Below are positions 1 through 25,865 of a DNA stretch of 25,865 nt, piece after piece (within the stretch, counting starts at the first letter, position 1; the number at the start of each line of letters is the position of its first letter). Where the stretch lies: positions 1 through 25,865 of the IMG/VR virus record IMGVR_UViG_2582580933_000011. The stretch is one strand, 5' to 3'. The translations under genes were made by a program, and so were the position numbers. The notes beneath the pieces were generated by a model, which saw only the letters and a program-made list of their open reading frames with translations, made no database searches and had not been told where the DNA came from. This stretch comes from a virus. Lineage: Duplodnaviria; Heunggongvirae; Uroviricota; Caudoviricetes.

Positions 1-131
1 GAAGACAGTGACCTCCGTCTGGCCGGTTCGGATTCGTACCTCGCAGAGGTCTTTCCTCGTTACCAGTGCCGTCACAATGACGGTTAAACAGATGACGATC
101 AGAGCGATTAACATCGCTTTTTGCTGCTTCA
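1..131 (-). CDS. hok: Hok/Gef-family type I toxin (small membrane toxin); 3' end cut by window start
   Basis: Minus-strand ORF with ATG at 129-131 preceded by GGAG. Manual translation MKQQKAMLIALIVICLTVIVTALVTRKDLCEVRIRTGQTEVTVF... fits the Hok/Gef pattern (single TM helix, conserved RKxLCE and TGQTEV motifs). A mok-like overlapping frame starts at ATG 188-190 in a different frame, as in hok/mok/sok loci. Confidence 0.75.
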
Positions 132-313
132 TAGCCTGCTTCTCCTTGACCTTTTGGTCGGTAAGAGGCTAATCTACGTATGCTAAGCATAGATATGGCC
201 TCAGATTAATGTTAAGCGTCTTGCAGGACGCGTAATGTTATCTGGGGCTTTCTTCTATCTGCTTTTCTGGTAATGCCTGAAGCAGATAGCCTCAAGCACC
301 CGCAACGATTGTA
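132..313. promoter_or_regulatory. hok mRNA leader region; expected location of mok start and a sok-type antisense RNA/promoter
   Basis: Inferred from the canonical architecture of hok/sok loci (antisense RNA overlapping the mok/hok leader). No specific promoter was mapped from sequence. Confidence 0.3.
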
Positions 314-559
314 TCAATGTCTGGCTTTTTTTCTATAGAAATCACCTGGAAGGGTGAATATCCACATCAGAAGAAATGTTGCAGCAAACATGATCCCTAA
401 TGGCCAGATTGCGCCAAAGAAAATCCATACTAAGATCTCCTCTGCTCGTTCTTTGCGGTCGATATCGACAAGCATTTTTCGGCTGATTATGTATACACAG
501 AAGCCAATACAAACATATCCTGCAAAAGCGAACGCTAACTGTAAAAAATCAGATTGCAT
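314..559 (-). CDS. small membrane protein (two predicted TM helices), unknown function
   Basis: ORF 314..640 (-). An internal ATG at 557-559 has a GAGG upstream and would give an 81-aa product with hydrophobic helices (LAFAFAGYVCIGFCVYII, ILVWIFFGAIWPLGIMFAATFLLMWIF). The longer start at 640 overlaps the repL-like stop. Confidence 0.4.
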   Translation of the reverse strand: MQSDFLQLAFAFAGYVCIGFCVYIISRKMLVDIDRKERAEEILVWIFFGAIWPLGIMFAATFLLMWIFTLPGDFYRKKARH

Positions 560-609
560 CTCCGACCTCAAACTGAAAACACCAGGTGACTCCAGATTAG
601 AGCAATCTA

Positions 610-1455
610 TCACCCTCTGAATCCTGCCGGTATACCCCATTGTTCGTTATCTTTATTTTTGGCTAAAACCGCATTAAGAGCTTCGTTTACCGTCATGCAA
701 TGCGGCAGATTATCGAAGTTTGATACCCCGCCAATATCAGGAGAACGCTTGTTCTTCAGGTAAGCATATTTCCGCGCTGCCGCCTCTACTTTCTGCTTGA
801 ACTCATGTTTTTGAGCGCGTTTTTTGGATAACCGCAGATTGTCAGCCTTTGCTTTTGCCTCAGCGATCCATGAAGTCAATTTTTTGAGTCTGGTCGTTCC
901 GGCACCGCCGGAAACTGATCTTTTTGTTTTTTTAACTTGTGACTTCTTATTCTTTATTGCCACGTCATCCTGACAGGGGGAGGGGGTATCATTTTGACAT
1001 GGGGGTGTGGATAAAAAATTAAATAAAGCCAATGTCTTAGCGAGAACAGCTTTAACCTTGGTTGCCGCTGAAGAGATCTTTAATTTGCTTTCAATCAGCG
1101 CATTTTTGGCTTGTTGTGCGAAGGCCAAAAAGGATGGTGTAAACCGGTACAGGTTAGCGCGACGTTCACGGTGATCGCCGATAACAATCTCTACAGACAG
1201 AATTCCTTTGTTTACAGCTTCACGGAATGTACGAACGACGGTTGATTGGCTATAACCAGTTTCTGCCGCGATCAGGCGGTGAGGCTTGTGAATGAAGTAT
1301 TCACTGGTTGTTGCCGCGAGATTTGCACATTGCGACAGGATATGCCCGGCGCTACGGGATAGACCGGAGTGTGTTACAAAGCAGGCCAATTCATAGCCAG
1401 AAAAAGTAAAATCGCTCATCGTTATACAGCTCAGGAAAGTGACTTTAGCCAGCAT
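610..1455 (-). CDS. repL: RepL-like lytic-replicon initiator (P1 L-replicon type)
   Basis: 281-aa ORF immediately downstream of kilA on the same strand. N-terminal HTH-like region, very basic Lys-rich C-terminal half. Length and position match the kilA-repL unit of P1 as recalled. The start codon is ambiguous (no strong SD; an alternative ATG lies 12 codons in). Confidence 0.6.
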   Translation of the reverse strand: MLAKVTFLSCITMSDFTFSGYELACFVTHSGLSRSAGHILSQCANLAATTSEYFIHKPHRLIAAETGYSQSTVVRTFREAVNKGILSVEIVIGDHRERRANLYRFTPSFLAFAQQAKNALIESKLKISSAATKVKAVLAKTLALFNFLSTPPCQNDTPSPCQDDVAIKNKKSQVKKTKRSVSGGAGTTRLKKLTSWIAEAKAKADNLRLSKKRAQKHEFKQKVEAAARKYAYLKNKRSPDIGGVSNFDNLPHCMTVNEALNAVLAKNKDNEQWGIPAGFRG

Positions 1456-1484
1456 TACAATGCTGGTGGTTCTTACTACGTCTG

Positions 1485-2285
1485 TTAGCGCGTTGCCGCG
1501 ACAGGTACCAGCACACCAGCATCAAGCAATCGCTTCATCAGCCACTGCTGACCTTTGCCGGTTATACGAGTCGTGAAAGAAATCCTGCTTCCATTGCTTG
1601 TATCGATCACGGTTTCTTTAAGGGTGAAATACCCACGGGATATGTATTCTTGTTTGGGGACGTTTCTGCGTTCACCGGTTGCGATCAGAATTCCGTTATC
1701 ACGCAACCAGGTGAAGAGATAGTTTTGGCCCAGGCCGAGCACTTTGGCATAGTTGCCGATTAGAACCCCGCTGGCGGTAGCAACGCGTTCGGCGAATTCG
1801 ACTTTAGGTGCATCCATCAGCATTTTTTGCTCCAGCCGTTGCTTTTGCTCTGCCAGGTCAGCAGCCAAACGGAGAGCTTCTGGGAGGCTCTTCGGAATAG
1901 CAGGTTGTAATCTTCCAGCTCGATAGTCGATAAATGTCTGGTTTACCTTCAGCCGAAACGCGGGAGAAATCCAACCAGCGTACTCCACTGCGAGCAATTC
2001 ATGGGCAAAAGTGCCGCCGCCACGGCCTTCGAACGAAACTATGCAATTCTGCATAGTTTCTTTTTCAAGCTCTTCGATGAGCTGTTTGGCTGACAGCGTT
2101 CTTAGCCATTGAGCTGGCGCTTTATGGGCACCGAGTCCGCTCGCTCTGTGTAGAGCATTAAGGTTATAACGGCCAGCGCGGTCGGTCGTAATTTCAACAC
2201 CACAAATAACAGGCAGGGTGGTTGAAGGATCGACATTTTGATGAAGGTTTGATATATTCATATCCGCATTGAATGTTTGTTGCAT
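1485..2285 (-). CDS. kilA: KilA protein (KilA-N domain + C-terminal KilAC antirepressor-type domain)
   Basis: 266 aa. N-terminal KilA-N signature (RYNLNALHRASG ... FEGRGGGTFAHELLAVEYAGWISPAF). C-terminal region (LPEALRLAADLAEQK ... GNYAKVLGL ... TGKGQQWLMKRLLDAG) is about 65% identical to the C-terminus of the adjacent Ant ORF. GGAG 7-8 nt upstream of the ATG at 2285. Confidence 0.8.
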   Translation of the reverse strand: MQQTFNADMNISNLHQNVDPSTTLPVICGVEITTDRAGRYNLNALHRASGLGAHKAPAQWLRTLSAKQLIEELEKETMQNCIVSFEGRGGGTFAHELLAVEYAGWISPAFRLKVNQTFIDYRAGRLQPAIPKSLPEALRLAADLAEQKQRLEQKMLMDAPKVEFAERVATASGVLIGNYAKVLGLGQNYLFTWLRDNGILIATGERRNVPKQEYISRGYFTLKETVIDTSNGSRISFTTRITGKGQQWLMKRLLDAGVLVPVAATR

Positions 2286-2354
2286 TTTTTCTCCAAATTT
2301 GCATCAACCTTCAATCACCAGCTCGAAATGGTGATTCTTTGCACTTAGAAAACG

Positions 2355-2371
2355 AAATTTATTAGAGCAAA
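2355..2371 (-). promoter_or_regulatory. C1-repressor operator-like 17-mer (Op53-like) in the kilA promoter region
   Basis: Minus strand reads TTTGCTCTAATAAATTT, 16/17 matches to the P1 C1 operator consensus ATTGCTCTAATAAATTT as recalled. About 70-85 nt upstream of the kilA ATG. Confidence 0.6.
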
Positions 2372-2413
2372 TTTTTCTAACTCGATCCAGATCGGGTTGG
2401 TCGATCTGCTCAG

Positions 2414-2446
2414 AAACCTGCCAGTTTGCTGGCAGGTTTTTTTCTT
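2414..2446. terminator. hairpin with flanking A- and T-tracts (intrinsic-terminator-like) between ant and kilA
   Basis: Stem AAACCTGCCAG / CTGGCAGGTTT with loop TTTG, followed by a T-run on the plus strand and preceded by an A-run. On the minus strand (direction of ant) the U-tract is short (UUUCU), so read-through into kilA is plausible. Confidence 0.4.
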
Positions 2447-2449
2447 TTG

Positions 2450-3493
2450 TTAACCTATTGCTACTGGTTTTAACAAACCAGCATCAAGTAGCTTGCGAGT
2501 TAACCACTGCTGGCCTTTACCCGTTAATTGGGGCGTCAGCCGTATCTGGTAGCCATTTTCATCATCCAGCACCACTTCTTTCACCGTGAAATACCCGGCG
2601 TTAATGTACTGCTGGCGCGGTACGTTTTTGCGCGCACCAAAAGCCATGAGAATGCCGTTCTGGCGCAACCATGAGAAAAGGGCGTTTTGCTTAAGTCCAA
2701 CGACCTTTGCAAAGTTCCCGATCAGGATTCCATTGGCCACTGATACCCGGTCGGCAAAATCGACTTTAGGGGCTGCGGCCACCAGCTGTTGTTCCAGCTG
2801 CATTTTCTGTTCTGCCAACTCGGCAGCCAGGCGTAGAGCTTCTGGTAATGTTTGGGGGATCGATGGGGCAGGGGAGTTTGCCTGCTGCAATTCTTCCAGT
2901 TTGTCGATCAGCGAACGGCGGACGGCTTTTGATTCGCGTGCGGCGACTCGCAGGGCTTGTTTGTAGGTCATGGTTATGACAACCATAGGCGTACCGCCAC
3001 CTGGCGGCACGGTTGCACTTTTTGTGTAACCGTCCTCACCTTCTAATTCGTCGAGTATTTTTTCGATGAATTTGTTGTTCCGAACCTCTGGTTCCCCACA
3101 TAACTTACGCGCTTCATTGACCATCTTTAACAGTGTCAGGCTGTCGATTGTGTCTCCGGTGTTGGGGATGATATTCACGGCTGGTGCTGGCGTAGCTGAC
3201 GTAACAGGTGCTGTTTTTTCAACATTCAAATTATTACCGGTCATTCTATGTGCCTCCTTTCTCATTTCTGCTGCCACTGTTGCGTAACGTAGACGTCCTT
3301 GTTCAATCAAATAATCCCTGATCTCGGCTATCAGTAGCTTGTTGATCACAGCCTTATCTGTTCGGGTATAAAAACGTCTGGTTATCATGAAATAGTTGGC
3401 AATTGCGCCGGGGATCTCCCGTGTCGGCATACAGGCAGTGTGCAGGGCGATCGCTTCGGCTATGTCATTACGGGTGACGAGAGGTTTTTTCAT
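2450..3493 (-). CDS. ant1: antirepressor Ant1 (347 aa) with an in-frame internal start giving Ant2 (264 aa); C-terminal KilAC domain
   Basis: KilAC-type C-terminus (LPEALRLAAELAEQK ... GNFAKVVGL ... TGKGQQWLTRKLLDAG). Internal ATG at 3242-3244 is preceded by AGGAGG (plus 3253-3258) at 8-nt spacing. The ATG at 3491-3493 overlaps the stop of the upstream icd-like ORF (ATGA). Matches the P1 immI ant1/ant2 arrangement. Confidence 0.85.
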   Translation of the reverse strand: MKKPLVTRNDIAEAIALHTACMPTREIPGAIANYFMITRRFYTRTDKAVINKLLIAEIRDYLIEQGRLRYATVAAEMRKEAHRMTGNNLNVEKTAPVTSATPAPAVNIIPNTGDTIDSLTLLKMVNEARKLCGEPEVRNNKFIEKILDELEGEDGYTKSATVPPGGGTPMVVITMTYKQALRVAARESKAVRRSLIDKLEELQQANSPAPSIPQTLPEALRLAAELAEQKMQLEQQLVAAAPKVDFADRVSVANGILIGNFAKVVGLKQNALFSWLRQNGILMAFGARKNVPRQQYINAGYFTVKEVVLDDENGYQIRLTPQLTGKGQQWLTRKLLDAGLLKPVAIG

Positions 3494-3711
3494 AAACCCC
3501 CCTGAACGTCGGCAGAGAAGGGGAGGCTCCAGTAACTAAGTGAATTGCGCGAGTTAGTTGAAAAACGGGCAGTAAAAATGCAGGGGCCGTCAGGCAATTG
3601 AGAGCGTGCTTCGTCTTCTGTTGCTGCGATAACGAAGTGATAGTGGTGTTTTTTACAGGAATAGAAACGCCAGATGAATTCTTGGCGTGCGCAAGGATTG
3701 GCATTAACCAT
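3490..3711 (-). CDS. icd: Icd-like small protein (73 aa), translationally coupled to ant
   Basis: 73-codon ORF whose stop overlaps the ant1 start. GAGG 9 nt upstream of the ATG at 3709-3711, and that SD lies inside a sequence complementary to an upstream element (see c4-like feature). Identification is by position and length relative to P1 immI; the sequence itself was not independently recognised. Confidence 0.5.
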   Translation of the reverse strand: MVNANPCARQEFIWRFYSCKKHHYHFVIAATEDEARSQLPDGPCIFTARFSTNSRNSLSYWSLPFSADVQGGL

Positions 3712-3764
3712 AGTTACGGCCTCACAATCAGGTTTAACAACCTGCTACCCGCTGTCAAACAGGT

Positions 3765-3860
3765 GGCAGGACGTGACAGGGTTGACAGACTGGCGATTGT
3801 GAAACCAGCAGGCCGAAGCCTCCCCATCACGCCCCACCATAATTTGGGCGTAACGCGGTT
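3765..3860 (-). ncRNA. candidate c4-like antisense repressor RNA (approximate bounds)
   Basis: The central element 3781-3802 (plus gttgacagactggcgattgtga) is the inverted complement of motifs at 3722-3760 (CACAATCA ... CTGTCAAAC, overlapping the icd SD) and 3907-3929 (CACAATCA ... CTGTCAAAC). This is the a1/b1 - a'/b' - a2/b2 layout described for P1/P7 c4. Ends of the RNA cannot be fixed from sequence alone. Confidence 0.4.
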
Positions 3861-4025
3861 TAACGGACACAAAAATACCGCAATATCGGAAATCTGCGGT
3901 TGTCCGCACAATCATTCAGGCTGTCAAACCTGGTCGCAGAATTTGCTACGACGGCGGAACTATAAGCCTGAACGATTAAAAGGTCAATATGATGCGAAAA
4001 GATAGCATTCGTGACTTAAAAATAC

Positions 4026-4042
4026 AAATTTATTAGAGCATT
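4026..4042 (-). promoter_or_regulatory. C1-repressor operator-like 17-mer (Op51-like) upstream of the immI transcription unit
   Basis: Minus strand reads AATGCTCTAATAAATTT, 16/17 to the consensus ATTGCTCTAATAAATTT. The flanking sequence is also shared with the kilA site (plus 2343-2369 versus 4012-4040: ACTTA.AAAA..AAATTTATTAGAGCA). Confidence 0.6.
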
Positions 4043-4138
4043 GTTTGTTTAATAAATGCACAATTGGATCTAATAACCTCTTTTTTTTAAAGGCGAAAAT
4101 ATGTACCCTAAATGAGTTATAAGGCAGGTGAGGTTATA

Positions 4139-4630
4139 ATGAGAAAACTATTACTACCGTTATTATTTATGGCTGGGACTGTTAATGCAGCATCAAGCGT
4201 AAAGGAGATTTGTACCGATTATACGAAATACCTTGGGCACGTTTACGGATTTGCTGTCAGTGAAGACGAATCCATGCGCAAGAAGTTACTGTCAGATATG
4301 AAGCGCCTTAAACTTTCTGAAGCGATGGTGCAGCAGGAACTGTATAAAGTCTCAACCAACGCAAATGCTAAATACCAATATTCTCGCCTATTAAACCCCG
4401 ATGCAAATGAGATCAATCGAAGCACTTTCGATTATATGGTAAAGGCATGCGAAACCGCTCCTGATTTTGCTATCCCTAGCTGGGGTGTGCTGGTGGCGAG
4501 CAATGCCGTTAATAAAGAAGATGTTGGAAGAAATGGCATTGACTCAATCAGAAATGCCCCAGGAATGCGCCATCAAAACGTGCAGGGTACGCTTGAAGAA
4601 CGAGCCAGGGGGCCGGGTGTAGCTCCATAA
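4139..4630 (+). CDS. secreted (signal-peptide) protein with a C-terminal motif shared with the Sit protein
   Basis: ORF track 4112..4630. The likely start at ATG 4139 has GGTGAGG upstream and gives MRKLLLPLLFMAGTVNA|ASS, a signal peptide with an AxA-type cleavage site and no lipobox Cys. C-terminus NGIDSIRNAPGMRHQNVQGTLEERARGPG matches Sit segments. The body of the gene is AT-rich, the 3' end GC-richer. Confidence 0.6.
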   Translation: MRKLLLPLLFMAGTVNAASSVKEICTDYTKYLGHVYGFAVSEDESMRKKLLSDMKRLKLSEAMVQQELYKVSTNANAKYQYSRLLNPDANEINRSTFDYMVKACETAPDFAIPSWGVLVASNAVNKEDVGRNGIDSIRNAPGMRHQNVQGTLEERARGPGVAP

Positions 4631-4718
4631 TTTAATGAATAATATTAAATTCTCTGGGCATAGTGGATCTAACAATATGGACTATGCCTATAATATCTAA
4701 AACAAAAAGGATAAAAAT

Positions 4719-5225
4719 ATGAAATTATATAAGTCATTGTATAGCTTTTTATTAATGTCCTCTTTTCTGCCATTATCAGCAATGGCAGGTTCTACCGTTT
4801 GGACGGTAGGAGGTGAGCAAGGGTGGAGAGAAATCTCTGCAACCAATGACGATGGTTATACAATTAACTTTTCTTGTGATGCTGGAGCAAGGGAAGGTTC
4901 AGAAGATCATATCGCTGGAAGAAATTTGTATGTAAGCGGAGGAAAAGAGAATGCCGATTTTTCTACACGCGACACAATATCACGTAAAGCAGATGTAATT
5001 ACTTTAATTGTTGGCCCGGATAGTTTTAATATTGGCACGCAAAACACTGCTCCTAATCGTAGGGAATGGTATTCATTTTGGAAGGCAGTGTCATCTACAA
5101 ATGAAAAAAACATAGATGTATATATCGGTTCGAGTCGAATCACATCATTCACTCTGGATGGTATTTCCAGTATTTATACAGAAGCTAAAAATGACGGGTG
5201 TTTAAAACAAGATGACGGTGAATAA
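4719..5225 (+). CDS. secreted/periplasmic protein, unknown function
   Basis: 168 aa. N-terminal signal peptide MKLYKSLYSFLLMSSFLPLSAMA|GST, two Cys in the mature part. AT-rich. Its end overlaps the start of the next gene by 14 nt. Confidence 0.6.
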   Translation: MKLYKSLYSFLLMSSFLPLSAMAGSTVWTVGGEQGWREISATNDDGYTINFSCDAGAREGSEDHIAGRNLYVSGGKENADFSTRDTISRKADVITLIVGPDSFNIGTQNTAPNRREWYSFWKAVSSTNEKNIDVYIGSSRITSFTLDGISSIYTEAKNDGCLKQDDGE

Positions 5226-6285
5226 AGTGAAGGATATTAAACACATTTCGCTTAACTCTAATAATAAAGCTGAAGGCACTGTCTTTTATGATTATTTAAA
5301 TGAAATTAAAGGAGTGAGGCATAAAAAGATAAGTGGTTTATTAAATTCAGAATATATTTACAAGAGTTTAGTTAAACAGTTTGGAACAGTTAAAAAACAA
5401 GAATTAATTAATGATTGTTTTCGAAAAGAACTTGAGTCTTTACCAAAAGTTACGAGAATTGCACACCAGTTTCGTGAACAAATGGTATTTTTACAGAAAC
5501 AGTATCAGGCGGCTTTTCCCAGTGATGCAAATGAGCATATTCAAATAATTAAAAATCAAGCTGAAATGGCTATGCCGTTACGAAAACACTCAGAAGCCAT
5601 TAATAAGATAGCTGGCTTAAATAATATGGAGGAGGTATTTAAAGAATTACACTCTAATATAAATTACAAAATTAAGATAAGCAAAGATATTAAAGAAATA
5701 ATAAAGCAGTATAATAAAACAAGAAGTGTATTATTAGAGCAAGTAGTAGAGCTTGGGCTTGTTACTATCGCGCAGGCTTATGCTAATGATTCTATAAAAT
5801 CAGCGCATACCGAAAGTGAGCATCAAAACAAAGGATTTAATAAATCTAGTTCGACGTTTTTTGATTCATTTAAGGCGCTTCCTTCTCCTATTCAGATCTT
5901 CCTTCTGTGGATTTTTTATCAAGTGGTGCTTGGCGCTATAACTGATTATGCAAAAGAAAAGACATTATCGCAAATTTACAAGATGGAATCATATCTTCTA
6001 TCTCTAAATGAGGATAAGCCAATATCTAAGCAAAAGCTAACACAAGAAAATAAAGATATTCAGTGGGAGGATCTTAATAATTTTAGAGCTATAACAGGTG
6101 ATAACGTAAGGTTGCATGTCGGCCCTTCTTTAAATAGTGAAGTGATTGAATGCATTGGCAAAAACACAATTGTTGCTATTTTAGATAAGAAAGATCGTCA
6201 ATGGCTTTACGTGCAGGTTAAATCAGGGGATGAGTTTATTACTGGTTGGATTACACGAACATACACAAAGCCTCTTAAGGCTTGA
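5212..6285 (+). CDS. Lys/Asn-rich protein with one predicted TM segment and a C-terminal SH3b-like domain
   Basis: 357 aa. Hydrophobic segment PIQIFLLWIFYQVVLGAIT. C-terminal approx 60 aa (VRLHVGPSLNSEVIECIGKNTIVAILDKKDRQWLYVQVKSGDEFITGWITRTY) has the bacterial SH3 pattern. Very AT-rich, strong compositional contrast with neighbours. Confidence 0.55.
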   Translation: MTVNKVKDIKHISLNSNNKAEGTVFYDYLNEIKGVRHKKISGLLNSEYIYKSLVKQFGTVKKQELINDCFRKELESLPKVTRIAHQFREQMVFLQKQYQAAFPSDANEHIQIIKNQAEMAMPLRKHSEAINKIAGLNNMEEVFKELHSNINYKIKISKDIKEIIKQYNKTRSVLLEQVVELGLVTIAQAYANDSIKSAHTESEHQNKGFNKSSSTFFDSFKALPSPIQIFLLWIFYQVVLGAITDYAKEKTLSQIYKMESYLLSLNEDKPISKQKLTQENKDIQWEDLNNFRAITGDNVRLHVGPSLNSEVIECIGKNTIVAILDKKDRQWLYVQVKSGDEFITGWITRTYTKPLKA

Positions 6286-6415
6286 ATTTTATCTCCGCAT
6301 CTTCGGATTGGGTGTTGATGACGATGTGCTACTTGAAGCACTTGAGTTGTTTTAACGTAGTATCTGAAATGTGTAGACTGACCGGTAACAAATGACAACT
6401 CGTAGAATCGGTTAA

Positions 6416-7628
<1,213 letters not shown>

Positions 7629-7642
7629 ATTAAGGAGCAAGG

Positions 7643-8524
7643 ATGCTTTTACCTCTTTTCCCGCTACCATCGCGGCCAACTGAATTGATCCAGTTCCGTC
7701 AGCCAAATATTGCTGATGCGATGCGTTTCAACTCGATAACACCGGAGGAACAAGAACAACAGACAACGGCGTATTTAAAAGCCTTGCTGGCTGAACCCGC
7801 GAAACATGATCCCCTGACATGGACGGCGCAGGACCGGATTACCGCGTTATGGTGGATATTTACCGGCTCCCGTGAAACACCGGTCGAGACATTCACCTAC
7901 ACCTGTAAACATTGCGGTAAAGAGCATTATTACGATTGCGATATGAATGCTCTGGCTGAAGATATCCAGGTCCTGGAAGTGGAACCGTTCATTGACGATA
8001 TTGAGGTGTCTGTAGAGGGAGTGCCTTATCAATGGCGTATCGTGCCGCTTGATGGTTGGGCAATGGAAATGCTGGAGATGCGCCGTGCAGCATTGCCACC
8101 TGAAGACGACGCGGAATTCAAAGAAGCGATCGTTGATTTGCGTTTTTGGGAATTCGCTTATCAGTGTGAGCTTTATAACGATGTTAGTGGTACTCGTGAA
8201 GATCAGGCTGAGCGTCGTTATGAAACGATTAAACGGATGGCCATTGATACTGAATTTATGAAGCTGGCGGCACACATCCGACTGGCTCATGAAAAGCTCG
8301 AACATGGTTTACCGTGCTACATCGATAAAGGTGAAATGCGTCTTCGTCTCCCGCCGCACAAATGCCCAAACCAGGATAAAAAGGAGTCCACAGAGGGTGC
8401 GTTTACCCGTCTGTGGGTGCCCTTTCGGGCTACCGACTTCATTCCACAGGTGGGGATTGAAAAGCTATCAGACCTTAGTATCCAACCTGGTTTTGTATGG
8501 GGGTATACCGATTCAGGACGCTGA
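7643..8524 (+). CDS. tail protein with Cys-x2-Cys zinc-ribbon-like motif; candidate tail assembly chaperone (gene immediately upstream of tape measure)
   Basis: 293 aa with CKHCGKEHYYDCD. RBS AAGGAG upstream of the ATG at 7643. A +1-frame ORF (8289..8594) overlaps its 3' end and ends 11 nt before the tape-measure start. Confidence 0.5.
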   Translation: MLLPLFPLPSRPTELIQFRQPNIADAMRFNSITPEEQEQQTTAYLKALLAEPAKHDPLTWTAQDRITALWWIFTGSRETPVETFTYTCKHCGKEHYYDCDMNALAEDIQVLEVEPFIDDIEVSVEGVPYQWRIVPLDGWAMEMLEMRRAALPPEDDAEFKEAIVDLRFWEFAYQCELYNDVSGTREDQAERRYETIKRMAIDTEFMKLAAHIRLAHEKLEHGLPCYIDKGEMRLRLPPHKCPNQDKKESTEGAFTRLWVPFRATDFIPQVGIEKLSDLSIQPGFVWGYTDSGR

Positions 8525-8605
8525 AAGGCTTACTGAATCCTATGCGTTTTTCCTGTTGGAGAAACTGGAAGAAAAACTTAAACCGAAACGGTAGGCGATA
8601 AGATC

Positions 8606-11600
8606 ATGGAAAGAAAAAACGCCAACATTGACGATGTTATAAGGACAGTTGAAACCGCCAGCGCAAAAGAGCTGGAAGAGCTTGCAGGTATCCGGGAAGC
8701 TGTTGAAGATTTGAAAGGGGGACGCGTTGCAACTGTTGATCCTGTCTCTCACAGTGTGTCGGCATTAAATCGCACAATCGAAAATTCCAGGCCAGACTTT
8801 GTGGCCAATGCGCCATCAGTGGCCCCTATTGTTGAGGCAATGAAACGGCTTAATTTAGGGGACGTTTCTCGTGTAGTTCAGGAGGATGTTGCTCTACAGG
8901 AACCGCAGGCCAAATCAACTACGCGAAAGGGTAAAAAACGACGCAAGAAGGCTATAACAGAAGATGTAAAGGCGCAACGGACCGAAGCAGCCGAACACGC
9001 TCGCGAAATGTTCGGTCAAAAAGGCGGTGCGCAAAAAAGCCAAAACCAACGCGATGCGCGTGGTCGTTTTATTGGAAAGCCAGGGAGTAAGGCCGCAGCG
9101 GAAGATGCCCGTGCTGAACGTGCTGAAAAGGCCAGGCGCAAAGAGGATGATGAGCGTCTAAATGCTGAATCAGGTTTATTAAAAAAACTGTCAAAAGTAG
9201 CTGAAGGCATAGGTAACCCTTCAGAGACTCGCGCCGTCGATGCGTTAGGTTATGCCGTTGCTGGTCCATTGTGGGCCGCAGGGAAGGAGCTTGGCGGGAT
9301 ATCAAAAGAAGTTGGTGGATCGCTTAATGGTGCCAGAAAGTCTATTGCCGATGTGATTCGTGGCAATGACGATAACAGCCGTAGAAAAGGTTTTTTTAGG
9401 CGTAAATCGCAAAATAGTGCCGATGTCGTTCAGGTTAACACCCAAAAACGGACGGTTCAGGAACTTCAGGATCAGACCAGCGAAATTAAAGAGGGCAATG
9501 ACAAGATTCTCAGCGCCCTTGATCAGATAGCCAAAAACACCGGGAAAAAGAAGGGCGGCTTGCTGTCCAAATTATTTAGCCTGTTAGGGAAGGGGGCCGG
9601 TGGCGTCGCGTCGTTGTTTATGGGGCGTGGCATGCTGAAAAAAGCTGGAGCACTCGCTTTTGGCGCTCTGGGGGCAAAGAAACTTGTAGGAATGCTACGC
9701 GGTGGTGGCAAGAAGACTCTCGCCCATGAAGGCGGAGATTTGGCTGCCCGGGCAGCAGGTAAACTTGGATTAAAGGCAGTTGGTAAAGGGGCGTTACGCG
9801 CAATTCCCCTAGTCGGCACAGTGGCTGGAGGTATTTATGATGCGGTAACCGGTTGGAATGATACAGAAGCGCAACGTCGAGCGTTTGGGCTTAAATCAGG
9901 ACAAGATCCATCATTCCAGCAAAAAGCCGCTTATACGTTAGCCAATGTTCTTGATTTGGGGGGACTGGTATCTGGTATTAGCAGTGCTATTGGTGATGTT
10001 CTCAAATCACTTGGATTTGAGGATATCGGCAATATGTTGCAATCATTTTCGACGGAAAGTATTGCCCAGGCCATTGATAGTGGGATTACCAACTTAGAAA
10101 CATATATTTCTAACCTTGGCGACACCATTTCTACCAAGTTCGATGATTACACAGCAAAGATTGGTGATGCTGTTTCAGCATGGTTTAGCGATACATCTAA
10201 TAAGCTGCTTGAAAAGCTGGATGCCATCAAAGACTTCTTTACTGTCGATAACCTGAAACAGGTTTTCAGTGATGCAATTGATAGTGCAATTGATTTCATT
10301 AAGAACCCAGGGAAACACATTAAAGAGGCAGCTAGTAATATTTGGGATGGGGTTAAAAATTTACCAGGTAAAGCATTAGATGCAGCGGTTGATGCCGTTA
10401 AAAATACCCCTGCGGCAATGATTGTATCAAAAACACCCAATCCGATCGGCGAGGCTAATGCGAAAGAAATCACTCCAGAGTTAAAAGCTCCGGTTAATAG
10501 CCAGCAGGGGACATCTGATTCTAAAGCTGAATCCGATGCCAAACAGACTAATATTGCTGCCCGCGTGATAAATGCGGCCCTGGATATGGCGAAAGATAGC
10601 AATAAAACAGTTAAAGAAACTGCTAATCAGATTATCAATGCAAATGCCGTAGAAACAGGAAATAAAGCAGCACAAACAATTGATGCTGCCTTGGGCCAGT
10701 CTGCTACAGGTAAGGAGGAAGCATTAAGTGCATATGAGATAGATAAACGTCGATTTAACAATGGCAAGGATGTTTCTTTGCCAAAATTAAATGCTGCCGG
10801 ATACCAATGGATTTCTGACAATGCCGATTATTTTGATGAGCTTGAACGTAAGTATGGGCTTGAAAAAGGGATTCTGTCAGCAGTTGCATCCGCAGAGTCT
10901 AGTGCAGGCCAGAGAACTGGAAATCCAGTAGACAAAAACGGGAACAAACTTTCATCTGCCCTTGGGGCTTTTCAGATCACTAAAGGTACAAGGGAGGATC
11001 TTGGACTCAGCGATGCTGATGCCATGGATACACGAAAAGCAGCTGATGGTGCCGCCAGATACCTAAGTATGCTGATGAACCGTTATAACGGTGATCAGGG
11101 TCGTGCAATAGCTGCCTATCATGCTGGTATGGGGCATGTTGATAAGGGGAGAGTAGTCGCCGGTACCGGCGAATATGTTACTCGTGTCAGAGGTTATCAG
11201 CAGATGCTCAATAATGGTGCCGTTTATGGCTCTAAGGTAGATCATAGCGCACCAGCAATTCACGAAAAGATACCTGATAACGCTGTTATCGATCAGTCTA
11301 CTGGCCTGGCGTTTACCCCTGGTGATAGCCCGTTTGAGAAAGGCGGTCTGGTAGACAAAATTGGCAATGCTGTTGGTGTTAACGATCTGGTCAACAAATT
11401 CATGAATGGCCGGGGTATGCGTCGGGAAGTCGTTCAGGGAACGCTCGAAGAACGTGCACGAGGGAAGGGGACCGCAACAGCAGCTGGCAATGTGTATGTT
11501 GATACTCCGATGCCAGTTGAAGAGGCGCGTCCGGTGGCCAGCAATTCAAGTTACTTTGACCAACTCGGCGCACAAATGGGGATTGATGGACTATTCGATA

Positions 11601-11980
11601 AACTCCGCAACTCGCCGGGGATGCGGAAAAATAATGCGCCTGAACCAGCCTCCACGTCCCAGGTGACGACTGCCGCCAACGATTTGCAGCAACCAACCGG
11701 TCGTATGCAGATAGACGGACAGGTTATTAGTGACCTTGGCGGCTCCGGTGCCAAGCCGACAATGCAGTTGGCTGATAATACCGTTTCACTTGATGGTGAA
11801 ACGAAGCGGCTGTTTGCGCAGATGACCTCATTGCTTGCCAGGATTGAAGAGCACACTAAAGACTCGGCGAAAGGCCAGGGAACTGTCGTAAAGGTCAGCA
11901 CGCCTCAACCGGGCGTTATGCGCACGGTGCCACTGTCAATTGATGATCCGTTGATGAATGACTACGCGAGAGTTGATTGA
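8606..11980 (+). CDS. sit: Sit-like tape-measure / structural injection protein with internal soluble lytic transglycosylase (SLT) domain
   Basis: 1124 aa. Gly/Ala/Lys-rich N-terminal half. SLT signature at approx nt 10860-11140 (LSAVASAESSAGQ ... GAFQITKG ... AAYHAGMGHV). Position upstream of the baseplate and fibre genes. Size close to P1 Sit as recalled. Confidence 0.85.
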   Translation: MERKNANIDDVIRTVETASAKELEELAGIREAVEDLKGGRVATVDPVSHSVSALNRTIENSRPDFVANAPSVAPIVEAMKRLNLGDVSRVVQEDVALQEPQAKSTTRKGKKRRKKAITEDVKAQRTEAAEHAREMFGQKGGAQKSQNQRDARGRFIGKPGSKAAAEDARAERAEKARRKEDDERLNAESGLLKKLSKVAEGIGNPSETRAVDALGYAVAGPLWAAGKELGGISKEVGGSLNGARKSIADVIRGNDDNSRRKGFFRRKSQNSADVVQVNTQKRTVQELQDQTSEIKEGNDKILSALDQIAKNTGKKKGGLLSKLFSLLGKGAGGVASLFMGRGMLKKAGALAFGALGAKKLVGMLRGGGKKTLAHEGGDLAARAAGKLGLKAVGKGALRAIPLVGTVAGGIYDAVTGWNDTEAQRRAFGLKSGQDPSFQQKAAYTLANVLDLGGLVSGISSAIGDVLKSLGFEDIGNMLQSFSTESIAQAIDSGITNLETYISNLGDTISTKFDDYTAKIGDAVSAWFSDTSNKLLEKLDAIKDFFTVDNLKQVFSDAIDSAIDFIKNPGKHIKEAASNIWDGVKNLPGKALDAAVDAVKNTPAAMIVSKTPNPIGEANAKEITPELKAPVNSQQGTSDSKAESDAKQTNIAARVINAALDMAKDSNKTVKETANQIINANAVETGNKAAQTIDAALGQSATGKEEALSAYEIDKRRFNNGKDVSLPKLNAAGYQWISDNADYFDELERKYGLEKGILSAVASAESSAGQRTGNPVDKNGNKLSSALGAFQITKGTREDLGLSDADAMDTRKAADGAARYLSMLMNRYNGDQGRAIAAYHAGMGHVDKGRVVAGTGEYVTRVRGYQQMLNNGAVYGSKVDHSAPAIHEKIPDNAVIDQSTGLAFTPGDSPFEKGGLVDKIGNAVGVNDLVNKFMNGRGMRREVVQGTLEERARGKGTATAAGNVYVDTPMPVEEARPVASNSSYFDQLGAQMGIDGLFDKLRNSPGMRKNNAPEPASTSQVTTAANDLQQPTGRMQIDGQVISDLGGSGAKPTMQLADNTVSLDGETKRLFAQMTSLLARIEEHTKDSAKGQGTVVKVSTPQPGVMRTVPLSIDDPLMNDYARVD

Positions 11981-12336
11981 TGGCCAACAATAATGAAATT
12001 GATCCTTTACTGACGCTGGAGTTATCCGGCGTAAAAACGTATGAGTCCCAGGAGGAGGCCTGGGGCGCTCGTTTATATGAGTGGCTAAACACTTATCAGG
12101 GTGAGGTATACGGAGATCCGTCATGGGGCAATGTTTTACCGCAGTTTAAACACGAACCGACCAACTTGTCGCATGTTCAAATTGCGGTTGAGGCAATGCT
12201 TTTGCAAAAACTGACGGTAGATTTACCCGACATACCGATTTCTGGCTTGTCAGTAGCCGAGGGAGATGCTTTTGATAAGTTGAAAATATCCATTCGTATC
12301 AGGGATATAACTATCACACAGGACGTGGTGCTATGA
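11977..12336 (+). CDS. small baseplate protein (119 aa)
   Basis: Start overlaps the sit stop (ATGA). Size and position as for P1 pmgA (as recalled) and gp25/W-like baseplate proteins. No motif-level confirmation. Confidence 0.5.
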   Translation: MMANNNEIDPLLTLELSGVKTYESQEEAWGARLYEWLNTYQGEVYGDPSWGNVLPQFKHEPTNLSHVQIAVEAMLLQKLTVDLPDIPISGLSVAEGDAFDKLKISIRIRDITITQDVVL

Positions 12337-13766
12337 GTAAAACAACACCGACTAAAGACAGTATTCGTGCAGAGTTTGAAGAGCTTGTCGAGAAAGATTC
12401 ATTCTGGTCGAAGTTTGTCGGCTCTCAATTTGTCTCGATGCTGACATTGTTTATTACCCAGATTGTCTACAGGTGCTTTCAGTATGCCGATGCGGCGCTG
12501 GCTGAAGGCTTTATATCGACCGCGACGCGGCGTTCCTCTATCCTGGCAGCAGCAGAAACGAATAGTTACGTTGGTACCAAGCCAACACCGTCATCGGGGA
12601 TGATTGAGATCACTGCCACAAGTGAAGATGCCCCAGCGGTAATCCCCAAAAACATGCCTTTAATATCTGACGACCAGTACCCTTACATGACTATGGATGT
12701 ATGCAGGTTGGTTGACGGCACCGGTACGGTAGAAGTGGCACAGTTGGAAATCCAGGAGGTGACATATACCGTTACGGCAGCCAAAGAATTTCTGGAAGTC
12801 GTGTTATCAAAGGCTCTCACTGCTGTCTGCTATAAGCTGGAAGTATTCGTGACGACCGATGGTAAGACCACGCAGTGGTCTTCCAGCACTATGTTCCGGT
12901 TAGCCGGTAGTAAAAGCCAGGTCTACGTTGAGTTTTATAAACCATCCGAGCAGTTGGGGGTTCGATTCGGTGATGGGCTAATTGGGCAAATACCGCCAGA
13001 AGGCTCGACAATTACGCTTAAGGTATGGTGCACCAACGGCGATATAACCCTGGTTGCTGGCCAAAACCTGACGCCTGTCGATTCTGCGGCTAATTTAGCT
13101 AATTTGATTTCAGTTAAGACAACGACACCTATAACCGCAGGTACCGATGCCGAAACAACGGAGATCACACGTAACCGTGCACAATATTACCTTGCCTATG
13201 ATGATCAGGTCGTATGGGGCGGGGACTATACGTATTTTCTGGTGCGTAACATCCCGGGACTGTCCTGGGTAAAGGCATGGGGCGAAGGCCAGCAAGAGAA
13301 ATTAGATGGTGCTTATAATGTTCGTAATATCAATAAGATATTTATTTCAGGGTGGCATCCAAATAAAAGCCAGTCAGAGCTTGAAGAAATGATCCTGGCT
13401 GCCTTTAAGAAGGTGCCGAATGAGTTGAACAAGAAATTCTCGTATAAAGAGGTCAGAAAACTACCCTTTAAGATCACCATCACCGGGCGGATATCGGCAA
13501 GCCTGACCATTGAGAACGTGACCGATGAGCTGAAGTCGGCACTGGAAACAAAATTTGGGCGTGACTCAACTTTCTTTGATCCGAACCGTGTCGGCAAGTA
13601 CATCCTAATCAAGAAAAAAGATGTTTGGGCGTTTATCGAAACGCTGGGTTATTTCCGCGACTTTTATCTGGAATTTGTCGAGTGGAATGAGTCCAACGGC
13701 TTTTACGATTTCGTTTATCTGGATACAGAAAACTCCACCTTTAATATTTCGTATGAGGAGGAGTGA
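12333..13766 (+). CDS. baseplate protein (BplA/J-like, 477 aa)
   Basis: Overlapping start/stop with neighbours. Size and position match the baseplate J-like gene preceding tail fibre genes in myovirus tail operons. Confidence 0.55.
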   Translation: MSKTTPTKDSIRAEFEELVEKDSFWSKFVGSQFVSMLTLFITQIVYRCFQYADAALAEGFISTATRRSSILAAAETNSYVGTKPTPSSGMIEITATSEDAPAVIPKNMPLISDDQYPYMTMDVCRLVDGTGTVEVAQLEIQEVTYTVTAAKEFLEVVLSKALTAVCYKLEVFVTTDGKTTQWSSSTMFRLAGSKSQVYVEFYKPSEQLGVRFGDGLIGQIPPEGSTITLKVWCTNGDITLVAGQNLTPVDSAANLANLISVKTTTPITAGTDAETTEITRNRAQYYLAYDDQVVWGGDYTYFLVRNIPGLSWVKAWGEGQQEKLDGAYNVRNINKIFISGWHPNKSQSELEEMILAAFKKVPNELNKKFSYKEVRKLPFKITITGRISASLTIENVTDELKSALETKFGRDSTFFDPNRVGKYILIKKKDVWAFIETLGYFRDFYLEFVEWNESNGFYDFVYLDTENSTFNISYEEE

Positions 13767-14602
13767 TGCAACGTTCCTGGTTTAATAACCGGCTTACATC
13801 AGCGAAGCAAAAGTCATTGCTCTATAAATCATTGGCTGATTTGGTTCAGTCAATGATGGATACCTTTGTTGACCCATGGTTGGAGCGAATTACCAACCGG
13901 AAGTCTATTTTTTCCATGAGCAAGGAGGATCTGGAGACCAGGACAAATGAACTTGGCCAGTTCTTTACTATCAGAACGTCGAACTCATCTTCCGTTCCGA
14001 TGTTGTTACAACAGCGTCTTGATGAGATTCACTTTAAGGGGACTGAACGCCCTATAAACCAGACAATTTACCGCGAATTTAACGGTATTTCTGTTTTATG
14101 GGATCCGATATATGCACCGGTGGACCTTGAGCGCCATCCCTATGGCACGGTTCTAATACCAGAAAGCACACTGGAGACTACCGGCGGCACATTCGGCGAG
14201 ATGTTTCTGACTTCCAGAGGGATGATCAGTATTCCCATAAACGACCTGGCCCGGACAATGGGGATTACTGGCACGATAGATCAGTCCGCAATTACAGAAG
14301 AAATTCTCAGAAAGTTTAATCAGTTCGTAAAGCCTCTACTGCCACTGCATATAGTGTTTGATGGGCTTACGCTCTATTTGTCGGTTGTTGTAAATGAACA
14401 GGCCGACCTGATCACTTTGAACGAGATTTCTGATACCGAAAAAGCATTCTGCTGGTTTGAAACTTCGGATACAACTTCGCTTACTGGAGTTACGTCGATT
14501 AGCGCCCCGATCACCGCAACGCCTGGTGGCACTATTGTGAAAGCGACACCTACGTTTGATCGCACACGCGCAGATGATTTGTTGCTGGATAGCGACGCCT
14601 GA
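13763..14602 (+). CDS. baseplate/tail protein (279 aa)
   Basis: Start overlaps the upstream stop (ATGA). Last gene before the hairpin that separates the baseplate genes from the R-fibre-chaperone unit. Confidence 0.55.
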   Translation: MMQRSWFNNRLTSAKQKSLLYKSLADLVQSMMDTFVDPWLERITNRKSIFSMSKEDLETRTNELGQFFTIRTSNSSSVPMLLQQRLDEIHFKGTERPINQTIYREFNGISVLWDPIYAPVDLERHPYGTVLIPESTLETTGGTFGEMFLTSRGMISIPINDLARTMGITGTIDQSAITEEILRKFNQFVKPLLPLHIVFDGLTLYLSVVVNEQADLITLNEISDTEKAFCWFETSDTTSLTGVTSISAPITATPGGTIVKATPTFDRTRADDLLLDSDA

Positions 14603-14605
14603 CAA

Positions 14606-14630
14606 TCACCCCGTCCGCAGGGCGGGGTGA
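14606..14630 (+). terminator. GC-rich hairpin (11-bp stem, 3-nt loop) between baseplate gene and R-like gene; terminator or regulatory element
   Basis: TCACCCCGTCC gca GGGCGGGGTGA, followed by a pyrimidine-rich tract and a TACAAT -10-like hexamer at 14645-14650. Confidence 0.3.
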
Positions 14631-14680
14631 CAAGTTACTTCTCTTACAATGAGGCTTCACAACATTGATTAGGGAAAATC

Positions 14681-15115
14681 ATGTCTGACGTCTCAACAAA
14701 CCTCTATAAGAGTCAGTTGTTGGACTATTACTATCAGCGGCGCGCTGAATCGTCCATTAACAAAGGCTCTCGATTTTTAATCAGCAAGGCCGTTTTCGGT
14801 ACCAGTTCACTGGTTACTAAGAAAGGAGATGGCACTTATGAGATTGGAGAACTGCCAAAGGCTTTCGATCTGGCAGAACTGACCAGTCAATTTTGCACCA
14901 TCAACCTCGTCCCAACCTACTCAGGCGGGATAATTACTGTCCGAATGGACCTTGATCAAAGCCAGTTGCAGGAAGGGAAAAACTACCCATTCAACACTCT
15001 GGTTGTTCTGGATAACGAGAACAAGCCAATCGCCATTATTTGTGTCCAGGAAGACTCGCTGTATGTGGGCAAAACATATACCGCAGTTATGGCCATAAAC
15101 ACGACAACAGCATAA
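14681..15115 (+). CDS. R-like protein, first gene of the tail fibre unit (144 aa)
   Basis: ORF with AGGGAAAA upstream of the ATG. It precedes the fibre gene as gene R does in the P1 R-S-U operon (as recalled). Confidence 0.55.
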
Positions 15116-15126
15116 GGATATGCTTG

Positions 15127-17583
15127 ATGAATGACGTTACAGTTGTTACATCAGTTACTTACCCATCACCCGAGTCGTTGGCTCTGGTGGCTGATGTGCA
15201 ATACCACGAACCATATCTGTCAGCCGCGCTAAACCGAAAATTCAGGGGGATTGTTGACCCGGGATTTTATGCCGGTTTCTTACCTAAGCCTGGCGGTGGG
15301 ATGAACCTGTTAATCACCTCTGTGGATGGTGATAAAACTGCTGGCGCAGCGTCAGTGGATATTGGTGAATTCTACCAGGTAACTATTCAGCATCGTAAGG
15401 ATATTTCTCTTGCACTTAGCGCCGGTAAGAAATATGCAATTGTGCTGAAGGGAAGATACCTCCTTGGAGAGGATACCTATCAGGTTAATACCGCGTCACA
15501 TATTCATGCGGCTGAATTTGTTACCAGAACCTATACCGATTCATATCAGTTAGGAGATGGGGAGCTGCTTGTTTGTACGGTGAATATCCCTGCTGGCGTA
15601 TCAGCCATTACCCAGGAGATGATTGATACATCCGAGCGTATTAACCGCACGATCGGCATTGATATTTCAGACTCTGTAACCAGTAGCAGAAGTGATGTTG
15701 CTGCAAGTTCGCTGGCAGTTAAAAAAGCCTACGATCTGGCGAAAAGCAAGTATACGGCGCAGGATGCAAGCACAACGCAAAAGGGATTAGTTCAGCTCAG
15801 TAGCGAAACTAACAGCGATAGCGAAACAATGGCGGCTACCCCTAAAGCCGTTAAGTCTGTAAAAGATCTTGCTGATACCAAAGCGCCAATAGAAAGCCCG
15901 AGTCTGACAGGAACGCCAACCGCGCCGACGGCGGCGCAAGGTACAAACAGCACACAGATCGCAAATACAGCCTTTGTTAAGGCAGCTATAACTGCACTTA
16001 TCAACGGTGCACCTGGCACACTGGATACACTTAAAGAAATAGCTGCTGCGATCAATAACGACCCGAATTTCAGCACAACTATCAACAATGCTCTGGCCCT
16101 TAAAGCGCCTTTAGCAAGTCCTGCATTAACGGGAATACCTACTGCGCCTACCGCTGCACAGGGTACGAATAACACGCAGATTGCTACGACCGCTTATGTA
16201 AGAGCTGCCATATCCGCATTGGTTGGTTCATCACCAGAAGCTCTTGATACCCTGAATGAGCTTGCCGCAGCACTTGGCAATGACCCGAACTTTGCGACAA
16301 CAATGACAAATGCGCTGGCAGGTAAACAGCCTCTGGATGCAACTTTAACCGCTCTCGCTGCCCTTGCGACTGGTGCAAACAAACTGCCTTATTTCACTGG
16401 TAAGGATACGGTAGCTCAGACTGATTTAACGTCAGTCGGTCGCGATATTCTGGCTAAAACAAGCACACTGGCCGTTATCCAATACCTTGGTTTAAGAGAA
16501 CTCGGAACAAGCGGTGAAAAGATCCCCCTGTTGAGCACGGCTAACACATGGAGTGCACGCCAGACTTTCAACGGCGGGATCACCGGGGCGCTGACAGGGA
16601 ACGCCGATACCGCGACGAAATTGAAAACAGCCAGAAACATTAATGGCGTCAGGTTCGATGGTTCTACGAACATTTCGATACCAACAATTACGTCTAGAGG
16701 ACGCGTTACTGCGCTTACCGGTACAACGCAAGGTGCTGCTACTGGATTGCAGATGTATGAGGCATACAACAATGGCTACCCAACAGCTTATGGTAATGTG
16801 CTTCATCTCACTGGTGCAGCCGCAGTAGGAGAGGGTGAATTACTTATTGGCTGGAGTGGAACCAGCGGCGCTCATGCTCCTGCGTATATTCGTTCGCGGC
16901 GGGATACGACCGACGCAAACTGGTCGCCGTGGGCGCAGCTTTACACGTCGGCCCATCCTCCGGCAGAGTTTTATCCAGTCGGCGCCCCAATCCCGTGGCC
17001 TTCTGATGTAGTACCTACAGGTTATGCTATTATGCAGGGGCAAACTTTTGATAAGTCTGCATACCCAAAACTTGCAGTAGCGTATCCATCTGGTGTGATC
17101 CCTGATATGCGTGGCTGGACAATCAAGGGCAAACCCGCCAGTGGTCGTGCTGTATTGTCTCAGGAACAGGACGGTATTAAATCGCACACCCACAGCGCAA
17201 GTGCATCAAGTACTGATTTGGGAACGAAAACAACCAGTTCGTTTGATTACGGGACAAAAACAGTCAGCACGTTTAACCACGGCACAAAAACAACAAACAA
17301 TACAGGAGCGCATACGCACACTGTCGGTGGTCGCTATGGTGGTGACTCCATCGGGAGTAAACAACGCGTACAGGTATCAGGAACCAACCAGGTGTCAAGC
17401 TCTGCCGGAGCACATGCCCATACTGTCGATATTGGTCAGCATAACCACACCGTAGGTATTGGTGCCCATGCACACACTTTGGCATTGGGTGCGCACGGAC
17501 ATACCATCACGGTTAACGCTACTGGTAATGCGGAAAACACCGTAAAAAACATTGCATATAACTATATTGTGAGACTTGCATGA
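15127..17583 (+). CDS. tail fibre protein (S-like), 818 aa
   Basis: Start chosen at ATG 15127 (AAGGA 8 nt upstream; the 15040 start would overlap the R-like gene). Two tandem phage-fibre repeats ([28 protein letters not shown]... and [28 protein letters not shown]...). C-terminal His-box repeats [33 protein letters not shown]. Confidence 0.85.
15895..16330 (+). repeat. intragenic tandem repeat (two approx 65-codon phage tail-fibre repeat units) within the fibre gene
   Basis: Protein-level repeat. The two DNA copies are diverged, so this is an ancient structural repeat, not a recent duplication. Confidence 0.6.
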
Positions 17584-18449
17584 TTAATTTAATTCTTTCA
17601 GCACCAGTACCTGAAATGGCTGAGGCATTTAAGCGGGTATTTGCAAATGCAGATAATGTGAATATTGTCGGTCAACCATTTGAAACAATCAGAGAATTTG
17701 ACTGCATGGTCAGTGCGGCAAACAGTTTCGGGCTAATGGATGGCGGCGTTGACGCTGCCATTACTGCATTCTTTGGTACTCAGTTACAGACACGTGTTCA
17801 GAATCATATTCTTCGTGAATATCTTGGTGAGCAGCCTGTAGGCACTGCATTTGTTATTGAAACGGGGGATAACAACCATCCCTGGCTGGTACATGCGCCA
17901 ACAATGCGCGTTCCGCTGACCATTGACGGAACAGACGCTGTATATAACGCCACGTGGGCCGCTCTGCTTGCCATCTTTCAGCACAATAAAAATGCAACGA
18001 CAGACAGGAAAATAAAAACGGTGGTATTACCTGCAATGGGGGCCGGATGTGGTCAGGTGCCGTTTGAAAGTGTTACCCGGCAGATGAAGCTGGCATGGGA
18101 TAATTTTAATAAAAAAACAGAATCAATTAACTGGGAATATGCATATTCCCGCCAGTGGGCGGTATTTAACACATGTGCATACTGCCCCGGTAAATCTGGT
18201 TGTCGTTATGCTGATATTAAATATATTGGATGTGGCGATTACCGTACGTATTGCTTACGGTCAGGGCAGGTATGTATTAACCCTGAACATCAGGTTGATG
18301 ACGTGCTGACTAATAATCGCTCTCGCCCGGGAGCACATATACACCAGATTAATCCGGTAAAACCCGTAGGTAACGTTACCATTGGCGCACACAGCCACGG
18401 AAGGAATATCACCATTGGTGCTCATTCCCATACAACCAATAAACAATAA
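17580..18449 (+). CDS. macro-domain protein with Cys-rich linker and C-terminal tail-fibre-tip-like His-box repeats
   Basis: 289 aa. Start overlaps the fibre stop (ATGA at 17580-17583). Macro-domain motifs: [67 protein letters not shown] (compare E. coli YmdB VDVIVNAAN..GGGGVDGAIHRAAG, HTVGP, VAFPAISTGVYG). C-terminus [24 protein letters not shown] resembles the fibre tip. Confidence 0.8.
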
Positions 18450-18473
18450 TTCTGTCTCTGACATTAAGTAGAG

Positions 18474-19058
18474 GTGAACATGACTTTCAGAATGAGTGCT
18501 GAAGCACAAACCATTCGCGTATTTAATTATCTCGATGGTTCAAATGAATTTATTGGAGAAAGTGATGCCTATATTCCACCACATACAGGGCTTCCGGCAA
18601 ACAGCACAGATATTGCTCCTCCTGAGATTCCAGCTGGTTTTGCCGCTATATTCGACACAACCAGAAACTTATGGAATTTAATAGAGGACCATAGAGGAAA
18701 AACTGTTTATCACACTGAAACAGGTGACGCCAAAACTATATCTAAATTAGGCGCTTTGCCTGAGGATGTTACGTGCATTCCCCCTGATGATGAGTATCAG
18801 AAGTGGAGTGGAAATCAATGGGTTACGGACGATGAAGCGAAGCGTCAAGCACAGATAAGCTATGCAAACTCAAAGAAAGATGAGTTGTTAAAATACGCAA
18901 GCGTAAAGATAGCGATCTTACAAGATGCTGTTGATTTATGTATTGCAACAGATGAAGAGAAAGTTTTATTAAATGAATGGAAAAAATACAGAGTTCTTGT
19001 AAATAGGTTAAATGAAGATGATATCATTCAAATGAAAGTCCCTGAAACACCAGTTTGA
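18474..19058 (+). CDS. tail fibre assembly chaperone (Tfa/U-like)
   Basis: 194 aa. GAGGTGA RBS. N-terminal region typical of Tfa proteins (RVFNYLDGSNEFIGESDAYIPPHTGLPANSTDIAPPEIPAGF...). Last gene of the fibre unit. Confidence 0.8.
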   Translation: MNMTFRMSAEAQTIRVFNYLDGSNEFIGESDAYIPPHTGLPANSTDIAPPEIPAGFAAIFDTTRNLWNLIEDHRGKTVYHTETGDAKTISKLGALPEDVTCIPPDDEYQKWSGNQWVTDDEAKRQAQISYANSKKDELLKYASVKIAILQDAVDLCIATDEEKVLLNEWKKYRVLVNRLNEDDIIQMKVPETPV

Positions 19059-19069
19059 TTTATATTAAT

Positions 19070-19104
19070 AAGCCACTGTTGACAGGACTGTTTTACAGTG
19101 GCTT
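19070..19104. terminator. bidirectional intrinsic terminator between convergent tail-fibre operon and glycosyltransferase gene
   Basis: Perfect 10-bp stem AAGCCACTGT / ACAGTGGCTT with a 15-nt loop, followed by GTTTTATTAT on the plus strand and an AT-rich tract on the minus strand. Confidence 0.55.
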
Positions 19105-19110
19105 GTTTTA

Positions 19111-20259
19111 TTATCTAAACCAATTTTCTAGAACATTTTCAAATTTATGGGTAACTTGCCACCATAAATAGTTCTCTAATACATATTTTTTTCCGTTATT
19201 TGCAATTTGTTCTAATTTTTCGGAATGTAATGTTTCATATATATCACTAGCTAAACTTTCTGGCAACATTGGTTCATTTATATGAAATCCTGTATGGTTA
19301 TTTTTTACAAATTCAACCATTCCACCTCGAGTGCTAACTAAAACGGGTCTTCCTGCCCCCATAGCTTCTATAGCAACCATGCAGAACGGTTCTTGAAACT
19401 GAGATGGGATTACAACTAGATCGGCTATAGGATAGTAACGGTACATATCATCTGGTTTTACCCCGCCAACAAGATGACAGCGCGAACCAATAGTTCCAGC
19501 AAGTTCCCTTACTTGTTTTTGATATGCAGCTTTTTCTCCTTTATCTTTATTATTGTAGTCACCAACAACTACAAGTTCTATATTGTCACATGATTTTATC
19601 AATTTTTTAAACGCTTGTAATAGTAAAACAGTCCCTTTTTCAGGGGAGATCCTTCCCGCATAAAAGATAACTTTTTTCTCAGAGGGAATACCTAAATCTT
19701 GTTTTGTTAGCGGGGGTAGTTCTTTATCTAGATTGTGTAGTTCTGTACCATTAGGAACTATACAAATTTCAGCGTCAGGAAGATGTTTTTCATAAAAATC
19801 CTTTAAATACTGACTTGGAACAAGCATTTTCACATTGCTATCTAGCCCTTTCGGTGTAAAGGCATTATGCATATGCATTATCATTTTTGCGTCAGGAGCT
19901 TTCTCTCTAATTTGACGATAAAGTTTCATGCTGTTATGAACAATAATAATGCTATCGTTTGTGATATTGAAATCTTTAGCAATGTTTAACACTCTTTGTG
20001 AATATGGAATAGGATCTATTCTGCTCCATTTTTGAAATATCCGTTTATAAAGACGGCTAAACCCTATTCTATGGATAGAACATCGCTCATTAACAATATC
20101 TTTTTCTGAGAAACCATCCTCTCGAATGCATGCTATACGATTTGGTATTCTTGTTCTCTTTGCGACTTGATATATCCAAGTTTCAACAGCTGCTGCGCCA
20201 CGAGGTGGTATTGAAAATATTGGTGTAACTGTAAATATTAATTTGTCAATCATGAGCAA
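19111..20259 (-). CDS. glycosyltransferase, GT-B fold (GT4/RfaG-like family)
   Basis: 382 aa. C-terminal GT4 signature (VVVGDYNNK ... FCMVAIEAMGAGRPVLVSTRGGMVEFV). Very AT-rich. Start overlaps the acetyltransferase gene by 14 nt. Confidence 0.8.
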   Translation of the reverse strand: MLMIDKLIFTVTPIFSIPPRGAAAVETWIYQVAKRTRIPNRIACIREDGFSEKDIVNERCSIHRIGFSRLYKRIFQKWSRIDPIPYSQRVLNIAKDFNITNDSIIIVHNSMKLYRQIREKAPDAKMIMHMHNAFTPKGLDSNVKMLVPSQYLKDFYEKHLPDAEICIVPNGTELHNLDKELPPLTKQDLGIPSEKKVIFYAGRISPEKGTVLLLQAFKKLIKSCDNIELVVVGDYNNKDKGEKAAYQKQVRELAGTIGSRCHLVGGVKPDDMYRYYPIADLVVIPSQFQEPFCMVAIEAMGAGRPVLVSTRGGMVEFVKNNHTGFHINEPMLPESLASDIYETLHSEKLEQIANNGKKYVLENYLWWQVTHKFENVLENWFR

Positions 20260-20797
20260 CTATCCTCTTATAATCTTTTCCCTTTAAATATTTTTTTAGG
20301 GTTGCAGGAGAGCCTGCATACATTGTATTAGCAGGAACATCAGTATTTACAACGCTATTTGCAGCTATAACACTATTGTCTCCTATTTTTACACCTGGTA
20401 GCACAGTTGTATTTGCCCCAATCCAAACATTACGGCCTATTTTTATTGGAGCGCAAATTGTTTCTTTGGGACGTTTGCTTGGTGTTAGTGGATGCGTGAC
20501 AGTTGTTAATACAACGTTGGGACCAATGGCAGAGTTACATCCAATATCTATTGTTTTTGCATCGAGAAAAACACAATTTGCGTTAATGAAGACATTTTTA
20601 TCAATAATTATATTGCCATTCTCAAAATAAAATGGAGCTGTTATTGTTGAGTCTTCACTTACTTTAACTCCTGTTTTTTTTAATGTGATTAATTTTTTTC
20701 TTTTTGAGATTAGGGTATAATTAAATATATGTCTTGCTTTCTTTGCTTTCTTTTTTTGAAAAATTATATAGAAATAATATGTTAACAAATCAAACAT
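20246..20797 (-). CDS. hexapeptide-repeat (left-handed beta-helix) sugar O-acetyltransferase-like protein
   Basis: 183 aa with tandem hexapeptide repeats (VFINANCVFLDAKTIDIGCNSAIGPNVVL ... VWIGANTTVLPGVKIGDNSVIAANSVV) as in maltose/galactoside/WcaB-type acetyltransferases. AT-rich. The true start may be internal. Confidence 0.75.
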   Translation of the reverse strand: MFDLLTYYFYIIFQKKKAKKARHIFNYTLISKRKKLITLKKTGVKVSEDSTITAPFYFENGNIIIDKNVFINANCVFLDAKTIDIGCNSAIGPNVVLTTVTHPLTPSKRPKETICAPIKIGRNVWIGANTTVLPGVKIGDNSVIAANSVVNTDVPANTMYAGSPATLKKYLKGKDYKRIVAHD

Positions 20798-20821
20798 TGT
20801 TGTTTTACTTCCATTTAAAAT

Positions 20822-21151
20822 TTAACTATCAAATGTGGCGCCTATTTCTCGCATTTTGTTAAGTATGGTGTTTATTTCATTGCTACCGAGAGAAGTTTGG
20901 GCAGCCATGAAAAAAAGTATGTGCAATGACATAGATCTGTTATTTTCTTTGTTTATATATTTTCTCCACTGGCTATCGCTGCTGATCCCGGCTAGTTCTG
21001 CCATTTGATTCCCTGTATACCCAAGCATTTCTTTGAATTGATGCAAATCTTGTGATTTGGGGGGGGTGTAGTTGTTTATTAACCTCATATTAAACCCATT
21101 ATTGGTAAGCTTTCGTTGGTGGAATGGTAGCACCAATGGAGCTACTGTCAA
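20822..21151 (-). CDS. small hypothetical protein, possible HTH DNA-binding regulator
   Basis: 109-aa ORF upstream of, and co-oriented with, the acetyltransferase and glycosyltransferase genes. Segment TGNQMAELAGISSDSQWRKYI is HTH-like. Start ambiguous (internal Met at residue 22). Confidence 0.4.
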   Translation of the reverse strand: MTVAPLVLPFHQRKLTNNGFNMRLINNYTPPKSQDLHQFKEMLGYTGNQMAELAGISSDSQWRKYINKENNRSMSLHILFFMAAQTSLGSNEINTILNKMREIGATFDS

Positions 21152-21278
21152 GCGTCTTTTCTTTATAAATATAGGGAACCATCAAAATCTGACATCAATT
21201 ATCTATCGAAATATTTTGAATGACTGGTGAGAAGTTACTTTGCATACCATTACCTCCTGACAACGTAGGAGGGAACTT

Positions 21279-21608
21279 GTGCTTGACACACAGGAATTAG
21301 CTCCAGTTGCTATTGCGCTCCTGCTTTCAGTAATTGGTGGGATAGGCACGTTCCTGATGGATGTCCGAGACGGTCGCCAGTCTGGCAATTTGTTGGGATT
21401 GGTTACGGAGATCTTTGTTGCAGTGACAGCTGGCGCGGTGGCGTACCTATTGGGGCAACACGAGGGCTGGGAGTTATCAATTACGTACTTAATGGTAACG
21501 ATAGCCAGCAATAACGGTCATGAGGTGATTTCAGGGATGAAACGAGTGAATATCGATAGCATTCTGAATGTTCTTACAAGTTTGGTGAAAAAGGGAGGTG
21601 GGAAATGA
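21279..21608 (+). CDS. lydA: holin (LydA-like)
   Basis: 109 aa, GTG start with AGGAGGG 5 nt upstream. Two to three TM helices and a charged C-terminal tail (KKGGGK). First gene of an operon containing a DarA-like gene, as in the P1 darA operon (as recalled). Confidence 0.6.
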   Translation: MLDTQELAPVAIALLLSVIGGIGTFLMDVRDGRQSGNLLGLVTEIFVAVTAGAVAYLLGQHEGWELSITYLMVTIASNNGHEVISGMKRVNIDSILNVLTSLVKKGGGK

Positions 21609-22048
21609 TTGGCTGGGGTGTATGCGCTCTTGCGTTAGCCTTAGCCGATCGCTATTTGCTAAAACGCAAGGACATCACGCATTTAGAACTTGGTGATGTG
21701 GAAATTAAACCGGGTTTCATCCGGGTGCCGTTCAAATACCGGTCTAAATTCCCGTTTTTGCGCGGCGCAACGGTCAGATATTGGATCCGCGATGTTCAGA
21801 AGCCGACGACAGTGATTGAAGGCGAACAACGTTGTTTGACGTCGGCTGAACAGGGCGAAAACAGTGAATGGTTGTACATACCCACTGAATATATGGGTAA
21901 AGGAGAGCGACTGTGGCATTTCAACGTCATGGTTACGCATGGCGACTCGTTCATTAACCCGTTGTATCGGATTTTCCCTGTTACTCAGCAAATCCGCAGA
22001 AGTTACGTAATAAATCTCGCACAGGATGTGTCAGATGACGAAAAATAA
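21605..22048 (+). CDS. LydB-like protein (putative antiholin / lysis regulator)
   Basis: 147 aa, start overlapping the holin stop. N-terminal hydrophobic segment. Assignment by position after the holin gene only. Confidence 0.4.
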   Translation: MIGWGVCALALALADRYLLKRKDITHLELGDVEIKPGFIRVPFKYRSKFPFLRGATVRYWIRDVQKPTTVIEGEQRCLTSAEQGENSEWLYIPTEYMGKGERLWHFNVMVTHGDSFINPLYRIFPVTQQIRRSYVINLAQDVSDDEK

Positions 22049-22637
22049 GTATGCAACGGTCGATTTTGACCAGGTTAATGAAAAGGGGCTGAAATCCCTT
22101 ATCGCGGCGATCAATAAAACCGGTGTTACGGTAATTGAGGTTGACTCCAGCAACCGCGCAACAACGAAAGATGGCGTTAAAGTTAAAACCGCAAAGCTGG
22201 TTCTTAACGACGGACAAATTCTTGCCATACAGGTAAACGATACTGGCGATATATCGTCTGTGAAGCTGAATGGAAAAGCTATTCCTAACGCTCAGTCGCC
22301 GGATATCAAGACGCTTGGTACCGTCATGGGGCAAGCGGCCAGCAAAAACTCCGCAAAATTCCAGAAATCACTGATCGCCAAAGCGAAACGTGTTGCCAAT
22401 CCGGTAGACAAGAAACCGGCAGTAAAATCCAACTTTCAGCGCCTGCAAGAAGCAAAACAGCGGAATGCTCAGGTGGTTGCCGCTTATAAGTCCGCGCAGA
22501 ATTCGGTGTCTTTCAATCAACAGCAGATCACTGATTTGCGGGCGAAGCTGGATACGGAGACGGGCCGACTCAATAACGAAAAGGCACGGAATGGCGAACT
22601 CAAACGTCGTCTTAAGCAACTGAAAGCAGGAAATTAA
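22035..22637 (+). CDS. DarA N-terminal-domain paralog (200 aa)
   Basis: ORF track start 22026; ATG at 22035 has AGGA upstream. Shares with the N-terminal third of the next protein the pattern DGQ(I/T)(L/I)(A/S)I ... KNSAKFQ followed by a Lys-rich stretch. Confidence 0.5.
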   Translation: MTKNKYATVDFDQVNEKGLKSLIAAINKTGVTVIEVDSSNRATTKDGVKVKTAKLVLNDGQILAIQVNDTGDISSVKLNGKAIPNAQSPDIKTLGTVMGQAASKNSAKFQKSLIAKAKRVANPVDKKPAVKSNFQRLQEAKQRNAQVVAAYKSAQNSVSFNQQQITDLRAKLDTETGRLNNEKARNGELKRRLKQLKAGN

Positions 22638-22638
22638 C

Positions 22639-24558
22639 ATGGAACAGTTCAATATCAATAAAGGGGTGACGATCAAGCCTGGGCTTGACGTACTTCCCCC
22701 GCCAGTGACTGATGATGAATATCGCGCATTAATGGCCGGAGAGGACCGCTATCTGATGACGGAATCCAACACCCTGGAGGAAATCGAGGCTACGTTCTTC
22801 TATGACACGCCGATCCACTGGTGTGCTACGGATTTACTGGAGGCGATTAGTTCTACTCGTTTGCAGTTACACCGGACCATGCAGGCATTTGTCCGGGTAT
22901 TGAACCAGAAGCTGAATGGTACCGGAATCTCTGCGGGGAGTGATAAAACGGGGGATGTGGCCCAGAGCGGCGCGCGAGCGATCGGCGGCGCTGAAATTGG
23001 CCGGGCACGTAACGTTAACGGGCTGCCGGTCCTGCCAGCCATTATCCCGCTCAGTGATGGTCAGACTATCAGCATTCTGTTTCATAGCCCGACAGCGGAA
23101 AACCGGATCACCAATAGCGATACGCTGGTTGCTTTCCAGTTCTTACTGAATAAAAAAGACGTTACTCACACCGTTGCTCCGATGAGTGGACGTGATATGA
23201 CGCTGGCGCAGGTCACCATGAAACTTGCCAACCTTGCAGAGAAAAACTCGGCAAAATTCCAGCGTGCGCAGAAGAAGAAAAAAGCCCTGGTTGATGAAAT
23301 AACCCAACTACAGACTGACAGTGACCAGAAAGAGGATGCCATGAGCGACCTCGCGGATCAGGTGGCAGCGGTAGAAGGCCAGAAGGCAGATCTGGAGCAG
23401 AAAATTAACGCGGTTGCTTCGGAAGCAGATTCTCTTTATCAAGAAAATGAGCGTTTGCAGGCGGAGATTGATCAGCTCAATCGCACTGGTGGGCGCGATA
23501 CCATTGCTCCAGCGGGGATGACTGGTGGGCACTCTCGCGCGCTGACGGATCGCCTTGCCAGCATCAAAAATCGTATGCATATGAACGGGGAAGTGACGCT
23601 CAGTAATGGTGCATCAATGAAGCAATTCATTGGGGATGGCGAAGGGTATATCCAGTTAACCGATTCGGATGGCAGCGTGTACATGATCAAGGCTAAATCC
23701 ATACAGGGTGTGGACATGGCAGATGCGATCGGCAAGCTGTTTAAAGCCTATAAAGCGGGTAATGTATCGGAATACCTGGTCCAACCAGAAGAACATAAAC
23801 CGGAAAACGTCGAACCTGAACCAGCGGAGGATACCGGTAGCTCTTCGCCTGAACCAGAAGTCTCTGTAGGTGCATATCGATATGCCCTGCATATGCGTCC
23901 GGCGGCCCCTGGCGCAATACCTGAAGGTAACAAAGCAATTCTGCCGCGCCCTGATGAAGGTGACCCGTATTATGAATATGCACGCTACGGCATTGCTACT
24001 TACGATACCCCGCTTTCTGATCAGCAAATGAGTGAGTACGACCTGAAGTTATTGCCTCGCGAGGATTCTTTCGACTTCCTGGCGAAGACACTTACTAATG
24101 GTCCGTTTGGCAAATATGCACAAAAAGCTCTGGAGCTGGCCACCAACTCACCAGACGAGTTCCGCGTAATGCTGAAAACTCAGTTTCAAAAAACATTCCC
24201 CAACATTGCGTTTCCGGGGGGCGCTGGCACCGAGAAAATGGTGCAGAGCATGATCAAGGCATTGCAGGCCGAAGTCGGTGAGATTACTCAACCAGAACCG
24301 GTCCCGGCACAGCCTGATGAAACGGTTAGCGAAGCAGATGCAGAGGCTAATAAAGCCATTGAATATCTCAATAGCGTGATGGATATGCAAAGCACTGACA
24401 TGGCGGAGATCCGTAACGCCCGGGGCAATGTCCGGGAAGCGATTGCTGCCCTTCAGGCTGCCGGACGTTTTGAGGAAAACGAAGAGCTGGTTAACGGTGC
24501 TGCTCGCCACCTGGCTGATCTGCTGGTAGCAATCCAGAAAGCGGGGGTAGCGGCATGA
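22639..24558 (+). CDS. darA: DarA-like protein (virion-associated antirestriction/head protein candidate), 639 aa
   Basis: Size and position after the holin/antiholin pair match P1 darA as recalled. Central coiled-coil region (QLQTDSDQKEDAMSDLADQVAAVEGQKADLEQKINAVASEADSLYQENERLQAEIDQL). No sequence-level confirmation possible here. Confidence 0.5.
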   Translation: MEQFNINKGVTIKPGLDVLPPPVTDDEYRALMAGEDRYLMTESNTLEEIEATFFYDTPIHWCATDLLEAISSTRLQLHRTMQAFVRVLNQKLNGTGISAGSDKTGDVAQSGARAIGGAEIGRARNVNGLPVLPAIIPLSDGQTISILFHSPTAENRITNSDTLVAFQFLLNKKDVTHTVAPMSGRDMTLAQVTMKLANLAEKNSAKFQRAQKKKKALVDEITQLQTDSDQKEDAMSDLADQVAAVEGQKADLEQKINAVASEADSLYQENERLQAEIDQLNRTGGRDTIAPAGMTGGHSRALTDRLASIKNRMHMNGEVTLSNGASMKQFIGDGEGYIQLTDSDGSVYMIKAKSIQGVDMADAIGKLFKAYKAGNVSEYLVQPEEHKPENVEPEPAEDTGSSSPEPEVSVGAYRYALHMRPAAPGAIPEGNKAILPRPDEGDPYYEYARYGIATYDTPLSDQQMSEYDLKLLPREDSFDFLAKTLTNGPFGKYAQKALELATNSPDEFRVMLKTQFQKTFPNIAFPGGAGTEKMVQSMIKALQAEVGEITQPEPVPAQPDETVSEADAEANKAIEYLNSVMDMQSTDMAEIRNARGNVREAIAALQAAGRFEENEELVNGAARHLADLLVAIQKAGVAA

Positions 24559-24920
24559 CACTATCAGCTATTGAGTTAATGGACCTCAGCGATAAGTTGG
24601 ATGCTCTGATGTCCAAAGCGGCTACCGCGAGTGGCATGGAGTTGCTGGATATCAGCGATGAAATTGACCAGATCATGCAACAGATGGGGTACGGCGCGTC
24701 CGGCGGCAGTAGTGGCGAGGAAAAACAACCTTCGGTACATGATGGTGTGCCAAAACTGGTTGCTGATTTCCTGGCTGATAAATTCGTCGATCAGAGCACT
24801 GATGCATTTATCGGTACGTTACAGGACTTGAGTCAATATGTTGGCACATACATCGACCTGGACCAGGTTAAACAGCACACGGCGGCATGGATAGCCGCCA
24901 ACATTAAAGAGGCAGCGTGA
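24555..24920 (+). CDS. small acidic protein (DdrA-like by position), 121 aa
   Basis: Start overlaps the darA-like stop (ATGA). Acidic, Gly/Ser-rich linker. Immediately followed by the IS end. Confidence 0.45.
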   Translation: MTLSAIELMDLSDKLDALMSKAATASGMELLDISDEIDQIMQQMGYGASGGSSGEEKQPSVHDGVPKLVADFLADKFVDQSTDAFIGTLQDLSQYVGTYIDLDQVKQHTAAWIAANIKEAA

Positions 24921-25865
24921 CATCCTCCACGCCCCGAAGGGCGTGGATTCCTGCTACGTTCAGGCTGTCGCCTGAATCATTTCGGTGGGTTCCTGCTTCA
25001 ACGGGCGGCCTGACTGCACCATCCCTCCACAGGCAAGTACGGCGTGCCCCGCCGCTAAAATGTTACGAGCGCCGTTTACATCGGCGTTCGCTGTATATCC
25101 ACATACCTGGCATCTGAATTTACTTTGTGACAGGCGATTTTCTTTCGCTGTATGACCACAGCACGCGCAACGCTGGCTTGTGTACGCTGGCGGAACAGCA
25201 AGCACCTGACCGCCACGCCAGAGCTGCTTGTACTCAAGCTGGCGGCGCATTTCATACCAGCCCTGATCCAGTATCGAACGGTTTAAACCTGATTTTGCCC
25301 GGACATTGCGACCCGGATGACTTATCGTTCCCGCCGCTGACTTTGACATGTATTTAACCTTCAAATCCTCAATGACAATCATTGCGTGGTTTTTGCTGAC
25401 GGTCGTTGTGACTTTGTGAAGGTAGTCCCTGCGGATATTTGCGATACGGGAATGCAGTCGCTGTATTTTGCGTTTCTGCTTCTGCCAGTTGTTGCTGAAT
25501 TTGACCTTGCGGCTTAACTGTCGCTGAAGTCTCGCCAGCTTCTTCTGGTTTTTCTGAAAACTATTTACAGGTTCAAAGACTGTGCCATCTGACAGCGTGG
25601 CGAGTTTAGCCACGCCAGCATCCAGTCCGACCATTGATGCTGAAGGGTGAACAGGAGTGGATACCTCTCTTTCTGTCTGAATACTGATGTACCACTTACC
25701 GCAGGACTGGCTGACAGTAACATTTTTCACAATACCCGTGACCTGACGGCTATTCCGGTAGCGCATCCAGCCAAGTTTCGGCAGAAAAATACGGCTGTTT
25801 TCCTGATCGAGCTTAACACCCTGCGGGTAGCGGAATGCATCATTCTGTCCCCGCTTTTTGAATCG
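24921..25865 (-). mobile_element. IS200/IS605-family insertion sequence, right end plus tnpB (continues beyond the window)
   Basis: TnpB ORF plus a subterminal GC-rich hairpin (CCACGCCC cgaa GGGCGTGG, 24927-24946) directly after the tnpB stop and abutting the stop codon of the upstream phage gene. Confidence 0.75.
24960..25865 (-). CDS. tnpB: TnpB (IS605 OrfB-type RuvC-like nuclease with C-terminal zinc finger); N-terminus lies beyond window end
   Basis: Manual extension of the frame to the window edge gives ...[64 protein letters not shown]..., the conserved central TnpB region. C-terminal CxxC...CxxC ([37 protein letters not shown]). Confidence 0.9.

Follow-up and report, generated by a model that had tools for sequence, protein, structure and literature searches.

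A hok/mok/sok-type toxin-antitoxin cassette at the edge of a P1-like phage-plasmid segment, next to repL

The first 313 positions of the window (the whole stretch of 25,865 nucleotides analyzed) very probably hold a hok/mok/sok type I toxin-antitoxin cassette of the HokD/HokW subgroup. We interpret it as an accessory second addiction module in the spot between repL and bplB of a P1-like phage-plasmid, with a killing mechanism predicted by homology to that of plasmid R1. The identity of the locus as hok/sok is far beyond chance. A Hok/Gef-type toxin and an overlapping mok leader frame with its own Shine-Dalgarno (SD) sequence, both features of the hok/sok family, are present in the window, as is a structured leader with the tac, ucb, mok SD, and dcb elements of that family (Table 1).

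On the minus strand, the toxin frame encodes MKQQKAMLIALIVICLTVIVTALVTRKDLCEVRIRTGQTEVTVF and contains no stop up to the window edge. Its 44 codons match the Pfam family HOK_GEF (PF01848) with an E value of 3.8e-20 and 71.7 bits (cut-off, 22), covering profile positions 1 to 39 of 42. This is the only Pfam match among the ORFs checked in window 1-700. The final seven codons (TAYESER) and the stop fall outside the window, on its left side, and were read in a relative, the P1-like phage record MH422554 (L001). In relatives, the complete Hok is 51 amino acids long and matches PHROG 251 with an E value of 4.9e-32, and the identical protein (WP_001313475.1) is named by PGAP as type I toxin-antitoxin system toxin HokD. 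The block CAAGGAGAAGCAGGCTATGAAG at the hok SD is near-invariant among the aligned loci, with one sequence deviating at one base. GenBank record MH422554 and PHROG 251 label the 51-amino-acid Hok ORF "MokW." In relatives the Tyr47 codon of hok stands in a UACG context, approximately 9 to 12 nt left of window position 1 (L001 2994-2991).

The mok-like frame stays open for 63 codons to the window edge, reading through the hok start; in MH422554 it comprises 68 codons and ends with a TGA just ahead of the hok stop. Its SD pairs with ucb in the predicted full-length fold as well as in the consensus fold, and its ATG is kept in 44 of 45 unique leader variants. With the offset computed over all leader variants, mok is out of frame with hok in all unique variants of the P1 type (25 of 25), whereas in the 933W type the two are in frame. 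The frame change between the types amounts to one extra base in AAAGGTCAAGG (minus strand, window ~149-150). The same base also shifts the sok -35 element, from TTGCCT with a 17-nt spacer in the 933W type to TTGACC with an 18-nt spacer in the P1 type.

Table 1. Features of the hok/mok/sok-type locus, in window coordinates
Feature	Position	Strand	Remarks
hok, partial	1-132	minus	ATG 132-130; 44 of 51 codons inside the window
mok-like leader frame	1-190	minus	ATG 190-188, offset by one base from hok; translation
Structured hok mRNA leader, tac to hok AUG	127-301	minus	Rfam RF01794
hok SD, AAGGAG	142-147	minus	inside the mok frame; direct reading
sok promoter (predicted)	146-175	plus	-35 TTGACC 146-151, 18-nt spacer, -10 TAATCT 170-175; direct reading
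dcb, AGCCUC	165-170	minus	complementary to mok SD; direct reading; overlaps the sok -10 region of the opposite strand
Sok RNA (predicted)	182-252	plus	putative ends; complementary to mok SD and start region
mok SD, GAGG	199-202	minus	8 nt upstream of mok ATG; direct reading
ucb / anti-SD, AGCCCC	244-249	minus	sequesters mok SD; conserved in the Rfam alignment
tac, GGGUGCUUGAGG	290-301	minus	putative mRNA 5' end; first positions of RF01794; invariant in aligned loci
hok promoter	308-335	minus	extended -10 TGATACAAT 316-308; weak -35 TAGAAA 335-330

The leader is matched over the full length of the Rfam model (109.8 bits, gathering score 59, E 4.9e-26), and this is one of only three gathering-level Rfam matches within the window. 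Although RF01794 is named "sok antitoxin," its consensus spans the hok mRNA from its 5' end to the hok AUG. Since the consensus starts with tac and ends at that AUG, the strand that the model recognizes is that of the hok mRNA leader; Sok is complementary to the middle portion of this leader. Rfam ceN48 and a plus-strand "sok" match at 17 bits were set aside as sub-threshold chance matches. The hok promoter is called in a generic sigma-70 scan of window 1-700, with 9 of 12 matches and a TG preceding the -10. The -10 hexamer occupies 313-308, the stop of the upstream ORF lies at 314-316, and the predicted +1 of the hok mRNA is G301, 7 nt past the -10.

Folding brings these elements together in a recognizable form. 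In both the minimum free energy (MFE) and the consensus folds ucb is paired with GAGGC, and the block TTAGCCTCTTAC at dcb is invariant among aligned loci; the role of dcb is assigned as described for R1 (PMC9841398). For the 384-nt full-length RNA of L001 (-150.2 kcal/mol, z -7.8), nucleotides 2-12 are predicted to pair with the 3' CCUCAAUGCACC and the mok SD with AGCCCC, a predicted fold that corresponds to the closed full-length state known from R1 (PMC9841398). The MFE structure of the 3'-trimmed mRNA shows a 5' metastable-type hairpin and does not reproduce the canonical open form, the mok SD still being paired with ucb, and the MFE alone is not decisive on this point. In related loci, leader helix 13-22/40-49 shows two compensatory pairs; 97.5% of its cells are paired, compared with 30 to 52% in a control with the 3' partner slid. 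The two pairs are seen only when this alternative helix is specified, and the RNAalifold consensus contains no compensatory pairs. Pairing between tac and fbi lies beyond a covariation test, because tac is invariant in all collected loci.

The predicted sok promoter occupies the place immediately ahead of where sokW is annotated to start in phage 933W. It was not called in the generic sigma-70 scan of window 1-700, its -10 fitting the consensus at 3 of 6 positions, and its placement thus rests on direct reading and on homology with the annotated sokW. Homologous to the 71-nt sokW annotated in 933W, the predicted Sok RNA would fold into a single-stranded 5' tail of approximately 15 nt, a long hairpin at 197-249, and a U-rich tail (-34.4 kcal/mol, z -5.7). 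When P1-type, 933W-type, and Rac/Qin-type loci are compared, strong variation in the leader is confined to window 176-198, which covers the mok start and the Sok 5' tail. This variable recognition stretch is consistent with locus-specific Sok recognition without cross-talk.

An earlier sequence-only reading of this DNA had proposed a hok/sok-type module made up of a near-complete Hok/Gef toxin cut by the window edge and an overlapping mok-like frame, and had pointed to the plus strand at about 140-230 as the place to look for sok. The toxin, the frame, and the module all hold up on the evidence given above, and the predicted sok promoter and RNA fall almost where they were expected. The extent that it gave to the locus, 1-313, proves accurate, ending between the hok -10 and the stop of the upstream ORF.

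By homology with R1, the cassette would work as follows. The weak constitutive promoter with its extended -10 would supply a stable full-length hok mRNA, kept closed by tac-fbi pairing, with ucb occluding the mok SD. Slow shortening from the 3' end would strip fbi and open the mRNA, while abundant, short-lived Sok would bind the mok start region, the duplex being degraded by RNase III, as for R1 (PMC9841398). Upon plasmid loss, Sok would be lost first, mok would be translated and hok translation coupled to it, and the 51-amino-acid Hok membrane peptide would kill the plasmid-free cell. The cassette would in this way add a second addiction system to phd/doc. Not every hok locus behaves so: a recent preprint cites earlier work in which some chromosomal hok loci failed at postsegregational killing (bioRxiv 10.1101/2025.08.07.668861).

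Compared with hok/mok/sok of R1 (parB), the type system, the locus shares a small hydrophobic toxin and a mok that starts upstream, out of frame, and covers the hok SD. It also shares the 5' tac, ucb/anti-SD, mok SD, and dcb, a predicted Sok antisense to the mok start whose promoter overlaps dcb, and, as seen in relatives, a 3' fbi predicted to pair with tac. It differs in that the toxin belongs to the HokD/HokW subgroup and the Sok recognition sequence is another one; moreover, its host replicon is a phage-plasmid, whereas R1 is a conjugative IncF plasmid.

Closer relatives are hokW/mokW/sokW of the Stx phage 933W and of VT2-Sakai and the Rac-type prophage hok/mok, which are ~90 to 94% identical at the nucleotide level over window 1-304/313 and have the same leader architecture and fbi. 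In the 933W type, however, the in-frame mok extends Hok at its N terminus, the mok-start region and the 5' tail of Sok have another sequence, and the C terminus reads VDYESEK in place of TAYESER. The locus also resembles K-12 hokD (relF) and the PGAP HokD family, in that an exact coding 60-mer is common to it and to IMG/VR loci whose products end in TAYEPEE, which we take to be the ending of K-12 HokD. K-12 hokD is said, in work by Pedersen and Gerdes from 1999, to lack a promoter, mok, and sok of its own. Unlike hokD as so described, the window locus has its own predicted promoter, mok, and sok. Some K-12 hok loci have lost canonical components by rearrangement (PMC12214031).

Over ~70% of its length, the window is 96 to 98% identical to P1, P7, RCS47, and others; one relative is typed IncY. 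Judged by sequence, the window is a segment of a P1-like (Punavirus, IncY) phage-plasmid. The gene for RepL, the lytic replicon protein, lies at 610-1455 and adjoins the hok/sok side, with two KilA/Ant genes coming next, and in relatives bplB stands on the other flank of the locus. The locus fits the accessory region that P1-like elements carry between repL and bplB, the genome being collinear with that of P1. In P1 itself this interval contains rlfA, rlfB, and pmgF, and on the window side hok/sok and a small ORF are found instead; the reference phages P1 and P7 are without the hok/sok locus and match the window only from base 596 on. The small ORF (314-640, minus strand), between repL and hok, has 108 amino acids from its first ATG and 81 in the PGAP version. 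On visual inspection it looks hydrophobic and membrane-like; it matches PHROG 3772 (unknown function) and no Pfam family, and its stop overlaps the hok promoter. Loci with low ungapped identity upstream, considered as candidates for P1-type hok outside P1-like elements, proved to be P1-like ones from which 137 bp (window 432-568) are deleted.

The adjacency to a P1-type lytic replicon that had been read from the sequence is plain, and the further suggestion that the module differs from the phd/doc of P1 needs a qualification. The module is indeed a different one, and P1 and P7 are without it. It is no alternative, however: the nearest full-length relative, a 98.8-kb plasmid, carries phd/doc, repA, parAB, and hokD together, which makes hok/sok an additional addiction module and not a replacement for phd/doc. 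In this relative, the one checked in full, phd/doc lies ~43 kb away, and an ORF and Pfam check of window 1-700 finds no Phd or Doc ORF there. The two modules presumably share a role, to kill or arrest cells from which the plasmid prophage has been lost; phd/doc, in contrast, is a type II protein-protein system, unrelated and located elsewhere on the element.

Nor is the locus unusual. At least 80% of window 1-1500 is contained in ~330 PLSDB plasmids and in 334 of 5,426 complete E. coli genomes, which share the arrangement and have the gene annotated as HokD, and the exact hok-coding 60-mer is present in 68 IMG/VR loci. Megablast places the 313 bases at ~90 to 94% identity in the hok/mok/sok loci annotated in Rac, 933W, VT2-Sakai, and other phages and at 98.9% in P1-like phages (MH422554 is 98.9% identical over window 1-700). 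The locus is 98 to 100% conserved over dozens of P1-like elements, and in the alignment of loci tac, ucb, both SDs, dcb, and fbi are near-invariant. A recent catalog lists thousands of Hok homologues, enriched in prophages and large plasmids (bioRxiv 10.1101/2025.08.07.668861). A literature search for hok in P1-like phage-plasmids specifically, partly crowded by unrelated matches, found no paper. The family is a textbook one: both the system and its mechanism have been documented before, as has its occurrence in phages and plasmids, and the cassette is annotated at the same position in hundreds of records. The identification in itself matters little past correct annotation. It does mean that, at the variable site flanked by repL and bplB, many P1-like phage-plasmids probably carry a second addiction cassette besides phd/doc, one under RNA control. 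This bears on persistence estimates for such plasmids, which are often carriers of resistance genes.

Whether the window copy is in working order depends on its 3' end. In MH422554, the sequence past the hok stop contains a GC hairpin, GGUGGGGAGAGAUCCCCGCC, followed by CCUCAAUGCACCC, the complement of tac; fbi thus lies ~75 nt beyond the left window edge, outside the window. The pairing of fbi with tac appears in the predicted fold of this intact relative, and fbi is retained in most IMG/VR loci. Only two records are 99.9% identical to window 1-1500 (H81/L005 and H82/L077), and both carry IS421 in the hok 3' hairpin. The element, with IS186-like ends CATAAGCGCTAACTTAAGGGTTG, is inserted at GGGGAGAGATCC|C, between the hok stop and fbi, with a target duplication of 10 to 11 bp, and in L005 and L077 it puts fbi 1,374 nt downstream. 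An intact left flank would read without interruption through ...ACAGCCTACGAATCTGAAAGGTAA...GGGGAGAGATCCCCGCC...CCTCAATGCACCC, and an IS-disrupted one would show CATAAGCGCTAACTTAAGGGTTG after GAGATCC. The target is a hairpin of the form GGGG-N6-CCCC just left of window position 1 (L005 2374-2533, L023 7692-7851, and L077).

Other plasmids carry IS421 at the identical site in the opposite orientation, and both orientations at one site point to at least two independent insertion events. Among PLSDB junctions, 217 are intact, 34 are interrupted in one orientation (as in L005 and L077), and 161 are interrupted in the opposite one, counts that may include non-P1 plasmids and clonal oversampling; in IMG/VR, 8 of ~42 P1-type loci are IS-interrupted. 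The share of P1-type copies with an IS at this site accordingly ranges from roughly a fifth (IMG/VR) to half (PLSDB). The P1-type cassette is thus often struck at the same hairpin as K-12 chromosomal hok loci. As in K-12 gef/hokC with IS186, an element of the IS186/IS421 kind just past the hok frame cuts off fbi in the nearest relatives of the window (PMC3562002; PMC12214031), the difference being that here the IS is found on phage-plasmid relatives, in both orientations and at an identical site. The IS186 downstream of gef/hokC is thought to disrupt fbi (PMC3562002), and IS insertions beside K-12 hokA, hokC, and hokE are considered inactivating (PMC12214031; PMC3562002).

We consider it quite possible, though short of probable, that the window copy is likewise a disabled hok locus, with an IS421 just left of the edge uncoupling fbi from the mRNA. 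Such a copy would have no stable inert mRNA reservoir, and hence no postsegregational killing, even though its hok ORF, mok, and sok look intact. Beyond the IS421 in both of the 99.9%-identical records, the frequency of interrupted junctions, and the K-12 precedents, this reading draws on the closeness of L005 to the window. Alone of 69 relatives, L005 is 100% identical over the 253 bases upstream of the shared 60-mer, and it is the only aligned relative with the window allele ACCAGAAAAGC. Against this, the window is a mosaic that no E. coli record covers by more than 87%, so that relatives do not reveal its left flank. Intact copies make up more than half of those on plasmids, and the junction counts on the other side are open to the non-P1 plasmids and clonal oversampling mentioned above. 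Moreover, gef/hokC with its IS186 is still transcribed and still regulated by antisense RNA (PMC3562002).

Beyond target preference, the repeated insertion of IS421/IS186-type elements at one site might be a sign that phage-plasmids are under selection for the uncoupling of fbi and hok; divergent Sok recognition would then keep the copies that survive orthogonal to chromosomal and lambdoid hok. We regard this as quite unlikely. If true, uncoupling would neutralize or rewire a killer module that conflicts with the lytic/lysogenic program or with phd/doc.

The cassette might also be kept mainly for phage exclusion or abortive infection, or for competition with co-resident elements, and not for plasmid retention; when an invading phage shuts off host transcription, Sok would run out and Hok would be set free. 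This we consider unlikely. In its favor, the element already has phd/doc and a partition system, and the confinement of strong leader variation to the Sok recognition region would be expected if co-resident loci avoid cross-talk. However, hok is not enriched near defense systems (bioRxiv 10.1101/2025.08.07.668861), and as the molecular switch would be the same, this reading differs from plasmid retention in selective benefit only.

That the window locus is a decayed remnant or a chance ORF without function, comparable to the leaders in RCS47, SJ46, and vB_EcoM-673R5 that lack a window-like hok ORF, is effectively refuted and very improbable, given that hok is open across all 44 available codons, that no damage is seen in mok, in either SD, or in any control box, and that the locus is so highly conserved among P1-like elements. 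RCS47 (L003 780-960), SJ46, and vB_EcoM-673R5 retain only window 164-313, with the hok promoter, leader, and Sok body. They diverge ahead of the hok SD, and no hok ORF like that of the window was seen there; these stretches resemble what the same cassette would leave behind after losing hok.

As a whole, the window is a mosaic: no phage record reaches 80% coverage at a single location, complete E. coli records cover at most 87%, and the best identity is 98.9% at 82% coverage. Beyond repL follow two antirepressor-type genes on the minus strand, a kilA-like gene with KilA-N and ANT/KilAC domains (1485-2285) and a gene for a 347-amino-acid Ant with a KilAC domain (2450-3493). The P1 immI region is also represented in the window, by a match to the C4 antisense RNA (RF01695; 3759-3844, minus strand, 68.4 bits) and one to the a1/b1 target sites (RF03163; 3913-3965, minus strand, 56 bits). 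Both lie beyond the left (stop) end of a gene that, by position, matches icd of the relatives.

Follow-up and report, generated by a model that had tools for sequence, protein, structure and literature searches.

Two predicted C1 operators precede the kilA-repL replicon and the immI unit of a P1-like phage-plasmid

Does the P1 repressor C1 hold both the lytic replicon and the antirepressor unit in check in the phage-plasmid represented by IMG/VR virus record IMGVR_UViG_2582580933_000011? The question is raised by the stretch of this record that we analysed (positions 1 to 25,865, 25,865 nucleotides in all; hereafter the window), in which two 17-mers resembling the C1 operator lie in front of kilA and in front of the immI unit.
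2355-2371, minus strand: putative C1 operator, orthologue of P1 OrepL (former Op53), TTTGCTCTAATAAATTT; the plus strand reads AAATTTATTAGAGCAAA
4026-4042, minus strand: putative C1 operator, orthologue of P1 Oc4 (former Op51), AATGCTCTAATAAATTT; the plus strand reads AAATTTATTAGAGCATT

The original prediction had picked out these two sites as near-consensus C1 operators by comparison with the consensus ATTGCTCTAATAAATTT. This consensus is the published one (PMC8546580, which gives the C1 operator consensus and 22 operators for P1), and it re-emerges from the 20 operators annotated in P1. Both TTTGCTCTAATAAATTT and AATGCTCTAATAAATTT do match it at 16 of 17 positions, they are identical to each other at 15 of 17, and they are the sole matches with three or fewer mismatches in the 25.9-kb window. 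At this threshold 0.18 matches were expected against the two found, with 3 of 100 shuffles reaching two, and at one mismatch or fewer the expectation was 0.00 in 100 dinucleotide-preserving shuffles.

Of the 20 operator 17-mers extracted from the P1 annotation, 18 went into a position weight matrix (PWM), Op51 and Op53 being left out. With this matrix the Op51 site of the window scores 25.0 bits and the Op53 site 21.4 bits; the scores obtained span 25.0-25.8 bits and 21.4-24.0 bits, respectively. These values lie in the span covered by genuine P1 operators, of which 19 out of 20 annotated score between 15 and 27 bits and one, Op99b, scores 5.5 bits. The runner-up in the window reaches 17.7 bits, the best site per shuffled window averages 12.2 bits, and the probability of a maximum of at least 21 bits is 0.003 in 300 Markov-1 simulated windows. 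A third operator candidate, CTTGCTCTAATAATACA (5727-5743, minus strand; 17.2-17.7 bits), is not established as an operator, because 5% of the simulated windows reach its score and because it sits inside the coding region of a 357-aa SH3-domain ORF.

The sites are embedded in a region closely related to P1. Window positions 596-4278 align with P1 51585-47904 at 96.8% nucleotide identity; altogether four blocks amounting to about 17.3 of the 25.9 kb are collinear with P1 at 95.3-98.2% identity, the three further blocks (95-98%) holding tail and baseplate genes and the lyd/darA region. The best database matches of the window are P1, P7 and P1-like plasmids. Judged by the identity and synteny with P1 of its immI unit, lytic replicon and tail/baseplate genes, the element is a Punavirus (P1-like) phage-plasmid. 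The operators had been put forward as the strongest piece of evidence for this assignment, a place that belongs instead to the 95-98% nucleotide identity over roughly 17 kb. Around the two sites, the following genes and RNA elements can be placed.
610-1455, minus strand: repL, 97% identical in nucleotide sequence to P1 repL and in the same position; contains oriL in P1
1485-2285, minus strand: kilA, with KilA-N and ANT Pfam domains; orthologue of P1 kilA
2450-3493, minus strand: ant1 with ant2 in frame within it (antirepressor), with an ANT Pfam domain; orthologue of P1 ant1/ant2
3490-3711, minus strand: icd, orthologue of P1 icd
3759-3844, minus strand: C4 antisense RNA gene (Rfam RF01695, 68.4 bits; P1 c4 annotation)
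3913-3965, minus strand: a1/b1 targets of the C4 antisense RNA (Rfam RF03163, 56 bits)

At the positions aligned with the two 17-mers, the P1 record AF234172 marks protein_bind sites for 'phage repressor C1', describing OrepL/Op53 with 'controls expression of kilA and repL' and Oc4/Op51 with 'controls expression of c4'. The Op53 site is identical to the protein_bind feature at L001 3260-3276 and the Op51 site to that at L001 4930-4946, and in pairwise alignments the identity to P1 takes in the 3' flanks of both operators and the promoter hexamers. The P7 annotation carries the same two operator sites, Op(rep) and Op(c4), at the same positions and within the same gene order repL-kilA-ant-icd-c4, P7 being 98.3% identical over the aligning part of window 596-6500 (53% of the 6.5-kb query). 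P7 Op(c4), TCTGCTCTAATAAATTT, differs from the Op51 site here; the divergent side of P7 is occupied by upf50.5/upf50.0, and its repL is followed by an intact Op(rap), in both respects unlike the window. By sequence, position and overlap with predicted promoters, both window sites class as members of the C1 operator family, and they are almost certainly the Op53 (OrepL) and Op51 (Oc4) sites of a P1-like phage-plasmid under C1 control. As positional orthologues of P1 Op53 and Op51, they support the view taken at the outset that kilA-repL and the antirepressor unit would both be subject to a C1-type repressor. Lambdoid CI/Cro systems likewise have a master repressor that occludes early lytic promoters, but their operators are clustered and palindromic, whereas the C1 sites of P1 are asymmetric 17-mers at about 20 scattered places; no operator symmetry was seen at the two sites here.

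The coordinates of promoters P53 and P51a were carried over from the P1 annotation (AF234172; X15638) via the alignment. The kilA-repL side comprises the following elements.
2361-2389, minus strand: predicted promoter P53 (PkilA), -35 TGGATC at 2384-2389 and -10 TCTAAT at 2361-2366, transferred from P1
2384-2387, 2390-2393 and 2403-2406: the three Dam GATC sites that the P1 annotation gives for kilA regulation, all present
2230-2258, plus strand: predicted antisense promoter P53as (PaskilA), TCGACA-17-TATATT, found in a blind promoter scan and matching the P1 annotation at L001 3135-3163
2412-2441, between the ant1 stop and P53: G+C-rich hairpin with a T-run after it on the plus strand, from a terminator scan

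The P53 -10 hexamer (TCTAAT) is contained within Op53, so that bound C1 would occlude it and silence kilA-repL. In P1, Op53 overlaps P53 and kilA-repL expression is blocked (PMC9948254); for the identical P1 sequences, C1 binding and repression in vivo are established in the literature cited by that paper. The P53 region of P1 has the same -35, the same -10, the same antisense promoter P53as and the same three Dam sites as the window, and the stretch from Op53 to the kilA start is identical; the differences are two spacer substitutions and one farther upstream. Op53-bound C1 would thus exclude RNA polymerase and, in the lysogen, keep kilA and repL off together with the lytic origin that repL contains. 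The predicted P53as transcript reads over Op53 toward the hairpin at 2412-2441, and this antisense RNA may provide a second control layer on kilA-repL. The hairpin is likely a terminator, serving both the antisense RNA and immI transcription, and would end the P53as transcript about 180 nt downstream of P53as.

In front of the immI unit, two tandem promoters can be recognised.
3999-4028, minus strand: predicted promoter P51a (P2c4), -35 TTTGTAT at 4022-4028 and -10 TATCTT at 3999-4004, from the P1 annotation and the alignment
3959-3987, minus strand: predicted promoter P51b (P1c4), TTGACC-17-TATAGT, with 10/12 matches in a promoter scan and in agreement with the P1 annotation

Op51 and the -35 of P51a share 3 nt, so C1 would shut off the upstream one of the tandem immI promoters; P51b lies outside Op51. 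Following the P1 immunity literature, we take P51b to be constitutive and to sustain C4 synthesis, and P51a to be the C1-controlled promoter. The corresponding region of P1 has the same Op51 17-mer, a 3' flank identical to +12 and the same P51a and P51b hexamers, and differs from the window by one P51a spacer substitution and one substitution just 5' of the operator. The parts of a P1-type immI unit found here are the C4 RNA, the a1/b1 and a2/b2 targets, icd and ant. In the resulting model, the element itself would encode C1 some 30-40 kb away, and the repressor would bind each asymmetric 17-bp site. P51b would stay free and make the c4-icd-ant transcript, from which processed C4 RNA would block icd/ant expression, and inactivation of C1 by Coi or Ant would let P53 and P51a both fire. 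That C1 binds and represses here, and that P51b is constitutive, we infer from the P1 literature and annotation.

The C4 recognition elements of the window form a hybrid, the a' element being of P7 type (loop CACAATC, a1/a2 targets GATTGTG) and the b' element of P1 type (loop CTGTCAA, b1/b2 targets TTTGACAG). All four a'/b' combinations occur among 77 IMG/VR loci, in 35, 17, 14 and 11 cases, and C4 loop and targets co-vary perfectly wherever they are readable in these loci.

Beyond the 17-mers themselves, the two operators resemble each other in the sequence that follows.
2343-2354, minus strand: 3' flank of Op53, CGTTTTCTAAGT, about +1 to +13 of the P53 transcript; identical to P1
4014-4025, minus strand: 3' flank of Op51, GTATTTTTAAGT, taking in some of the P51a -35 and the beginning of its spacer; identical to P1

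An extended shared flank had been part of the original prediction. The likeness is real, ungapped and identical at 8 of 12 positions, but its register had been set 2 nt off: 2343-2354 pairs with 4014-4025, not with a segment starting at 4012. Most monovalent P1 operators, both of those here included, carry a T-run and then TAAG, TATG or TAAA 3' of the 17-mer. In the set of 20 P1 operators, each column from +2 to +11 holds 0.25-0.87 bit (T-run, A, A/T, G) and columns beyond +11 fall below about 0.25 bit. Scored with a flank matrix made from the 14 other monovalent P1 operators, excluding the two tested, the Op53 flank ranks in the top 0.04% and the Op51 flank in the top 0.18% of all window 12-mers; among window 12-mers of equal A+T content the Op51 flank is in the top 1.4%. 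In a leave-one-out analysis the flanks of 11 of the 16 monovalent operators fell in the top 1%. The P1-like matches in an IMG/VR scan for the 15-mer core are almost all orthologues of Op53, Op51 or Op72a, and the Op51 flank is invariant in nearly all of the 59 P1-like IMG/VR loci where an Op51-type site was found, while at the 76 chance matches to the core in unrelated IMG/VR contigs the conserved flank was not seen. In the immI/repL locus of phage D6, the diverged comparator for phylogenetic footprinting, a P1-type operator was not found.

We give about even odds to the T-run/TAAGT flank being a by-product of 3' promoter elements, of common descent of operator-promoter cassettes, or of both, and not a repressor contact. 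The P1 annotation speaks for this origin in that the -35 elements of P51a, Pdmt, P1pmgT, Plpa and P4cre start within operator positions 15-17 and P2ref and P1coi have their -10 hexamers at positions 19-24, while PpmgR and P2pmgT are predicted as TTGCTC-17-TAAAAC, with the flank serving as the -10. Op53 does not conform to the pattern, its flank lying downstream of the P53 -10 in the transcribed leader, where it therefore cannot serve P53 as a promoter element; where an operator overlaps a -35, conservation of the TTTTTAAG/TTTTTATG block continues into the spacer, a part not normally conserved. That the functional C1 operator is longer than the 17-mer, by way of a conserved 3' extension from +4 to +11, is a tentative proposal that we consider rather doubtful. 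If the operator were so extended, +4 to +11 could be an added contact for C1 or the co-repressor Lxc, or alternatively a phased A/T tract whose bending of the DNA adjusts how strong the operator is. The flank was also considered as the degenerate second half of a bivalent operator and rejected as such, being without similarity to ATTAGAGCAAT.

A further C1 site known from P1 has been altered in the window.
596-606, minus strand: remnant of Op55 (Orlf), ATTGCTCTAAT, just past the repL stop, by alignment to P1

In P1, Op55 (ATTGCTCTAATTATAAC) directly follows the repL stop; here its 3' half is replaced and only ATTGCTCTAAT is left, and homology to P1 and P7 stops exactly at the truncated site. 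The 17-mer now at this place, ATTGCTCTAATCTGGAG, scores 2.5 bits against 18.2 bits for P1 Op55. With Op55 destroyed, regulation downstream of repL would therefore differ from that in P1. The rlfA/rlfB genes are replaced by sok RNA (127-301, Rfam RF01794) and a hokD-type module, as in several relatives. On the divergent side of Op51, three ORFs occupy 4279-6386 in place of simB/simC, and a few E. fergusonii and E. coli plasmids carry identical copies of them. P7-like plasmids cease to be homologous to the window at the 5' edge of Op51, with operator positions 1-2 varying (AA, TC, CC); C1 operators thus sit at mosaic junctions. A bivalent, inverted-repeat version of Op51 occurs in a few IMG/VR loci.

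Mosaicism of this kind among P1-like elements, with half of Op55 and the sim genes already lost here, is one reason to ask whether the two operators are relics in a defective or heteroimmune P1-like plasmid, unused after loss or respecification of the repressor. The phage D6 c4-icd-ant/repL region, devoid of any P1-type operator, points the same way, as does the lack of a visible c1 in the window. That c1 is absent, as originally stated, is borne out by a tblastn search of the window with P1 C1 (best E-value 0.72). Its absence follows from P1 gene order, which puts c1 far outside the part of the map that is covered: the window corresponds to P1 coordinates 51.6 to 27.5 kb, and P1 c1 lies at 93.2-94.1 kb. 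Searches of phage, plasmid and complete E. coli genome collections gave no record identical to the window, the best matches being mosaics with 97-99% identity and 81-88% coverage. The closest complete relative is the E. fergusonii plasmid pRHB31-C17_2 (NZ_CP057257.1), with 98% identity over 88% of the window, which encodes a 'phage repressor protein C1' of 98.9% amino-acid identity to P1 C1 as well as coi and lxc, and which has 16 PWM sites of at least 15 bits, namely identical Op53 and Op51 sites and 14 others. The segment from Op53 through immI to Op51 is present at a coverage of at least 80% in 437 PLSDB plasmids. From such relatives we infer that c1 would lie in the remainder of the element. 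The relic reading is very unlikely given that no change from P1 has touched the 17-mers, their flanks or any promoter hexamer, that the closest complete relatives combine a C1 nearly identical to that of P1 with a full operator set, and that kilA-repL without repression would kill or destabilise the host, as is established for P1 (PMC9948254).

That the matches are chance A+T-rich sequence with no regulatory role is practically negligible: the 15-mer core does occur by chance in 76 unrelated IMG/VR viral contigs, but those matches come without the conserved flank, zero window matches are expected at one mismatch or fewer, and the two sites lie exactly at the operator positions annotated in P1, before the expected genes, a positional orthology that refutes the chance reading.

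The identification of the two 17-mers as the Op53 and Op51 sites is correct and already known, being the textbook P1 tripartite-immunity arrangement. It places the window securely in the P1 family, which is useful for annotation and adds nothing new to P1 biology. Slightly beyond annotation go the quantified conservation of the 3' flank, the mosaicism beside the operators and the C4 specificity classes. As far as sequence and position indicate, lytic replication and antirepressor synthesis would both remain under classical C1 control in this element.

Homology of the window with P1 and P7 stops in the middle of Op55 (Orlf), a weak operator in P1 that is truncated here so that ATTGCTCTAAT is all that is left, and the 17-mer at this position scores 2.5 bits compared with 18.2 in P1. 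In many P1/P7-like plasmids, homology with the window is likewise lost at an operator, in this case precisely where Op51 begins at its 5' end (window 4040-4042, and around 4255 in L010 and L011, two of the retrieved loci). Together, the loss at the Op51 edge and the break in Op55 indicate that C1 operators sit at the boundaries of mosaic modules.

Features of the window
127-301, minus strand: sok antitoxin RNA (Rfam RF01794, 109.8 bits, a strong match)
596-606 (context 500-640), minus strand: Orlf/Op55 remnant ATTGCTCTAAT, directly 3' of the repL stop codon
3712-3990, minus strand: C4 specificity region
near 3935-3905, minus strand: a1/b1 targets
near 3795-3775, minus strand: C4 loops
near 3758-3722, minus strand: a2/b2 targets
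4279-6386, plus strand: module replacing simB/simC
5727-5743, minus strand: candidate weak operator CTTGCTCTAATAATACA (17.2 bits, PWM)

In place of P1 rlfA/rlfB the window carries a different module. The match to sok RNA, combined with the annotation of the hokD toxin gene by relatives at the corresponding position, places a type I toxin-antitoxin module at this site. The P1 superimmunity genes simB/simC are also replaced by other ORFs. The first of these begins at the start codon of simA but is lengthened to 172 aa (its PTPlike_phytase match is weak and below the cut-off). It is followed 3' by a 168-aa ORF without a family, and the third ORF encodes a 357-aa protein with an SH3_3 domain at its C-terminal end. 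Three E. fergusonii/E. coli plasmids share this module at 100% identity, and it was found in 34 plasmids at a coverage of at least 80%.

Antisense within the SH3-domain ORF lies CTTGCTCTAATAATACA, which agrees perfectly with operator positions 2-13 and scores similarly to P1 Op55 and higher than P1 Op99c. Since about 5% of simulated windows attain this score, CTTGCTCTAATAATACA is only a candidate weak operator.

Positions 1-2 of Op51 vary among P1/P7-like plasmids (AA, TC, CC or GT). In a few P1-like IMG/VR viral contigs, the monovalent site before c4 is replaced by a bivalent-looking inverted-repeat Op51, the region reading ATTGCTCTAATAAATTTGATTTATTAGAGCA or a close variant in about three loci. 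In the annotated P1 record AF234172, the operator-like CATGCACTAATAAATAT is found on the plus strand at 2628-2644, and the strand annotated for the 18-nt Omat/Op2b feature (2628-2645, retrieved as locus L004) appears to be reversed.

The specificity of the window's C4 antisense RNA is hybrid, with the a' loop and a1/a2 of P7 type and the b' loop and b1/b2 of P1 type. All four a'/b' combinations were found among 77 P1-like IMG/VR loci (P7/P7, 35; P1/P1, 17; P1a/P7b, 14; P7a/P1b, 11), in which loops and targets always co-vary where readable. The occurrence of every combination and this co-variation suggest four immI specificity classes, the product of recombination between the a' and b' loops.

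Follow-up and report, generated by a model that had tools for sequence, protein, structure and literature searches.

We found that a 25,865-nt stretch of viral DNA (hereafter, the window) comes from a P1-like phage-plasmid and contains its immI immunity operon, with a c4 antisense-RNA switch. We put the probability of this reading at roughly 95%, and nothing in the sequence speaks against it. The homology, structure, complementarity, covariation, and gene layout on which it rests were all observed directly, in the window or, for the covariation, among its natural relatives. The c4 switch is an already known, textbook system, and this copy is distinguished only by its mix of elements: it has a P1-type a element and a P7-type b element. 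What our analysis adds is limited to the allele typing of this copy and to the covariation at the population level.

Whether or not the anti-repressor (Ant) is produced depends on the c4 switch, and so, in turn, does the lysogenic state of a P1-type plasmid prophage. The switch also determines the related phages that are able to superinfect. Typing of a and b gives a simple sequence read-out of the predicted immI immunity classes of P1-like plasmids that carry resistance genes. The "intergenic" stretch that is unlabelled in RefSeq is a known regulatory RNA together with its targets; the c4 RNA is absent from the annotations of RefSeq plasmids whose leader is 100% identical to this one.

The immI region and its parts

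An earlier sequence-only reading of this DNA had described a central element that is complementary to paired motifs on both sides of it, and these positions hold to within 1 nt (the downstream range was said to start at 3722 and actually starts at 3723). On the plus strand, the downstream pair is CACAATCA at 3723-3730 and CTGTCAAAC at 3752-3760. The upstream pair is CACAATCA at 3907-3914, a 6-nt spacer, and CTGTCAAAC at 3921-3929. The central element, with GTTGACAG at 3781-3788 and GATTGTGA at 3795-3802, is the reverse complement of both motifs. CACAATCA followed by CTGTCAAAC at a distance of 0-30 nt occurs exactly twice in the window, and was absent from 100 dinucleotide-preserving shuffles. 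A repeat finder gave 100% complementarity between the arms at 3722-3729 and 3795-3802, and it recovered the direct copies too.

Read on the minus strand, b2 is GAUUGUGAGG, and its GAGG lies 8 nt upstream of the ATG of icd (3711..3709), so the claim that the downstream copy overlaps the Shine-Dalgarno sequence of icd was correct. The three-part layout of P1 and P7 c4 had also been proposed, and the c4, a1, b1, a2, and b2 that are annotated in P1 do transfer to the window one-to-one. The extent that had been given for the feature, 3712-3930, needs to be widened: the elements are there, but the functional unit is larger, and on the minus strand takes in everything from the C1 operator (4042) through icd and ant. 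More broadly, the P1 record annotates Oc4, P2c4, P1c4, a1, b1, the 77-nt c4, a2, b2, icd, and ant1/ant2, and all of these transfer by alignment (Table 1).

Table 1. Features of the immI region, in the order of the minus-strand transcript. Positions are those of the window.
Feature	Position	Strand	Basis or remark
C1 repressor operator Oc4 (formerly Op51), AATGCTCTAATAAATTT	4026..4042	-	17-mer identical to the P1 operator, at the same place
Promoter P2c4 (formerly P51a)	3999..4028	-	-35 at 4028..4022, -10 at 4004..3999; transferred from P1 by alignment
Promoter P1c4 (formerly P51b), TTGACC-17 nt-TATAGT	3959..3987	-	Promoter scan, 10/12 matches; position is that of P1
c4-a1b1 leader element, two hairpins with a1 in the loop of the second	3913..3965	-	RF03163
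a1 (UUGACAG), upstream site complementary to a'	3921..3927	-	Sequence and covariation
b1 (GAUUGUG), upstream site complementary to b'	3907..3913	-	Sequence and covariation
Predicted mature c4 antisense RNA, 77 nt (GGUGGGG...GCCACC)	3762..3838	-	Ends from the P1/P7 misc_RNA annotations
b' (UCACAAUC), 9-nt hairpin loop of c4, P7-type allele	3795..3802	-	Fold and allele typing
a' (CUGUCAA), single-stranded junction of c4, P1-type allele	3782..3788	-	Fold and allele typing
a2 (UUGACAG), downstream target of a'	3752..3758	-	Covariation; position is that of the P1 misc_binding a2
b2 (GAUUGUGA) plus GG, target of b'; contains the icd Shine-Dalgarno GAGG (3723..3720)	3720..3729	-	P1 misc_binding b2
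icd, 73-aa cell-division inhibitor, first c4-controlled gene	3490..3711	-	NF033153
ant1, anti-repressor, 347 aa, with in-frame ant2 start at 3244	2450..3493	-	PF03374

Oc4 is one mismatch from the operator consensus (ATTGCTCTAATAAATTT); only two such sites are present in the window, and none were found in shuffled sequences. The other site, TTTGCTCTAATAAATTT, is at 2355-2371 on the minus strand, upstream of kilA (1485..2285, also on the minus strand), and together with Oc4 it makes up the window's only operator-like sites. We take its position to be that of Op53 on the P1 map. Of the two promoters, P2c4 was not recovered independently by a simple promoter scan of the window.

Icd matches NCBIfam NF033153 with 52.3 bits (the cut-off is 25) and is 96% identical to Icd from P1. 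The product of ant1 matches the ANT/KilAC family of Pfam (PF03374, 106 bits), and the ATG of ant1 overlaps the stop codon of icd (ATGA). A methionine codon is present at the position that matches the ant2 start of P1.

Rfam matches and RNA structure

An Rfam scan of the complete window, with the gathering scores as thresholds, gave three matches. The C4 antisense RNA (RF01695) matches at 3844..3759 on the minus strand, with 68.4 bits (gathering score 45, E = 1.4e-11), and the match covers positions 1-87 of the 87-position model. Upstream of it, the a1/b1 targets of C4 (RF03163) match at 3965..3913 on the same strand, with 56.0 bits (gathering score 46.7, E = 7e-12), and again the full model is matched (1-53 of 53). 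Both models score above their gathering thresholds at the places where a c4 RNA and its targets had been predicted. The third match, to the sok antisense RNA (RF01794, 301..127 on the minus strand, 109.8 bits), is unrelated to c4. We also considered a tRNA gene and rejected it, as an ARAGORN search of the window gave none.

At its energy minimum (-42 kcal/mol), the c4 77-mer (3838..3762) has a long closing stem and two inner hairpins. The second of these hairpins holds b' in its 9-nt loop, and a' is in the unpaired stretch that follows. The 86-nt span that matches the Rfam model folds with z = -4.6 relative to shuffles. We also folded the whole leader (3952..3690). There too the c4 domain forms by itself, and b' and a' stay unpaired. 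Overall, the Rfam models, the homology to P1 and P7, the fold, and the covariation among natural copies (below) support the earlier proposal of a c4-type antisense RNA upstream of icd and ant.

Covariation among natural copies

A scan of IMG/VR for a 30-nt stretch of c4 that does not vary gave 119 loci; with the reference phages and the window, this makes 130 copies, which are limited to close relatives by the exact 30-nt seed and are not independent samples. Across the 130 copies, the a element has two alleles, the P1-type (UUGACAG/CUGUCAA) and the P7-type (UUAGCAG/CUGCUAA), while the b element has six alleles. We saw 11 of the 12 possible combinations of a and b.

Within a copy, the three sites for each element nearly always agree. 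Among the 116 complete copies, a1, a', and a2 are consistent in all 116, and b1, b', and b2 are consistent in 114; the other two are L006, with 2 nt inserted in b1, and L049, whose b2 is foreign.

To quantify this, we counted the intermolecular pairings as structure on an alignment of 34 distinct leaders. For c4 with a2/b2, 99.8% of cells are paired, and all 8 of the 8 variable pairs have changed on both sides. For a1/b1 with c4, 100% of cells are paired, and again 8/8 variable pairs have changed on both sides. When the partner was slid by 1-3 columns, a control that takes sequence relatedness into account, pairing fell to 33-49% for c4 with a2/b2 and to 25-38% for a1/b1 with c4. In a shuffle control, which takes no account of relatedness, 0/500 shuffles reached the observed score in both cases. 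Looking at each pairing separately, the seven pairs of a':a2 are 100% paired across the variants, and both of the variable pairs are compensatory. The ten pairs of b':b2 are 99.7% paired, with 6 compensatory. For b1:b', 6 of 7 pairs have changed on both sides, and a1:a' covaries too, with every cell paired (100%) in the 34 leaders. (In the window itself, a':a2 is 7 bp, and b':b2 is 8 Watson-Crick pairs and 2 G.U pairs, which cover the GAGG.)

These figures are strong evidence that selection keeps all three sets of sites complementary, including a1 and b1. In particular, the strict complementarity of a1 and b1 to c4 argues that these sites, which are "putative" in the P1 annotation, are functional.

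L049 (4690-4921 on the minus strand of IMGVR_UViG_2565956613_000015) is a natural recombinant leader. In b1 and b' it has the 673R5 allele (ACGAAU/AUUCGU), and in b2 the P1 allele (GUUAGU). The b':b2 pairing survives only via three G.U pairs and one mismatch, so this leader may have partly escaped repression, or it may be a transitional form.

The natural copies also bear on whether the region codes for a small protein instead (the historical "c4 CDS"), which could be a 56-aa ORF at 3745..3915 or a 65-aa ORF at 3714..3911, both on the minus strand. These open reading frames are present, and some database records do annotate a CDS over this stretch. But in natural variants the ORF has indels of 1 or 2 nt, and these would shift the frame: P1 and others have a 1-nt gap at alignment column 82, L123 and L089 have single-base indels, and L006 has its 2-nt insertion. 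Also, the substitutions form compensatory RNA pairs and are not codon-patterned, and the two covariance models account for the whole stretch. We give a protein next to no credence. As for existing annotations, a spurious 56-aa "hypothetical protein" lies over c4 in the phages JL22 and phi456 (window 3745-3915 on the minus strand; L004 746-916; L010 746-916; L130).

Proposed mechanism

If the c4 switch in the window works as in P1 and P7, then transcription would proceed leftward, on the minus strand, from two promoters, the upstream one of which is overlapped by the C1 operator. The order of parts along the leader is a1/b1, the c4 RNA, a2, and b2 with the Shine-Dalgarno sequence, after which come icd and ant1/ant2. 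Going by the homology to P1 and P7, the 77-nt c4 RNA would be cut from this transcript, with its 5' end made by RNase P. The b' loop and the single-stranded a' of c4 would then pair with the b2 and a2 sites of other transcripts. Once formed, the b':b2 duplex would cover the ribosome-binding site of icd, so that icd would go untranslated, no anti-repressor would be made, and C1-dependent lysogeny would be kept. (We expect no anti-repressor because the expression of ant depends on the translation of icd: the genes overlap, and in P1, there is Rho-dependent polarity.) Heinrich et al. in 1994 and Biere et al. in 1992 reportedly found that there is no expression of ant without translation of icd. 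Citron and Schuster are said to have shown, in 1990, that the c4 RNAs of P1 and P7 act in trans in complementation tests.

The processing of c4, its action in trans, and the polarity on ant would thus be carried over from P1 and P7. Passages of PMC12197685 and PMC8198154, which summarise Citron and Schuster (1990), describe c4 as acting in trans on the ant mRNA, near the ribosome-binding site, and as underlying the heteroimmunity of P1 and P7. In P1 and P7, c4 is processed from the leader of its own operon, and an excerpt of PMC11143913, citing Hartmann et al. (1995), lists the precursor as a substrate of RNase P. For the repression of icd and ant in trans by P1/P7 c4, with polarity on ant, PMC8198154 and PMC10695390 cite Citron and Schuster (1990) and Heinrich et al. 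(1994).

The complementary elements might instead act only in cis, as alternative attenuator-like folds of the leader (a1/b1 with b'/a', or b'/a' with a2/b2), with no processed RNA that acts in trans. All six elements are on one transcript, so covariation alone cannot separate pairing in cis from pairing in trans. Also, in the minimum-energy fold of the whole leader, the a1 hairpin and the hairpin just before b2 are joined by a long-range helix, which the inverted repeat finder reported as well. This helix came up as a possible further regulatory element, but both of its arms are near-palindromic hairpins with similar stems. But in this same fold, the c4 domain is self-contained and b'/a' are free, and c4 has a tRNA-like acceptor stem that ends in GCCACC, while the P1/P7 precursor is a listed RNase P substrate. 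Furthermore, the window's c4 is only 2-3 nt away from the c4 RNAs of P1 and P7, which reportedly act in trans. Given this near-identity to trans-acting RNAs, we consider action in cis only to be very unlikely.

Allele class and specificity

The c4 RNA in the window belongs to a minority class. Among the 128 copies that could be typed for both a' and b', 12 (about 9%) are a(P1)+b(P7), including phage JL22. The 232-nt leader of the window is identical in an IMG/VR contig (L026), and at least 10 complete E. coli plasmid records carry a 271-nt segment at 100% identity. Some version of the leader is present in 536 of 5,426 complete E. coli genomes (about 10%).

Relative to P1 and P7, the leader changes its parental type 6 times in 232 nt, and the alleles alternate along the transcript: a1, then b1 through b', then a' through a2, then b2. 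With this many switches between alternating alleles, hybrids would have to come from several exchanges or conversions over very short stretches, with strong selection acting as a filter.

By analogy with P1 and P7, the a and b sequences would set the immunity specificity. As simple duplexes, whose energies leave out intramolecular structure and overstate absolute stability, cognate b pairings are at about -19 kcal/mol (vs. -8 to -14.5 kcal/mol for non-cognate ones), and cognate a pairings are at -12.3 kcal/mol (vs. about -7 kcal/mol). In other words, cognate duplexes are about 5-11 kcal/mol more stable. By these energies, the c4 RNA here shares one full-strength module with the targets in P1 and the other with the targets in P7. 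More broadly, the immI specificity of natural P1-like phage-plasmids might be a two-module combinatorial code, with 2 a alleles and at least six b alleles. The a(P1)+b(P7) class might then be a third immunity type, which would be partly cross-reactive, or not cross-reactive, with both P1 and P7. This proposal is tentative, and we would put it at a little under even odds.

A different explanation is that the locus looks intact but is an inactive relic in a defective plasmid prophage. The window shows just 25.9 kb of the element and includes a TnpB gene and cargo that is not from P1, and many P1-like plasmids are rearranged, according to passages in PMC6906374. However, every component of the switch is intact and complementary, the 271-nt segment recurs without change in at least 10 complete E. 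coli plasmids, and an isolated phage (JL22) has the same allele class. The conservation of the switch across these plasmids and JL22 argues for purifying selection, and we think that an inactive relic is highly improbable.

Other genes in the window

A hokD-type toxin gene (1-132) runs off the start of the window and adjoins the sok RNA (127-301 on the minus strand). The sok/hokD pair is beside repL, where P1 has rlfA/rlfB. Positions 1-595 have no match in P1 or P7 and match some P1-like plasmids.

On the other side of the c4 operator, and divergent from it, is a 172-aa ORF (4112-4630 on the plus strand) with an N-terminus that resembles a signal peptide. In P1, there is a short gene upstream of the operator, simA, while in the window, the start of the 172-aa ORF is at the same place. 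The first 57 residues are 88% identical to the simA region of P1. Only phage Ro157c2YLVW (96.5%) and Cronobacter phage JK004 (80%) have the ORF at full length. Judging by these relatives, simA of P1 seems to be what is left of the N-terminal part of a longer gene. The ORF's match to PTPlike_phytase from Pfam was below the cut-off.

A Macro-domain protein of 289 aa (17580-18449 on the plus strand; PF01661, 66.5 bits) is encoded between the large tail-fibre gene (15040..17583) and the tail-fibre assembly gene. Just past the tail-fibre genes, and on the opposite strand (19111-20797, minus), are genes for a GT4 glycosyltransferase (382 aa) and a hexapeptide-repeat acyltransferase (183 aa). In a related plasmid, the GT4 gene is annotated as an LPS N-acetylglucosaminyltransferase, and this pair of enzymes is probably surface-modifying cargo. 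Near the end of the window, a TnpB-like ORF of 268 aa (24960-25766 on the minus strand), with OrfB_IS605 and a Cas12f-like TNB domain, indicates an insertion of the IS200/IS605 family.

Comparison with known systems

The window is from a P1-like (Punavirus) phage-plasmid, and outside of the immI region, it matches Punavirus genomes and P1-like plasmids from Escherichia and Salmonella. Segment 3400-4100 is 96.4% identical to P1 (across 701 bp) and 97.7% identical to P7 (across 641 bp).

The CI RNA of satellite phage P4 works much like c4. It is a small RNA that is processed from the leader of the operon under its control, RNase P is involved, and like c4, it pairs with complementary sites both upstream and downstream of itself. 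But its sequence and its family are unrelated to c4, and it causes premature termination of transcription instead of blocking a ribosome-binding site. The Rfam scan at gathering thresholds gave no match to a P4-type model.

Phage D6, SJ46, and other P1-like or D6-like variants of c4 have the same scaffold and the same three-site layout, but with other b alleles. Written as b2/b', these other alleles are ACUUAC/GUAAGU, ACGAAU/AUUCGU, GUACAU/AUGUAC, and ACUUGU/ACAAGU, each of which occurs with either a allele. Some E. coli plasmid records have 2-5 copies of a c4-type leader (for example, NZ_CP013030 has them at 3 places), while the window has only one. The plasmids with several leaders agree with the second c4-icd region that is reported, in passages of PMC6799933, for D6-like plasmids. 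Phage JL22 (ON018986), the contig with the identical leader, and E. coli plasmids such as NZ_CP023381 are of the same a(P1)+b(P7) class as the window, with no difference in the switch. The c4 RNA is missing from the annotations inspected for them.

The immI operon of P1 (NC_005856, where c4 is P1_gr044) has the same order of operator, promoters, a1/b1, c4, a2, b2, icd, and ant. Its a element (a1, a', and a2) is identical to the window's, and the c4 scaffold outside of a' and b' is identical as well. Two nucleotides of c4 are different in P1 (positions 41 and 43 of 77), both in b', which is CACAAUC in the window and CACUAAC in P1; b1 and b2 have changed in step with b'. The immI operon of P7 (AF503408) also has the same architecture, and in this case, it is the b element (b1, b', and b2) that is identical. 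P7's c4 differs at 3 nt: a' is CUGUCAA in the window vs. CUGCUAA in P7, and position 61, in a stem, is U in the window vs. C in P7. Here, a1 and a2 have changed in step with a'. Since the c4 in the window differs from P1 in b', and from P7 in a' and the stem, it combines the a element of P1 with the b element of P7.

What the first reader, a model, noticed from the sequence alone, without database searches (positions are those of the whole stretch)
4112..6285. AT-rich three-gene cassette (two secreted proteins + SH3b membrane protein) between the immunity region and the tail operon
Three co-oriented genes (4139..4630, 4719..5225, 5212..6285) have much lower GC than the flanking immunity and tail genes, indicating horizontally acquired cargo. 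Two products carry classical signal peptides; the third has a TM segment and a C-terminal SH3b-like, peptidoglycan-binding-type domain. The position corresponds to where P1 carries its superimmunity (sim) locus next to immI (as recalled), but the sizes here do not obviously match. Periplasmic proteins at this location are good candidates for a superinfection-exclusion or injection-blocking system, possibly acting against the transglycosylase-bearing Sit protein, conceptually like T4 Sp/Imm.
Basis: partly seen in the sequence, partly recalled or inferred. Interest (0 to 1): 0.75.

Follow-up and report, generated by a model that had tools for sequence, protein, structure and literature searches.

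The report
Uncharacterised envelope-protein cassette at P1 sim locus
In this P1-like phage-plasmid, the slot where phage P1 keeps its sim genes (which block entry of a second phage) holds three different, uncharacterised cell-envelope proteins, one of which copies a short segment of the phage's own tail tape-measure protein.

Summary
The three genes are real and sit exactly where P1 carries simABC, between the C1 operator of the c4-icd-ant operon and the late promoter of the pmgC-tub-pmgB-sit operon.

- **ORF1 (4139-4630):** a signal-peptide "SimA-domain" protein. It is a truncated form (163 aa) of a 215-aa protein. P1's 52-aa SimA is a shorter remnant of the same gene. Its last 41 residues are 51% identical to a tandemly repeated segment downstream of the transglycosylase region of Sit (placed there by analogy with P1 Sit).
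- **ORF2 (4719-5225):** a signal-peptide protein of the YfjT family. Its confident model has no informative structural match.
- **ORF3 (5212/5227-6285):** a fast-evolving helical N-terminal half, one membrane helix and a conserved C-terminal SH3b domain.

Only ORF2 and ORF3 are clearly AT-rich. Nothing is homologous to SimB or SimC, to known lysozyme inhibitors or to PADLOC defence models. All three genes are under purifying selection.

The cassette is one of four recurrent cargo types at this known variable region. It occurs in about 6.5% of complete E. coli genomes that carry a P1-like element.

A role in blocking phage entry is plausible but untested. It rests on position, cellular compartment and the Sit-like motif.

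The parts
4026..4042 (-). C1 repressor operator Oc4 (Op51). It marks the left edge of the variable slot, about 97 nt upstream of the ORF1 start.
   Evidence: It matches ATTGCTCTAATAAATTT at 16 of 17 positions. It corresponds to the annotated Oc4 of P1. Homology with P7 ends at window position 4040.
4139..4630 (+). ORF1, a SimA-domain periplasmic protein of 163 aa. An upstream ATG at 4112 would give 172 aa. The signal peptide is aa 1-17. The protein is truncated relative to the 215-aa form.
   Evidence: phrog_3933, E 1.9e-113, covering profile positions 1-162 of 213. It is 96% identical to Ro157c2YLVW gp35 over 161 aa and 92% identical to P1 SimA over 51 aa. The family has only 12 representatives among 1.84 billion proteins. 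dN/dS is 0.05-0.24.
4502..4624 (+). Sit-like motif of ORF1 (aa 122-162): NAVNKEDVGRNGIDSIRNAPGMRHQNVQGTLEERARGPGVA.
   Evidence: It is 51% identical over 41 aa to Sit aa 921-957, E 3e-7. The profile hit to the Sit family phrog_2533 covers positions 927-963 of 1130, E 1.6e-5. The motif is kept in family members that are only 41% and 60% identical overall.
4719..5225 (+). ORF2, a YfjT-family (PF27224) periplasmic protein of 168 aa. The signal peptide is aa 1-23. Cys53 and Cys161 are invariant.
5212..6285 (+). ORF3, a single-pass membrane protein of 357 aa, or 352 aa from the GTG at 5227. It has a variable helical N-terminal half, a membrane helix at aa 225-245 (nt ~5884-5946) and an SH3b domain at aa 297-351 (nt 6100-6264).
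   Evidence: phrog_7086, E 3e-225. Pfam SH3_3 at 27.7 bits. There are 42 homologue clusters, all from enterobacteria and most on contigs of about 90-100 kb. The C-terminal third is nearly invariant and the N-terminal part is variable. dN/dS is 0.53-0.89 for the N-terminal part and 0.13-0.33 for the C-terminal part.
6268..6283 (+). Weak terminator-like stem-loop overlapping the ORF3 stop codon.
   Evidence: Consensus scan only.
6379..6387 (.). Right recombination boundary of the variable slot. Homology with P1, P7 and Ro157c2YLVW resumes here, upstream of the LPsit late promoter and pmgC.
   Evidence: blastn breakpoints and the P1 annotation.
11366..11635 (+). Two tandem copies of the motif inside sit, at Sit aa 921-957 and 977-1010. 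By analogy with P1 Sit they lie downstream of the SLT transglycosylase domain.
   Evidence: Both copies are present and highly conserved in every E. coli P1-like Sit examined, whatever the sim-locus type. They are absent from Serratia, Pantoea and Erwinia Sit homologues. The SLT domain lies at about aa 750-900 in P1 Sit (PMC9024508).

Best explanation
What is shown:
- This is a minority allele of the sim hot-spot of P1-like phage-plasmids. It is a three-gene module encoding envelope-located proteins and it replaces simB-simC.
- All three genes are maintained by purifying selection.

Most likely function (inferred, not shown):
- The module acts at the periplasm or inner membrane against incoming P1-like phages. 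It would be a superinfection-exclusion or DNA-entry block that stands in for Sim.

Proposed division of labour (inferred):
- ORF1 is exported and displays a copy of the conserved repeated segment from the C-terminal part of Sit, the tape-measure protein. It could act as a decoy, either occupying whatever envelope partner that segment needs or binding to Sit itself.
- ORF2 is the constant periplasmic partner. It accompanies a SimA-domain protein or the SH3 protein in nearly all loci that have either. Its biochemical role is unknown.
- ORF3 is anchored in the inner membrane, with its SH3b domain presumed to bind peptidoglycan in the periplasm. It may hold the block at the place where the tail tip crosses the wall.

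Likely expression (inferred):
- A C1 operator lies directly upstream. The module may therefore be repressed in a stable lysogen and switched on early after infection or induction, as T4 imm and sp are.
For: Position:
- The module lies between Oc4 and LPsit, exactly where P1 has simABC.
- P1 Sim is reported to stop superinfecting phages from injecting DNA (PMC8546580, citing Devlin 1982 and Kliem & Dreiseikelmann 1989).

Cargo types at this slot:
- I surveyed 65 versions of the slot. Every recurrent type encodes exported or membrane proteins.
- SimB+SimC types: 15-16 loci, 13 of them as SimA52+SimB+SimC.
- P7 lipoprotein + DUF5384: 19 loci. The lipoprotein gives a weak TraT hit below the cut-off.
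- SimA-domain + YfjT: 20 loci.
- SimA-domain + YfjT + SH3: 10 loci, counting this window.

Sit-like motif:
- It appears in ORF1 by pairwise comparison (E 3e-7) and against the Sit-family profile (E 1.6e-5).
- It is retained in the 41%- and 60%-identical family members.
- It is retained in the truncated form here, which ends 5 residues after the motif.
- Both Sit copies are present and highly conserved across E. coli P1-like Sit proteins.

Selection:
- dN/dS is 0.05-0.24 for ORF1 and 0.07-0.19 for ORF2.
- It is 0.13-0.33 for the ORF3 membrane-helix and SH3 part.
- It is 0.53-0.89 for the ORF3 N-terminal half, which is faster evolution, as expected for conflict or for low constraint.

Regulation:
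- In Cronobacter phage JK004 the SimA-domain + YfjT pair sits upstream of pmgC, away from the c4/icd/ant immunity genes.
- A C1-operator-like site still precedes it: 14 of 17 positions, with 0.01 such sites expected by chance in that locus.
Against: - No phenotype is known for any of the three proteins.
- There is no homology to SimB or SimC, to PADLOC defence models, or to any solved structure by sequence.
- The ORF2 fold matches nothing informative.
- ORF1 is truncated here.
- The JK004 and P0070-type relatives lack the VQGTLEERARG half of the motif, so the motif is not universal in the family.
- In JK004 the pair sits inside the tail gene cluster at the local GC content. That would also fit a function in the phage's own infection cycle.
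- The ORF3 model is poor (pLDDT 41). Its membrane topology is inferred only from the lack of a signal peptide, and the charges flanking the membrane helix are not decisive.
- At 32-38% GC the genes may be silenced by H-NS in E. coli (general knowledge, not tested).
Confidence: 0.4

Rival explanations
1. The genes serve the phage's own infection cycle rather than excluding competitors. As C1-repressed early genes next to the tail operon, they could protect the newly infected or induced cell from wall damage by Sit transglycosylase, from lysis from without, or from wasteful re-adsorption of progeny. They could also remodel peptidoglycan locally.
For: - A C1 operator lies directly upstream, both here and in JK004.
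- In JK004 the SimA-domain + YfjT pair is embedded in the tail gene cluster at native GC.
- The Sit-like motif links ORF1 to the phage's own tape-measure protein.
Against: - The slot is dispensable and interchangeable. About 19 of 65 loci carry unrelated P7-type genes and about 16 carry simBC.
- simABC are non-essential for P1 in a CRISPRi screen (PMC10695390).
- This reading overlaps mechanistically with exclusion and cannot be separated from it by sequence alone.
Confidence: 0.2
2. The genes are lysogenic-conversion cargo that changes the host envelope for the bacterium's benefit, for example adhesion, serum or stress resistance, or immunity to bacteriocins or T6SS effectors. They would have no role in phage-phage conflict.
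For: - All products go to the envelope.
- YfjT and YkfB relatives sit in cryptic prophages of E. coli K-12, going by the family name alone.
- The P7 allele of the slot encodes a lipoprotein weakly similar to TraT.
Against: - The fold matches are marginal or carry automatic names.
- The ORF1 and ORF3 families are found almost only on P1-like elements. That argues for a phage-specific function.
- The Sit-like motif has no explanation under this reading.
Confidence: 0.15
3. It is an abortive-infection or defence module against unrelated phages. ORF3 would sense wall damage through its periplasmic SH3b domain and signal or kill through its cytoplasmic N-terminal half.
For: - ORF3 has the build of a transmembrane sensor.
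- Its N-terminal half evolves fast.
- ORF3 can stand alone at another locus in a Citrobacter P1-like element.
Against: - There is no PADLOC hit.
- No enzymatic or effector domain is recognisable in the N-terminal half.
- The structural model is poor.
Confidence: 0.15
4. The genes are decaying hitchhikers with no current function: a truncated ORF1 plus AT-rich, silenced passengers.
For: ORF1 is truncated at a recombination junction. P1's own SimA is a 52-aa remnant evolving at dN/dS of about 0.3-1.1.
Against: - All three reading frames are intact.
- They are conserved across alleles under purifying selection, including the truncated ORF1 (dN/dS 0.05-0.13).
- The cassette recurs in dozens of independent plasmids from Escherichia coli, E. 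fergusonii, E. albertii and Salmonella.
Confidence: 0.05

Closest known systems
P1 superimmunity locus simABC (SimC is the Sim exclusion protein)
   Same: - It occupies the same slot, between Oc4 and LPsit, in the same orientation.
- Its products are exported through signal peptides.
- ORF1 shares its start and first 51 residues with SimA (92% identity).
   Different: - SimB and SimC are absent and have no homologue here.
- P1 has no YfjT-family or SH3b protein at this slot.
- Sim's phenotype is established. This cassette's is not.
SimA-domain + YfjT pair of phages vB_EcoM-Ro157c2YLVW (gp35/gp34) and Cronobacter JK004 (g14/g13)
   Same: - ORF1 is 96% identical to gp35 over 161 aa and 80% identical to JK004 g14 over 146 aa.
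- ORF2 belongs to the same family as gp34 and g13 (29-35% identity).
   Different: - Here ORF1 is cut at residue 163.
- ORF2 is a divergent 168-aa allele.
- A third gene, the SH3b membrane protein, has been added. It has no match in 50,697 deposited phage genomes.
- These relatives are uncharacterised as well.
Exclusion proteins that target the tape-measure protein: Ltp lipoprotein of Streptococcus phage TP-J34 and gp15 of HK97 (recalled from the literature, not tested here)
   Same: They are prophage-encoded envelope proteins that block DNA entry by acting on the incoming tape-measure protein or its membrane partner. This is the closest mechanistic precedent for the proposed decoy role.
   Different: - No similarity to any solved chain was detected: by sequence for all three proteins and by fold for ORF2 only.
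- A decoy built from a tape-measure segment has not been described for them.
T4 Imm and Sp (spackle)
   Same: They are membrane or periplasmic proteins made early in infection. They block DNA entry and the tail lysozyme of superinfecting phage. Both the compartment and the presumed timing are analogous.
   Different: No homology was detected. Sp inhibits the gp5 lysozyme directly, and nothing here resembles any lysozyme or transglycosylase inhibitor.
Single-pass inner-membrane proteins with a C-terminal wall-binding domain (E. coli SPOR proteins DamX, DedD and FtsN; SH3b wall-binding modules of phage endolysins)
   Same: ORF3 has the same overall build: a cytoplasmic N-terminal part, one membrane helix and a C-terminal peptidoglycan-binding module. 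Its SH3b domain also hits an endolysin amidase family, phrog_1794, E 4e-5.
   Different: The wall-binding domain is SH3b, not SPOR. There is no catalytic domain. The N-terminal half is unrelated to anything known.

Membership tests
P1 Sim (SimB/SimC) superinfection-exclusion proteins | Sequence homology to SimC, the active Sim protein, or to SimB | tested here: not met
   blastp found no hit at E 1e-2. hhalign of the ORF2 and ORF3 family profiles against SimC and SimB gave probabilities below 1%.
P1 Sim (SimB/SimC) superinfection-exclusion proteins | Location between the c4 operator and the pmgC late promoter, divergent from c4-icd-ant | tested here: met
   Synteny and breakpoints against P1, P7 and Ro157c2YLVW. 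Operator at 4026-4042.
P1 Sim (SimB/SimC) superinfection-exclusion proteins | Blocks infection after adsorption when expressed | not testable with these tools
   This needs plating and DNA-entry assays.
SimA-domain proteins (phrog_3933) | Full-length match to the family profile | tested here: inconclusive
   The match is very strong (E 1.9e-113) but covers only profile positions 1-162 of 213. The C-terminal quarter was lost at the junction at window position 4618.
YfjT family (Pfam PF27224) | Match to the family model | tested here: met
   The match is indirect. The 95%-identical P0043 and all relatives that are 28-49% identical carry a precomputed PF27224 hit. The local Pfam copy appears to lack the model, because it returned no PF27224 hit even for a homologue that carries the precomputed hit. 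phrog_3429 matched at E 1.6e-71.
Bacterial SH3 domain, SH3_3 (Pfam PF08239) | Score at or above the gathering cut-off | tested here: met
   27.7 bits against a cut-off of 27 for ORF3. The Citrobacter homologue scores 34.9 bits. The model shows a beta-strand domain at aa 291-354 with the best confidence in the protein.
Periplasmic lysozyme or transglycosylase inhibitors (Ivy, MliC/PliC, PliG; T4 Sp) | Sequence or fold similarity to a solved inhibitor | tested here: not met
Known anti-phage defence systems (PADLOC-DB v2) | Match to any defence-protein model | tested here: not met
   No family matched at E up to 1 for any of the three proteins.

The most novel reading that the evidence does not exclude
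ORF1 would be a periplasmic molecular mimic of the C-terminal repeat of the tape-measure protein Sit. Together with the YfjT-family protein and the wall-anchored SH3b membrane protein, it would form a decoy-type injection block. The block would trap or out-compete the incoming tape-measure protein at the peptidoglycan and inner-membrane interface. That would be a class of superinfection exclusion built from a piece of the target phage's own tail, switched on by loss of C1 repression.
Probability: 0.15. Interest if true: 0.7.

Novelty: new variant of a known kind. Interest (0 to 1): 0.4.

Why it matters
P1-like phage-plasmids are present in about 9% of complete E. coli genomes (473 of 5,426). 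They carry resistance genes and are used as genetic tools.

How Sim works is, to my knowledge, still unknown at the molecular level. The host or phage partner of the Sit C-terminal region during DNA entry is also unknown.

Four interchangeable sets of envelope proteins occupy one slot. One family carries a conserved copy of a Sit segment. Together these give a concrete, testable handle on how P1 DNA crosses the envelope and how related phages exclude each other.

The work also corrects an annotation: P1 'SimA' is a remnant of a longer gene.

If the cassette turns out to have no anti-phage role, it is still a recurrent and selected set of prophage envelope proteins of unknown function.

Tried and rejected
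- **Homology to SimB or SimC:** none found.
- **Known defence systems:** no PADLOC hit.
- **Solved structures, by sequence:** single sequences and family profiles gave only noise, mostly coiled-coil-type hits to the ORF3 N-terminal half at E of 0.015 or higher.
- **ORF2 fold search:**
  - BFVD gave one uncharacterised phage protein labelled 'putative adhesin'.
  - The lysozyme-inhibitor idea for ORF2 is therefore rejected.
  - The afdb50 library was not available.
- **ORF3 structure:** the model was too poor to search (pLDDT 41).
- **ORF1 as a phosphatase:** it gives a near-threshold Pfam hit to PTPlike_phytase (25.2 bits against a cut-off of 27). I reject this as functional because there is no CX5R catalytic loop; the only candidate is CETAPDF.
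- **Mobile-element ends:** no direct or inverted repeats flank the cassette.
- **Non-coding RNA:** nothing inside the cassette. Only C4 and its targets to the left were found.
- **Sit motif versus cargo type:** the Sit motif is essentially the same in all sim-locus types.
- **C1 operator next to the stand-alone Citrobacter SH3 gene:** none found.
- **Literature:** no functional study of YfjT, YkfB, SimA-domain proteins or this SH3 protein was found. The P1 genome paper (PMC523184) is not held.
Full report
**1. What is at these coordinates**

The window is a P1-like (Punavirus) phage-plasmid.

- On the minus strand lie repL-like (610-1455), kilA (1485-2285), ant1 (2450-3493), icd (3490-3711) and the C4 antisense RNA. 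Rfam places C4 at 3759-3844 (68 bits) and its a1b1 targets at 3913-3965.
- On the plus strand lie the three ORFs of the finding, then pmgC (6440-7015), tub (7005-7628), pmgB (7643-8524) and sit (8606-11980).
- A C1 operator matching the consensus at 16 of 17 positions lies at 4026-4042. It corresponds to P1's Oc4.

**2. Position relative to P1**

- blastn against P1, P7 and phage vB_EcoM-Ro157c2YLVW shows conserved flanks and a replaced middle.
- Homology on the left ends at window 4040 for P7, 4278 for P1 and 4618 for Ro157c2YLVW. On the right it resumes at 6379-6387 in all three.
- In P1 this interval holds simA, simB and simC, transcribed away from c4 and towards pmgC.
- The sim region is already listed as one of eight low-GC variable regions of P1-like phage-plasmids (PMC9603915).
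- simABC are non-essential for P1 (PMC10695390).
- Sim is cited as preventing DNA injection by superinfecting phage (PMC8546580).

**3. GC content**

- ORF2 is 0.381 and ORF3 is 0.325. Flanking genes are 0.455-0.50.
- ORF1 is 0.447, essentially the window mean of 0.457. The claim of foreign, AT-rich DNA therefore holds for two of the three genes.

**4. ORF1**

- The ATG at 4139 follows a GGTGAGG ribosome-binding site.
- It opens a typical signal peptide, MRKLLLPLLFMAGTVNA|ASS.
- The protein matches phrog_3933 (E 1.9e-113), but only profile positions 1-162 of 213.
- It is 96% identical to the first 161 residues of the 215-aa Ro157c2YLVW gp35.
- P1 SimA (52 aa) is 92% identical to its start. The P1-type 52-aa remnants evolve at dN/dS of about 0.3-1.1, whereas the long forms evolve at 0.05-0.24. 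P1 SimA is therefore a remnant of this gene.
- The family is tiny: 12 representatives at E of 0.001 or better among 1.84 billion cluster representatives.

**5. The Sit-like motif**

- ORF1 residues 122-162 align with Sit residues 921-957 at 51% identity, E 3e-7. They align more weakly with a second Sit copy at 977-1010.
- The same ORF1 segment hits the Sit-family profile phrog_2533 at positions 927-963 of 1130, E 1.6e-5.
- At the DNA level only about 20 nt are similar, so this is not a recent copy.
- The motif is NAPGMRHQxVxGxxxERARGxG. It is kept in SimA-domain proteins that are only 60% and 41% identical overall (P0071 and P0075). It is also kept in a divergent L032 form.
- It is only half present in the JK004 and P0070 types.
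- Both Sit copies are present and highly conserved in every E. coli P1-like Sit examined, whatever the sim-locus type. They are absent from Serratia, Pantoea and Erwinia Sit homologues.
- By analogy with P1 Sit, whose SLT transglycosylase domain lies at about residues 750-900 (PMC9024508), the motif lies just downstream of the SLT domain.

**6. ORF2**

- It has a signal peptide, MKLYKSLYSFLLMSSFLPLSAMA|GS, and matches phrog_3429 (E 1.6e-71).
- Its 95%-identical relative and all relatives at 28-49% identity carry Pfam PF27224, YfjT. NCBI sometimes names it 'YfjT/YkfB family phage-associated protein'.
- Two cysteines and several tryptophans are invariant.
- The AF2 model is good (pLDDT 81.7, pTM 0.76), with a disordered N-terminal 23 residues.
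- In BFVD the one clear match is an uncharacterised Serratia phage protein (E 4e-9).
- No lysozyme-inhibitor fold appears among the matches.

**7. ORF3**

- It matches phrog_7086 (E 3e-225).
- It has one hydrophobic helix at about aa 225-245 and SH3_3 at aa 297-351 (27.7 bits against a cut-off of 27).
- The start is probably the GTG at 5227, which follows a GGTGA site.
- The family has 42 clusters, all from Escherichia, Citrobacter, Salmonella or Pseudocitrobacter and most on contigs of about 90-100 kb.
- No homologue exists in 50,697 deposited phage genomes.
- The membrane helix and C-terminal 110 residues are nearly invariant. The N-terminal half varies in length and sequence, and in Citrobacter and Salmonella forms it contains short QKQAGF-type repeats.
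- dN/dS is 0.53-0.89 for the N-terminal part and 0.13-0.33 for the C-terminal part.
- The AF2 model is poor except for the SH3 domain (pLDDT 41).
- Topology with the N-terminus inside and SH3b in the periplasm is inferred from the lack of a signal peptide. It was not tested.

**8. Survey of the slot**

I used 64 loci from IMG/VR, GTDB genomes and phage records, plus the window.

| Cargo type | Loci |
|---|---|
| SimA-domain (215 aa) + YfjT (158 aa) | 20 |
| P7-type lipoprotein + DUF5384 | 19 |
| SimB+SimC types | 15-16 (13 as SimA52+SimB+SimC) |
| Truncated SimA-domain + YfjT (168 aa) + SH3 protein | 10, counting the window |

- Two loci of the last type have an IS-type TnpB gene inserted upstream.
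- A further allele has a 116-aa protein with several hydrophobic segments, then YfjT, then SH3.
- In a Citrobacter element the SH3 gene stands alone at a different locus.
- YfjT is therefore the common partner and the SH3 gene is an add-on.
- Among complete E. coli genomes, 473 of 5,426 carry the P1-like pmgC-pmgB segment. Of these, 31 carry at least 80% of the ORF2-ORF3 DNA.
- In PLSDB, 34 plasmids from E. coli, E. fergusonii, E. albertii and Salmonella carry it.

**9. A distant relative**

- In Cronobacter phage JK004 the SimA-domain + YfjT pair lies directly upstream of pmgC-tub-pmgB-sit. It is not next to the immunity genes, and its GC matches its neighbours.
- It is preceded by a terminator and a C1-operator-like site. 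That site matches at 14 of 17 positions, with 0.01 expected by chance.
- This suggests that the operator controls the pair. It also suggests that the pair is old in this phage lineage and was not recently imported.

**10. Interpretation**

- Shown: the identity of the locus, the protein families, their envelope destination (from sequence features), their selection regime and the Sit-like motif.
- Inferred: the function.
- The best-supported reading is an envelope-level block to entry of related phages, standing in for Sim. ORF1 would be a possible decoy of the Sit C-terminal repeat and ORF3 a wall-anchored membrane component.
- I put this at 0.4.
- The rivals are listed with their tests: a role in the phage's own infection cycle, host-benefit cargo, an abortive-infection sensor, and junk.
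- Nothing supports direct inhibition of the transglycosylase.

**11. Novelty**

- The genes are in public databases as hypothetical, 'simA domain' or 'SH3 domain-containing' proteins.
- I found no functional study of them.
- It is a non-homologous variant at a known exclusion locus, in a known variable region.
- New here are the Sit-like motif, the finding that P1 SimA is a remnant, and the catalogue of the slot.

Noticed in passing
L001 1912-2070 (P1 simA), compared with window 4112-4630: P1's annotated SimA (52 aa) is the N-terminal remnant of a 215-aa signal-peptide protein. The remnant forms evolve at dN/dS of about 0.3-1.1, against 0.05-0.24 for the long forms. The label 'superimmunity accessory function' is probably not meaningful.
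   Followed up: yes
window 11366-11635 (sit, aa 921-1010): Sit carries two tandem copies of a motif of about 35 residues (…N[GS]xGMR…), downstream of the transglycosylase domain by analogy with P1 Sit. Both copies are present and highly conserved in all E. coli P1-like Sit proteins examined. They are absent from Serratia, Pantoea and Erwinia homologues. Their function is unknown.
   Followed up: partly
L096 2786-2802 (Cronobacter phage JK004): A C1-operator-like site (14 of 17 positions) and a terminator precede the SimA-domain + YfjT pair, even though the c4-icd-ant genes are not adjacent. This suggests that the pair is a C1-controlled unit.
   Followed up: partly
L003 2125-2646 (P7 upf50.5): RefSeq names this signal-peptide lipoprotein 'DNA methyltransferase', which looks like a mis-annotation. 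It gives a weak hit to the surface-exclusion lipoprotein TraT, below the cut-off (23 bits against 31), and has a glycine-zipper segment.
   Followed up: no
window 3871-3952, minus strand: A sub-threshold Rfam hit to the Salmonella sRNA IsrK (43 bits against a gathering score of 50) overlaps the c4 a1b1 target region. It probably reflects relatedness of IsrK to P1-type c4 leader sequences.
   Followed up: no
L030 and L081, between Oc4 and the SimA-domain gene: An IS-type gene encoding a 402-aa TnpB-like protein is inserted between the operator and ORF1 in two loci that carry the same three-gene cassette. The insertion would separate the genes from the operator and promoter.
   Followed up: no
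L009 and L012 (GTDB contigs labelled Bacillota bacterium and Candidatus Paenibacillus intestinavium): Short contigs from metagenome-assembled genomes assigned to Firmicutes encode PmgC 98-99% identical to this E. coli phage. They are very likely mis-binned P1-like DNA.
   Followed up: no
A3 alignment columns ~100-300 (ORF3 homologues P0021-P0039): Citrobacter and Salmonella homologues of ORF3 carry several tandem repeats of about 13 residues (for example LEGIHKQASFGGV) in the presumed cytoplasmic half. The window's protein has lost most of them.
   Followed up: no
window 314-640, minus strand: A 108-aa ORF with two hydrophobic segments lies downstream of the repL-like gene. It was not examined.
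   Followed up: no

Follow-up and report, generated by a model that had tools for sequence, protein, structure and literature searches.

SimA, a putatively secreted sim-locus protein of a P1-like phage-plasmid, shares a conserved tail module with the tape-measure protein Sit

Introduction

In long-tailed phages, the C-terminal part of the tape-measure protein (TMP) lies at the baseplate end of the tail and is the first part out. T4 Spackle is a periplasmic inhibitor of the tail lysozyme gp5, and the translocation epitopes of colicins, the TolB box and the TonB box, are short linear motifs within a disordered segment that bind periplasmic partners during import. The early exit of the TMP C-terminal part has been illustrated for T4, and T4 Imm binds the T4 TMP (bioRxiv 10.64898/2026.03.06.709160). 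According to a reference listed in PMC3952083, Ltp of phage TP-J34 targets a TMP. The inner-membrane protein gp15 of HK97 causes superinfection exclusion while leaving the phage receptors unblocked (PMC3594210).

The superimmunity (sim) region of phage P1 is a known variable region. In the P1 annotation, a predicted PsimA promoter adjoins the Oc4 operator, and the Sim phenotype, superimmunity, is ascribed to simC. The P1 protein Sit is called a TMP in PMC12810830, with which the P1 annotation agrees, and it was invisible in the P1 cryo-EM structure (2026; PMC12810830). Here, we analyze a 25,865-nucleotide stretch of the virus record IMGVR_UViG_2582580933_000011 (the window), in which the first gene of the sim locus encodes a protein whose C-terminal tail resembles a segment of Sit from the same genome.

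Results

A full-length SimA at the sim locus

The window belongs to a P1-like phage-plasmid (Punavirus). Between positions 3500 and 9000, it is 97% identical to P1, P7, and relatives, the sim (superimmunity) block excepted, and this stretch includes the 5' end of sit and its flanks, which are 97% identical to P1 with the same gene order. On the minus strand, the genes run kilA, ant, icd, and C4 RNA, and the plus strand follows with the three ORFs of the sim cassette (Table 1) and then pmgC, tub, pmgB, and sit. The first of these ORFs thus has the position expected of a SimA-family gene, between the c4-icd-ant (immI) region and pmgC-tub-pmgB-sit, in a layout that is syntenic with P1 and with 7 diverged loci. 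A strong match to the sok antitoxin RNA (127-301, minus strand; Rfam RF01794, 109.8 bits) places a hok/sok-type toxin-antitoxin locus at the left end, beside the kilA/repL-side genes.

Table 1 Positions of the features described in the text (window coordinates).
Feature	Position	Strand	Basis or remark
C4 antisense RNA, immI region	3759..3844	-	Rfam RF01695, 68.4 bits; simA is divergently transcribed from C4
simA, full-length allele, 163 aa	4139..4630	+	phrog_3933, E 1.9e-113, residues 1-162
Sec-type signal peptide MRKLLLPLLFMAGTVNA	4139..4189	+	read from sequence; predicted cleavage after VNA (MRKLLLPLLFMAGTVNA/ASS)
Helical-bundle domain of SimA, aa ~20-125	4196..4513	+	invariant cysteines C25 and C104; AlphaFold2 pLDDT 92-97
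Sit-like module in the predicted disordered C-terminal tail of SimA, aa 122-162	4502..4624	+	BLASTP, phrog_2533, hhalign
Recombination breakpoint	4618..4619	+	right after ...ERARGPG; DNA alignment with phage vB_EcoM-Ro157c2YLVW
Second predicted secreted protein of the cassette, diverged YfjT-like	4719..5225	+	phrog_3429, E 1.6e-71
Third cassette gene, 357 aa, hydrophobic segment and C-terminal SH3_3	5212..6285	+	phrog_7086; in the place of simB/simC
sit, tape-measure / injection transglycosylase, 1124 aa	8606..11980	+	phrog_2533; between pmgB and baseplate genes
Sit module, full copy GGLVDKIGNAVGVNDLVNKFMNGRGMRREVVQGTLEERARGKGTATAAGNVYV, aa 913-965	11342..11500	+	aligned with SimA tails; many invariant columns in Sit relatives
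Sit half-copy GIDGLFDKLRNSPGMRKNN	11579..11635	+	within a ~43-aa insertion, E. coli P1-type Sit only

The simA gene of the window and that of the P1 simABC operon share the locus, the promoter-proximal sequence, and an identical stretch of the first 45 residues (N-terminus 88-92% identical over 51-57 aa by tblastn). P1 SimA, a stub of 52 aa, has neither the helical domain nor the tail, whereas the window protein is intact. Judged by sequence, the window gene encodes the intact form of the SimA family, of which P1 retains only the stub. The family comprises 29 clusters from a search of 5.8 billion proteins; the source records label three of these clusters 'simA domain protein', and all members whose contig was examined lie in P1-like elements (E. 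coli, Salmonella, Klebsiella, Cronobacter, and metagenomes). As the start codon, we prefer position 4139 because a GGTGAGG Shine-Dalgarno sequence lies 5-6 nt upstream and the homologs begin at this MKK/MRK codon; we consider the ATG at 4112, chosen in the P1 annotation, less likely.

Owing to its Sec-type signal peptide, which contains no lipobox when read from the sequence, SimA is probably periplasmic, and the signal peptide together with the invariant cysteine pair fits a periplasmic protein. N16, A17, and S19 are invariant across the SimA family. In an AlphaFold2 model run with the family alignment, the signal-peptide region has low pLDDT, and the helical domain, for which we found no known fold relative, is followed by a tail (residues 130-163) at pLDDT 43-61, predicted to be disordered and exposed beside a domain at pLDDT >90. 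An assignment of residues 34-118 to a PTP-like phytase (PF14566) reached 25.2 bits against a cut-off of 27, was without structural support, and is regarded as spurious.

Cassette exchange in the sim locus

In place of P1 simB and simC, the window carries a YfjT-like gene and a gene for a predicted membrane protein with an SH3 domain; simB and simC have no match in the window outside the masked sim locus (tblastn best E 2.2), and the locus holds a different cassette. YfjT is an E. coli prophage protein. The YfjT-like product is 29% identical (E 7e-25) to the product of the partner gene that accompanies a 215-aa SimA in phage vB_EcoM-Ro157c2YLVW, and partner genes at related loci carry the domain PF27224 YfjT. 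SimA and its YfjT-like partner may act as a pair. The third product has a hydrophobic segment near aa 220-245, and its SH3_3 domain was called at Pfam E 3e-6 (27.7 bits against a cut-off of 27); related loci encode 394-aa or 325-aa versions of this protein.

In a survey of 68 IMG/VR loci, the E. coli-type elements carry one of three cassettes. Cassette I, that of P1, consists of the SimA stub, simB, and simC; cassette II of the 215-aa SimA and a YfjT-like gene; and cassette III, as in the window, of the 163-aa SimA, a diverged YfjT-like gene, and the membrane protein with the SH3 domain. Throughout this survey, the SH3 gene is found only alongside the 163-aa SimA. The 163-aa form recurs widely, in a cluster of 153 members and at numerous IMG/VR loci, and so constitutes a stable allele whose C-terminal end is the module itself. 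Each full-length SimA examined is followed by the gene of a secreted YfjT-like protein, with one small ORF in between at two loci (L008 and L009).

Up to ...ERARGPG, the window gene is ~97% identical to the 215-aa allele of vB_EcoM-Ro157c2YLVW, and beyond this point the window continues in unrelated low-GC DNA. The window protein ends with VAP and a stop codon, while the 215-aa allele has a helical extension to ...LNLPYEW. The alignment indicates that the recent event in the window allele is a cassette swap just past the module, by which the C-terminal extension was lost. At locus L008, a SimA with the ...LNLPYEW extension is closely followed by a 23-residue remnant (10708-10776) that matches the Cys-helix tail module of other SimA proteins at 78% identity and resembles a scar of tail-module swapping.

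The SimA tail is homologous to a segment of Sit

The SimA product ends in ...NGIDSIRNAPGMRHQNVQGTLEERARGPGVAP, with NAPGMR encoded at 4553-4570 and VQGTLEERARG at 4580-4612, and its counterpart in Sit reads ...NKFMNGRGMRREVVQGTLEERARGKG..., with GMR at 11414 and VQGTLEERARG at 11432-11464. BLASTP with compositional adjustment aligns SimA 122-162 with Sit 921-957 at E 8e-8 (21/41 identical), and a second Sit segment, which corresponds to the half-copy GIDGLFDKLRNSPGMRKNN, aligns with the same tail at E 0.006. At the profile level, the Sit-family profile phrog_2533 matches SimA 127-162 at E 1.6e-5, and a profile-profile comparison of the two families by hhalign gives a probability of 94.3% and E 1e-7 over 31 columns. 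The longest peptide common to both proteins has 11 residues, compared with at most 7 in 2000 shuffles of Sit. In the DNA of this 11-codon run, 26/33 nucleotides are identical, and 7/7 differences are synonymous. With family members included, the alignment grows to ~50 residues, and the tails of diverged SimA lineages share with the Sit orthologs a ~50-column consensus, [KE]D.GK ... F.N..GMR.Q.V.G.L.ERA.G.GT.T.MGN.SP.

Because the BLASTP, profile, hhalign, and shuffle results agree and the DNA differences are synonymous only, we conclude that the sequences of the tail and of Sit are truly homologous and have been maintained at the protein level. The initial annotation had described a secreted protein whose C-terminus matches two segments of the TMP Sit, with conservation at the protein rather than the DNA level. 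The signal peptide agrees with secretion and a probably periplasmic location, the identity of Sit accords with both the P1 annotation and PMC12810830, all coordinates of the match proved exact, and the match is significant, lies at the protein level, is not of low complexity, and is more extensive than the annotation had described.

The Sit module is a conservation island next to the SLT domain

In Sit, the module lies just C-terminal to the peptidoglycan-cleaving SLT domain (aa 742-847, nt 10829-11146, E 1.7e-14). Column conservation among Sit proteins averages 0.82 at residues 931-960, compared with 0.51 before and 0.19 after, so that the module stands out as a conservation island, and it is constant although the adjacent SLT domain exists as two diverged alleles. 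In an AlphaFold2 model of Sit 700-1124, the SLT domain alone is confident, and the module (pLDDT ~30-59) lies outside any confidently folded domain. The insertion that holds the half-copy is absent from the aligned C-termini of Salmonella, Klebsiella, and Cronobacter Sit proteins.

The two SLT alleles, compared between Sit of the window (~10700-11150) and the loci L004-L012 and proteins P0040-P0066, read either ...GAFQITKGTREDLG... or ...GMFQFTSIARKETG... with a WKKGTGDL insertion, and they are shuffled among otherwise similar Sit proteins in which the flanking module is unchanged; Sit is thus a mosaic. Further upstream, in a Gly/Ala-rich hydrophobic region (Sit aa ~336-345, window 9600-9640), the sequence ...SLFMGRGMLKK... 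faintly resembles the FMNGRGMR of the module, a likeness that is probably due to chance.

The module is confined to SimA and Sit and predates the window allele

All P1-like Sit orthologs examined contain the module, including a distant one (P0072) whose contig (L088) has no simA locus, and P7 has other genes at the sim position and keeps the Sit module. Retention of the module in the Sit of phages without SimA (P7 and L088) argues that it has a function of its own in Sit. In SimA proteins, the two halves of the module differ in distribution. The N.(P/R)GMR half is present in most of them. The V.G.L..RA.G half is found in the E. coli types, in Salmonella (P0017, P0020, and P0027), in Klebsiella aerogenes (P0019), and in two metagenomic proteins (P0028 and P0073), and many other SimA proteins have Cys-containing helical modules in its place, from which it follows that this half is not essential to SimA activity. 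Both GMR and G.L..RA.G persist in SimA proteins whose N-domains are only 52-66% identical, and the sequence past the module is freely swapped. Together with the synonymous differences in the 11-codon run and the conservation island in Sit, this indicates purifying selection on both the SimA and the Sit copies.

A module profile run with HMMER against 1.84 billion representative proteins returned 9 hits at E <=0.001, all of them SimA-family or Sit-family proteins or fragments, and among 50,697 phage records, the Sit segment occurs in P1-like phages only. A word-indexed homolog search with the motif profile retrieved four short SimA/Sit fragments and no full-length Sit, and is therefore uninformative on exclusivity. 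Across 13 loci, the Cys-helix modules and the ...LNLPYEW extension of SimA proteins have no match to other proteins, and SimB, SimC, ORF B, and ORF C have no match to virion proteins in the window. Two metagenomic relatives of higher GC, a distant SimA (P0073, L086 805-858; ...NAPGMRHQAVKGSMAERARG...) and a distant Sit (P0072, L088 12413-12466; ...NAPGMRHQVATGSMADRAYG...), both read GSMA where the enterobacterial proteins have GTL(A/E), and their module DNA is 76% identical over 54 nt. The shared GSMA may reflect co-variation, with the two contigs coming from different samples so that they cannot be paired.

Apart from the match itself, the initial annotation had suggested a chimeric gene with a captured piece of sit, citing its GC-richer 3' end. 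GC is 0.52 at 4521-4630 compared with 0.43 in the rest of simA, a modest difference that bears out this point only weakly and that a Gly/Arg/Ala/Pro-rich tail is itself expected to produce. Since diverged SimA proteins carry the module and the DNA differences are mostly synonymous, the module is old and ancestral in the SimA family, and this gene is no recent capture. At the DNA level, the SimA and Sit modules are 50-70% identical, with Sit of the same genome not clearly closer than foreign Sit, and the one recent breakpoint we detect lies after the module. The annotation had also proposed looking for the motif in other P1-like genomes and took a motif common in unrelated proteins as evidence against the match; as described above, it recurs in all Sit examined and in several SimA lineages, and among the 1.84 billion representatives, it is limited to SimA/Sit relatives.

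Two forms of joint evolution were considered and set aside. For concerted evolution or gene conversion, the module identities of own and foreign SimA-Sit pairs are not clearly different, and the apparent co-variation between SimA and Sit (GSMA in both P0072 and P0073, and matching AP/SR residues before GMR in some pairs) can be put down to contigs that cannot be paired or to a shortage of character states. At one locus (L057), a diverged SimA module is paired with an E. coli-type Sit.

Discussion

Our analysis suggests mimicry by the SimA tail against incoming sister phages. As a tentative reading, toward which we lean with some reserve, SimA would be a periplasmic competitive mimic of incoming Sit and would thereby cause superinfection exclusion. 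The exported protein would combine a compact helical domain with a flexible tail that copies a ~30-50 residue segment of Sit. During infection, the SLT domain and the module of Sit would be some of the earliest parts to enter the periplasm, because the C-terminal part of a TMP, at the baseplate end, exits first. In a prophage-carrying cell, the SimA tail would then occupy a site needed by the Sit segment of an incoming P1-like phage, candidates being a phage component (the open tube tip or Sit itself) or a host envelope factor, and genome delivery would stall after adsorption, resulting in superinfection exclusion. That SimA reaches the periplasm, that the prophage expresses it, that it confers exclusion, and which target it has are all steps that we infer.

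In favor of competitive mimicry, the homology is significant by three methods, the module is exclusive to the SimA and Sit families, and both copies are under purifying selection; the signal peptide, the predicted disorder and exposure of the tail, the location in the sim locus, and the precedents of TMP-targeting exclusion proteins fit as well. Several observations argue against it. The P1 annotation credits simC with the Sim phenotype, P1 SimA is only a stub, and the window is without simB and simC. The V.G.L..RA.G half is dispensable in many SimA proteins, and there is no clear correspondence between a SimA module and the Sit encoded in the same genome, as seen at L057 and in the similar own and foreign identities. 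The proposal also leaves the conserved N-domain of SimA without a role. The idea of a decoy, raised in the initial annotation, is plausible and agrees with the precedents. Its general form, that a temperate phage might shield its host by self-mimicry, with a secreted tail bearing a linear epitope of its own TMP that competes for an essential periplasmic docking step, we put forward with greater reserve still.

The N-domain would gain a role, as a steric block, if SimA acted as a poisoned subunit, its tail joining a Sit-Sit or module-SLT assembly after ejection and its bulky N-domain capping or misdirecting that assembly. TMPs are multimeric and form a conduit after ejection, as described for T4 (bioRxiv 10.64898/2026.03.06.709160), and the extra half-copy in P1-type Sit would fit a self-interacting repeat. 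Such an activity would still amount to exclusion, with Sit itself as the target and no third party involved, an arrangement that we judge unlikely. In the monomer models, the module is docked neither on the SLT domain nor on the SimA N-domain, but both tails are of low confidence, and the Sit model is uninformative about the module.

Equally improbable, in our assessment, is that the module serves as a shared recognition signal, by which one and the same periplasmic factor (a protease, a chaperone, or peptidoglycan) would handle both proteins, and the motif in SimA would serve localization, processing, or turnover rather than competition. Disorder of the module in both SimA and Sit is usual for linear recognition motifs, and the N.PGMR half, the only one that nearly every SimA retains and one that P1-type Sit has twice, resembles a minimal binding epitope. 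However, a general host-factor signal would be expected in other proteins too, and none of the 1.84 billion representatives outside the two families carries the motif. Moreover, a SimA tail that binds such a factor would still compete with Sit for it, so this explanation shades into competitive mimicry.

A lower probability attaches to an evolutionary relic, in which a secreted protein gained a piece of sit by an old recombination, leaving the tail as a functionless linker or spacer, and SimA would act through its N-domain alone or with the YfjT-like partner. Recombination is frequent in the sim locus, a hot spot where cassettes are exchanged and breakpoints fall on module boundaries, and some SimA proteins have lost the second half of the module, as a relic would allow. 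However, the same residues are invariant in SimA lineages 52-66% identical, the DNA differences from Sit are synonymous only, and the common 163-aa allele, found in a 153-member cluster and at many IMG/VR loci, ends right at the module, all of which is difficult to reconcile with a tail free of function. Finally, a chance or low-complexity resemblance, which a short segment rich in Gly and Arg might invite, is refuted by the compositionally adjusted BLASTP E-value, the phrog_2533 and hhalign profile matches, the 11-residue run not approached in shuffled Sit, and the recurrence of the resemblance in diverged family members.

Irrespective of mechanism, a module limited to Sit and to a predicted secreted protein of the sim locus offers a handle on the delivery of the P1 genome across the periplasm and on the role of the C-terminal third of Sit, as well as a starting point for the molecular basis of P1 exclusion by the sim locus. 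It narrows the question to a 30-50 residue peptide suited to mutagenesis in SimA or Sit, to use as bait, and to modeling against candidate partners. If competitive mimicry is true, a decoy made by self-copy would be a new principle beside the known TMP-targeting exclusion proteins, and it would bear on the host range and spread of P1-like phage-plasmids, which are carriers of resistance genes. If self-mimicry is true, it would be a novel route to superinfection exclusion, and approximately residues 913-965 of Sit would constitute a functional injection epitope in a TMP that was invisible in the P1 cryo-EM structure.

In the papers on simA consulted, among which the 2004 P1 genome paper (PMC523184) does not figure, we found no mention of the SimA-Sit resemblance. 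Among described systems, the proposed role would place SimA beside T4 Imm, TP-J34 Ltp, and HK97 gp15, as a phage-encoded envelope protein with a post-adsorption delivery target. SimA has no sequence or fold similarity to Imm, Ltp, or gp15 and falls in no characterized exclusion-protein family; it is predicted to be a soluble periplasmic protein and neither a membrane protein nor a lipoprotein. With the periplasmic T4 Spackle, SimA would have in common that a small secreted helical protein meets an incoming cell-wall-degrading injection protein in the periplasm. The SimA tail may likewise be compared with the TolB and TonB boxes of colicins, by analogy only and with no sequence resemblance claimed. 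As described in their sources, none of Imm, Ltp, and gp15 carries a copy of a TMP segment, whereas SimA has one.

Follow-up and report, generated by a model that had tools for sequence, protein, structure and literature searches.

The window, the whole stretch of 25,865 nucleotides analysed here, carries an additional gene between a tail fibre gene and the gene of the fibre assembly chaperone Tfa. Its product is a three-part protein made of a macro domain, a four-Cys beta module and a tail of HxH boxes. This macro gene fills the translationally coupled slot right after the fibre and is an accessory passenger of a tip cassette of the lambda Stf/Tfa (T4 gp37/gp38) type, which recombination spreads between the P1-like, P2-like and lambdoid types of Enterobacterales phages. 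As a sequence, the gene is known, widespread in E. coli and Salmonella prophages and already annotated.

Gene organisation of the fibre operon

The genes and segments considered in this study are the following:

14681-15115, + strand: P1 gpR-like gene, first of the R-fibre-macro-Tfa late operon (PHROG 2032, E=7e-85)
15127-17583, + strand: tail fibre, 818 aa (Pfam Phage_fiber_2 and Collar; PHROG 454)
17311-17502, + strand: needle segment within the fibre (residues 729-792), with four HxH boxes recurring every 9 residues
17580-17583, + strand: ATGA overlap of fibre stop and macro start, context GC-ATGA, translational coupling probable
17580-18449, + strand: macro-domain protein gene, ATG start, 289 aa (PHROG 2613)
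17580-18164, + strand: macro domain of the Macro2 type (Ymx7/YMR087W-like), residues 1-195
18174-18275, + strand: Cys-rich mini-domain, residues 199-232
18330-18431, + strand: fibre-type HxH tail, residues 251-284, three GAHxH boxes
18480-19058, + strand: assembly chaperone of the lambda Tfa/T4 gp38 type (Pfam Caudo_TAP, E=5e-31; PHROG 105)

The fibre combines a P1 S-type N-terminus with a C-terminal tip of the lambda Stf/T4 gp37 type, its last 227 aa being 60-90% identical to the tips of lambda, T4-like, P2-like and Gifsy phages. Its real start is the ATG at 15127 and not the TTG at 15040 of the ORF list. The chaperone gene lies 30 nt beyond the macro gene and likely starts at the ATG at 18480, preceded by GAGG, rather than at the GTG at 18474. 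No promoter or terminator signal above shuffled expectation was detected between 14500 and 21300.

The macro ORF, its Cys residues and its HxH boxes were all found where a preliminary description of the window had placed them, as was the overlap of the macro ATG with the fibre stop. That description called the macro gene co-translated with the fibre; the overlap is real, but the wording is too strong, and the macro gene is better described as probably translationally coupled to the fibre. Phages devoid of the macro gene show the same kind of coupling between the fibre and tfa (GCATAATG). The macro reading frame is -1 relative to that of the fibre. A programmed frameshift yielding a fibre-macro fusion was considered and rejected, as no slippery heptamer is present in ...ACTTGCATGA and the ATG start is conserved.

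Identification of the macro domain

A macro domain had been recognised from the sequence alone in the first ~175 residues, and a Pfam profile search places the ORF in the macro superfamily. PF01661 is matched over its full profile (positions 1-118) by residues 44-169, with E=2.6e-18 and 66.5 bits against a cut-off of 22. The conserved domain extends beyond the Pfam match and spans about residues 1-195. AlphaFold2 predicts a three-layer alpha/beta macro fold with a pLDDT above 95 for residues 1-200. Searching the PDB with Foldseek yielded 205 fold matches at E<=0.001, headed by 1njr (yeast Ymx7/YMR087W, E=3.6e-11), and the best 50 of these 205 are all macro domains, designs based on one or fusions with one. 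The same 1njr was the best match of the family profile, with E=1.3e-18 and nearly the whole domain covered. Residues 1-195 are thus a Macro2-type domain of the Ymx7/YMR087W clade, for which ADP-ribose processing is predicted. The entries among the best 50 that are not plain macro domains comprise designed hydrolases and a carrier fusion.

The domain displays the motifs N48-x6-GG-V-D58, H105 and a G154-x-G-x-G158 loop. Positions N48, G56, D58, P107-T108 and G158, invariant or nearly so in 114 clade members, are all kept in the window protein and align with the corresponding residues of Ymx7; the Asn, Asp and His of the shared motifs are N80, D90 and H145 in Ymx7. The two proteins share the N-x6-GG-x-D motif, a His after strand 4 and the G-x-G-x-G phosphate loop, at about 21% identity. 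Ymx7, however, has neither Cys module nor HxH tail, and it is a cellular enzyme tied to tRNA-splicing by-products whereas the window gene is a phage late gene. YMR087W is the sole studied member of the Macro2 type as defined in PMC6397177; it converts ADP-ribose-1''-phosphate to ADP-ribose.

Other macro classes were considered and rejected. For a MacroD-type/YmdB O-acetyl-ADP-ribose deacetylase, the best NCBIfam equivalog score was 48.5 bits against a cut-off of 246, and the O-acetyl-ADPR deacetylase models scored 19-30 bits against cut-offs of 200-271. For a DarG-type antitoxin, the PADLOC DarG model reached 13.4 bits (E=0.0098), and the neighbouring genes encode a fibre and Tfa, not DarT. 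The DarG-like orphan antitoxins of phages (anti-DarTG) are likewise phage-encoded macro domains, proposed or shown to reverse ADP-ribose-based host defence (PMC11825919, PMC11481870, PMC13309987), but they belong to another macro clade, have no link to tail fibres and lack the Cys/HxH extension.

The Cys module and the HxH tail

The window protein contains six Cys (199, 202, 208, 218, 225 and 232), in agreement with the six-Cys linker described initially, but only four of them (202, 208, 225 and 232) are conserved across the family. These four are invariant or nearly so in 53 homologues and follow the pattern AYC-x4-6-C ... T-x-C-x6-C. A small beta sheet is predicted for this segment with a pLDDT of 66-83, and we infer that it is probably a zinc-binding beta module. 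When residues 191-289 were modelled as a monomer with the family alignment, a low-confidence small beta sheet and a disordered tail were obtained; the HxH tail is also disordered in the AlphaFold2 monomer models.

The tail bears the boxes GAHIHQ, GAHSHG and GAHSHT, with HxH at 253-255, 271-273 and 282-284. The fibre has boxes of the GAHxH type at residues 729, 763, 772, 781 and 790, and the proposal that both proteins end in the same type of repeat proved right, the three boxes being colinear with the fibre needle. Residues 227-285 align colinearly with the needle segment at 37% identity (E=1e-5 for the pair), the two macro-tail/fibre colinear alignments having E-values of 1e-5 and 3e-7, and the box-bearing tail is kept in essentially every full-length homologue. 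Since the alignment is colinear and the tail is retained, the likeness goes beyond chance; the macro tail and the final HxH stretch of the neighbouring fibre are homologous. Recent gene conversion of the fibre repeats into the macro tail was rejected, the identity reaching only 80% over 20 nt; the homology is old.

Like the needles of T4 gp37 and lambda Stf, the macro tail has GxHxH boxes, and ~60 of its residues are colinear with the fibre's last boxes. The 9-residue period of fibre needles is found in Salmonella-type macro tails, whereas the spacing in the window tail is 18 and 11. Unlike the T4 gp37 and lambda Stf tips, the macro protein has no shaft, collar or tip domain, and the fibre segment following the last box (ITVNATGN...NYIVRLA) is absent from it. 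No fibre family of Pfam or PHROG matched the macro protein, whose N-terminus is the macro domain and not an attachment region, and the Caudo_TAP (PF02413) chaperone profile gave no match in the macro ORF. In the trimer of T4 gp37, HxH motifs serve as iron ligands, as summarised in PMC11705849.

Across the family, tails carry one to three GxHxH boxes and are hypervariable in sequence and box number. The boxes and the four Cys persist down to ~45-60% C-terminal identity, while the nearby tail sequence changes, in Escherichia, Salmonella, Citrobacter, Enterobacter and Erwinia. Purifying selection acts on all three segments: dN/dS is 0.08-0.13 in the macro domain and, at dS up to 0.7, amounts to 0.15-0.28 in the Cys module and 0.25-0.42 in the HxH tail. 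A tblastn search of phages with residues 176-289 detected the Cys/HxH module on no other cargo, only in the macro family; a large protein search with residues 195-289 returned two fragments only, and a sequence search of the PDB with the C-terminus gave no match.

Distribution and synteny

The macro gene product matches PHROG 2613 with E=8.3e-138 (residues 1-261, covering positions 1-266 of the 274 in the profile), a family labelled 'unknown function' in the database. Thousands of database proteins of this family are named 'macro domain-containing protein' or 'phage tail protein'. The preliminary description had considered the module undescribed. This claim fails, because Gifsy-1 of Salmonella LT2 has the gene at the same position, annotated pfam01661; SEN4/SEN5, Chuche and ST131 prophages also have it there. 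The homologues STM2588.1n of Gifsy-1, gp19 of SEN4/SEN5 and CDS0053 of Chuche, all in PHROG 2613 and 68-94% identical to the window protein, show the same three parts, the same position between fibre and Tfa and the same ATGA overlap. They belong to lambdoid or P2-like genomes whereas the window is a P1-like plasmid prophage, and they differ from the window protein in tail length and box number (one to three). In Gifsy-1 and SEN5 the 3' end of the macro gene overlaps tfa by 11 nt, in place of the 30-nt spacer of the window.

At 80 of 80 IMG/VR loci the macro gene directly follows a fibre tip of the lambda-Stf/T4-gp37 type, and Tfa comes next at every locus extending far enough (at one locus the sequence ends about 80 nt past the macro gene). 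The same gene order was observed in P2-like and lambdoid E. coli prophages and in Erwinia. The macro gene is present in 128 of 5,426 complete E. coli genomes. Among phage records, 428 have this fibre tip and 6 have the full macro gene; as most phages with that tip are without it, the gene is accessory. Empty sites were found in the P1-like JL22 and the P2-like STYP1, where the same tip is followed directly by tfa, which supports the earlier notion of an extra gene inserted between fibre and chaperone. A scan of one genome per species retrieved only E. coli, Erwinia and one MAG (probably misassigned), so that the tailed form is apparently limited to Enterobacterales.

In the literature, we found no functional study of or experiment on this macro family, no virion proteomics on the protein, and no paper joining a macro domain and a tail fibre that describes this gene.

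Possible functions of the macro protein

We tentatively favour the explanation that the macro protein is a late intracellular hydrolase of an ADP-ribose derivative, trimerised by its fibre-like tail and acting in counter-defence. The protein would be made late, in step with the fibre. By motif homology, the HxH tail would form a metal-bridged trimer as fibre needles do; the trimer may use the same Tfa chaperone, and the enzyme may thus stay near assembling fibres. Within the infected cell, the substrate of the macro domain would be an ADP-ribose derivative substituted at 1'', most likely one that NAD+-based immunity against phages produces (a TIR/SIR2-derived signal or else an ADP-ribosyl adduct), and the gene would then be a late-acting counter-defence. 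Soluble ADP-ribose signals have been argued to be the main target of phage macro domains, some of whose genes lie among those for morphogenesis (Iyer et al. 2022, PMC9503650). In the window protein, the retention of the invariant clade residues, including the Asp that in characterised macro domains contacts adenine, points to a ligand of the ADP-ribose type, hence an intracellular one. An anti-defence enzyme borne on the virion had also been proposed; side and long fibres remain outside the cell, so such an enzyme would not be delivered, and anti-defence inside the producing cell fits better. Against counter-defence, late expression is unusual for such a role, and the only documented Macro2 activity is housekeeping, de-MARylating activity being reportedly absent. 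Moreover, the macro homologues of other phages have no tail and lie among non-structural genes, so the fibre link could be historical and not functional.

An alternative that we regard as unlikely is that of a fibre-tip accessory. The HxH tail would dock a macro trimer on the distal fibre or on bound Tfa, and the macro domain, displayed on the virion, would bind or modify a surface molecule, as a functional counterpart of the T2-type gp38 adhesin or of tailspikes that carry an esterase. Other phages encode tip-bound proteins in the position behind the fibre, synteny is constant across the surveyed loci, and the tail is homologous to the fibre needle and under purifying selection; its hypervariable sequence and box number are also common traits of regions that face a receptor. 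The gene of the T2/S16-type gp38 adhesin likewise comes right behind that of the distal fibre, where the chaperone gene otherwise lies. It nevertheless shares no sequence or predicted fold similarity with the macro protein, being built of Gly-rich motifs and hypervariable loops where the latter has an enzyme domain. The macro domain keeps all the invariant residues of its cellular clade, including the adenine-binding Asp of characterised macro domains, and it evolves slowly (dN/dS about 0.1), both of which point to an intracellular ADP-ribose-type ligand; we know of no ADP-ribose-like surface structure in Enterobacterales. The HxH sites of the T4 gp37 needle are occupied by the three fibre chains, leaving no evident docking site. 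Finally, no C-terminal difference separates the modules of the window protein and the Chuche homologue, yet the fibre tips of the two phages are only 74-79% and their Tfa 65% identical, which shows no co-variation with a presumed partner.

A further, unlikely reading is that the macro protein is a dedicated late immune antagonist, trimerising with Tfa at or near a trigger formed by the fibre and destroying the resulting signal there. The trigger sensed by some NAD+-based systems would be side or long tail fibres in the course of assembly, together with the chaperone, as is reported for type II Thoeris. A hydrolase of 1''-ADP-ribose derivatives would then share a translational unit with the trigger, and a piece of the needle would trimerise it. 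A variant in which the trimer stays on the fibre tip as a virion-displayed enzyme is less likely.

Quite unlikely is a fibre-maturation or housekeeping enzyme, needed in some hosts only, that would de-ADP-ribosylate the fibre, Tfa or some other late protein, or remove an ADP-ribose metabolite hindering assembly. Consistent with such a role, the gene is coupled to the fibre ahead of Tfa, it is accessory, only a minority of the phages bearing this tip having it, and the fibre-like tail could target the enzyme to nascent fibres. To our knowledge, however, no ADP-ribosylation of tail fibres has been described. Most phages with the same tip and Tfa type assemble their fibres without the macro gene, and a Macro2 representative was reported to be devoid of de-MARylating activity (PMC6397177).

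Quite unlikely as well is a passenger with a vestigial tail, recombined into the fibre 3' end, its tail a leftover reading frame, and persisting by hitch-hiking between the conserved fibre 3' end and tfa 5' end: the needle homology of the tail, conserved flanks through which homologous recombination can add or remove the gene, a breakpoint of recombination within the macro gene itself, truncated variants of 255 aa and a macro pseudogene remnant in SEN34 agree with it, but the Cys module and tail are under purifying selection (dN/dS 0.15-0.42) and the boxes and four Cys persist across genera despite the changing tail sequence.

Relation to other phage macro domains

Phage macro domains are increasingly recognised as countering bacterial immunity based on NAD+ or ADP-ribose. 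None of the characterised ones is tied to a tail fibre, and those standalone relatives that we examined lie among non-structural genes. The present gene is distinct in that the macro domain is fused to a copy of the fibre needle, is locked into the fibre-chaperone cassette, and travels with this cassette between P1-like, P2-like and lambdoid phages, including Gifsy-1 and prophages of E. coli ST131. Should the tail serve to target or oligomerise the enzyme, it would represent a novel means of linking cargo to the assembly of fibres; should the enzyme destroy an immune signal that this assembly provokes, trigger and antidote would be joined in one operon. Engineered host-range swaps of 'fibre tip plus Tfa' would carry or lose the macro gene unnoticed.

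We rejected the idea that, in distant phages, macro genes go together with tail genes as a rule: those of phiRSL1, P106B and Noxifer have non-structural genes around them, and the 'tail' in their names seems to have been carried over from other annotations. Unlike these three, Microcystis phage Mae-JY35 has its macro gene near a structural gene.

The macro-domain gene and its operon

The preliminary description had placed an extra macro-domain gene, co-translated with the fibre, between the tail-fibre gene and its chaperone gene. The three genes were delimited as follows:

15127-17583: tail fibre, 818 aa; the mechanical ORF opens at a TTG, but the true start is the ATG at 15127
17580-18449 (+): macro-domain ORF, ATG start, 289 aa
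18480 (likely ATG start, GAGG upstream): Caudo_TAP tail-fibre assembly gene, next after the macro gene (Pfam, E=5e-31)

The macro start is probably translationally coupled behind the fibre gene, its ATG overlapping the fibre stop (ATGA) as originally read. The N-terminus of the Caudo_TAP protein (MTFRMS...) resembles that of lambda Tfa. No promoter-like or terminator-like signal rose above shuffled expectation across 14500-21300, and the P1 gpR-like gene (R), the fibre, the macro gene and Tfa are therefore read as one late operon.

The N-terminal macro domain

The macro fold anticipated in the first part of the ORF was borne out by Pfam, an AlphaFold2 model and Foldseek. The profile search placed residues 44-169 in the Pfam Macro family (66.5 bits, threshold 22; E=2.6e-18). 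The AlphaFold2 model, built with 114 homologues as input, had a pLDDT above 95 for residues 1-200, and the first match of Foldseek in the PDB was yeast Ymx7 (1njr), an ADP-ribose-1''-monophosphatase (E=3.6e-11). A profile of these 114 sequences matched 1njr over nearly the whole domain (E=1.3e-18), the macro domains of MacroD/YmdB, macroH2A, DarG and PARP14 coming far behind. Of the Macro2-type clade only YMR087W (Ymx7) has been studied: it turns Appr-1''-p into ADP-ribose, and de-MARylating activity was reported to be absent (PMC6397177).

An exhaustive representative search yielded 2,351 clusters at E<=0.001, most of them standalone proteins of about 200 aa covering residues 1-195 and some of them fusions in which the partner is a WD40, RRM, Hpt or dual-specificity phosphatase domain. 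The window protein keeps every position that is invariant or nearly so in the clade (N48, S49, G51, G56, D58, G83-E84, G88, P107-T108-M109-R110, G158 and others), and it also has the Asp of 'FDC', the adenine-binding residue of characterised macro domains. Scores against the curated NCBIfam equivalogs of MacroD-type enzymes remained far under threshold and the PADLOC DarG model matched only marginally. Taken together, the fold, the profile, the kept residues and the failure of these models make the domain a bona fide Macro2-type module, neither a MacroD-type deacetylase nor a DarG-type antitoxin, and one that is probably active or at least ligand-binding. Every test run assigned the protein to the macro superfamily and the Macro2 clade; it is neither a fibre nor a chaperone.

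The C-terminal Cys module and HxH tail

Both elements described beyond the macro domain were found: a linker with six Cys (residues 199, 202, 208, 218, 225 and 232) and three GAHxH boxes (HxH at 253-255, 271-273 and 282-284). The box type is common to the fibre, which has GAHxH-type boxes at residues 729, 763, 772, 781 and 790, the last four with a 9-residue period. The pattern AYC-x4-6-C ... T-x-C-x6-C was invariant or nearly so across 53 aligned homologues (Escherichia, Salmonella, Citrobacter, Enterobacter and Erwinia); its Cys are residues 202, 208, 225 and 232 of the window protein, whose remaining two Cys are variable. One GxHxH box or more comes after this pattern in nearly all full-length homologues. 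The tail around the boxes varies strongly in sequence and length (proteins of 253 to 300 aa, one to three boxes), and several Salmonella-type tails, e.g. IGAHAHGVEIGAHGH and IGAHTHTIDIGAHNH, show the 9-residue period of fibre needles.

Residues 227-285 of the window protein are colinear with the last HxH stretch of the fibre (about 736-793; 37% identity, E=1e-5 for the pair) and with the STYP1 fibre (43%, E=3e-7), scores that repeated motifs can inflate, although the alignment also spans the 25 residues ahead of the first box. The HxH tail is fibre-derived; its similarity to the fibre is weak in DNA, hence an old duplication. The Cys region folds in monomer models into a small beta sheet of moderate confidence, and the tail is disordered, as would be expected of a segment folding only as a metal-bridged trimer, which in itself proves nothing. 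In its account of the T4 gp37 tip, PMC11705849 describes HxH pairs of three chains coordinating iron ions. In phage genomes the Cys/HxH module was found with this macro family alone.

Distribution and genomic position

The macro family corresponds to PHROG 2613 ('unknown function', E=8e-138). A word-indexed protein search gave 2,249 matches at E<=1e-5; NCBI calls the close homologues among the matches listed 'macro domain-containing protein' or 'phage tail protein', and some of the weaker matches are presumably standalone macro domains from the wider clade. The same gene lies between fibre and Tfa in the P2-like phages Chuche (94% aa identity) and SEN4/SEN5 (71%), in a P2-like E. coli prophage, in a lambdoid ST131 prophage and in lambdoid Gifsy-1 of S. 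Typhimurium LT2 (68%), where it is annotated 'contains pfam01661'. The gene is thus already known and annotated as a sequence, and with Gifsy-1 the novelty first attributed to it at this position falls. We found no paper on its three-part architecture, fibre-derived tail, fixed cassette position or function, and it constitutes a solid lead that can readily be tested in prophages already well studied.

In 80 of the 80 IMG/VR loci retrieved, the macro gene starts exactly where a fibre tip of the same type ends, and a Tfa homologue lies no more than a few tens of bases 3' of the macro gene at every locus long enough (L085 ends about 80 nt past the gene, too short to show Tfa). The order fibre-macro-Tfa recurs in Erwinia and E. 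coli species-representative genomes, and of the 5,426 complete E. coli genomes 128 have the gene (108 chromosomal and 22 plasmid copies). The tip is of the lambda Stf / T4 gp37 type; 428 phage records have it, among them lambda, T4-like phages, Gifsy-2 and Fels-1, and the full macro gene is present in only 6 of the 428. That the gene is extra was confirmed by empty sites in P1-like JL22 and P2-like STYP1, where the same tip is followed directly by tfa, GCATAATG, the fibre TAA overlapping the tfa ATG; filled sites read GCATGATT. The macro gene is thus an optional insertion exactly at the stf/tfa junction that takes over the coupled start. It holds an accessory position in a mobile fibre-tip/chaperone cassette, the same in every instance surveyed.

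Distant standalone macro homologues in jumbo and other phages, namely phiRSL1 (ORF054), P106B (gp77) and Noxifer (gp265), and PHROG 14717, are called 'tail protein' or 'tail assembly-like'. The three phage genes have non-structural neighbours and lack the fibre-like tail, and their names appear transitive, copied from the enterobacterial family. Microcystis phage Mae-JY35 has a standalone macro gene (3435-3992 of its locus; 40% identical over 139 aa) whose start overlaps the end of an upstream 486-aa gene, and a peptidase-S74 structural (fibre-like) protein is encoded two genes further on; here a macro domain may have become associated with a tail module independently. In Salmonella phage SEN34 a pseudogene remnant of the macro C-terminus (about 4001-4210; YASARQNAVFSTTAYCPSK...IGAHSHAKRN*) lies beside an O-acetyltransferase, downstream of the phage's own, unrelated fibre/Tfa pair, and shares part of its length with an annotated 'hypothetical protein' that is read in a different frame. 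Two chimeric database proteins, P0024 (463 aa, a ParM/StbA-like N-terminus joined to the macro protein) and P0265 (190 aa, a lysozyme-like fragment joined to the macro C-terminus), are probably recombination or assembly artefacts.

Selection and mosaicism

Pairwise dN/dS (Nei-Gojobori) was calculated between the window gene and 56 distinct homologous genes, with dS up to 0.4-0.7.

dN/dS ranges by segment
Macro domain, residues 1-195: 0.08-0.13
Cys module, residues 196-245: 0.15-0.28
HxH tail, residues 246-289: 0.25-0.42

These values indicate purifying selection on all three segments, less tight on the tail, and speak against a tail that is merely vestigial. When the window is compared with Chuche (8001-8870 of its locus), dS was 0.27 in codons 1-195 and 0.03 in codons 196-289 (94 codons), a recombination breakpoint lying inside the macro gene; the fibre tips share 74-79% identity and the Tfa proteins 65%. 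From this contrast and the divergent tips and Tfa, the C-terminal module has been exchanged on its own, and it shows no co-variation with a particular tip or Tfa allele.

Putative function

We tentatively favour an intracellular, late-acting counter-defence role, because the protein binds its ligand with the residues that cellular enzymes use, and ADP-ribose derivatives occur in the cytoplasm; fibres remain outside the cell, where a fibre-borne enzyme could not reach such substrates. Comparative work also leads to this reading: it argues that the targets of phage macro domains are mostly soluble ADP-ribose immune signals, and that some of these domains are encoded among genes for morphogenesis (PMC9503650), and in a 2026 preprint sensitivity to type II Thoeris, whose signal is His-ADPR, is set by side tail fibres together with chaperones. 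The protein would be made late, in proportion to the fibre; its HxH tail would be trimerised by metal ions, perhaps with Tfa, and its substrate would be an intracellular ADP-ribose type substituted at the 1'' position. A tip accessory displayed on the virion is less likely. A fibre-maturation or de-ADP-ribosylation factor appears slightly less probable still, and about as improbable is a passenger with a vestigial tail, given the selection on all three segments.

Replicon and neighbouring genes

The window belongs to a P1-like plasmid prophage and has genes for Ant, a baseplate protein, gpR and a Sit-like transglycosylase protein, besides hdf, darA and lydA/B-like genes. Plasmids of about 92-124 kb in E. 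coli and E. fergusonii match it with 98-99% identity; in E. albertii, similar plasmids do so with about 95%. A transposase gene (24960-25766, -; PHROG 12300, E=7e-125) lies directly after darA (22639-24558) and may disrupt the dar operon of P1, which serves defence against restriction.

Two low-GC genes at 19111-20797 (-) (GC 0.35 and 0.32 against 0.46 for the window) encode an LPS N-acetylglucosaminyltransferase (NCBIfam NF012028, 658 bits, cut-off 618) and a hexapeptide-repeat acetyltransferase. They stand in the place that in P1 is taken by the remainder of the invertible C segment and by cin, and are probably lysogenic-conversion genes altering the LPS core, the P1 receptor. The adjoining 109-aa ORF (20822-21151, -) resembles a helix-turn-helix regulator in sequence. 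Directly behind Tfa there is a hot spot for morons: a reverse transcriptase and a SLATT-domain gene, likely a defence system, occupy the slot in the E. coli ST131 lambdoid prophage (L006 6609-8508), and serine O-acetyltransferases occupy it in the P2-like prophage (L005 6522-7094) and in JL22 (L092 4758-5234).

Follow-up and report, generated by a model that had tools for sequence, protein, structure and literature searches.

Temperate phages carry classical seroconversion genes, namely gtrABC and the Oac/OafA acetyltransferase genes of Sf6, P22-like and SfV-like phages, which are generally understood to bring about lysogenic conversion and superinfection exclusion. A plasmid-encoded modification of the lipopolysaccharide (LPS) core, by the WabB enzyme of pO157 and pWR100, was reportedly described by Kaniuk and colleagues in 2004 for E. 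coli O157 and Shigella. Among the chromosomal core enzymes, WaaD is an outer-core alpha-1,2-glucosyl transferase and WaaK is its N-acetylglucosaminyl counterpart, while the terminal glucose of the core serves as the receptor of phage P1. The function of WaaK in the LPS core has been documented (PMC13293308; PMC12048535), and the R3 core is known to lose its terminal glucose when waaD is absent (PMC3972090). With respect to genomic placement, a similar described element is the neaT moron, a gene of low GC content located right after the tail-fibre chaperone gene of P2-like prophages and oriented opposite to the tail genes (PMC3573123).

The locus characterized here occupies positions 19111-21151 of a 25,865-nucleotide stretch of viral DNA (IMGVR_UViG_2582580933_000011), the whole of which is referred to below as the window. 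Comparative analysis suggests that this locus is probably a self-contained, autoregulated lysogenic-conversion operon, expressed from the prophage and altering the outer core of the host LPS.

Organization and boundaries of the cassette

The cassette consists of three unbroken open reading frames, all on the minus strand, located at 19111-20259 (382 aa), 20246-20797 (183 aa) and 20822-21151 (109 aa). GC content measures 0.29-0.37 across 18800-21200 (400-nt windows) as compared to about 0.46-0.50 on either side and, by gene, equals 0.346 for the glycosyltransferase (GT), 0.317 for the acetyltransferase (AT) and 0.382 for the helix-turn-helix (HTH) gene, relative to 0.457 for the whole window. 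Upstream, genes on the plus strand encode a macro-domain protein and a Caudo_TAP chaperone, as identified with Pfam; downstream lie the genes for the LydA holin, LydB and DarA_N, which are 98-99% identical to those of P1. A GC-rich hairpin (19070-19104, assigned to neither strand; dG -24.4 kcal/mol, z=-6.3) separates the two convergent stop codons, and 0 of 200 shuffled sequences were equally stable. Given its T-tail on the plus strand only, and no U-tract on the side of the cassette transcript, the hairpin is the predicted intrinsic terminator of the fibre operon. At the right boundary the P1 backbone resumes with the LPdar late-promoter region and the lydA holin gene (21219-21608, plus strand, following the P1 annotation), and identity to P1 is 98.2% from 21219 onward. 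The backbone surrounding the cassette is P1-like, and the cassette is not found at the P2-like location between G and FI.

Several proposals of a preliminary description of this DNA are borne out by these data. Firstly, the open reading frame calls and the GC scan confirm three co-oriented, low-GC genes on the minus strand, and the hairpin and LydA place them, as had been proposed, between the chaperone-side terminator and the lydA holin operon. Secondly, the predicted GT-B glycosyltransferase and left-handed beta-helix (LbH) acetyltransferase are both recovered by Pfam (Glycos_transf_1, E=2.6e-36; Hexapep, E=6.7e-16). Additionally, the view of the cassette as a low-GC moron adjoining tail-fibre genes is supported, and the moron faces the opposite way and has its own putative regulator and promoter.

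A glycosyltransferase of the WaaK/WaaD family

The GT gene most likely starts at the ATG at 20253, because all homologues as well as the PGAP annotation begin there. The predicted product is therefore a 380-aa protein (19111-20253, minus strand), and the first 8 nt of its gene are shared with the end of the AT gene. Membership in the WaaK/WaaD family of GT4 enzymes is indicated by a profile match, the EX7E motif and the phylogenetic tree. Specifically, GT scores 658.4 bits on the NCBIfam model NF012028 ('lipopolysaccharide N-acetylglucosaminyltransferase'), for which the curated cut-off is 618, with residues 3-381 of the 382-aa reading frame aligned to positions 1-379 of the 380 in the model, while scores on every other NCBIfam GT4 model are at most 100 bits. 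The profile search that the preliminary description had called for thus places GT in the WaaK/WaaD family of LPS outer-core enzymes. A Pfam 'GT4-conflict' match of 45 bits underlies the far stronger Glycos_transf_1 match, which itself denotes a GT4 enzyme of GT-B fold.

In an alignment of 14 sequences, including R2 WaaK and R3 WaaD, EX7E (E288-E296) and about 130 other columns are invariant. GT is 61% identical to E. coli R3 WaaD and 53-55% identical to WaaK (53% for R2), over the full length of the protein including the N-terminal domain. The tree groups GT with a mobile-element clade separate from the waa-locus clades; members of the mobile clade reside on prophages, phage-plasmids and islets, and its prophage and phage-plasmid copies are 66-92% identical to GT. 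In R3, R2, Salmonella and other Enterobacterales, family members of the waa locus are placed directly between waaL and the last of the outer-core glycosyltransferase genes, whereas the window GT lies outside any waa locus and away from waaL, between a tail-fibre chaperone gene and lydA on a phage-plasmid. Salmonella proteins 67% identical to GT were considered as canonical WaaK and rejected, as they sit in prophage remnants and islets; the Salmonella waa-locus copy is only 55% identical. Some GT homologues are found in chromosomal islets without any fibre genes.

With regard to specificity, 25 residues discriminate WaaK from WaaD, and in GT 15 of these are WaaD-like, 8 are WaaK-like and 2 are neither, a count confounded by phylogeny; all 8 of the discriminating residues that lie at positions 282-354, around EX7E, are WaaD-like. 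Glucose appears somewhat more likely than GlcNAc as the sugar added. The name 'GlcNAc transferase' is unsafe for this enzyme because GT belongs to the mobile clade and is closer to R3 WaaD than to R2 WaaK. The enzyme is a predicted LPS outer-core alpha-1,2-hexosyltransferase, with the distal main-chain glucose as its putative acceptor. At NCBI a single enzyme name, possibly wrong, is given to all copies of GT.

A hexapeptide acetyltransferase

The second gene (20246-20797, minus strand) encodes a 183-aa protein that matches two Pfam models with a cut-off of 27, Hexapep at 57.7 bits and Hexapep_2 at 48.3 bits. Residues 17-175 align to the LacA structure 1KQA (E=2.7e-28) such that the catalytic His, found in the loop following the first coils, coincides (vtHPl / tgHPv), and alignments to Maa structures are also obtained. 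The equivalog cut-offs are not reached, scores being 105.7 versus 314 bits for Maa and 103.5 versus 347 bits for LacA. The profile search proposed earlier for this protein as well therefore yields a predicted LbH sugar O-acetyltransferase of LacA/Maa/NodL type, related to Maa and LacA at the family level only. Sub-threshold NCBIfam matches of AT include WbbJ and WcaF.

A putative autoregulator and its palindromic promoter

The cassette is led by a gene for an XRE-like HTH protein, a putative autoregulator that is conserved in this position, as assessed by homologue comparison, AF2 modeling and Foldseek. Its predicted start is the ATG at 21088, because every homologue aligns from the Met there, giving a product of 88 aa (20822-21088, minus strand) rather than the 109 aa of the full reading frame; the homologues are 86-90 aa long and 57-67% identical. 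At the level of sequence the HTH_19 profile scores 16.9 bits, below its cut-off of 30.2, no NCBIfam match was obtained, and a PDB sequence search returned only matches of E>1. The AF2 model (pLDDT 88.4) contains five helices, and a Foldseek search with this model placed Aca1, Aca10, CapH-N, C.BclI, HigA and SinR on top, all of them XRE-like, with probabilities of 0.9-1.0 but weak E values of 0.05-0.5 and TM scores of about 0.5; for Aca1, Aca10, the C proteins and HigA the probability is at least 0.97, at an E value of about 0.05.

A promoter scan identified a near-consensus sigma-70 promoter, TTGACA-16-TACCAT with a TG element (10/12; 21124-21151, minus strand), that stops 35 nt before the HTH start codon. 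Within its spacer lies a 17-bp palindrome, TAGCTCCATTGGTGCTA (21128-21144), present once in the window (0.04 copies expected), and the same promoter-palindrome is found at 65 of 86 loci with an HTH homologue. Because the gene and the palindrome-bearing promoter are conserved together to this extent, it is inferred that an HTH dimer binds the palindrome and autoregulates the promoter. A run of eight C residues inside the HTH gene (21059-21066) was considered as a possible site of phase variation, an idea that was rejected: the run stems from T-P-P codons and lacks conservation, with stretches of 2-5 C in most homologues. A single 7-C variant of the run may be a sequencing error.

Cassettes led by the same regulator in other phages

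In many temperate phages, homologues of the HTH gene precede glycan-modifying cargo of diverse kinds, oriented towards tail-fibre genes, this cargo including a WaaZ-like Kdo transferase, Acyl_transf_3 proteins, hexapeptide acetyltransferases and a glycosyltransferase. Across 80 viral loci with an HTH homologue, acetyltransferase cargo is found in 40 and Acyl_transf_3 in 30, and at least 46 adjoin convergent tail-fibre or chaperone genes. The preliminary description regarded placement beside receptor-binding genes as a known arrangement, and the last of these counts shows it to be a recurrent one. Acyl_transf_3 cassettes of the same regulator family adjoin a tail gene annotated as sialate O-acetylesterase. 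The HTH gene together with its palindromic promoter is detected in more than 120 viral contigs and in about 270 complete E. coli genomes. By these comparisons, the HTH-led surface-modifying cassettes beside the tail-fibre genes of phages make up a family that is widespread yet for the most part unannotated, for which the 88-aa HTH protein and its palindromic promoter provide a practical marker.

Carriers of the glycosyltransferase cassette

Of the P1-like plasmids in PLSDB, 13 of 472 carry the GT-bearing cassette itself, as do 9 of 5426 E. coli genomes; besides E. coli, its carriers include lineages of E. albertii, E. fergusonii and Salmonella. Frameshifts interrupt GT in 4 of the 13 PLSDB sister plasmids, in one of which AT is also disrupted; in 2 further sister plasmids an IS5-family element cuts the 3' end of GT (the inspected copy still aligns over 375 of 380 aa), and the 3' end is missing in 1 further E. 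coli plasmid. Chromosomal WaaD or WaaK (R3 or R2 core) is present in 9 of 10 complete E. coli genomes that have the plasmid GT, versus 34% overall, and in one carrier strain, LR-64-1, the core was confirmed as R2 and a chromosomal WaaK is present. In such hosts GT would be redundant unless its specificity differs.

None of the deposited phage genomes in INPHARED has this GT, and no phage or prophage copy of the family was found in the literature searched. Published matches to prophage waaK/rfaK paralogues proved unrelated, consisting of gtr-associated genes and point polymorphisms. As no copy appears in INPHARED or in the literature, and as one blanket name is in use at NCBI, prophage-borne enzymes of core-biosynthesis type are, as far as found, undescribed.

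A replacement block including the fibre tip

Nucleotide homology to P1 ends at 16949, and the left end of the block that follows is the C-terminal tip of tail-fibre protein S (16950-17583, plus strand), a non-P1 sequence with GAHxH repeats that is 85-86% identical to pEA32_4-type phage-plasmids and 63% identical to a Salmonella prophage (L018). The preliminary description had invoked recognition of the core by P1-type phages. This stands in part: the fibre is P1-like to about residue 637, while the tip is not, and because the likeness to P1 extends only that far, the receptor known for P1 cannot be taken for granted here. The tip is followed by genes for a 289-aa macro-domain protein (17580-18449, plus strand; Pfam Macro, 66.5 bits; phrog_2613 and phrog_14717, 'tail protein') and for a tail-fibre assembly chaperone (18474-19058, plus strand; Caudo_TAP, PF02413, E=5e-31) that is convergent with the cassette. 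C-terminal GAHxH repeats of the macro protein resemble the fibre C-terminus (E=5e-5), and homologues are present in Gifsy-1, SEN4/5 and Chuche; a PDB sequence search with this protein was empty at E<=1e-3, and a literature search for macro-domain tail fibres gave nothing specific.

Alignment with P1 shows that the fibre tip, macro gene, chaperone gene and cassette form a 4.3-kb block that replaces the Sv-U-U'-Sv'-cin-lydC region of P1, as opposed to being inserted into it. The same block occurs in unrelated backbones, namely P1-like phage-plasmids, P2-like/IncFII phage-plasmids and integrated Salmonella prophages, among which its four components travel as one unit. The exchange of the cin/C-segment host-range switch of P1 for a fixed fibre and a receptor-modifying operon would represent an alternative host-range strategy in phage-plasmids.

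In the preliminary description the macro domain and AT were linked as a modify-and-unmodify pair, a proposal that receives no specific support, given that the macro protein occurs with GT and this fibre type regardless of AT. Two loci (L012 and L035) combine the macro gene, GT and this fibre type with AT absent, AT-only cassettes (L015-17) are found with the macro gene absent, and Gifsy-1, SEN4/5 and Chuche carry macro-fibre modules without a cassette. A parallel to such a pair is nevertheless seen elsewhere in the regulator family, in the Acyl_transf_3 cassettes that neighbour the gene annotated as sialate O-acetylesterase. A broader version can be entertained as a long shot, in which the macro protein would be a receptor editor, either an esterase or a PARG-like glycohydrolase, that strips from the core the group added by the cassette, the two forming a co-inherited erase/write pair with the HTH-palindrome as the control unit of such a family. 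Were this so, lysogens would hide the receptor from competitors, and virions of their own lineage would be able to expose it again.

Proposed function and alternative explanations

Lysogenic conversion of the outer core by this cassette would involve several steps. The HTH protein would autoregulate a strong constitutive promoter, as Aca and restriction-modification controller proteins do, such that expression is on but limited in the lysogen and is independent of P1 late transcription. GT, a soluble enzyme, would work on lipid A-core at the cytoplasmic face and would attach a hexose through an alpha-1,2 linkage to the distal main-chain glucose, which both WaaK and WaaD use as acceptor. AT would O-acetylate the added hexose or its neighbour, with O-6, the position modified by LacA, Maa and NodL, as the probable site. 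Core-binding phages, among them relatives that share the fibre module, would then recognize the altered core terminus differently, and O-antigen ligation may also be affected; changes in receptor, serotype or exclusion are predicted consequences. If the cassette does rewrite the core terminus, carrier lineages would be expected to shift in susceptibility to core-binding phages, with relevance for phage therapy and P1 transduction, and to change in O-antigen ligation and core serotyping.

Selection may have acted on something other than phage exclusion. It is conceivable, if on balance unlikely, that the core is changed as proposed and that the benefit lies in the O-antigen display or fitness of the host, since the residue at the WaaK/WaaD position could change what the WaaL ligase accepts and bring about a smooth/rough LPS shift or altered serum, T6SS or immune interactions. 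In R2 and Salmonella, ligation depends on the GlcNAc branch added by WaaK, and deleting waaK has an effect resembling that of deleting waaL (PMC13293308; PMC12048535); in LR-64-1, which has a WaaK of its own, a second enzyme would compete at one site. In addition, the neaT moron, at an equivalent position, confers a host fitness phenotype in bacteraemia (PMC3573123). The tight, repeated linkage of the cassette to one receptor-binding module nevertheless fits a phage-centred function more easily, and the two effects can coexist.

It is distinctly unlikely that GT and AT act instead on another lipid-carrier glycan (O-unit, ECA, colanic acid or capsule) at the cytoplasmic face. O-antigen and exopolysaccharide loci often encode GT4 enzymes and LbH acetyltransferases, the WbbJ and WcaF matches of AT point in this direction, and Acyl_transf_3, the cargo of 30 of the 80 regulator-family loci, classically acetylates O-antigen. 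Against this, the 53-61% identity of GT to waa-locus enzymes extends over the full length including the N-terminal acceptor domain, the score on NF012028 exceeds the cut-off while no other GT4 model comes near, and a WaaZ-like core enzyme is also among the cargo of the same regulator family.

That the cassette is hitch-hiking or decaying cargo, which arrived with the fibre-tip module and has little or no present function, is very unlikely in spite of its rarity and of the frameshifted, IS-truncated or partly missing GT in about half of the sister plasmids; some of the single-base indels fall in homopolymer runs, where sequencing error is a possible cause. In the window copy all three reading frames, the promoter, EX7E and the catalytic His are intact, and GT and AT retain 66-92% amino acid identity across backbones, a divergence equal to that of the fibre genes, which argues for purifying selection over long periods.

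Finally, virion glycosylation by phage glycosyltransferases occurs in mycobacteriophages. Despite this precedent and the adjoining fibre genes, a role in glycosylating or acetylating the phage's own tail-fibre proteins, or in assisting fibre assembly, is scarcely credible, given that the cassette runs in the opposite direction from a sigma-70 promoter and not with the late fibre operon, that GT is closely related over its full length to LPS-core enzymes and has homologues in islets lacking fibre genes, and that the membrane Acyl_transf_3 and WaaZ-like enzymes of related cassettes act on envelope glycans.

Comparison with known systems

The favoured reading, an outer-core conversion operon, can be set beside several described systems. 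GT shares with WaaD and WaaK the NCBIfam family, the 380-aa length and the GT4 EX7E motif, and differs in that those chromosomal genes have no paired acetyltransferase and regulator, both of which accompany the window GT. WabB is similar in being an outer-core glycosyltransferase, encoded outside the chromosome, that finishes or changes the core built by the chromosomal waa locus, but its setting has no phage context. Kinship with the pO157 enzyme was considered and set aside: a tblastn search of PLSDB with GT returned 15 Escherichia records and no pO157-type plasmid among the matches listed, and the 4 of 15 that were inspected were all P1-like or pEA32-type phage-plasmids. WabB would be at most a distant relative of GT.

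The HTH protein resembles the Aca and restriction-modification C proteins in being a small XRE-like HTH protein of a short accessory operon with a palindrome inside a strong promoter. These proteins are also the best structural matches of its model, with no detectable sequence homology, and, unlike them, the HTH protein is encoded by the first gene of its operon. PADLOC yielded no match to an anti-phage defence system for GT, AT, the HTH protein or the macro protein.

Low GC, a promoter, orientation and placement are all shared with neaT at 'moron position 2' (Wiles et al., 2013; PMC3573123). The neaT type, however, comprises a membrane Acyl_transf_3 protein in a P2-like prophage, whereas the window encodes a soluble LbH acetyltransferase and a core glycosyltransferase on a P1-like phage-plasmid, in a block that replaces the invertible C segment. 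In neaT-related E. coli loci an unannotated HTH homologue precedes the gene for an 'acyltransferase family protein'; a term search of PMC3573123 found 'helix-turn-helix' absent, and the HTH/palindrome module is therefore apparently not described there.

The gtrABC and Oac systems provide the functional likeness of prophage-encoded glycosyl and acetyl modification of LPS, a function that for the window is predicted. They act on periplasmic O-antigen through membrane proteins (bactoprenol-linked sugar, GtrC, Acyl_transf_3), whereas the enzymes of the window are of soluble cytoplasmic types, and relatives of its GT act on lipid A-core before export; Pfam and NCBIfam detected no GtrA, GtrB, GtrC or membrane Acyl_transf_3 in the three cassette proteins. 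Textbook LPS conversion by phages is that of the O-antigen through membrane Gtr and Oac proteins, and the cassette characterized here would extend it to enzymes of core-biosynthesis type.

Replacement of a P1 Region by a Fibre-Cassette Block

Comparison with P1 identifies the window as a P1-like phage-plasmid, in which lydA, lydB, hdf, darA and genes further downstream retain 98-99% identity to their P1 counterparts. Nucleotide homology to P1 reaches its left limit at 16949, within gene S at approximately residue 637, and is regained at 21219, immediately before the LPdar late promoter and lydA. The 4.27-kb block lying between these limits (16950-21218) comprises a foreign fibre tip, a macro-domain protein, a chaperone and a three-gene cassette, and corresponds in P1 to Sv, U, U', Sv', cin and lydC. 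No cin homologue was found in the window, and a search of the window for lydC returned lydA itself as the sole match (31% identity). Judged from this alignment, the cassette block is a replacement of a P1 region and not an insertion, with a fixed fibre tip and the cassette standing in place of cin, the C segment and lydC. The window element is thus one that carries neither the Cin invertase, nor an invertible C segment (Sv', U'), nor lydC. The cassette is present in 13 of 472 P1-like plasmids in PLSDB, whose hosts are E. coli, E. fergusonii and E. albertii, and in 9 of 5426 complete E. coli genomes.

The preliminary description placed three co-oriented, minus-strand, low-GC genes between the fibre/chaperone terminator and the holin operon, and ORF, GC, Pfam and hairpin analyses confirm this arrangement. 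The genes encode a glycosyltransferase (GT; 19111-20259; Pfam Glycos_transf_1, GT4, GT-B fold), a hexapeptide acetyltransferase (AT; 20246-20797; Pfam Hexapep, left-handed beta-helix) and a helix-turn-helix protein (HTH; 20822-21151; Pfam HTH_19, a match below threshold). Homologues refine the GT start to ATG 20253 (380 aa, with an 8-nt overlap with the AT gene) and the HTH start to ATG 21088 (88 aa). GC content across the three ORFs falls to 0.29-0.37 versus 0.46-0.50 on either flank (GT 0.346, AT 0.317, HTH 0.382; whole window 0.457). Upstream, on the plus strand, Pfam identifies a tail fibre, a macro-domain protein and a Caudo_TAP chaperone; downstream lie the LydA holin, LydB and DarA_N. 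A hairpin at 19070-19104, between the convergent stop codons (dG -24.4 kcal/mol, z=-6.3), has a T-tail on the fibre-operon strand only. Codons 8-10 (T-P-P) of the HTH gene contain a run of eight C at 21059-21066 (minus strand); the run is 7 in one sister plasmid, 7-8 in a few distant homologues and mostly 2-5 elsewhere, and programmed slippage at this site is unlikely because most homologues have only 2-5 C.

Two further features of the window were observed. An IS605 OrfB/TnpB-like ORF (24960-25766, minus strand; OrfB_IS605 plus a Cas12f1-like TNB domain) lies just after ddrA, near the end of P1 homology in the compared region at 24916. A second AT-rich stretch (4700-6300, plus strand; GC 0.31-0.35), encoding a 168-aa protein without a Pfam match and a 357-aa protein with a C-terminal SH3_3 domain, may represent another piece of foreign cargo.

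The Cassette Enzymes

The GT matches NCBIfam NF012028 over its full length with 658 bits (cut-off 618), carries the GT4 EX7E motif (E288-E296), and belongs to a family in which approximately 130 alignment columns are invariant. Sorted by genomic context, GT homologues fall into three groups. In waa loci, WaaD-type copies, 60-63% identical to the window GT, are flanked by waaJ and waaL (E. coli R3/EDL933, Citrobacter, Silvania, Enterobacter and others), and WaaK-type copies, 53-55% identical, by waaZ and waaL (E. coli R2, S. enterica diarizonae, E. albertii, E. whittamii). The third group, a mobile clade with 66-100% identity to the window GT, is confined to phage-plasmids, integrated prophages, prophage remnants and small islets.

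GT-B enzymes bind the nucleotide-sugar donor through the C-terminal domain, and WaaD is said, after Kaniuk et al. 2004, to be a UDP-Glc:(glucosyl)LPS alpha-1,2-glucosyltransferase. Loss of WaaD is reported to yield an R3 core lacking the terminal glucose (PMC3972090), which points to WaaD as a glucosyltransferase. O-antigen ligation depends on WaaK, which adds the terminal alpha-1,2 GlcNAc (PMC13293308, PMC12048535). The NCBI name "GlcNAc transferase" is common to both types, EDL933 included, and is uninformative as to the donor because the same name is applied to both enzymes. The R3-core waaD of E. coli O157:H7 EDL933 (L039, 5001-6143) is annotated as "lipopolysaccharide N-acetylglucosaminyltransferase", a case of what seems to be systematic misnaming by the family model. 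WaaK-type and WaaD-type waa-locus copies are told apart by 25 alignment columns; the window GT resembles WaaD in 15 of them, WaaK in 8 and neither in 2, and all eight discriminating columns at 282-354, around the EX7E motif, are D-like. Glucose is therefore weakly favoured as the donor by a comparison that is confounded by phylogeny.

P0029, a paralogue within the family that shares 67% identity with the window GT, was observed on at least 1000 Salmonella contigs (e.g., L041 6001-7143, CP039582; also L032-L035). At L041 it stands outside the waa locus, in a prophage remnant that also contains pagK, an integrase and a macro-chaperone fusion. NCBI gives P0029 the same name as the Salmonella copy examined in a waa locus (L056, subsp. 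diarizonae), whose identity to the window GT is only 55%.

Residues 17-175 of the AT align to the structures of LacA and of maltose acetyltransferase (E=1e-28 to 1e-25), the catalytic histidine included, and the protein scores far under the NCBIfam equivalog cut-offs for Maa and LacA. Members of the LacA, Maa and NodL subfamily acetylate the 6-hydroxyl of hexopyranosides, the NodL substrate being a terminal GlcNAc. The nearest relatives of the AT (65-68% identity) reside in Salmonella prophages, where one is paired with a GT (L018) and others stand alone, convergent with the tail-fibre chaperone genes of Mu-like prophages (L015-17).

Linkage to the Fibre and Macro Module

The block of fibre tip, macro protein and chaperone facing GT and AT is found in three backbones: the P1-like element of the window; phage-plasmids with P2-like tails and IncFII RepA (E. 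albertii pEA32_4, L004, L005), with 84% nucleotide identity, 92% GT protein identity and no HTH gene; and the edge of an integrated Salmonella prophage (L018), where all five block proteins are 60-66% identical to those of the window, pointing to long co-inheritance. Wherever a mobile-clade GT is directly convergent with the chaperone gene, the preceding gene encodes the macro protein (5/5 lineages: window, pEA32_4, L012, L018, L035); AT is absent from two of these five. AT-only cassettes lack the macro protein, macro-fibre modules without GT occur in Gifsy-1, SEN4/5 and Chuche, and among 80 HTH loci the macro protein is confined to the window family. The macro protein thus tracks the window fibre type and GT, not AT, and the speculation that AT and a macro deacetylase form a modify-and-unmodify pair is therefore left without specific support. 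GAHxH repeats shared by the C-terminus of the macro protein (17580-18449, plus strand, between the fibre and chaperone genes) and that of the fibre are consistent with a virion-associated role. By eye, the protein has an Nx6GGV-type motif; homologues are encoded next to the side tail fibre of Gifsy-1 (68%) as well as in SEN4/5 and Chuche, and macro-chaperone fusions occur at L041 (647-1528) and in phiRSL1.

A parallel to such a pairing exists in E. coli HS-type prophages, where an HTH-led Acyl_transf_3 cassette directly adjoins a tail gene annotated as a sialate O-acetylesterase, full-length or distant homologues of which flank seven Acyl_transf_3 loci. The arrangement, with a tail gene of 664 aa, lies at L154 1396-4846 (E. 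coli HS) and is also represented by L122, L128 and L129. From this adjacency, its product is a possible virion "eraser" beside a prophage "writer" of O-acetyl groups.

A Conserved Leader Gene and Palindromic Promoter

The third cassette gene is a conserved leader encoding a putative regulator. Its homologues (86-90 aa, 57-67% identity) extend across Enterobacterales, and in every context inspected the HTH gene lies directly upstream of an envelope-glycan enzyme gene facing phage tail genes: a WaaZ-like Kdo transferase in Citrobacter braakii, Acyl_transf_3 in Serratia marcescens, the GT in Salmonella islets and an "acyltransferase family protein" in the two E. coli chromosomes inspected out of 272 with an unannotated homologue. 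Among 80 IMG/VR loci surveyed out of 123 matches, the next same-strand gene encodes Acyl_transf_3 at 30 and a hexapeptide acetyltransferase at 10, with another or unknown product at 18 and no same-strand cargo at 22. At least 46 of the 80 have a tail-fibre gene or a tail-fibre chaperone gene as the first convergent gene (Caudo_TAP 18, Gly_rich_2 16, Peptidase_S74 6, Gp53-like_C 6). In two viral contigs (L083, ~3753-4610; L089, ~1591-2445), an HTH-led hexapeptide acetyltransferase gene is followed by a convergent gene of the HtrL/YibB family; elsewhere that family is found next to the waa locus of E. coli, which points to a further LPS-related cargo. AF2 models the 88-aa protein with five helices (pLDDT 88), and its best structural matches, of high probability but weak E-values, are Aca1, Aca10, CapH-N, R-M controller proteins, HigA and SinR.

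The element TTGACA-n3-TAGC(A/C)CCAAWGGGGCTA-TTATTT is present in 65 of 86 HTH loci and constitutes a consensus -35/-10 pair whose 17-nt spacer is largely filled by a 17-bp palindrome, the last two bases of which are the first two of the -10 hexamer. The window copy of the element (TTGACAgTAGCTCCATTGGTGCTAccat; 21151-21124, minus strand) ends 35 nt before the HTH start codon, and the palindrome occurs once in 25.9 kb versus 0.04 copies expected by chance. Most relatives carry the element approximately 285 nt upstream of the HTH gene; the window family lacks the ~57-aa membrane-protein gene and its GC hairpin, and one subgroup combines a diverged HTH with a diverged or degenerate palindrome. The simplest reading is that the HTH protein would autoregulate a strong constitutive promoter, as in acr-aca operons. 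The ~57-aa gene encodes a tail-anchored membrane protein (e.g., MSTNEMTQAELAKINAEIAKLIAETSKLNRESAWYPIVVATGLIGAVATITTVLLKFI) and, in most relatives, lies between palindromic promoter and HTH gene, followed by a GC hairpin with a T-run (L013 6465-6620; L070 4791-4964; most of L076-L142, ~60-230 nt upstream of HTH).

Hosts and State of the Cassette

Calculated from 1865 chromosomal and 10 plasmid records in 1866 genomes, nine of the ten E. coli genomes in which a plasmid bears the GT possess a WaaD or WaaK gene on the chromosome as well, indicative of an R3 or R2 core, versus 34% overall. This fits a phage lineage living on strains whose core ends in a WaaK/WaaD acceptor, and implies that the phage GT can have an effect only if its donor or its site of action is a different one. 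One carrier, LR-64-1, has a confirmed R2 core, its own WaaK and a waaZ disrupted by IS1. On its chromosome (L155), IS elements (IS1, IS3) interrupt both waaZ and waaH (19118-20704 and 28959-31329), and the host LPS core is therefore already altered.

Counting against a strong function are disruptions of the GT in sister plasmids: the gene is frameshifted in 4 of 13, one of which also has a disrupted AT; an IS5-family element (ISKpn26) truncates its 3' end in 2 of 13 (375/380 aa aligned in the one inspected); and one further E. coli plasmid lacks the GT 3' end. The indels may reflect genuine decay, on/off switching or homopolymer errors of nanopore sequencing, some of the single-base GT indels sitting in homopolymer runs where sequencing error is possible. 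Single-base indels (L021-L025) map to window-equivalent positions 19186, 19531, 19711/19712, 20014, 20674 and 20733, a G-run near 19711 having been hit twice independently.

Proposed Mechanism and Relation to Known Systems

The anatomy of the sequence, the family assignments and the comparative linkage of the cassette are shown; its activity, substrate, expression and phenotype are inferred. Transcription of HTH-AT-GT in the lysogen would come from a sigma-70 promoter that does not depend on P1 late control, and would be limited by the HTH protein through the palindrome. On the cytoplasmic face, the soluble GT would attach a hexose in alpha-1,2 linkage to the distal glucose of the core, and the AT would O-acetylate the region of the added hexose. 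Exported LPS would then present a changed core terminus, altering its recognition by phages that bind the core, among them relatives sharing this fibre, and perhaps ligation by WaaL.

No mobile-clade WaaK/WaaD-type GT was found among INPHARED phage records, and the literature searched yielded neither phage or prophage copies of this GT family, nor a description of the shared HTH and palindromic-promoter control module, nor one of the substitution of P1 cin and the C segment by such a fibre-cassette block. LPS seroconversion in general is already known, as are low-GC surface-modifying morons located after tail-fibre chaperone genes, such as neaT (PMC3573123).

Follow-up and report, generated by a model that had tools for sequence, protein, structure and literature searches.

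An IS609-family tnpB-only element at the ddrA/ddrB junction of a P1-like phage-plasmid

The window analyzed here, i.e., the whole 25,865 nt stretch of the viral record IMGVR_UViG_2582580933_000011, ends inside an IS609-family (IS200/IS605) element that carries tnpB without tnpA. Taken together, the evidence makes it probable that this element was inserted once, in an ancestral P1-like phage-plasmid, at the ddrA/ddrB junction, that the dar operon was split as a result, and that the occupied site was then spread by recombination. The features involved are given below with their window coordinates.

22026-22637, plus strand: hdf, assigned by Pfam and by synteny with P1 and RCS47
22639-24558, plus strand: darA, assigned by Pfam (DarA_N and DarA_C) and by P1/RCS47 gene order
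24555-24920, plus strand: ddrA (121 aa), assigned by translation, P1/RCS47 annotation and junction comparison
24897-24916, minus strand: predicted guide GCUGCCUCUUUAAUGUUGGC, directly 3' of the IS end and antisense to the last 20 nt of ddrA
24917-24920, minus strand: right-end cleavage tetranucleotide TCAC (TCAA in canonical IS609)
24917-25061, minus strand: predicted omega RNA scaffold (145 nt, six helices), from covariation and sub-threshold Rfam matches
24917-25865, minus strand: right-hand 949 bp of the 1335 bp tnpB-only element, with no mismatches to the RCS47 copy
24926-24947, unstranded: right-end subterminal hairpin TCCACGCCC-TTCG-GGGCGTGGA (IS top strand), from ssDNA folding and covariation
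24960-25865, minus strand: tnpB codons 102-402 and stop codon, from Pfam and phmmer against ISDra2 TnpB

Insertion site and element boundaries

Over positions 24400-25865, the window shares 99.8% identity with the P1-like phage-plasmid RCS47 (Escherichia phage RCS47). The match to P1, P7 and further relatives that lack the IS stopped at window position 24916 (query position 517). The IS terminus was therefore placed at base 24917, which means that the third base of the last ddrA codon (24917) and the TGA stop codon (24918-24920) are IS sequence. At this junction, P1 reads ...gaggcagcaTAAggcg and the window reads ...gaggcagcgTGAcatcc. The vacant locus of P1 has the order ...GAGGCAGCA-TAA-GGCGTAAC...ATG, where ATG is the ddrB start and the two genes are 12 bp apart; RCS47 and the window have ...GAGGCAGC/GTGACATCC...CACATTGG/ATAAGGCGTAAC, where slashes enclose the 1335 bp IS and the far junction was read in RCS47. 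On the IS top strand, which is the minus strand of the window, this arrangement becomes TTAT/CCAATGTGCC...GGAGGATGTCAC/GCTGCCTC. When RCS47 and the window were compared with P1, removal of the IS restored the vacant site TTAT/GCTGCCTC exactly, no target duplication was found, and the vacant and occupied loci differed in length by exactly 1335 bp.

The insertion lies after the second base of the last ddrA codon. The third base supplied by the IS keeps this codon as alanine, the DdrA amino acid sequence is unaltered, and the ancestral TAA stop of ddrA is now found past the left end of the IS, beyond the window. An a/g difference at the last ddrA codon was considered as a polymorphism and rejected, since a one-base shift of the boundary (TTAT, IS, GCTGCC) fits the vacant P1 site exactly; this boundary is also consistent with chromosomal IS609 copies. 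TTAT was found immediately 5' of the left end both in the P1-borne element, with the left junction taken from relatives, and in all five chromosomal IS609 copies inspected, which represent four different loci. The cleavage sites reported for IS609 are TTAT on the left and TCAA on the right (PMC6906374), and sites of this type are common within the family (PMC9956272).

The 949 bp in the window are the right-hand part of the element. A further 386 bp, with tnpB codons 1-101 and an 83-nt left end, lie past the window end, their length being deduced from relatives; in RCS47 the IS occupies positions 9518-10852 of the compared locus. IS positions 100-1334, which cover tnpB and the right end, showed 95% DNA identity to chromosomal E. 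coli IS609 (insQ/ydcM tnpB), and the TnpB protein was 91-93% identical to that of the chromosomal copies at their genome loci. The TTAT target, the right-end hairpin and the GGAGGATGTCA terminus are also shared with IS609. Canonical IS609, by comparison, has a divergent tnpA and a strong left-end hairpin; here the left-end hairpin is weak and no tnpA was found in the element, in which the distance from the left terminus to the tnpB ATG is just 83 nt (this part was read in relatives). Moreover, the IS609 match within the first 99 nt (left end and linker) was limited to a 26-nt stretch with 88% identity, and the last base of the element is C rather than A (TCAC vs TCAA). The absence of tnpA makes the element non-autonomous. 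A tnpB-only, IS1341-like layout is recognized in the IS200/IS605 family and does not exclude membership, and the other features agree with it: OrfB_IS605 and TNB domains are present, terminal inverted repeats and target-site duplication are absent, and the insertion is 3' of TTAT.

Further analysis of the right end identified a 9-bp stem (24926-24934 paired with 24939-24947) with a 4-nt loop, which folds at -14.1 kcal/mol as ssDNA (z = -4.7); none of 200 shuffled sequences was as stable. This hairpin presumably serves as the ssDNA hairpin bound by TnpA and doubles as the last helix of the omega RNA. The left-end hairpin of the P1 variant reached -10.4 kcal/mol (z -1.7), compared to -21.6 kcal/mol (z -4.3) for the strong nested hairpin of the IS609 left end, and its inner hairpin, a weakly folding one, is unlike that of the right end. 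In about 56 divergent loci the right end GGAGGATGTCA followed by A or C was conserved, with flanks that diverge right after GTCA plus A or C; among the 56 listed loci, 53 terminate in TCAA and three in TCAC. All five chromosomal IS609 copies (four loci) terminate in GGAGGATGTCAA.

The loop of the right-end hairpin (window 24935-24938) was found in two forms among P1-borne copies: the window and RCS47 have TTCG, and copies such as those of SJ46 and E. albertii have the reverse complement of this, CGAA. The palindromic stem is constant apart from a single G-to-A change that the SJ46 group shows. The alternation of the loop suggests that the hairpin has been flipped by inversion or template switching.

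The initial annotation of this stretch, made from the letters alone, had proposed an IS200/IS605-family tnpB element directly after a DdrA-like gene. The family assignment is upheld by the Pfam domains, the 95% identity to IS609 and the genuine ends, and the position was borne out with the refinement that the IS begins inside the last ddrA codon and not after the stop. The comparison with intact P1 that it suggested fixed the junction at ddrA/ddrB, where P1 has a gap of 12 bp. A GC-rich hairpin noticed at 24927-24946 is real and extends by one base pair to 24926-24947 (z -4.7). As for the recommended search for the IS left end and for tnpA, tnpB proved to be bounded by genuine ends, the left one seen in relatives (RCS47), and no tnpA was found in what is a tnpB-only element.

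TnpB, the predicted omega RNA and its target

The minus-strand ORF at 24960-25865 is open over all of its 301 codons and continues past the end of the window, with its stop codon at 24960-24962. Pfam identified OrfB_IS605 (PF01385, E 8e-35) and Cas12f1-like_TNB (PF07282, E 1.5e-24), in agreement with the earlier proposal of a TnpB ORF ending at 24960. The RuvC residues D183 (25620-25622), E267 (25368-25370) and D363 (25080-25082) are all encoded in the window and align with the catalytic D, E and D of ISDra2 TnpB (phmmer of the full protein vs 8exa/8bf8, E 9e-52). Two zinc-finger motifs, CACCG from residue 334 and CQVCG from residue 353, are also present. As judged from these residues, the TnpB nuclease is apparently intact.

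The predicted omega RNA scaffold is made up of the last 34 tnpB codons plus the 43-nt right end; its terminus is the family-invariant GGAGGATGTCA followed by C. Covariation was assessed on the last 145 nt of the element in 43 relatives, the most distant of which have proteins only about 50-60% identical. In the consensus fold of 37 pairs, 96.9% of alignment cells were paired, compared to 39-54% when partners were slid by 1-3 columns. Compensatory changes were found at 15 pairs vs 5-7 in the slid controls, and none of 500 shuffles reached 15. Helix 6, the right-end hairpin, had five of its nine pairs changed on both sides, and the window copy forms all 37 consensus pairs. At gathering thresholds, Rfam reported no family at the IS. 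Sub-threshold matches on the tnpB-sense strand at its 3' end were HgcC (E 0.012), sot0042 (E 0.06) and RAGATH-18 (E 0.01), which are supportive but not decisive; at least HgcC and sot0042 are known tnpB-associated RNAs of the IS1341 type.

The 3' extension of this RNA would be antisense to roughly the last 16-20 nt of ddrA, and the predicted 20-nt guide is placed by its position directly past the IS end. On the minus strand, TTAT followed by GCTGCCTCTTTAATGTTGGC makes up the vacant ddrA/ddrB junction in P1, P7 and five other IS-free loci, with a perfect 20-nt match. TTAT has been taken as the TAM for IS609 TnpB (PMC12781874, supplement). By analogy with the published TnpB mechanism (Karvelis 2021, PMC8612924; Meers 2023, 10.1101/2023.03.14.532601; Mears 2025, 10.1101/2025.02.20.638934), TnpB and its omega RNA would be expected to recognize TTAT-GCTGCCTCTTTAATGT, i.e., the IS-free junction. 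The guide-matching DNA of the window itself is preceded by TCAC, not TTAT, and this copy is therefore not self-targeted. The initial annotation had anticipated an omega RNA at the right end with a guide derived from the 3' end of ddrA; covariation backs the structure, and position points to the predicted guide. Among eight IS-free loci, JL22 was the only one with an imperfect target, an A-to-G change at guide position 11 (ATTAAAGAG to ATTGAAGAG, at about position 2006 in the locus).

These features would place the element among OMEGA systems: the RuvC triad is intact, and a conserved structured RNA covers the 3' end of tnpB together with the IS right end, stops at the IS boundary and is followed by a variable guide. 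Compared with the ISDra2 TnpB-omega RNA complex (8exa, 8h1j), the domain order and the catalytic D-E-D are alike, as are an omega RNA over the tnpB 3' end and right end, a guide that corresponds to the flank past the right end, and a TAM that equals the left-end target motif. The proteins, however, are distant (phmmer E 9e-52), and the predicted TAM is TTAT vs TTGAT.

History of the element and state of the dar operon

Chromosomal IS609 was found in 5015 of 5426 E. coli genomes, and in the sampled chromosomal copies tnpA is divergently oriented and separated from tnpB by 7 bp on its upstream side. In most of them tnpA is frameshifted or truncated and tnpB is intact; only the O157:H7 copy has an intact tnpA. 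A fragment of IS609 was also observed in an inovirus genome, where positions 1400-2046 of filamentous phage If1 (NC_001954, 'ORF348') are 95.8% identical over 647 bp to the middle of IS609 tnpB.

The P1-borne IS copies differ from each other by up to 4.9% and their flanks by 3.3% or less. They are mosaic, with variant blocks (IS positions 113-182, 584-689 and 875-941) that carry alleles of chromosomal E. coli IS609, which indicates gene conversion between plasmid and host copies. All eight copies compared are 1335 bp long and retain an intact 402-aa ORF, with dN/dS of 0.15-0.22; as a consequence of conversion from IS609, this apparent purifying selection may be partly imported. The element could be an inert relic, with TnpB and omega RNA inactive or unexpressed and the ORF kept intact merely by conversion from the chromosome. 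The chromosomal alleles in the variant blocks would fit such a history, as would the degenerate left-end hairpin, the lack of tnpA and the fact that no other site was seen in 64 E. coli genomes and 12 IMG/VR contigs. This explanation is nevertheless considered unlikely, as the catalytic triad is kept along with the low dN/dS and the intact ORFs in all eight copies, the omega RNA helices of the window copy are intact, and immobility need not mean nuclease inactivity.

For the dar operon, the gene order lydA-lydB-hdf-darA-ddrA-ddrB matches that of P1 and RCS47 (Pfam LydB, DarA_N and DarA_C; ddrB from relatives). In RCS47, ddrB starts 17 bp past the IS, has the full length of 2988 bp as in P1 and is followed by hxr. 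The same 17-bp spacing was found in eight of eight carriers, i.e., RCS47 and seven others, with the gene end read in RCS47 only, and the original sequence upstream of ddrB, ATAAGGCGTAACAGGGATG, is retained in all eight. The dar operon is thus split by 1335 bp and not cut off, which for the molecule in the window is deduced from these relatives; ddrB and hxr would have been moved 1335 bp downstream rather than removed. The earlier view that the IS truncates the operon was therefore not sustained. That view had also placed both ddrB and hdf downstream of the insertion; this holds for ddrB, which is followed by hxr, but hdf lies upstream of darA (22026-22637).

Disruption could still be the main consequence if ddrB were silenced or its function lost. 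The IS does separate two genes that are 12 bp apart in P1, LPdar late transcripts must cross 1335 bp antisense to tnpB, and a weak terminator-like site is present on the plus strand inside the IS (window 25534-25549). However, neither promoter-like nor terminator-like sites were commoner inside the IS than in shuffled sequence (three terminator-like sites found, 2.4 expected), and the right-end hairpin is not followed by a T-run on the plus strand. Moreover, the arrangement persists, with ddrB intact, in about 17% of P1-like elements, which would be unexpected for a gene that was silenced and free to decay. With ddrB and its upstream ATAAGGCGTAACAGGGATG preserved in every carrier compared, and full length in RCS47, loss of ddrB function appears improbable.

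Elsewhere in the window, the sok antitoxin RNA of Rfam was matched over its full length at positions 127-301 (minus strand; 109.8 bits, E 3e-24), which indicates a hok/sok-type toxin-antitoxin locus at the window start. C4 antisense RNA and its a1/b1 target sites (P1 immI region) scored above Rfam gathering scores at 3759-3844 and 3913-3965, both on the minus strand.

The diagnostic left-end variant was found in 64 E. coli genomes, in which it was always plasmid-borne and never chromosomal, and in IMG/VR it was always at ddrA/ddrB (12 contigs). A match in Morganella phage IME1369_01 was considered as the P1-borne variant and rejected, as it is an ordinary IS609 with a tnpA remnant. The AR435 record, with two copies, was likewise rejected as a second site; it reflects terminal redundancy of a linear assembly. 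Since the left-end variant is restricted to plasmids and was at ddrA/ddrB in every locus checked (the two-copy NZ_CP021729.1 left out), a single ancestral insertion is the simplest reading. In this reading, an ancestral P1-like phage-plasmid acquired the element 3' of TTAT, at the stop codon of its ddrA, through the target-specific single-strand mechanism of the family. Repeated independent insertions into the same TTAT, by an IS still mobilized in trans by chromosomal IS609 TnpA, could draw on the intact tnpA of some E. coli (e.g., O157:H7), on IS609-type insertions reported elsewhere in P1 for pJIE250-3 (PMC6906374) and on tnpB-only relatives in Citrobacter with a similar left-end/linker layout, but seem very unlikely given that the variant occurs solely at ddrA/ddrB in those 64 genomes and 12 viral contigs, was not found on chromosomes even though IS609 is carried by 5015 of the 5426 genomes surveyed, and has an inner left-end hairpin that differs from the right-end one and folds weakly. 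An element that lacks tnpA, has a degenerate left end and was seen at one site only is probably maintained and dispersed through recombination among P1-like genomes and not by new transposition.

Spread among P1-like elements and biological meaning

Of 469 PLSDB records with the junction region, 356 had a contiguous vacant site and 72 the full ddrA-IS-ddrB arrangement; in IMG/VR, 57 contigs had the exact vacant site and 12 had the IS. Carriers thus make up about 17% of P1-like plasmids and viral contigs in both collections. The IS of the window is identical to that of RCS47 over its 949 bp, but in the darA/ddrA flank (23617-24916) the two disagree at 16 of the 1300 positions, each of which lies more than 400 bp away from the IS. 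Therefore, the window represents a recombinant relative and not RCS47 itself. One Salmonella plasmid has a P7-type right flank (one difference in 1100); the left flank of this plasmid departs from P7 solely in the interval 150-701 bp away from the IS, with RCS47-type alleles at the six scorable sites (150-348 bp). By its pattern of differences, this left-flank block looks like a conversion tract.

Carriers were interleaved with non-carriers on flank haplotypes, and the IS state required 9-10 changes on flank trees compared to about 13 when shuffled. Relative to minor-allele count, the number of changes was 0.57-0.70 for ordinary SNPs and 0.71 for the IS. The polyphyletic presence of the IS was considered as a signature of homing and dropped, since ordinary SNPs are equally scattered and pervasive recombination explains both. 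The matching scatter points to recombinational spread and lends no specific population support to TnpB-driven homing over plain recombination.

The match between guide and vacant site nevertheless raises the question of what the cassette might do. Its targets would be IS-free P1 relatives, or a copy that has lost the IS, and by analogy with published TnpB systems, cutting would favor repair from the IS-bearing copy, with homing, retention or a plasmid gene drive as possible outcomes. If so, cleavage of the ddrA/ddrB junction would convert IS-free relatives to carriers or exclude them, and a perfect target (TTAT plus the ddrA 3' end) is present in about 83% of sampled P1-like elements. It is a doubtful step from here to an immobilized tnpB-omega RNA cassette that acts as an RNA-guided weapon or gene drive against incoming or co-resident IS-free relatives and has been selected for that role rather than for transposition. 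The published plasmid TnpB system is similar in that an IS on a plasmid replicon has a guide that matches the IS-free allele of the same plasmid. It differs in that the carrier here is a low-copy phage-plasmid, whereas the preprint text does not deal with phages, and in that drive is here a prediction, with a population pattern indistinguishable from ordinary recombination.

The element described here is the same as the insQ annotated at the ddrA/ddrB junction of both RCS47 (NC_042128) and Salmonella phage SJ46 (NC_031129). An 'IS609-like sequence' has also been reported in the P1-like plasmid pSvP1 (PMC6906374), and the published coordinates suggest the ddrA/ddrB placement. In three published accounts of P1-like elements, of which that of RCS47 itself is not one, ddrA, ddrB, insQ and TnpB are unmentioned. 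As the element and its position are annotated in RCS47 and SJ46, and IS609 in P1-like plasmids as well as TnpB homing and plasmid gene drive have been published, the finding is a known and ordinary one. The additions made here are modest: the replacement of the ddrA stop codon, the match of the guide to the vacant site throughout P1-like elements, a left end that proved degenerate, and copies that are mosaic with chromosomal IS609.

The practical value lies mostly in annotation, namely a dar operon that is split and a ddrA stop codon that is supplied by the IS. In addition, the gene labeled 'transposase' would encode an RNA-guided nuclease whose target can be predicted. TnpB drive or exclusion has so far been shown experimentally only for ordinary plasmids; with a predicted guide and TAM that match the IS-free allele of most other P1-like phage-plasmids, this element could provide a natural and easily testable case of drive or exclusion.
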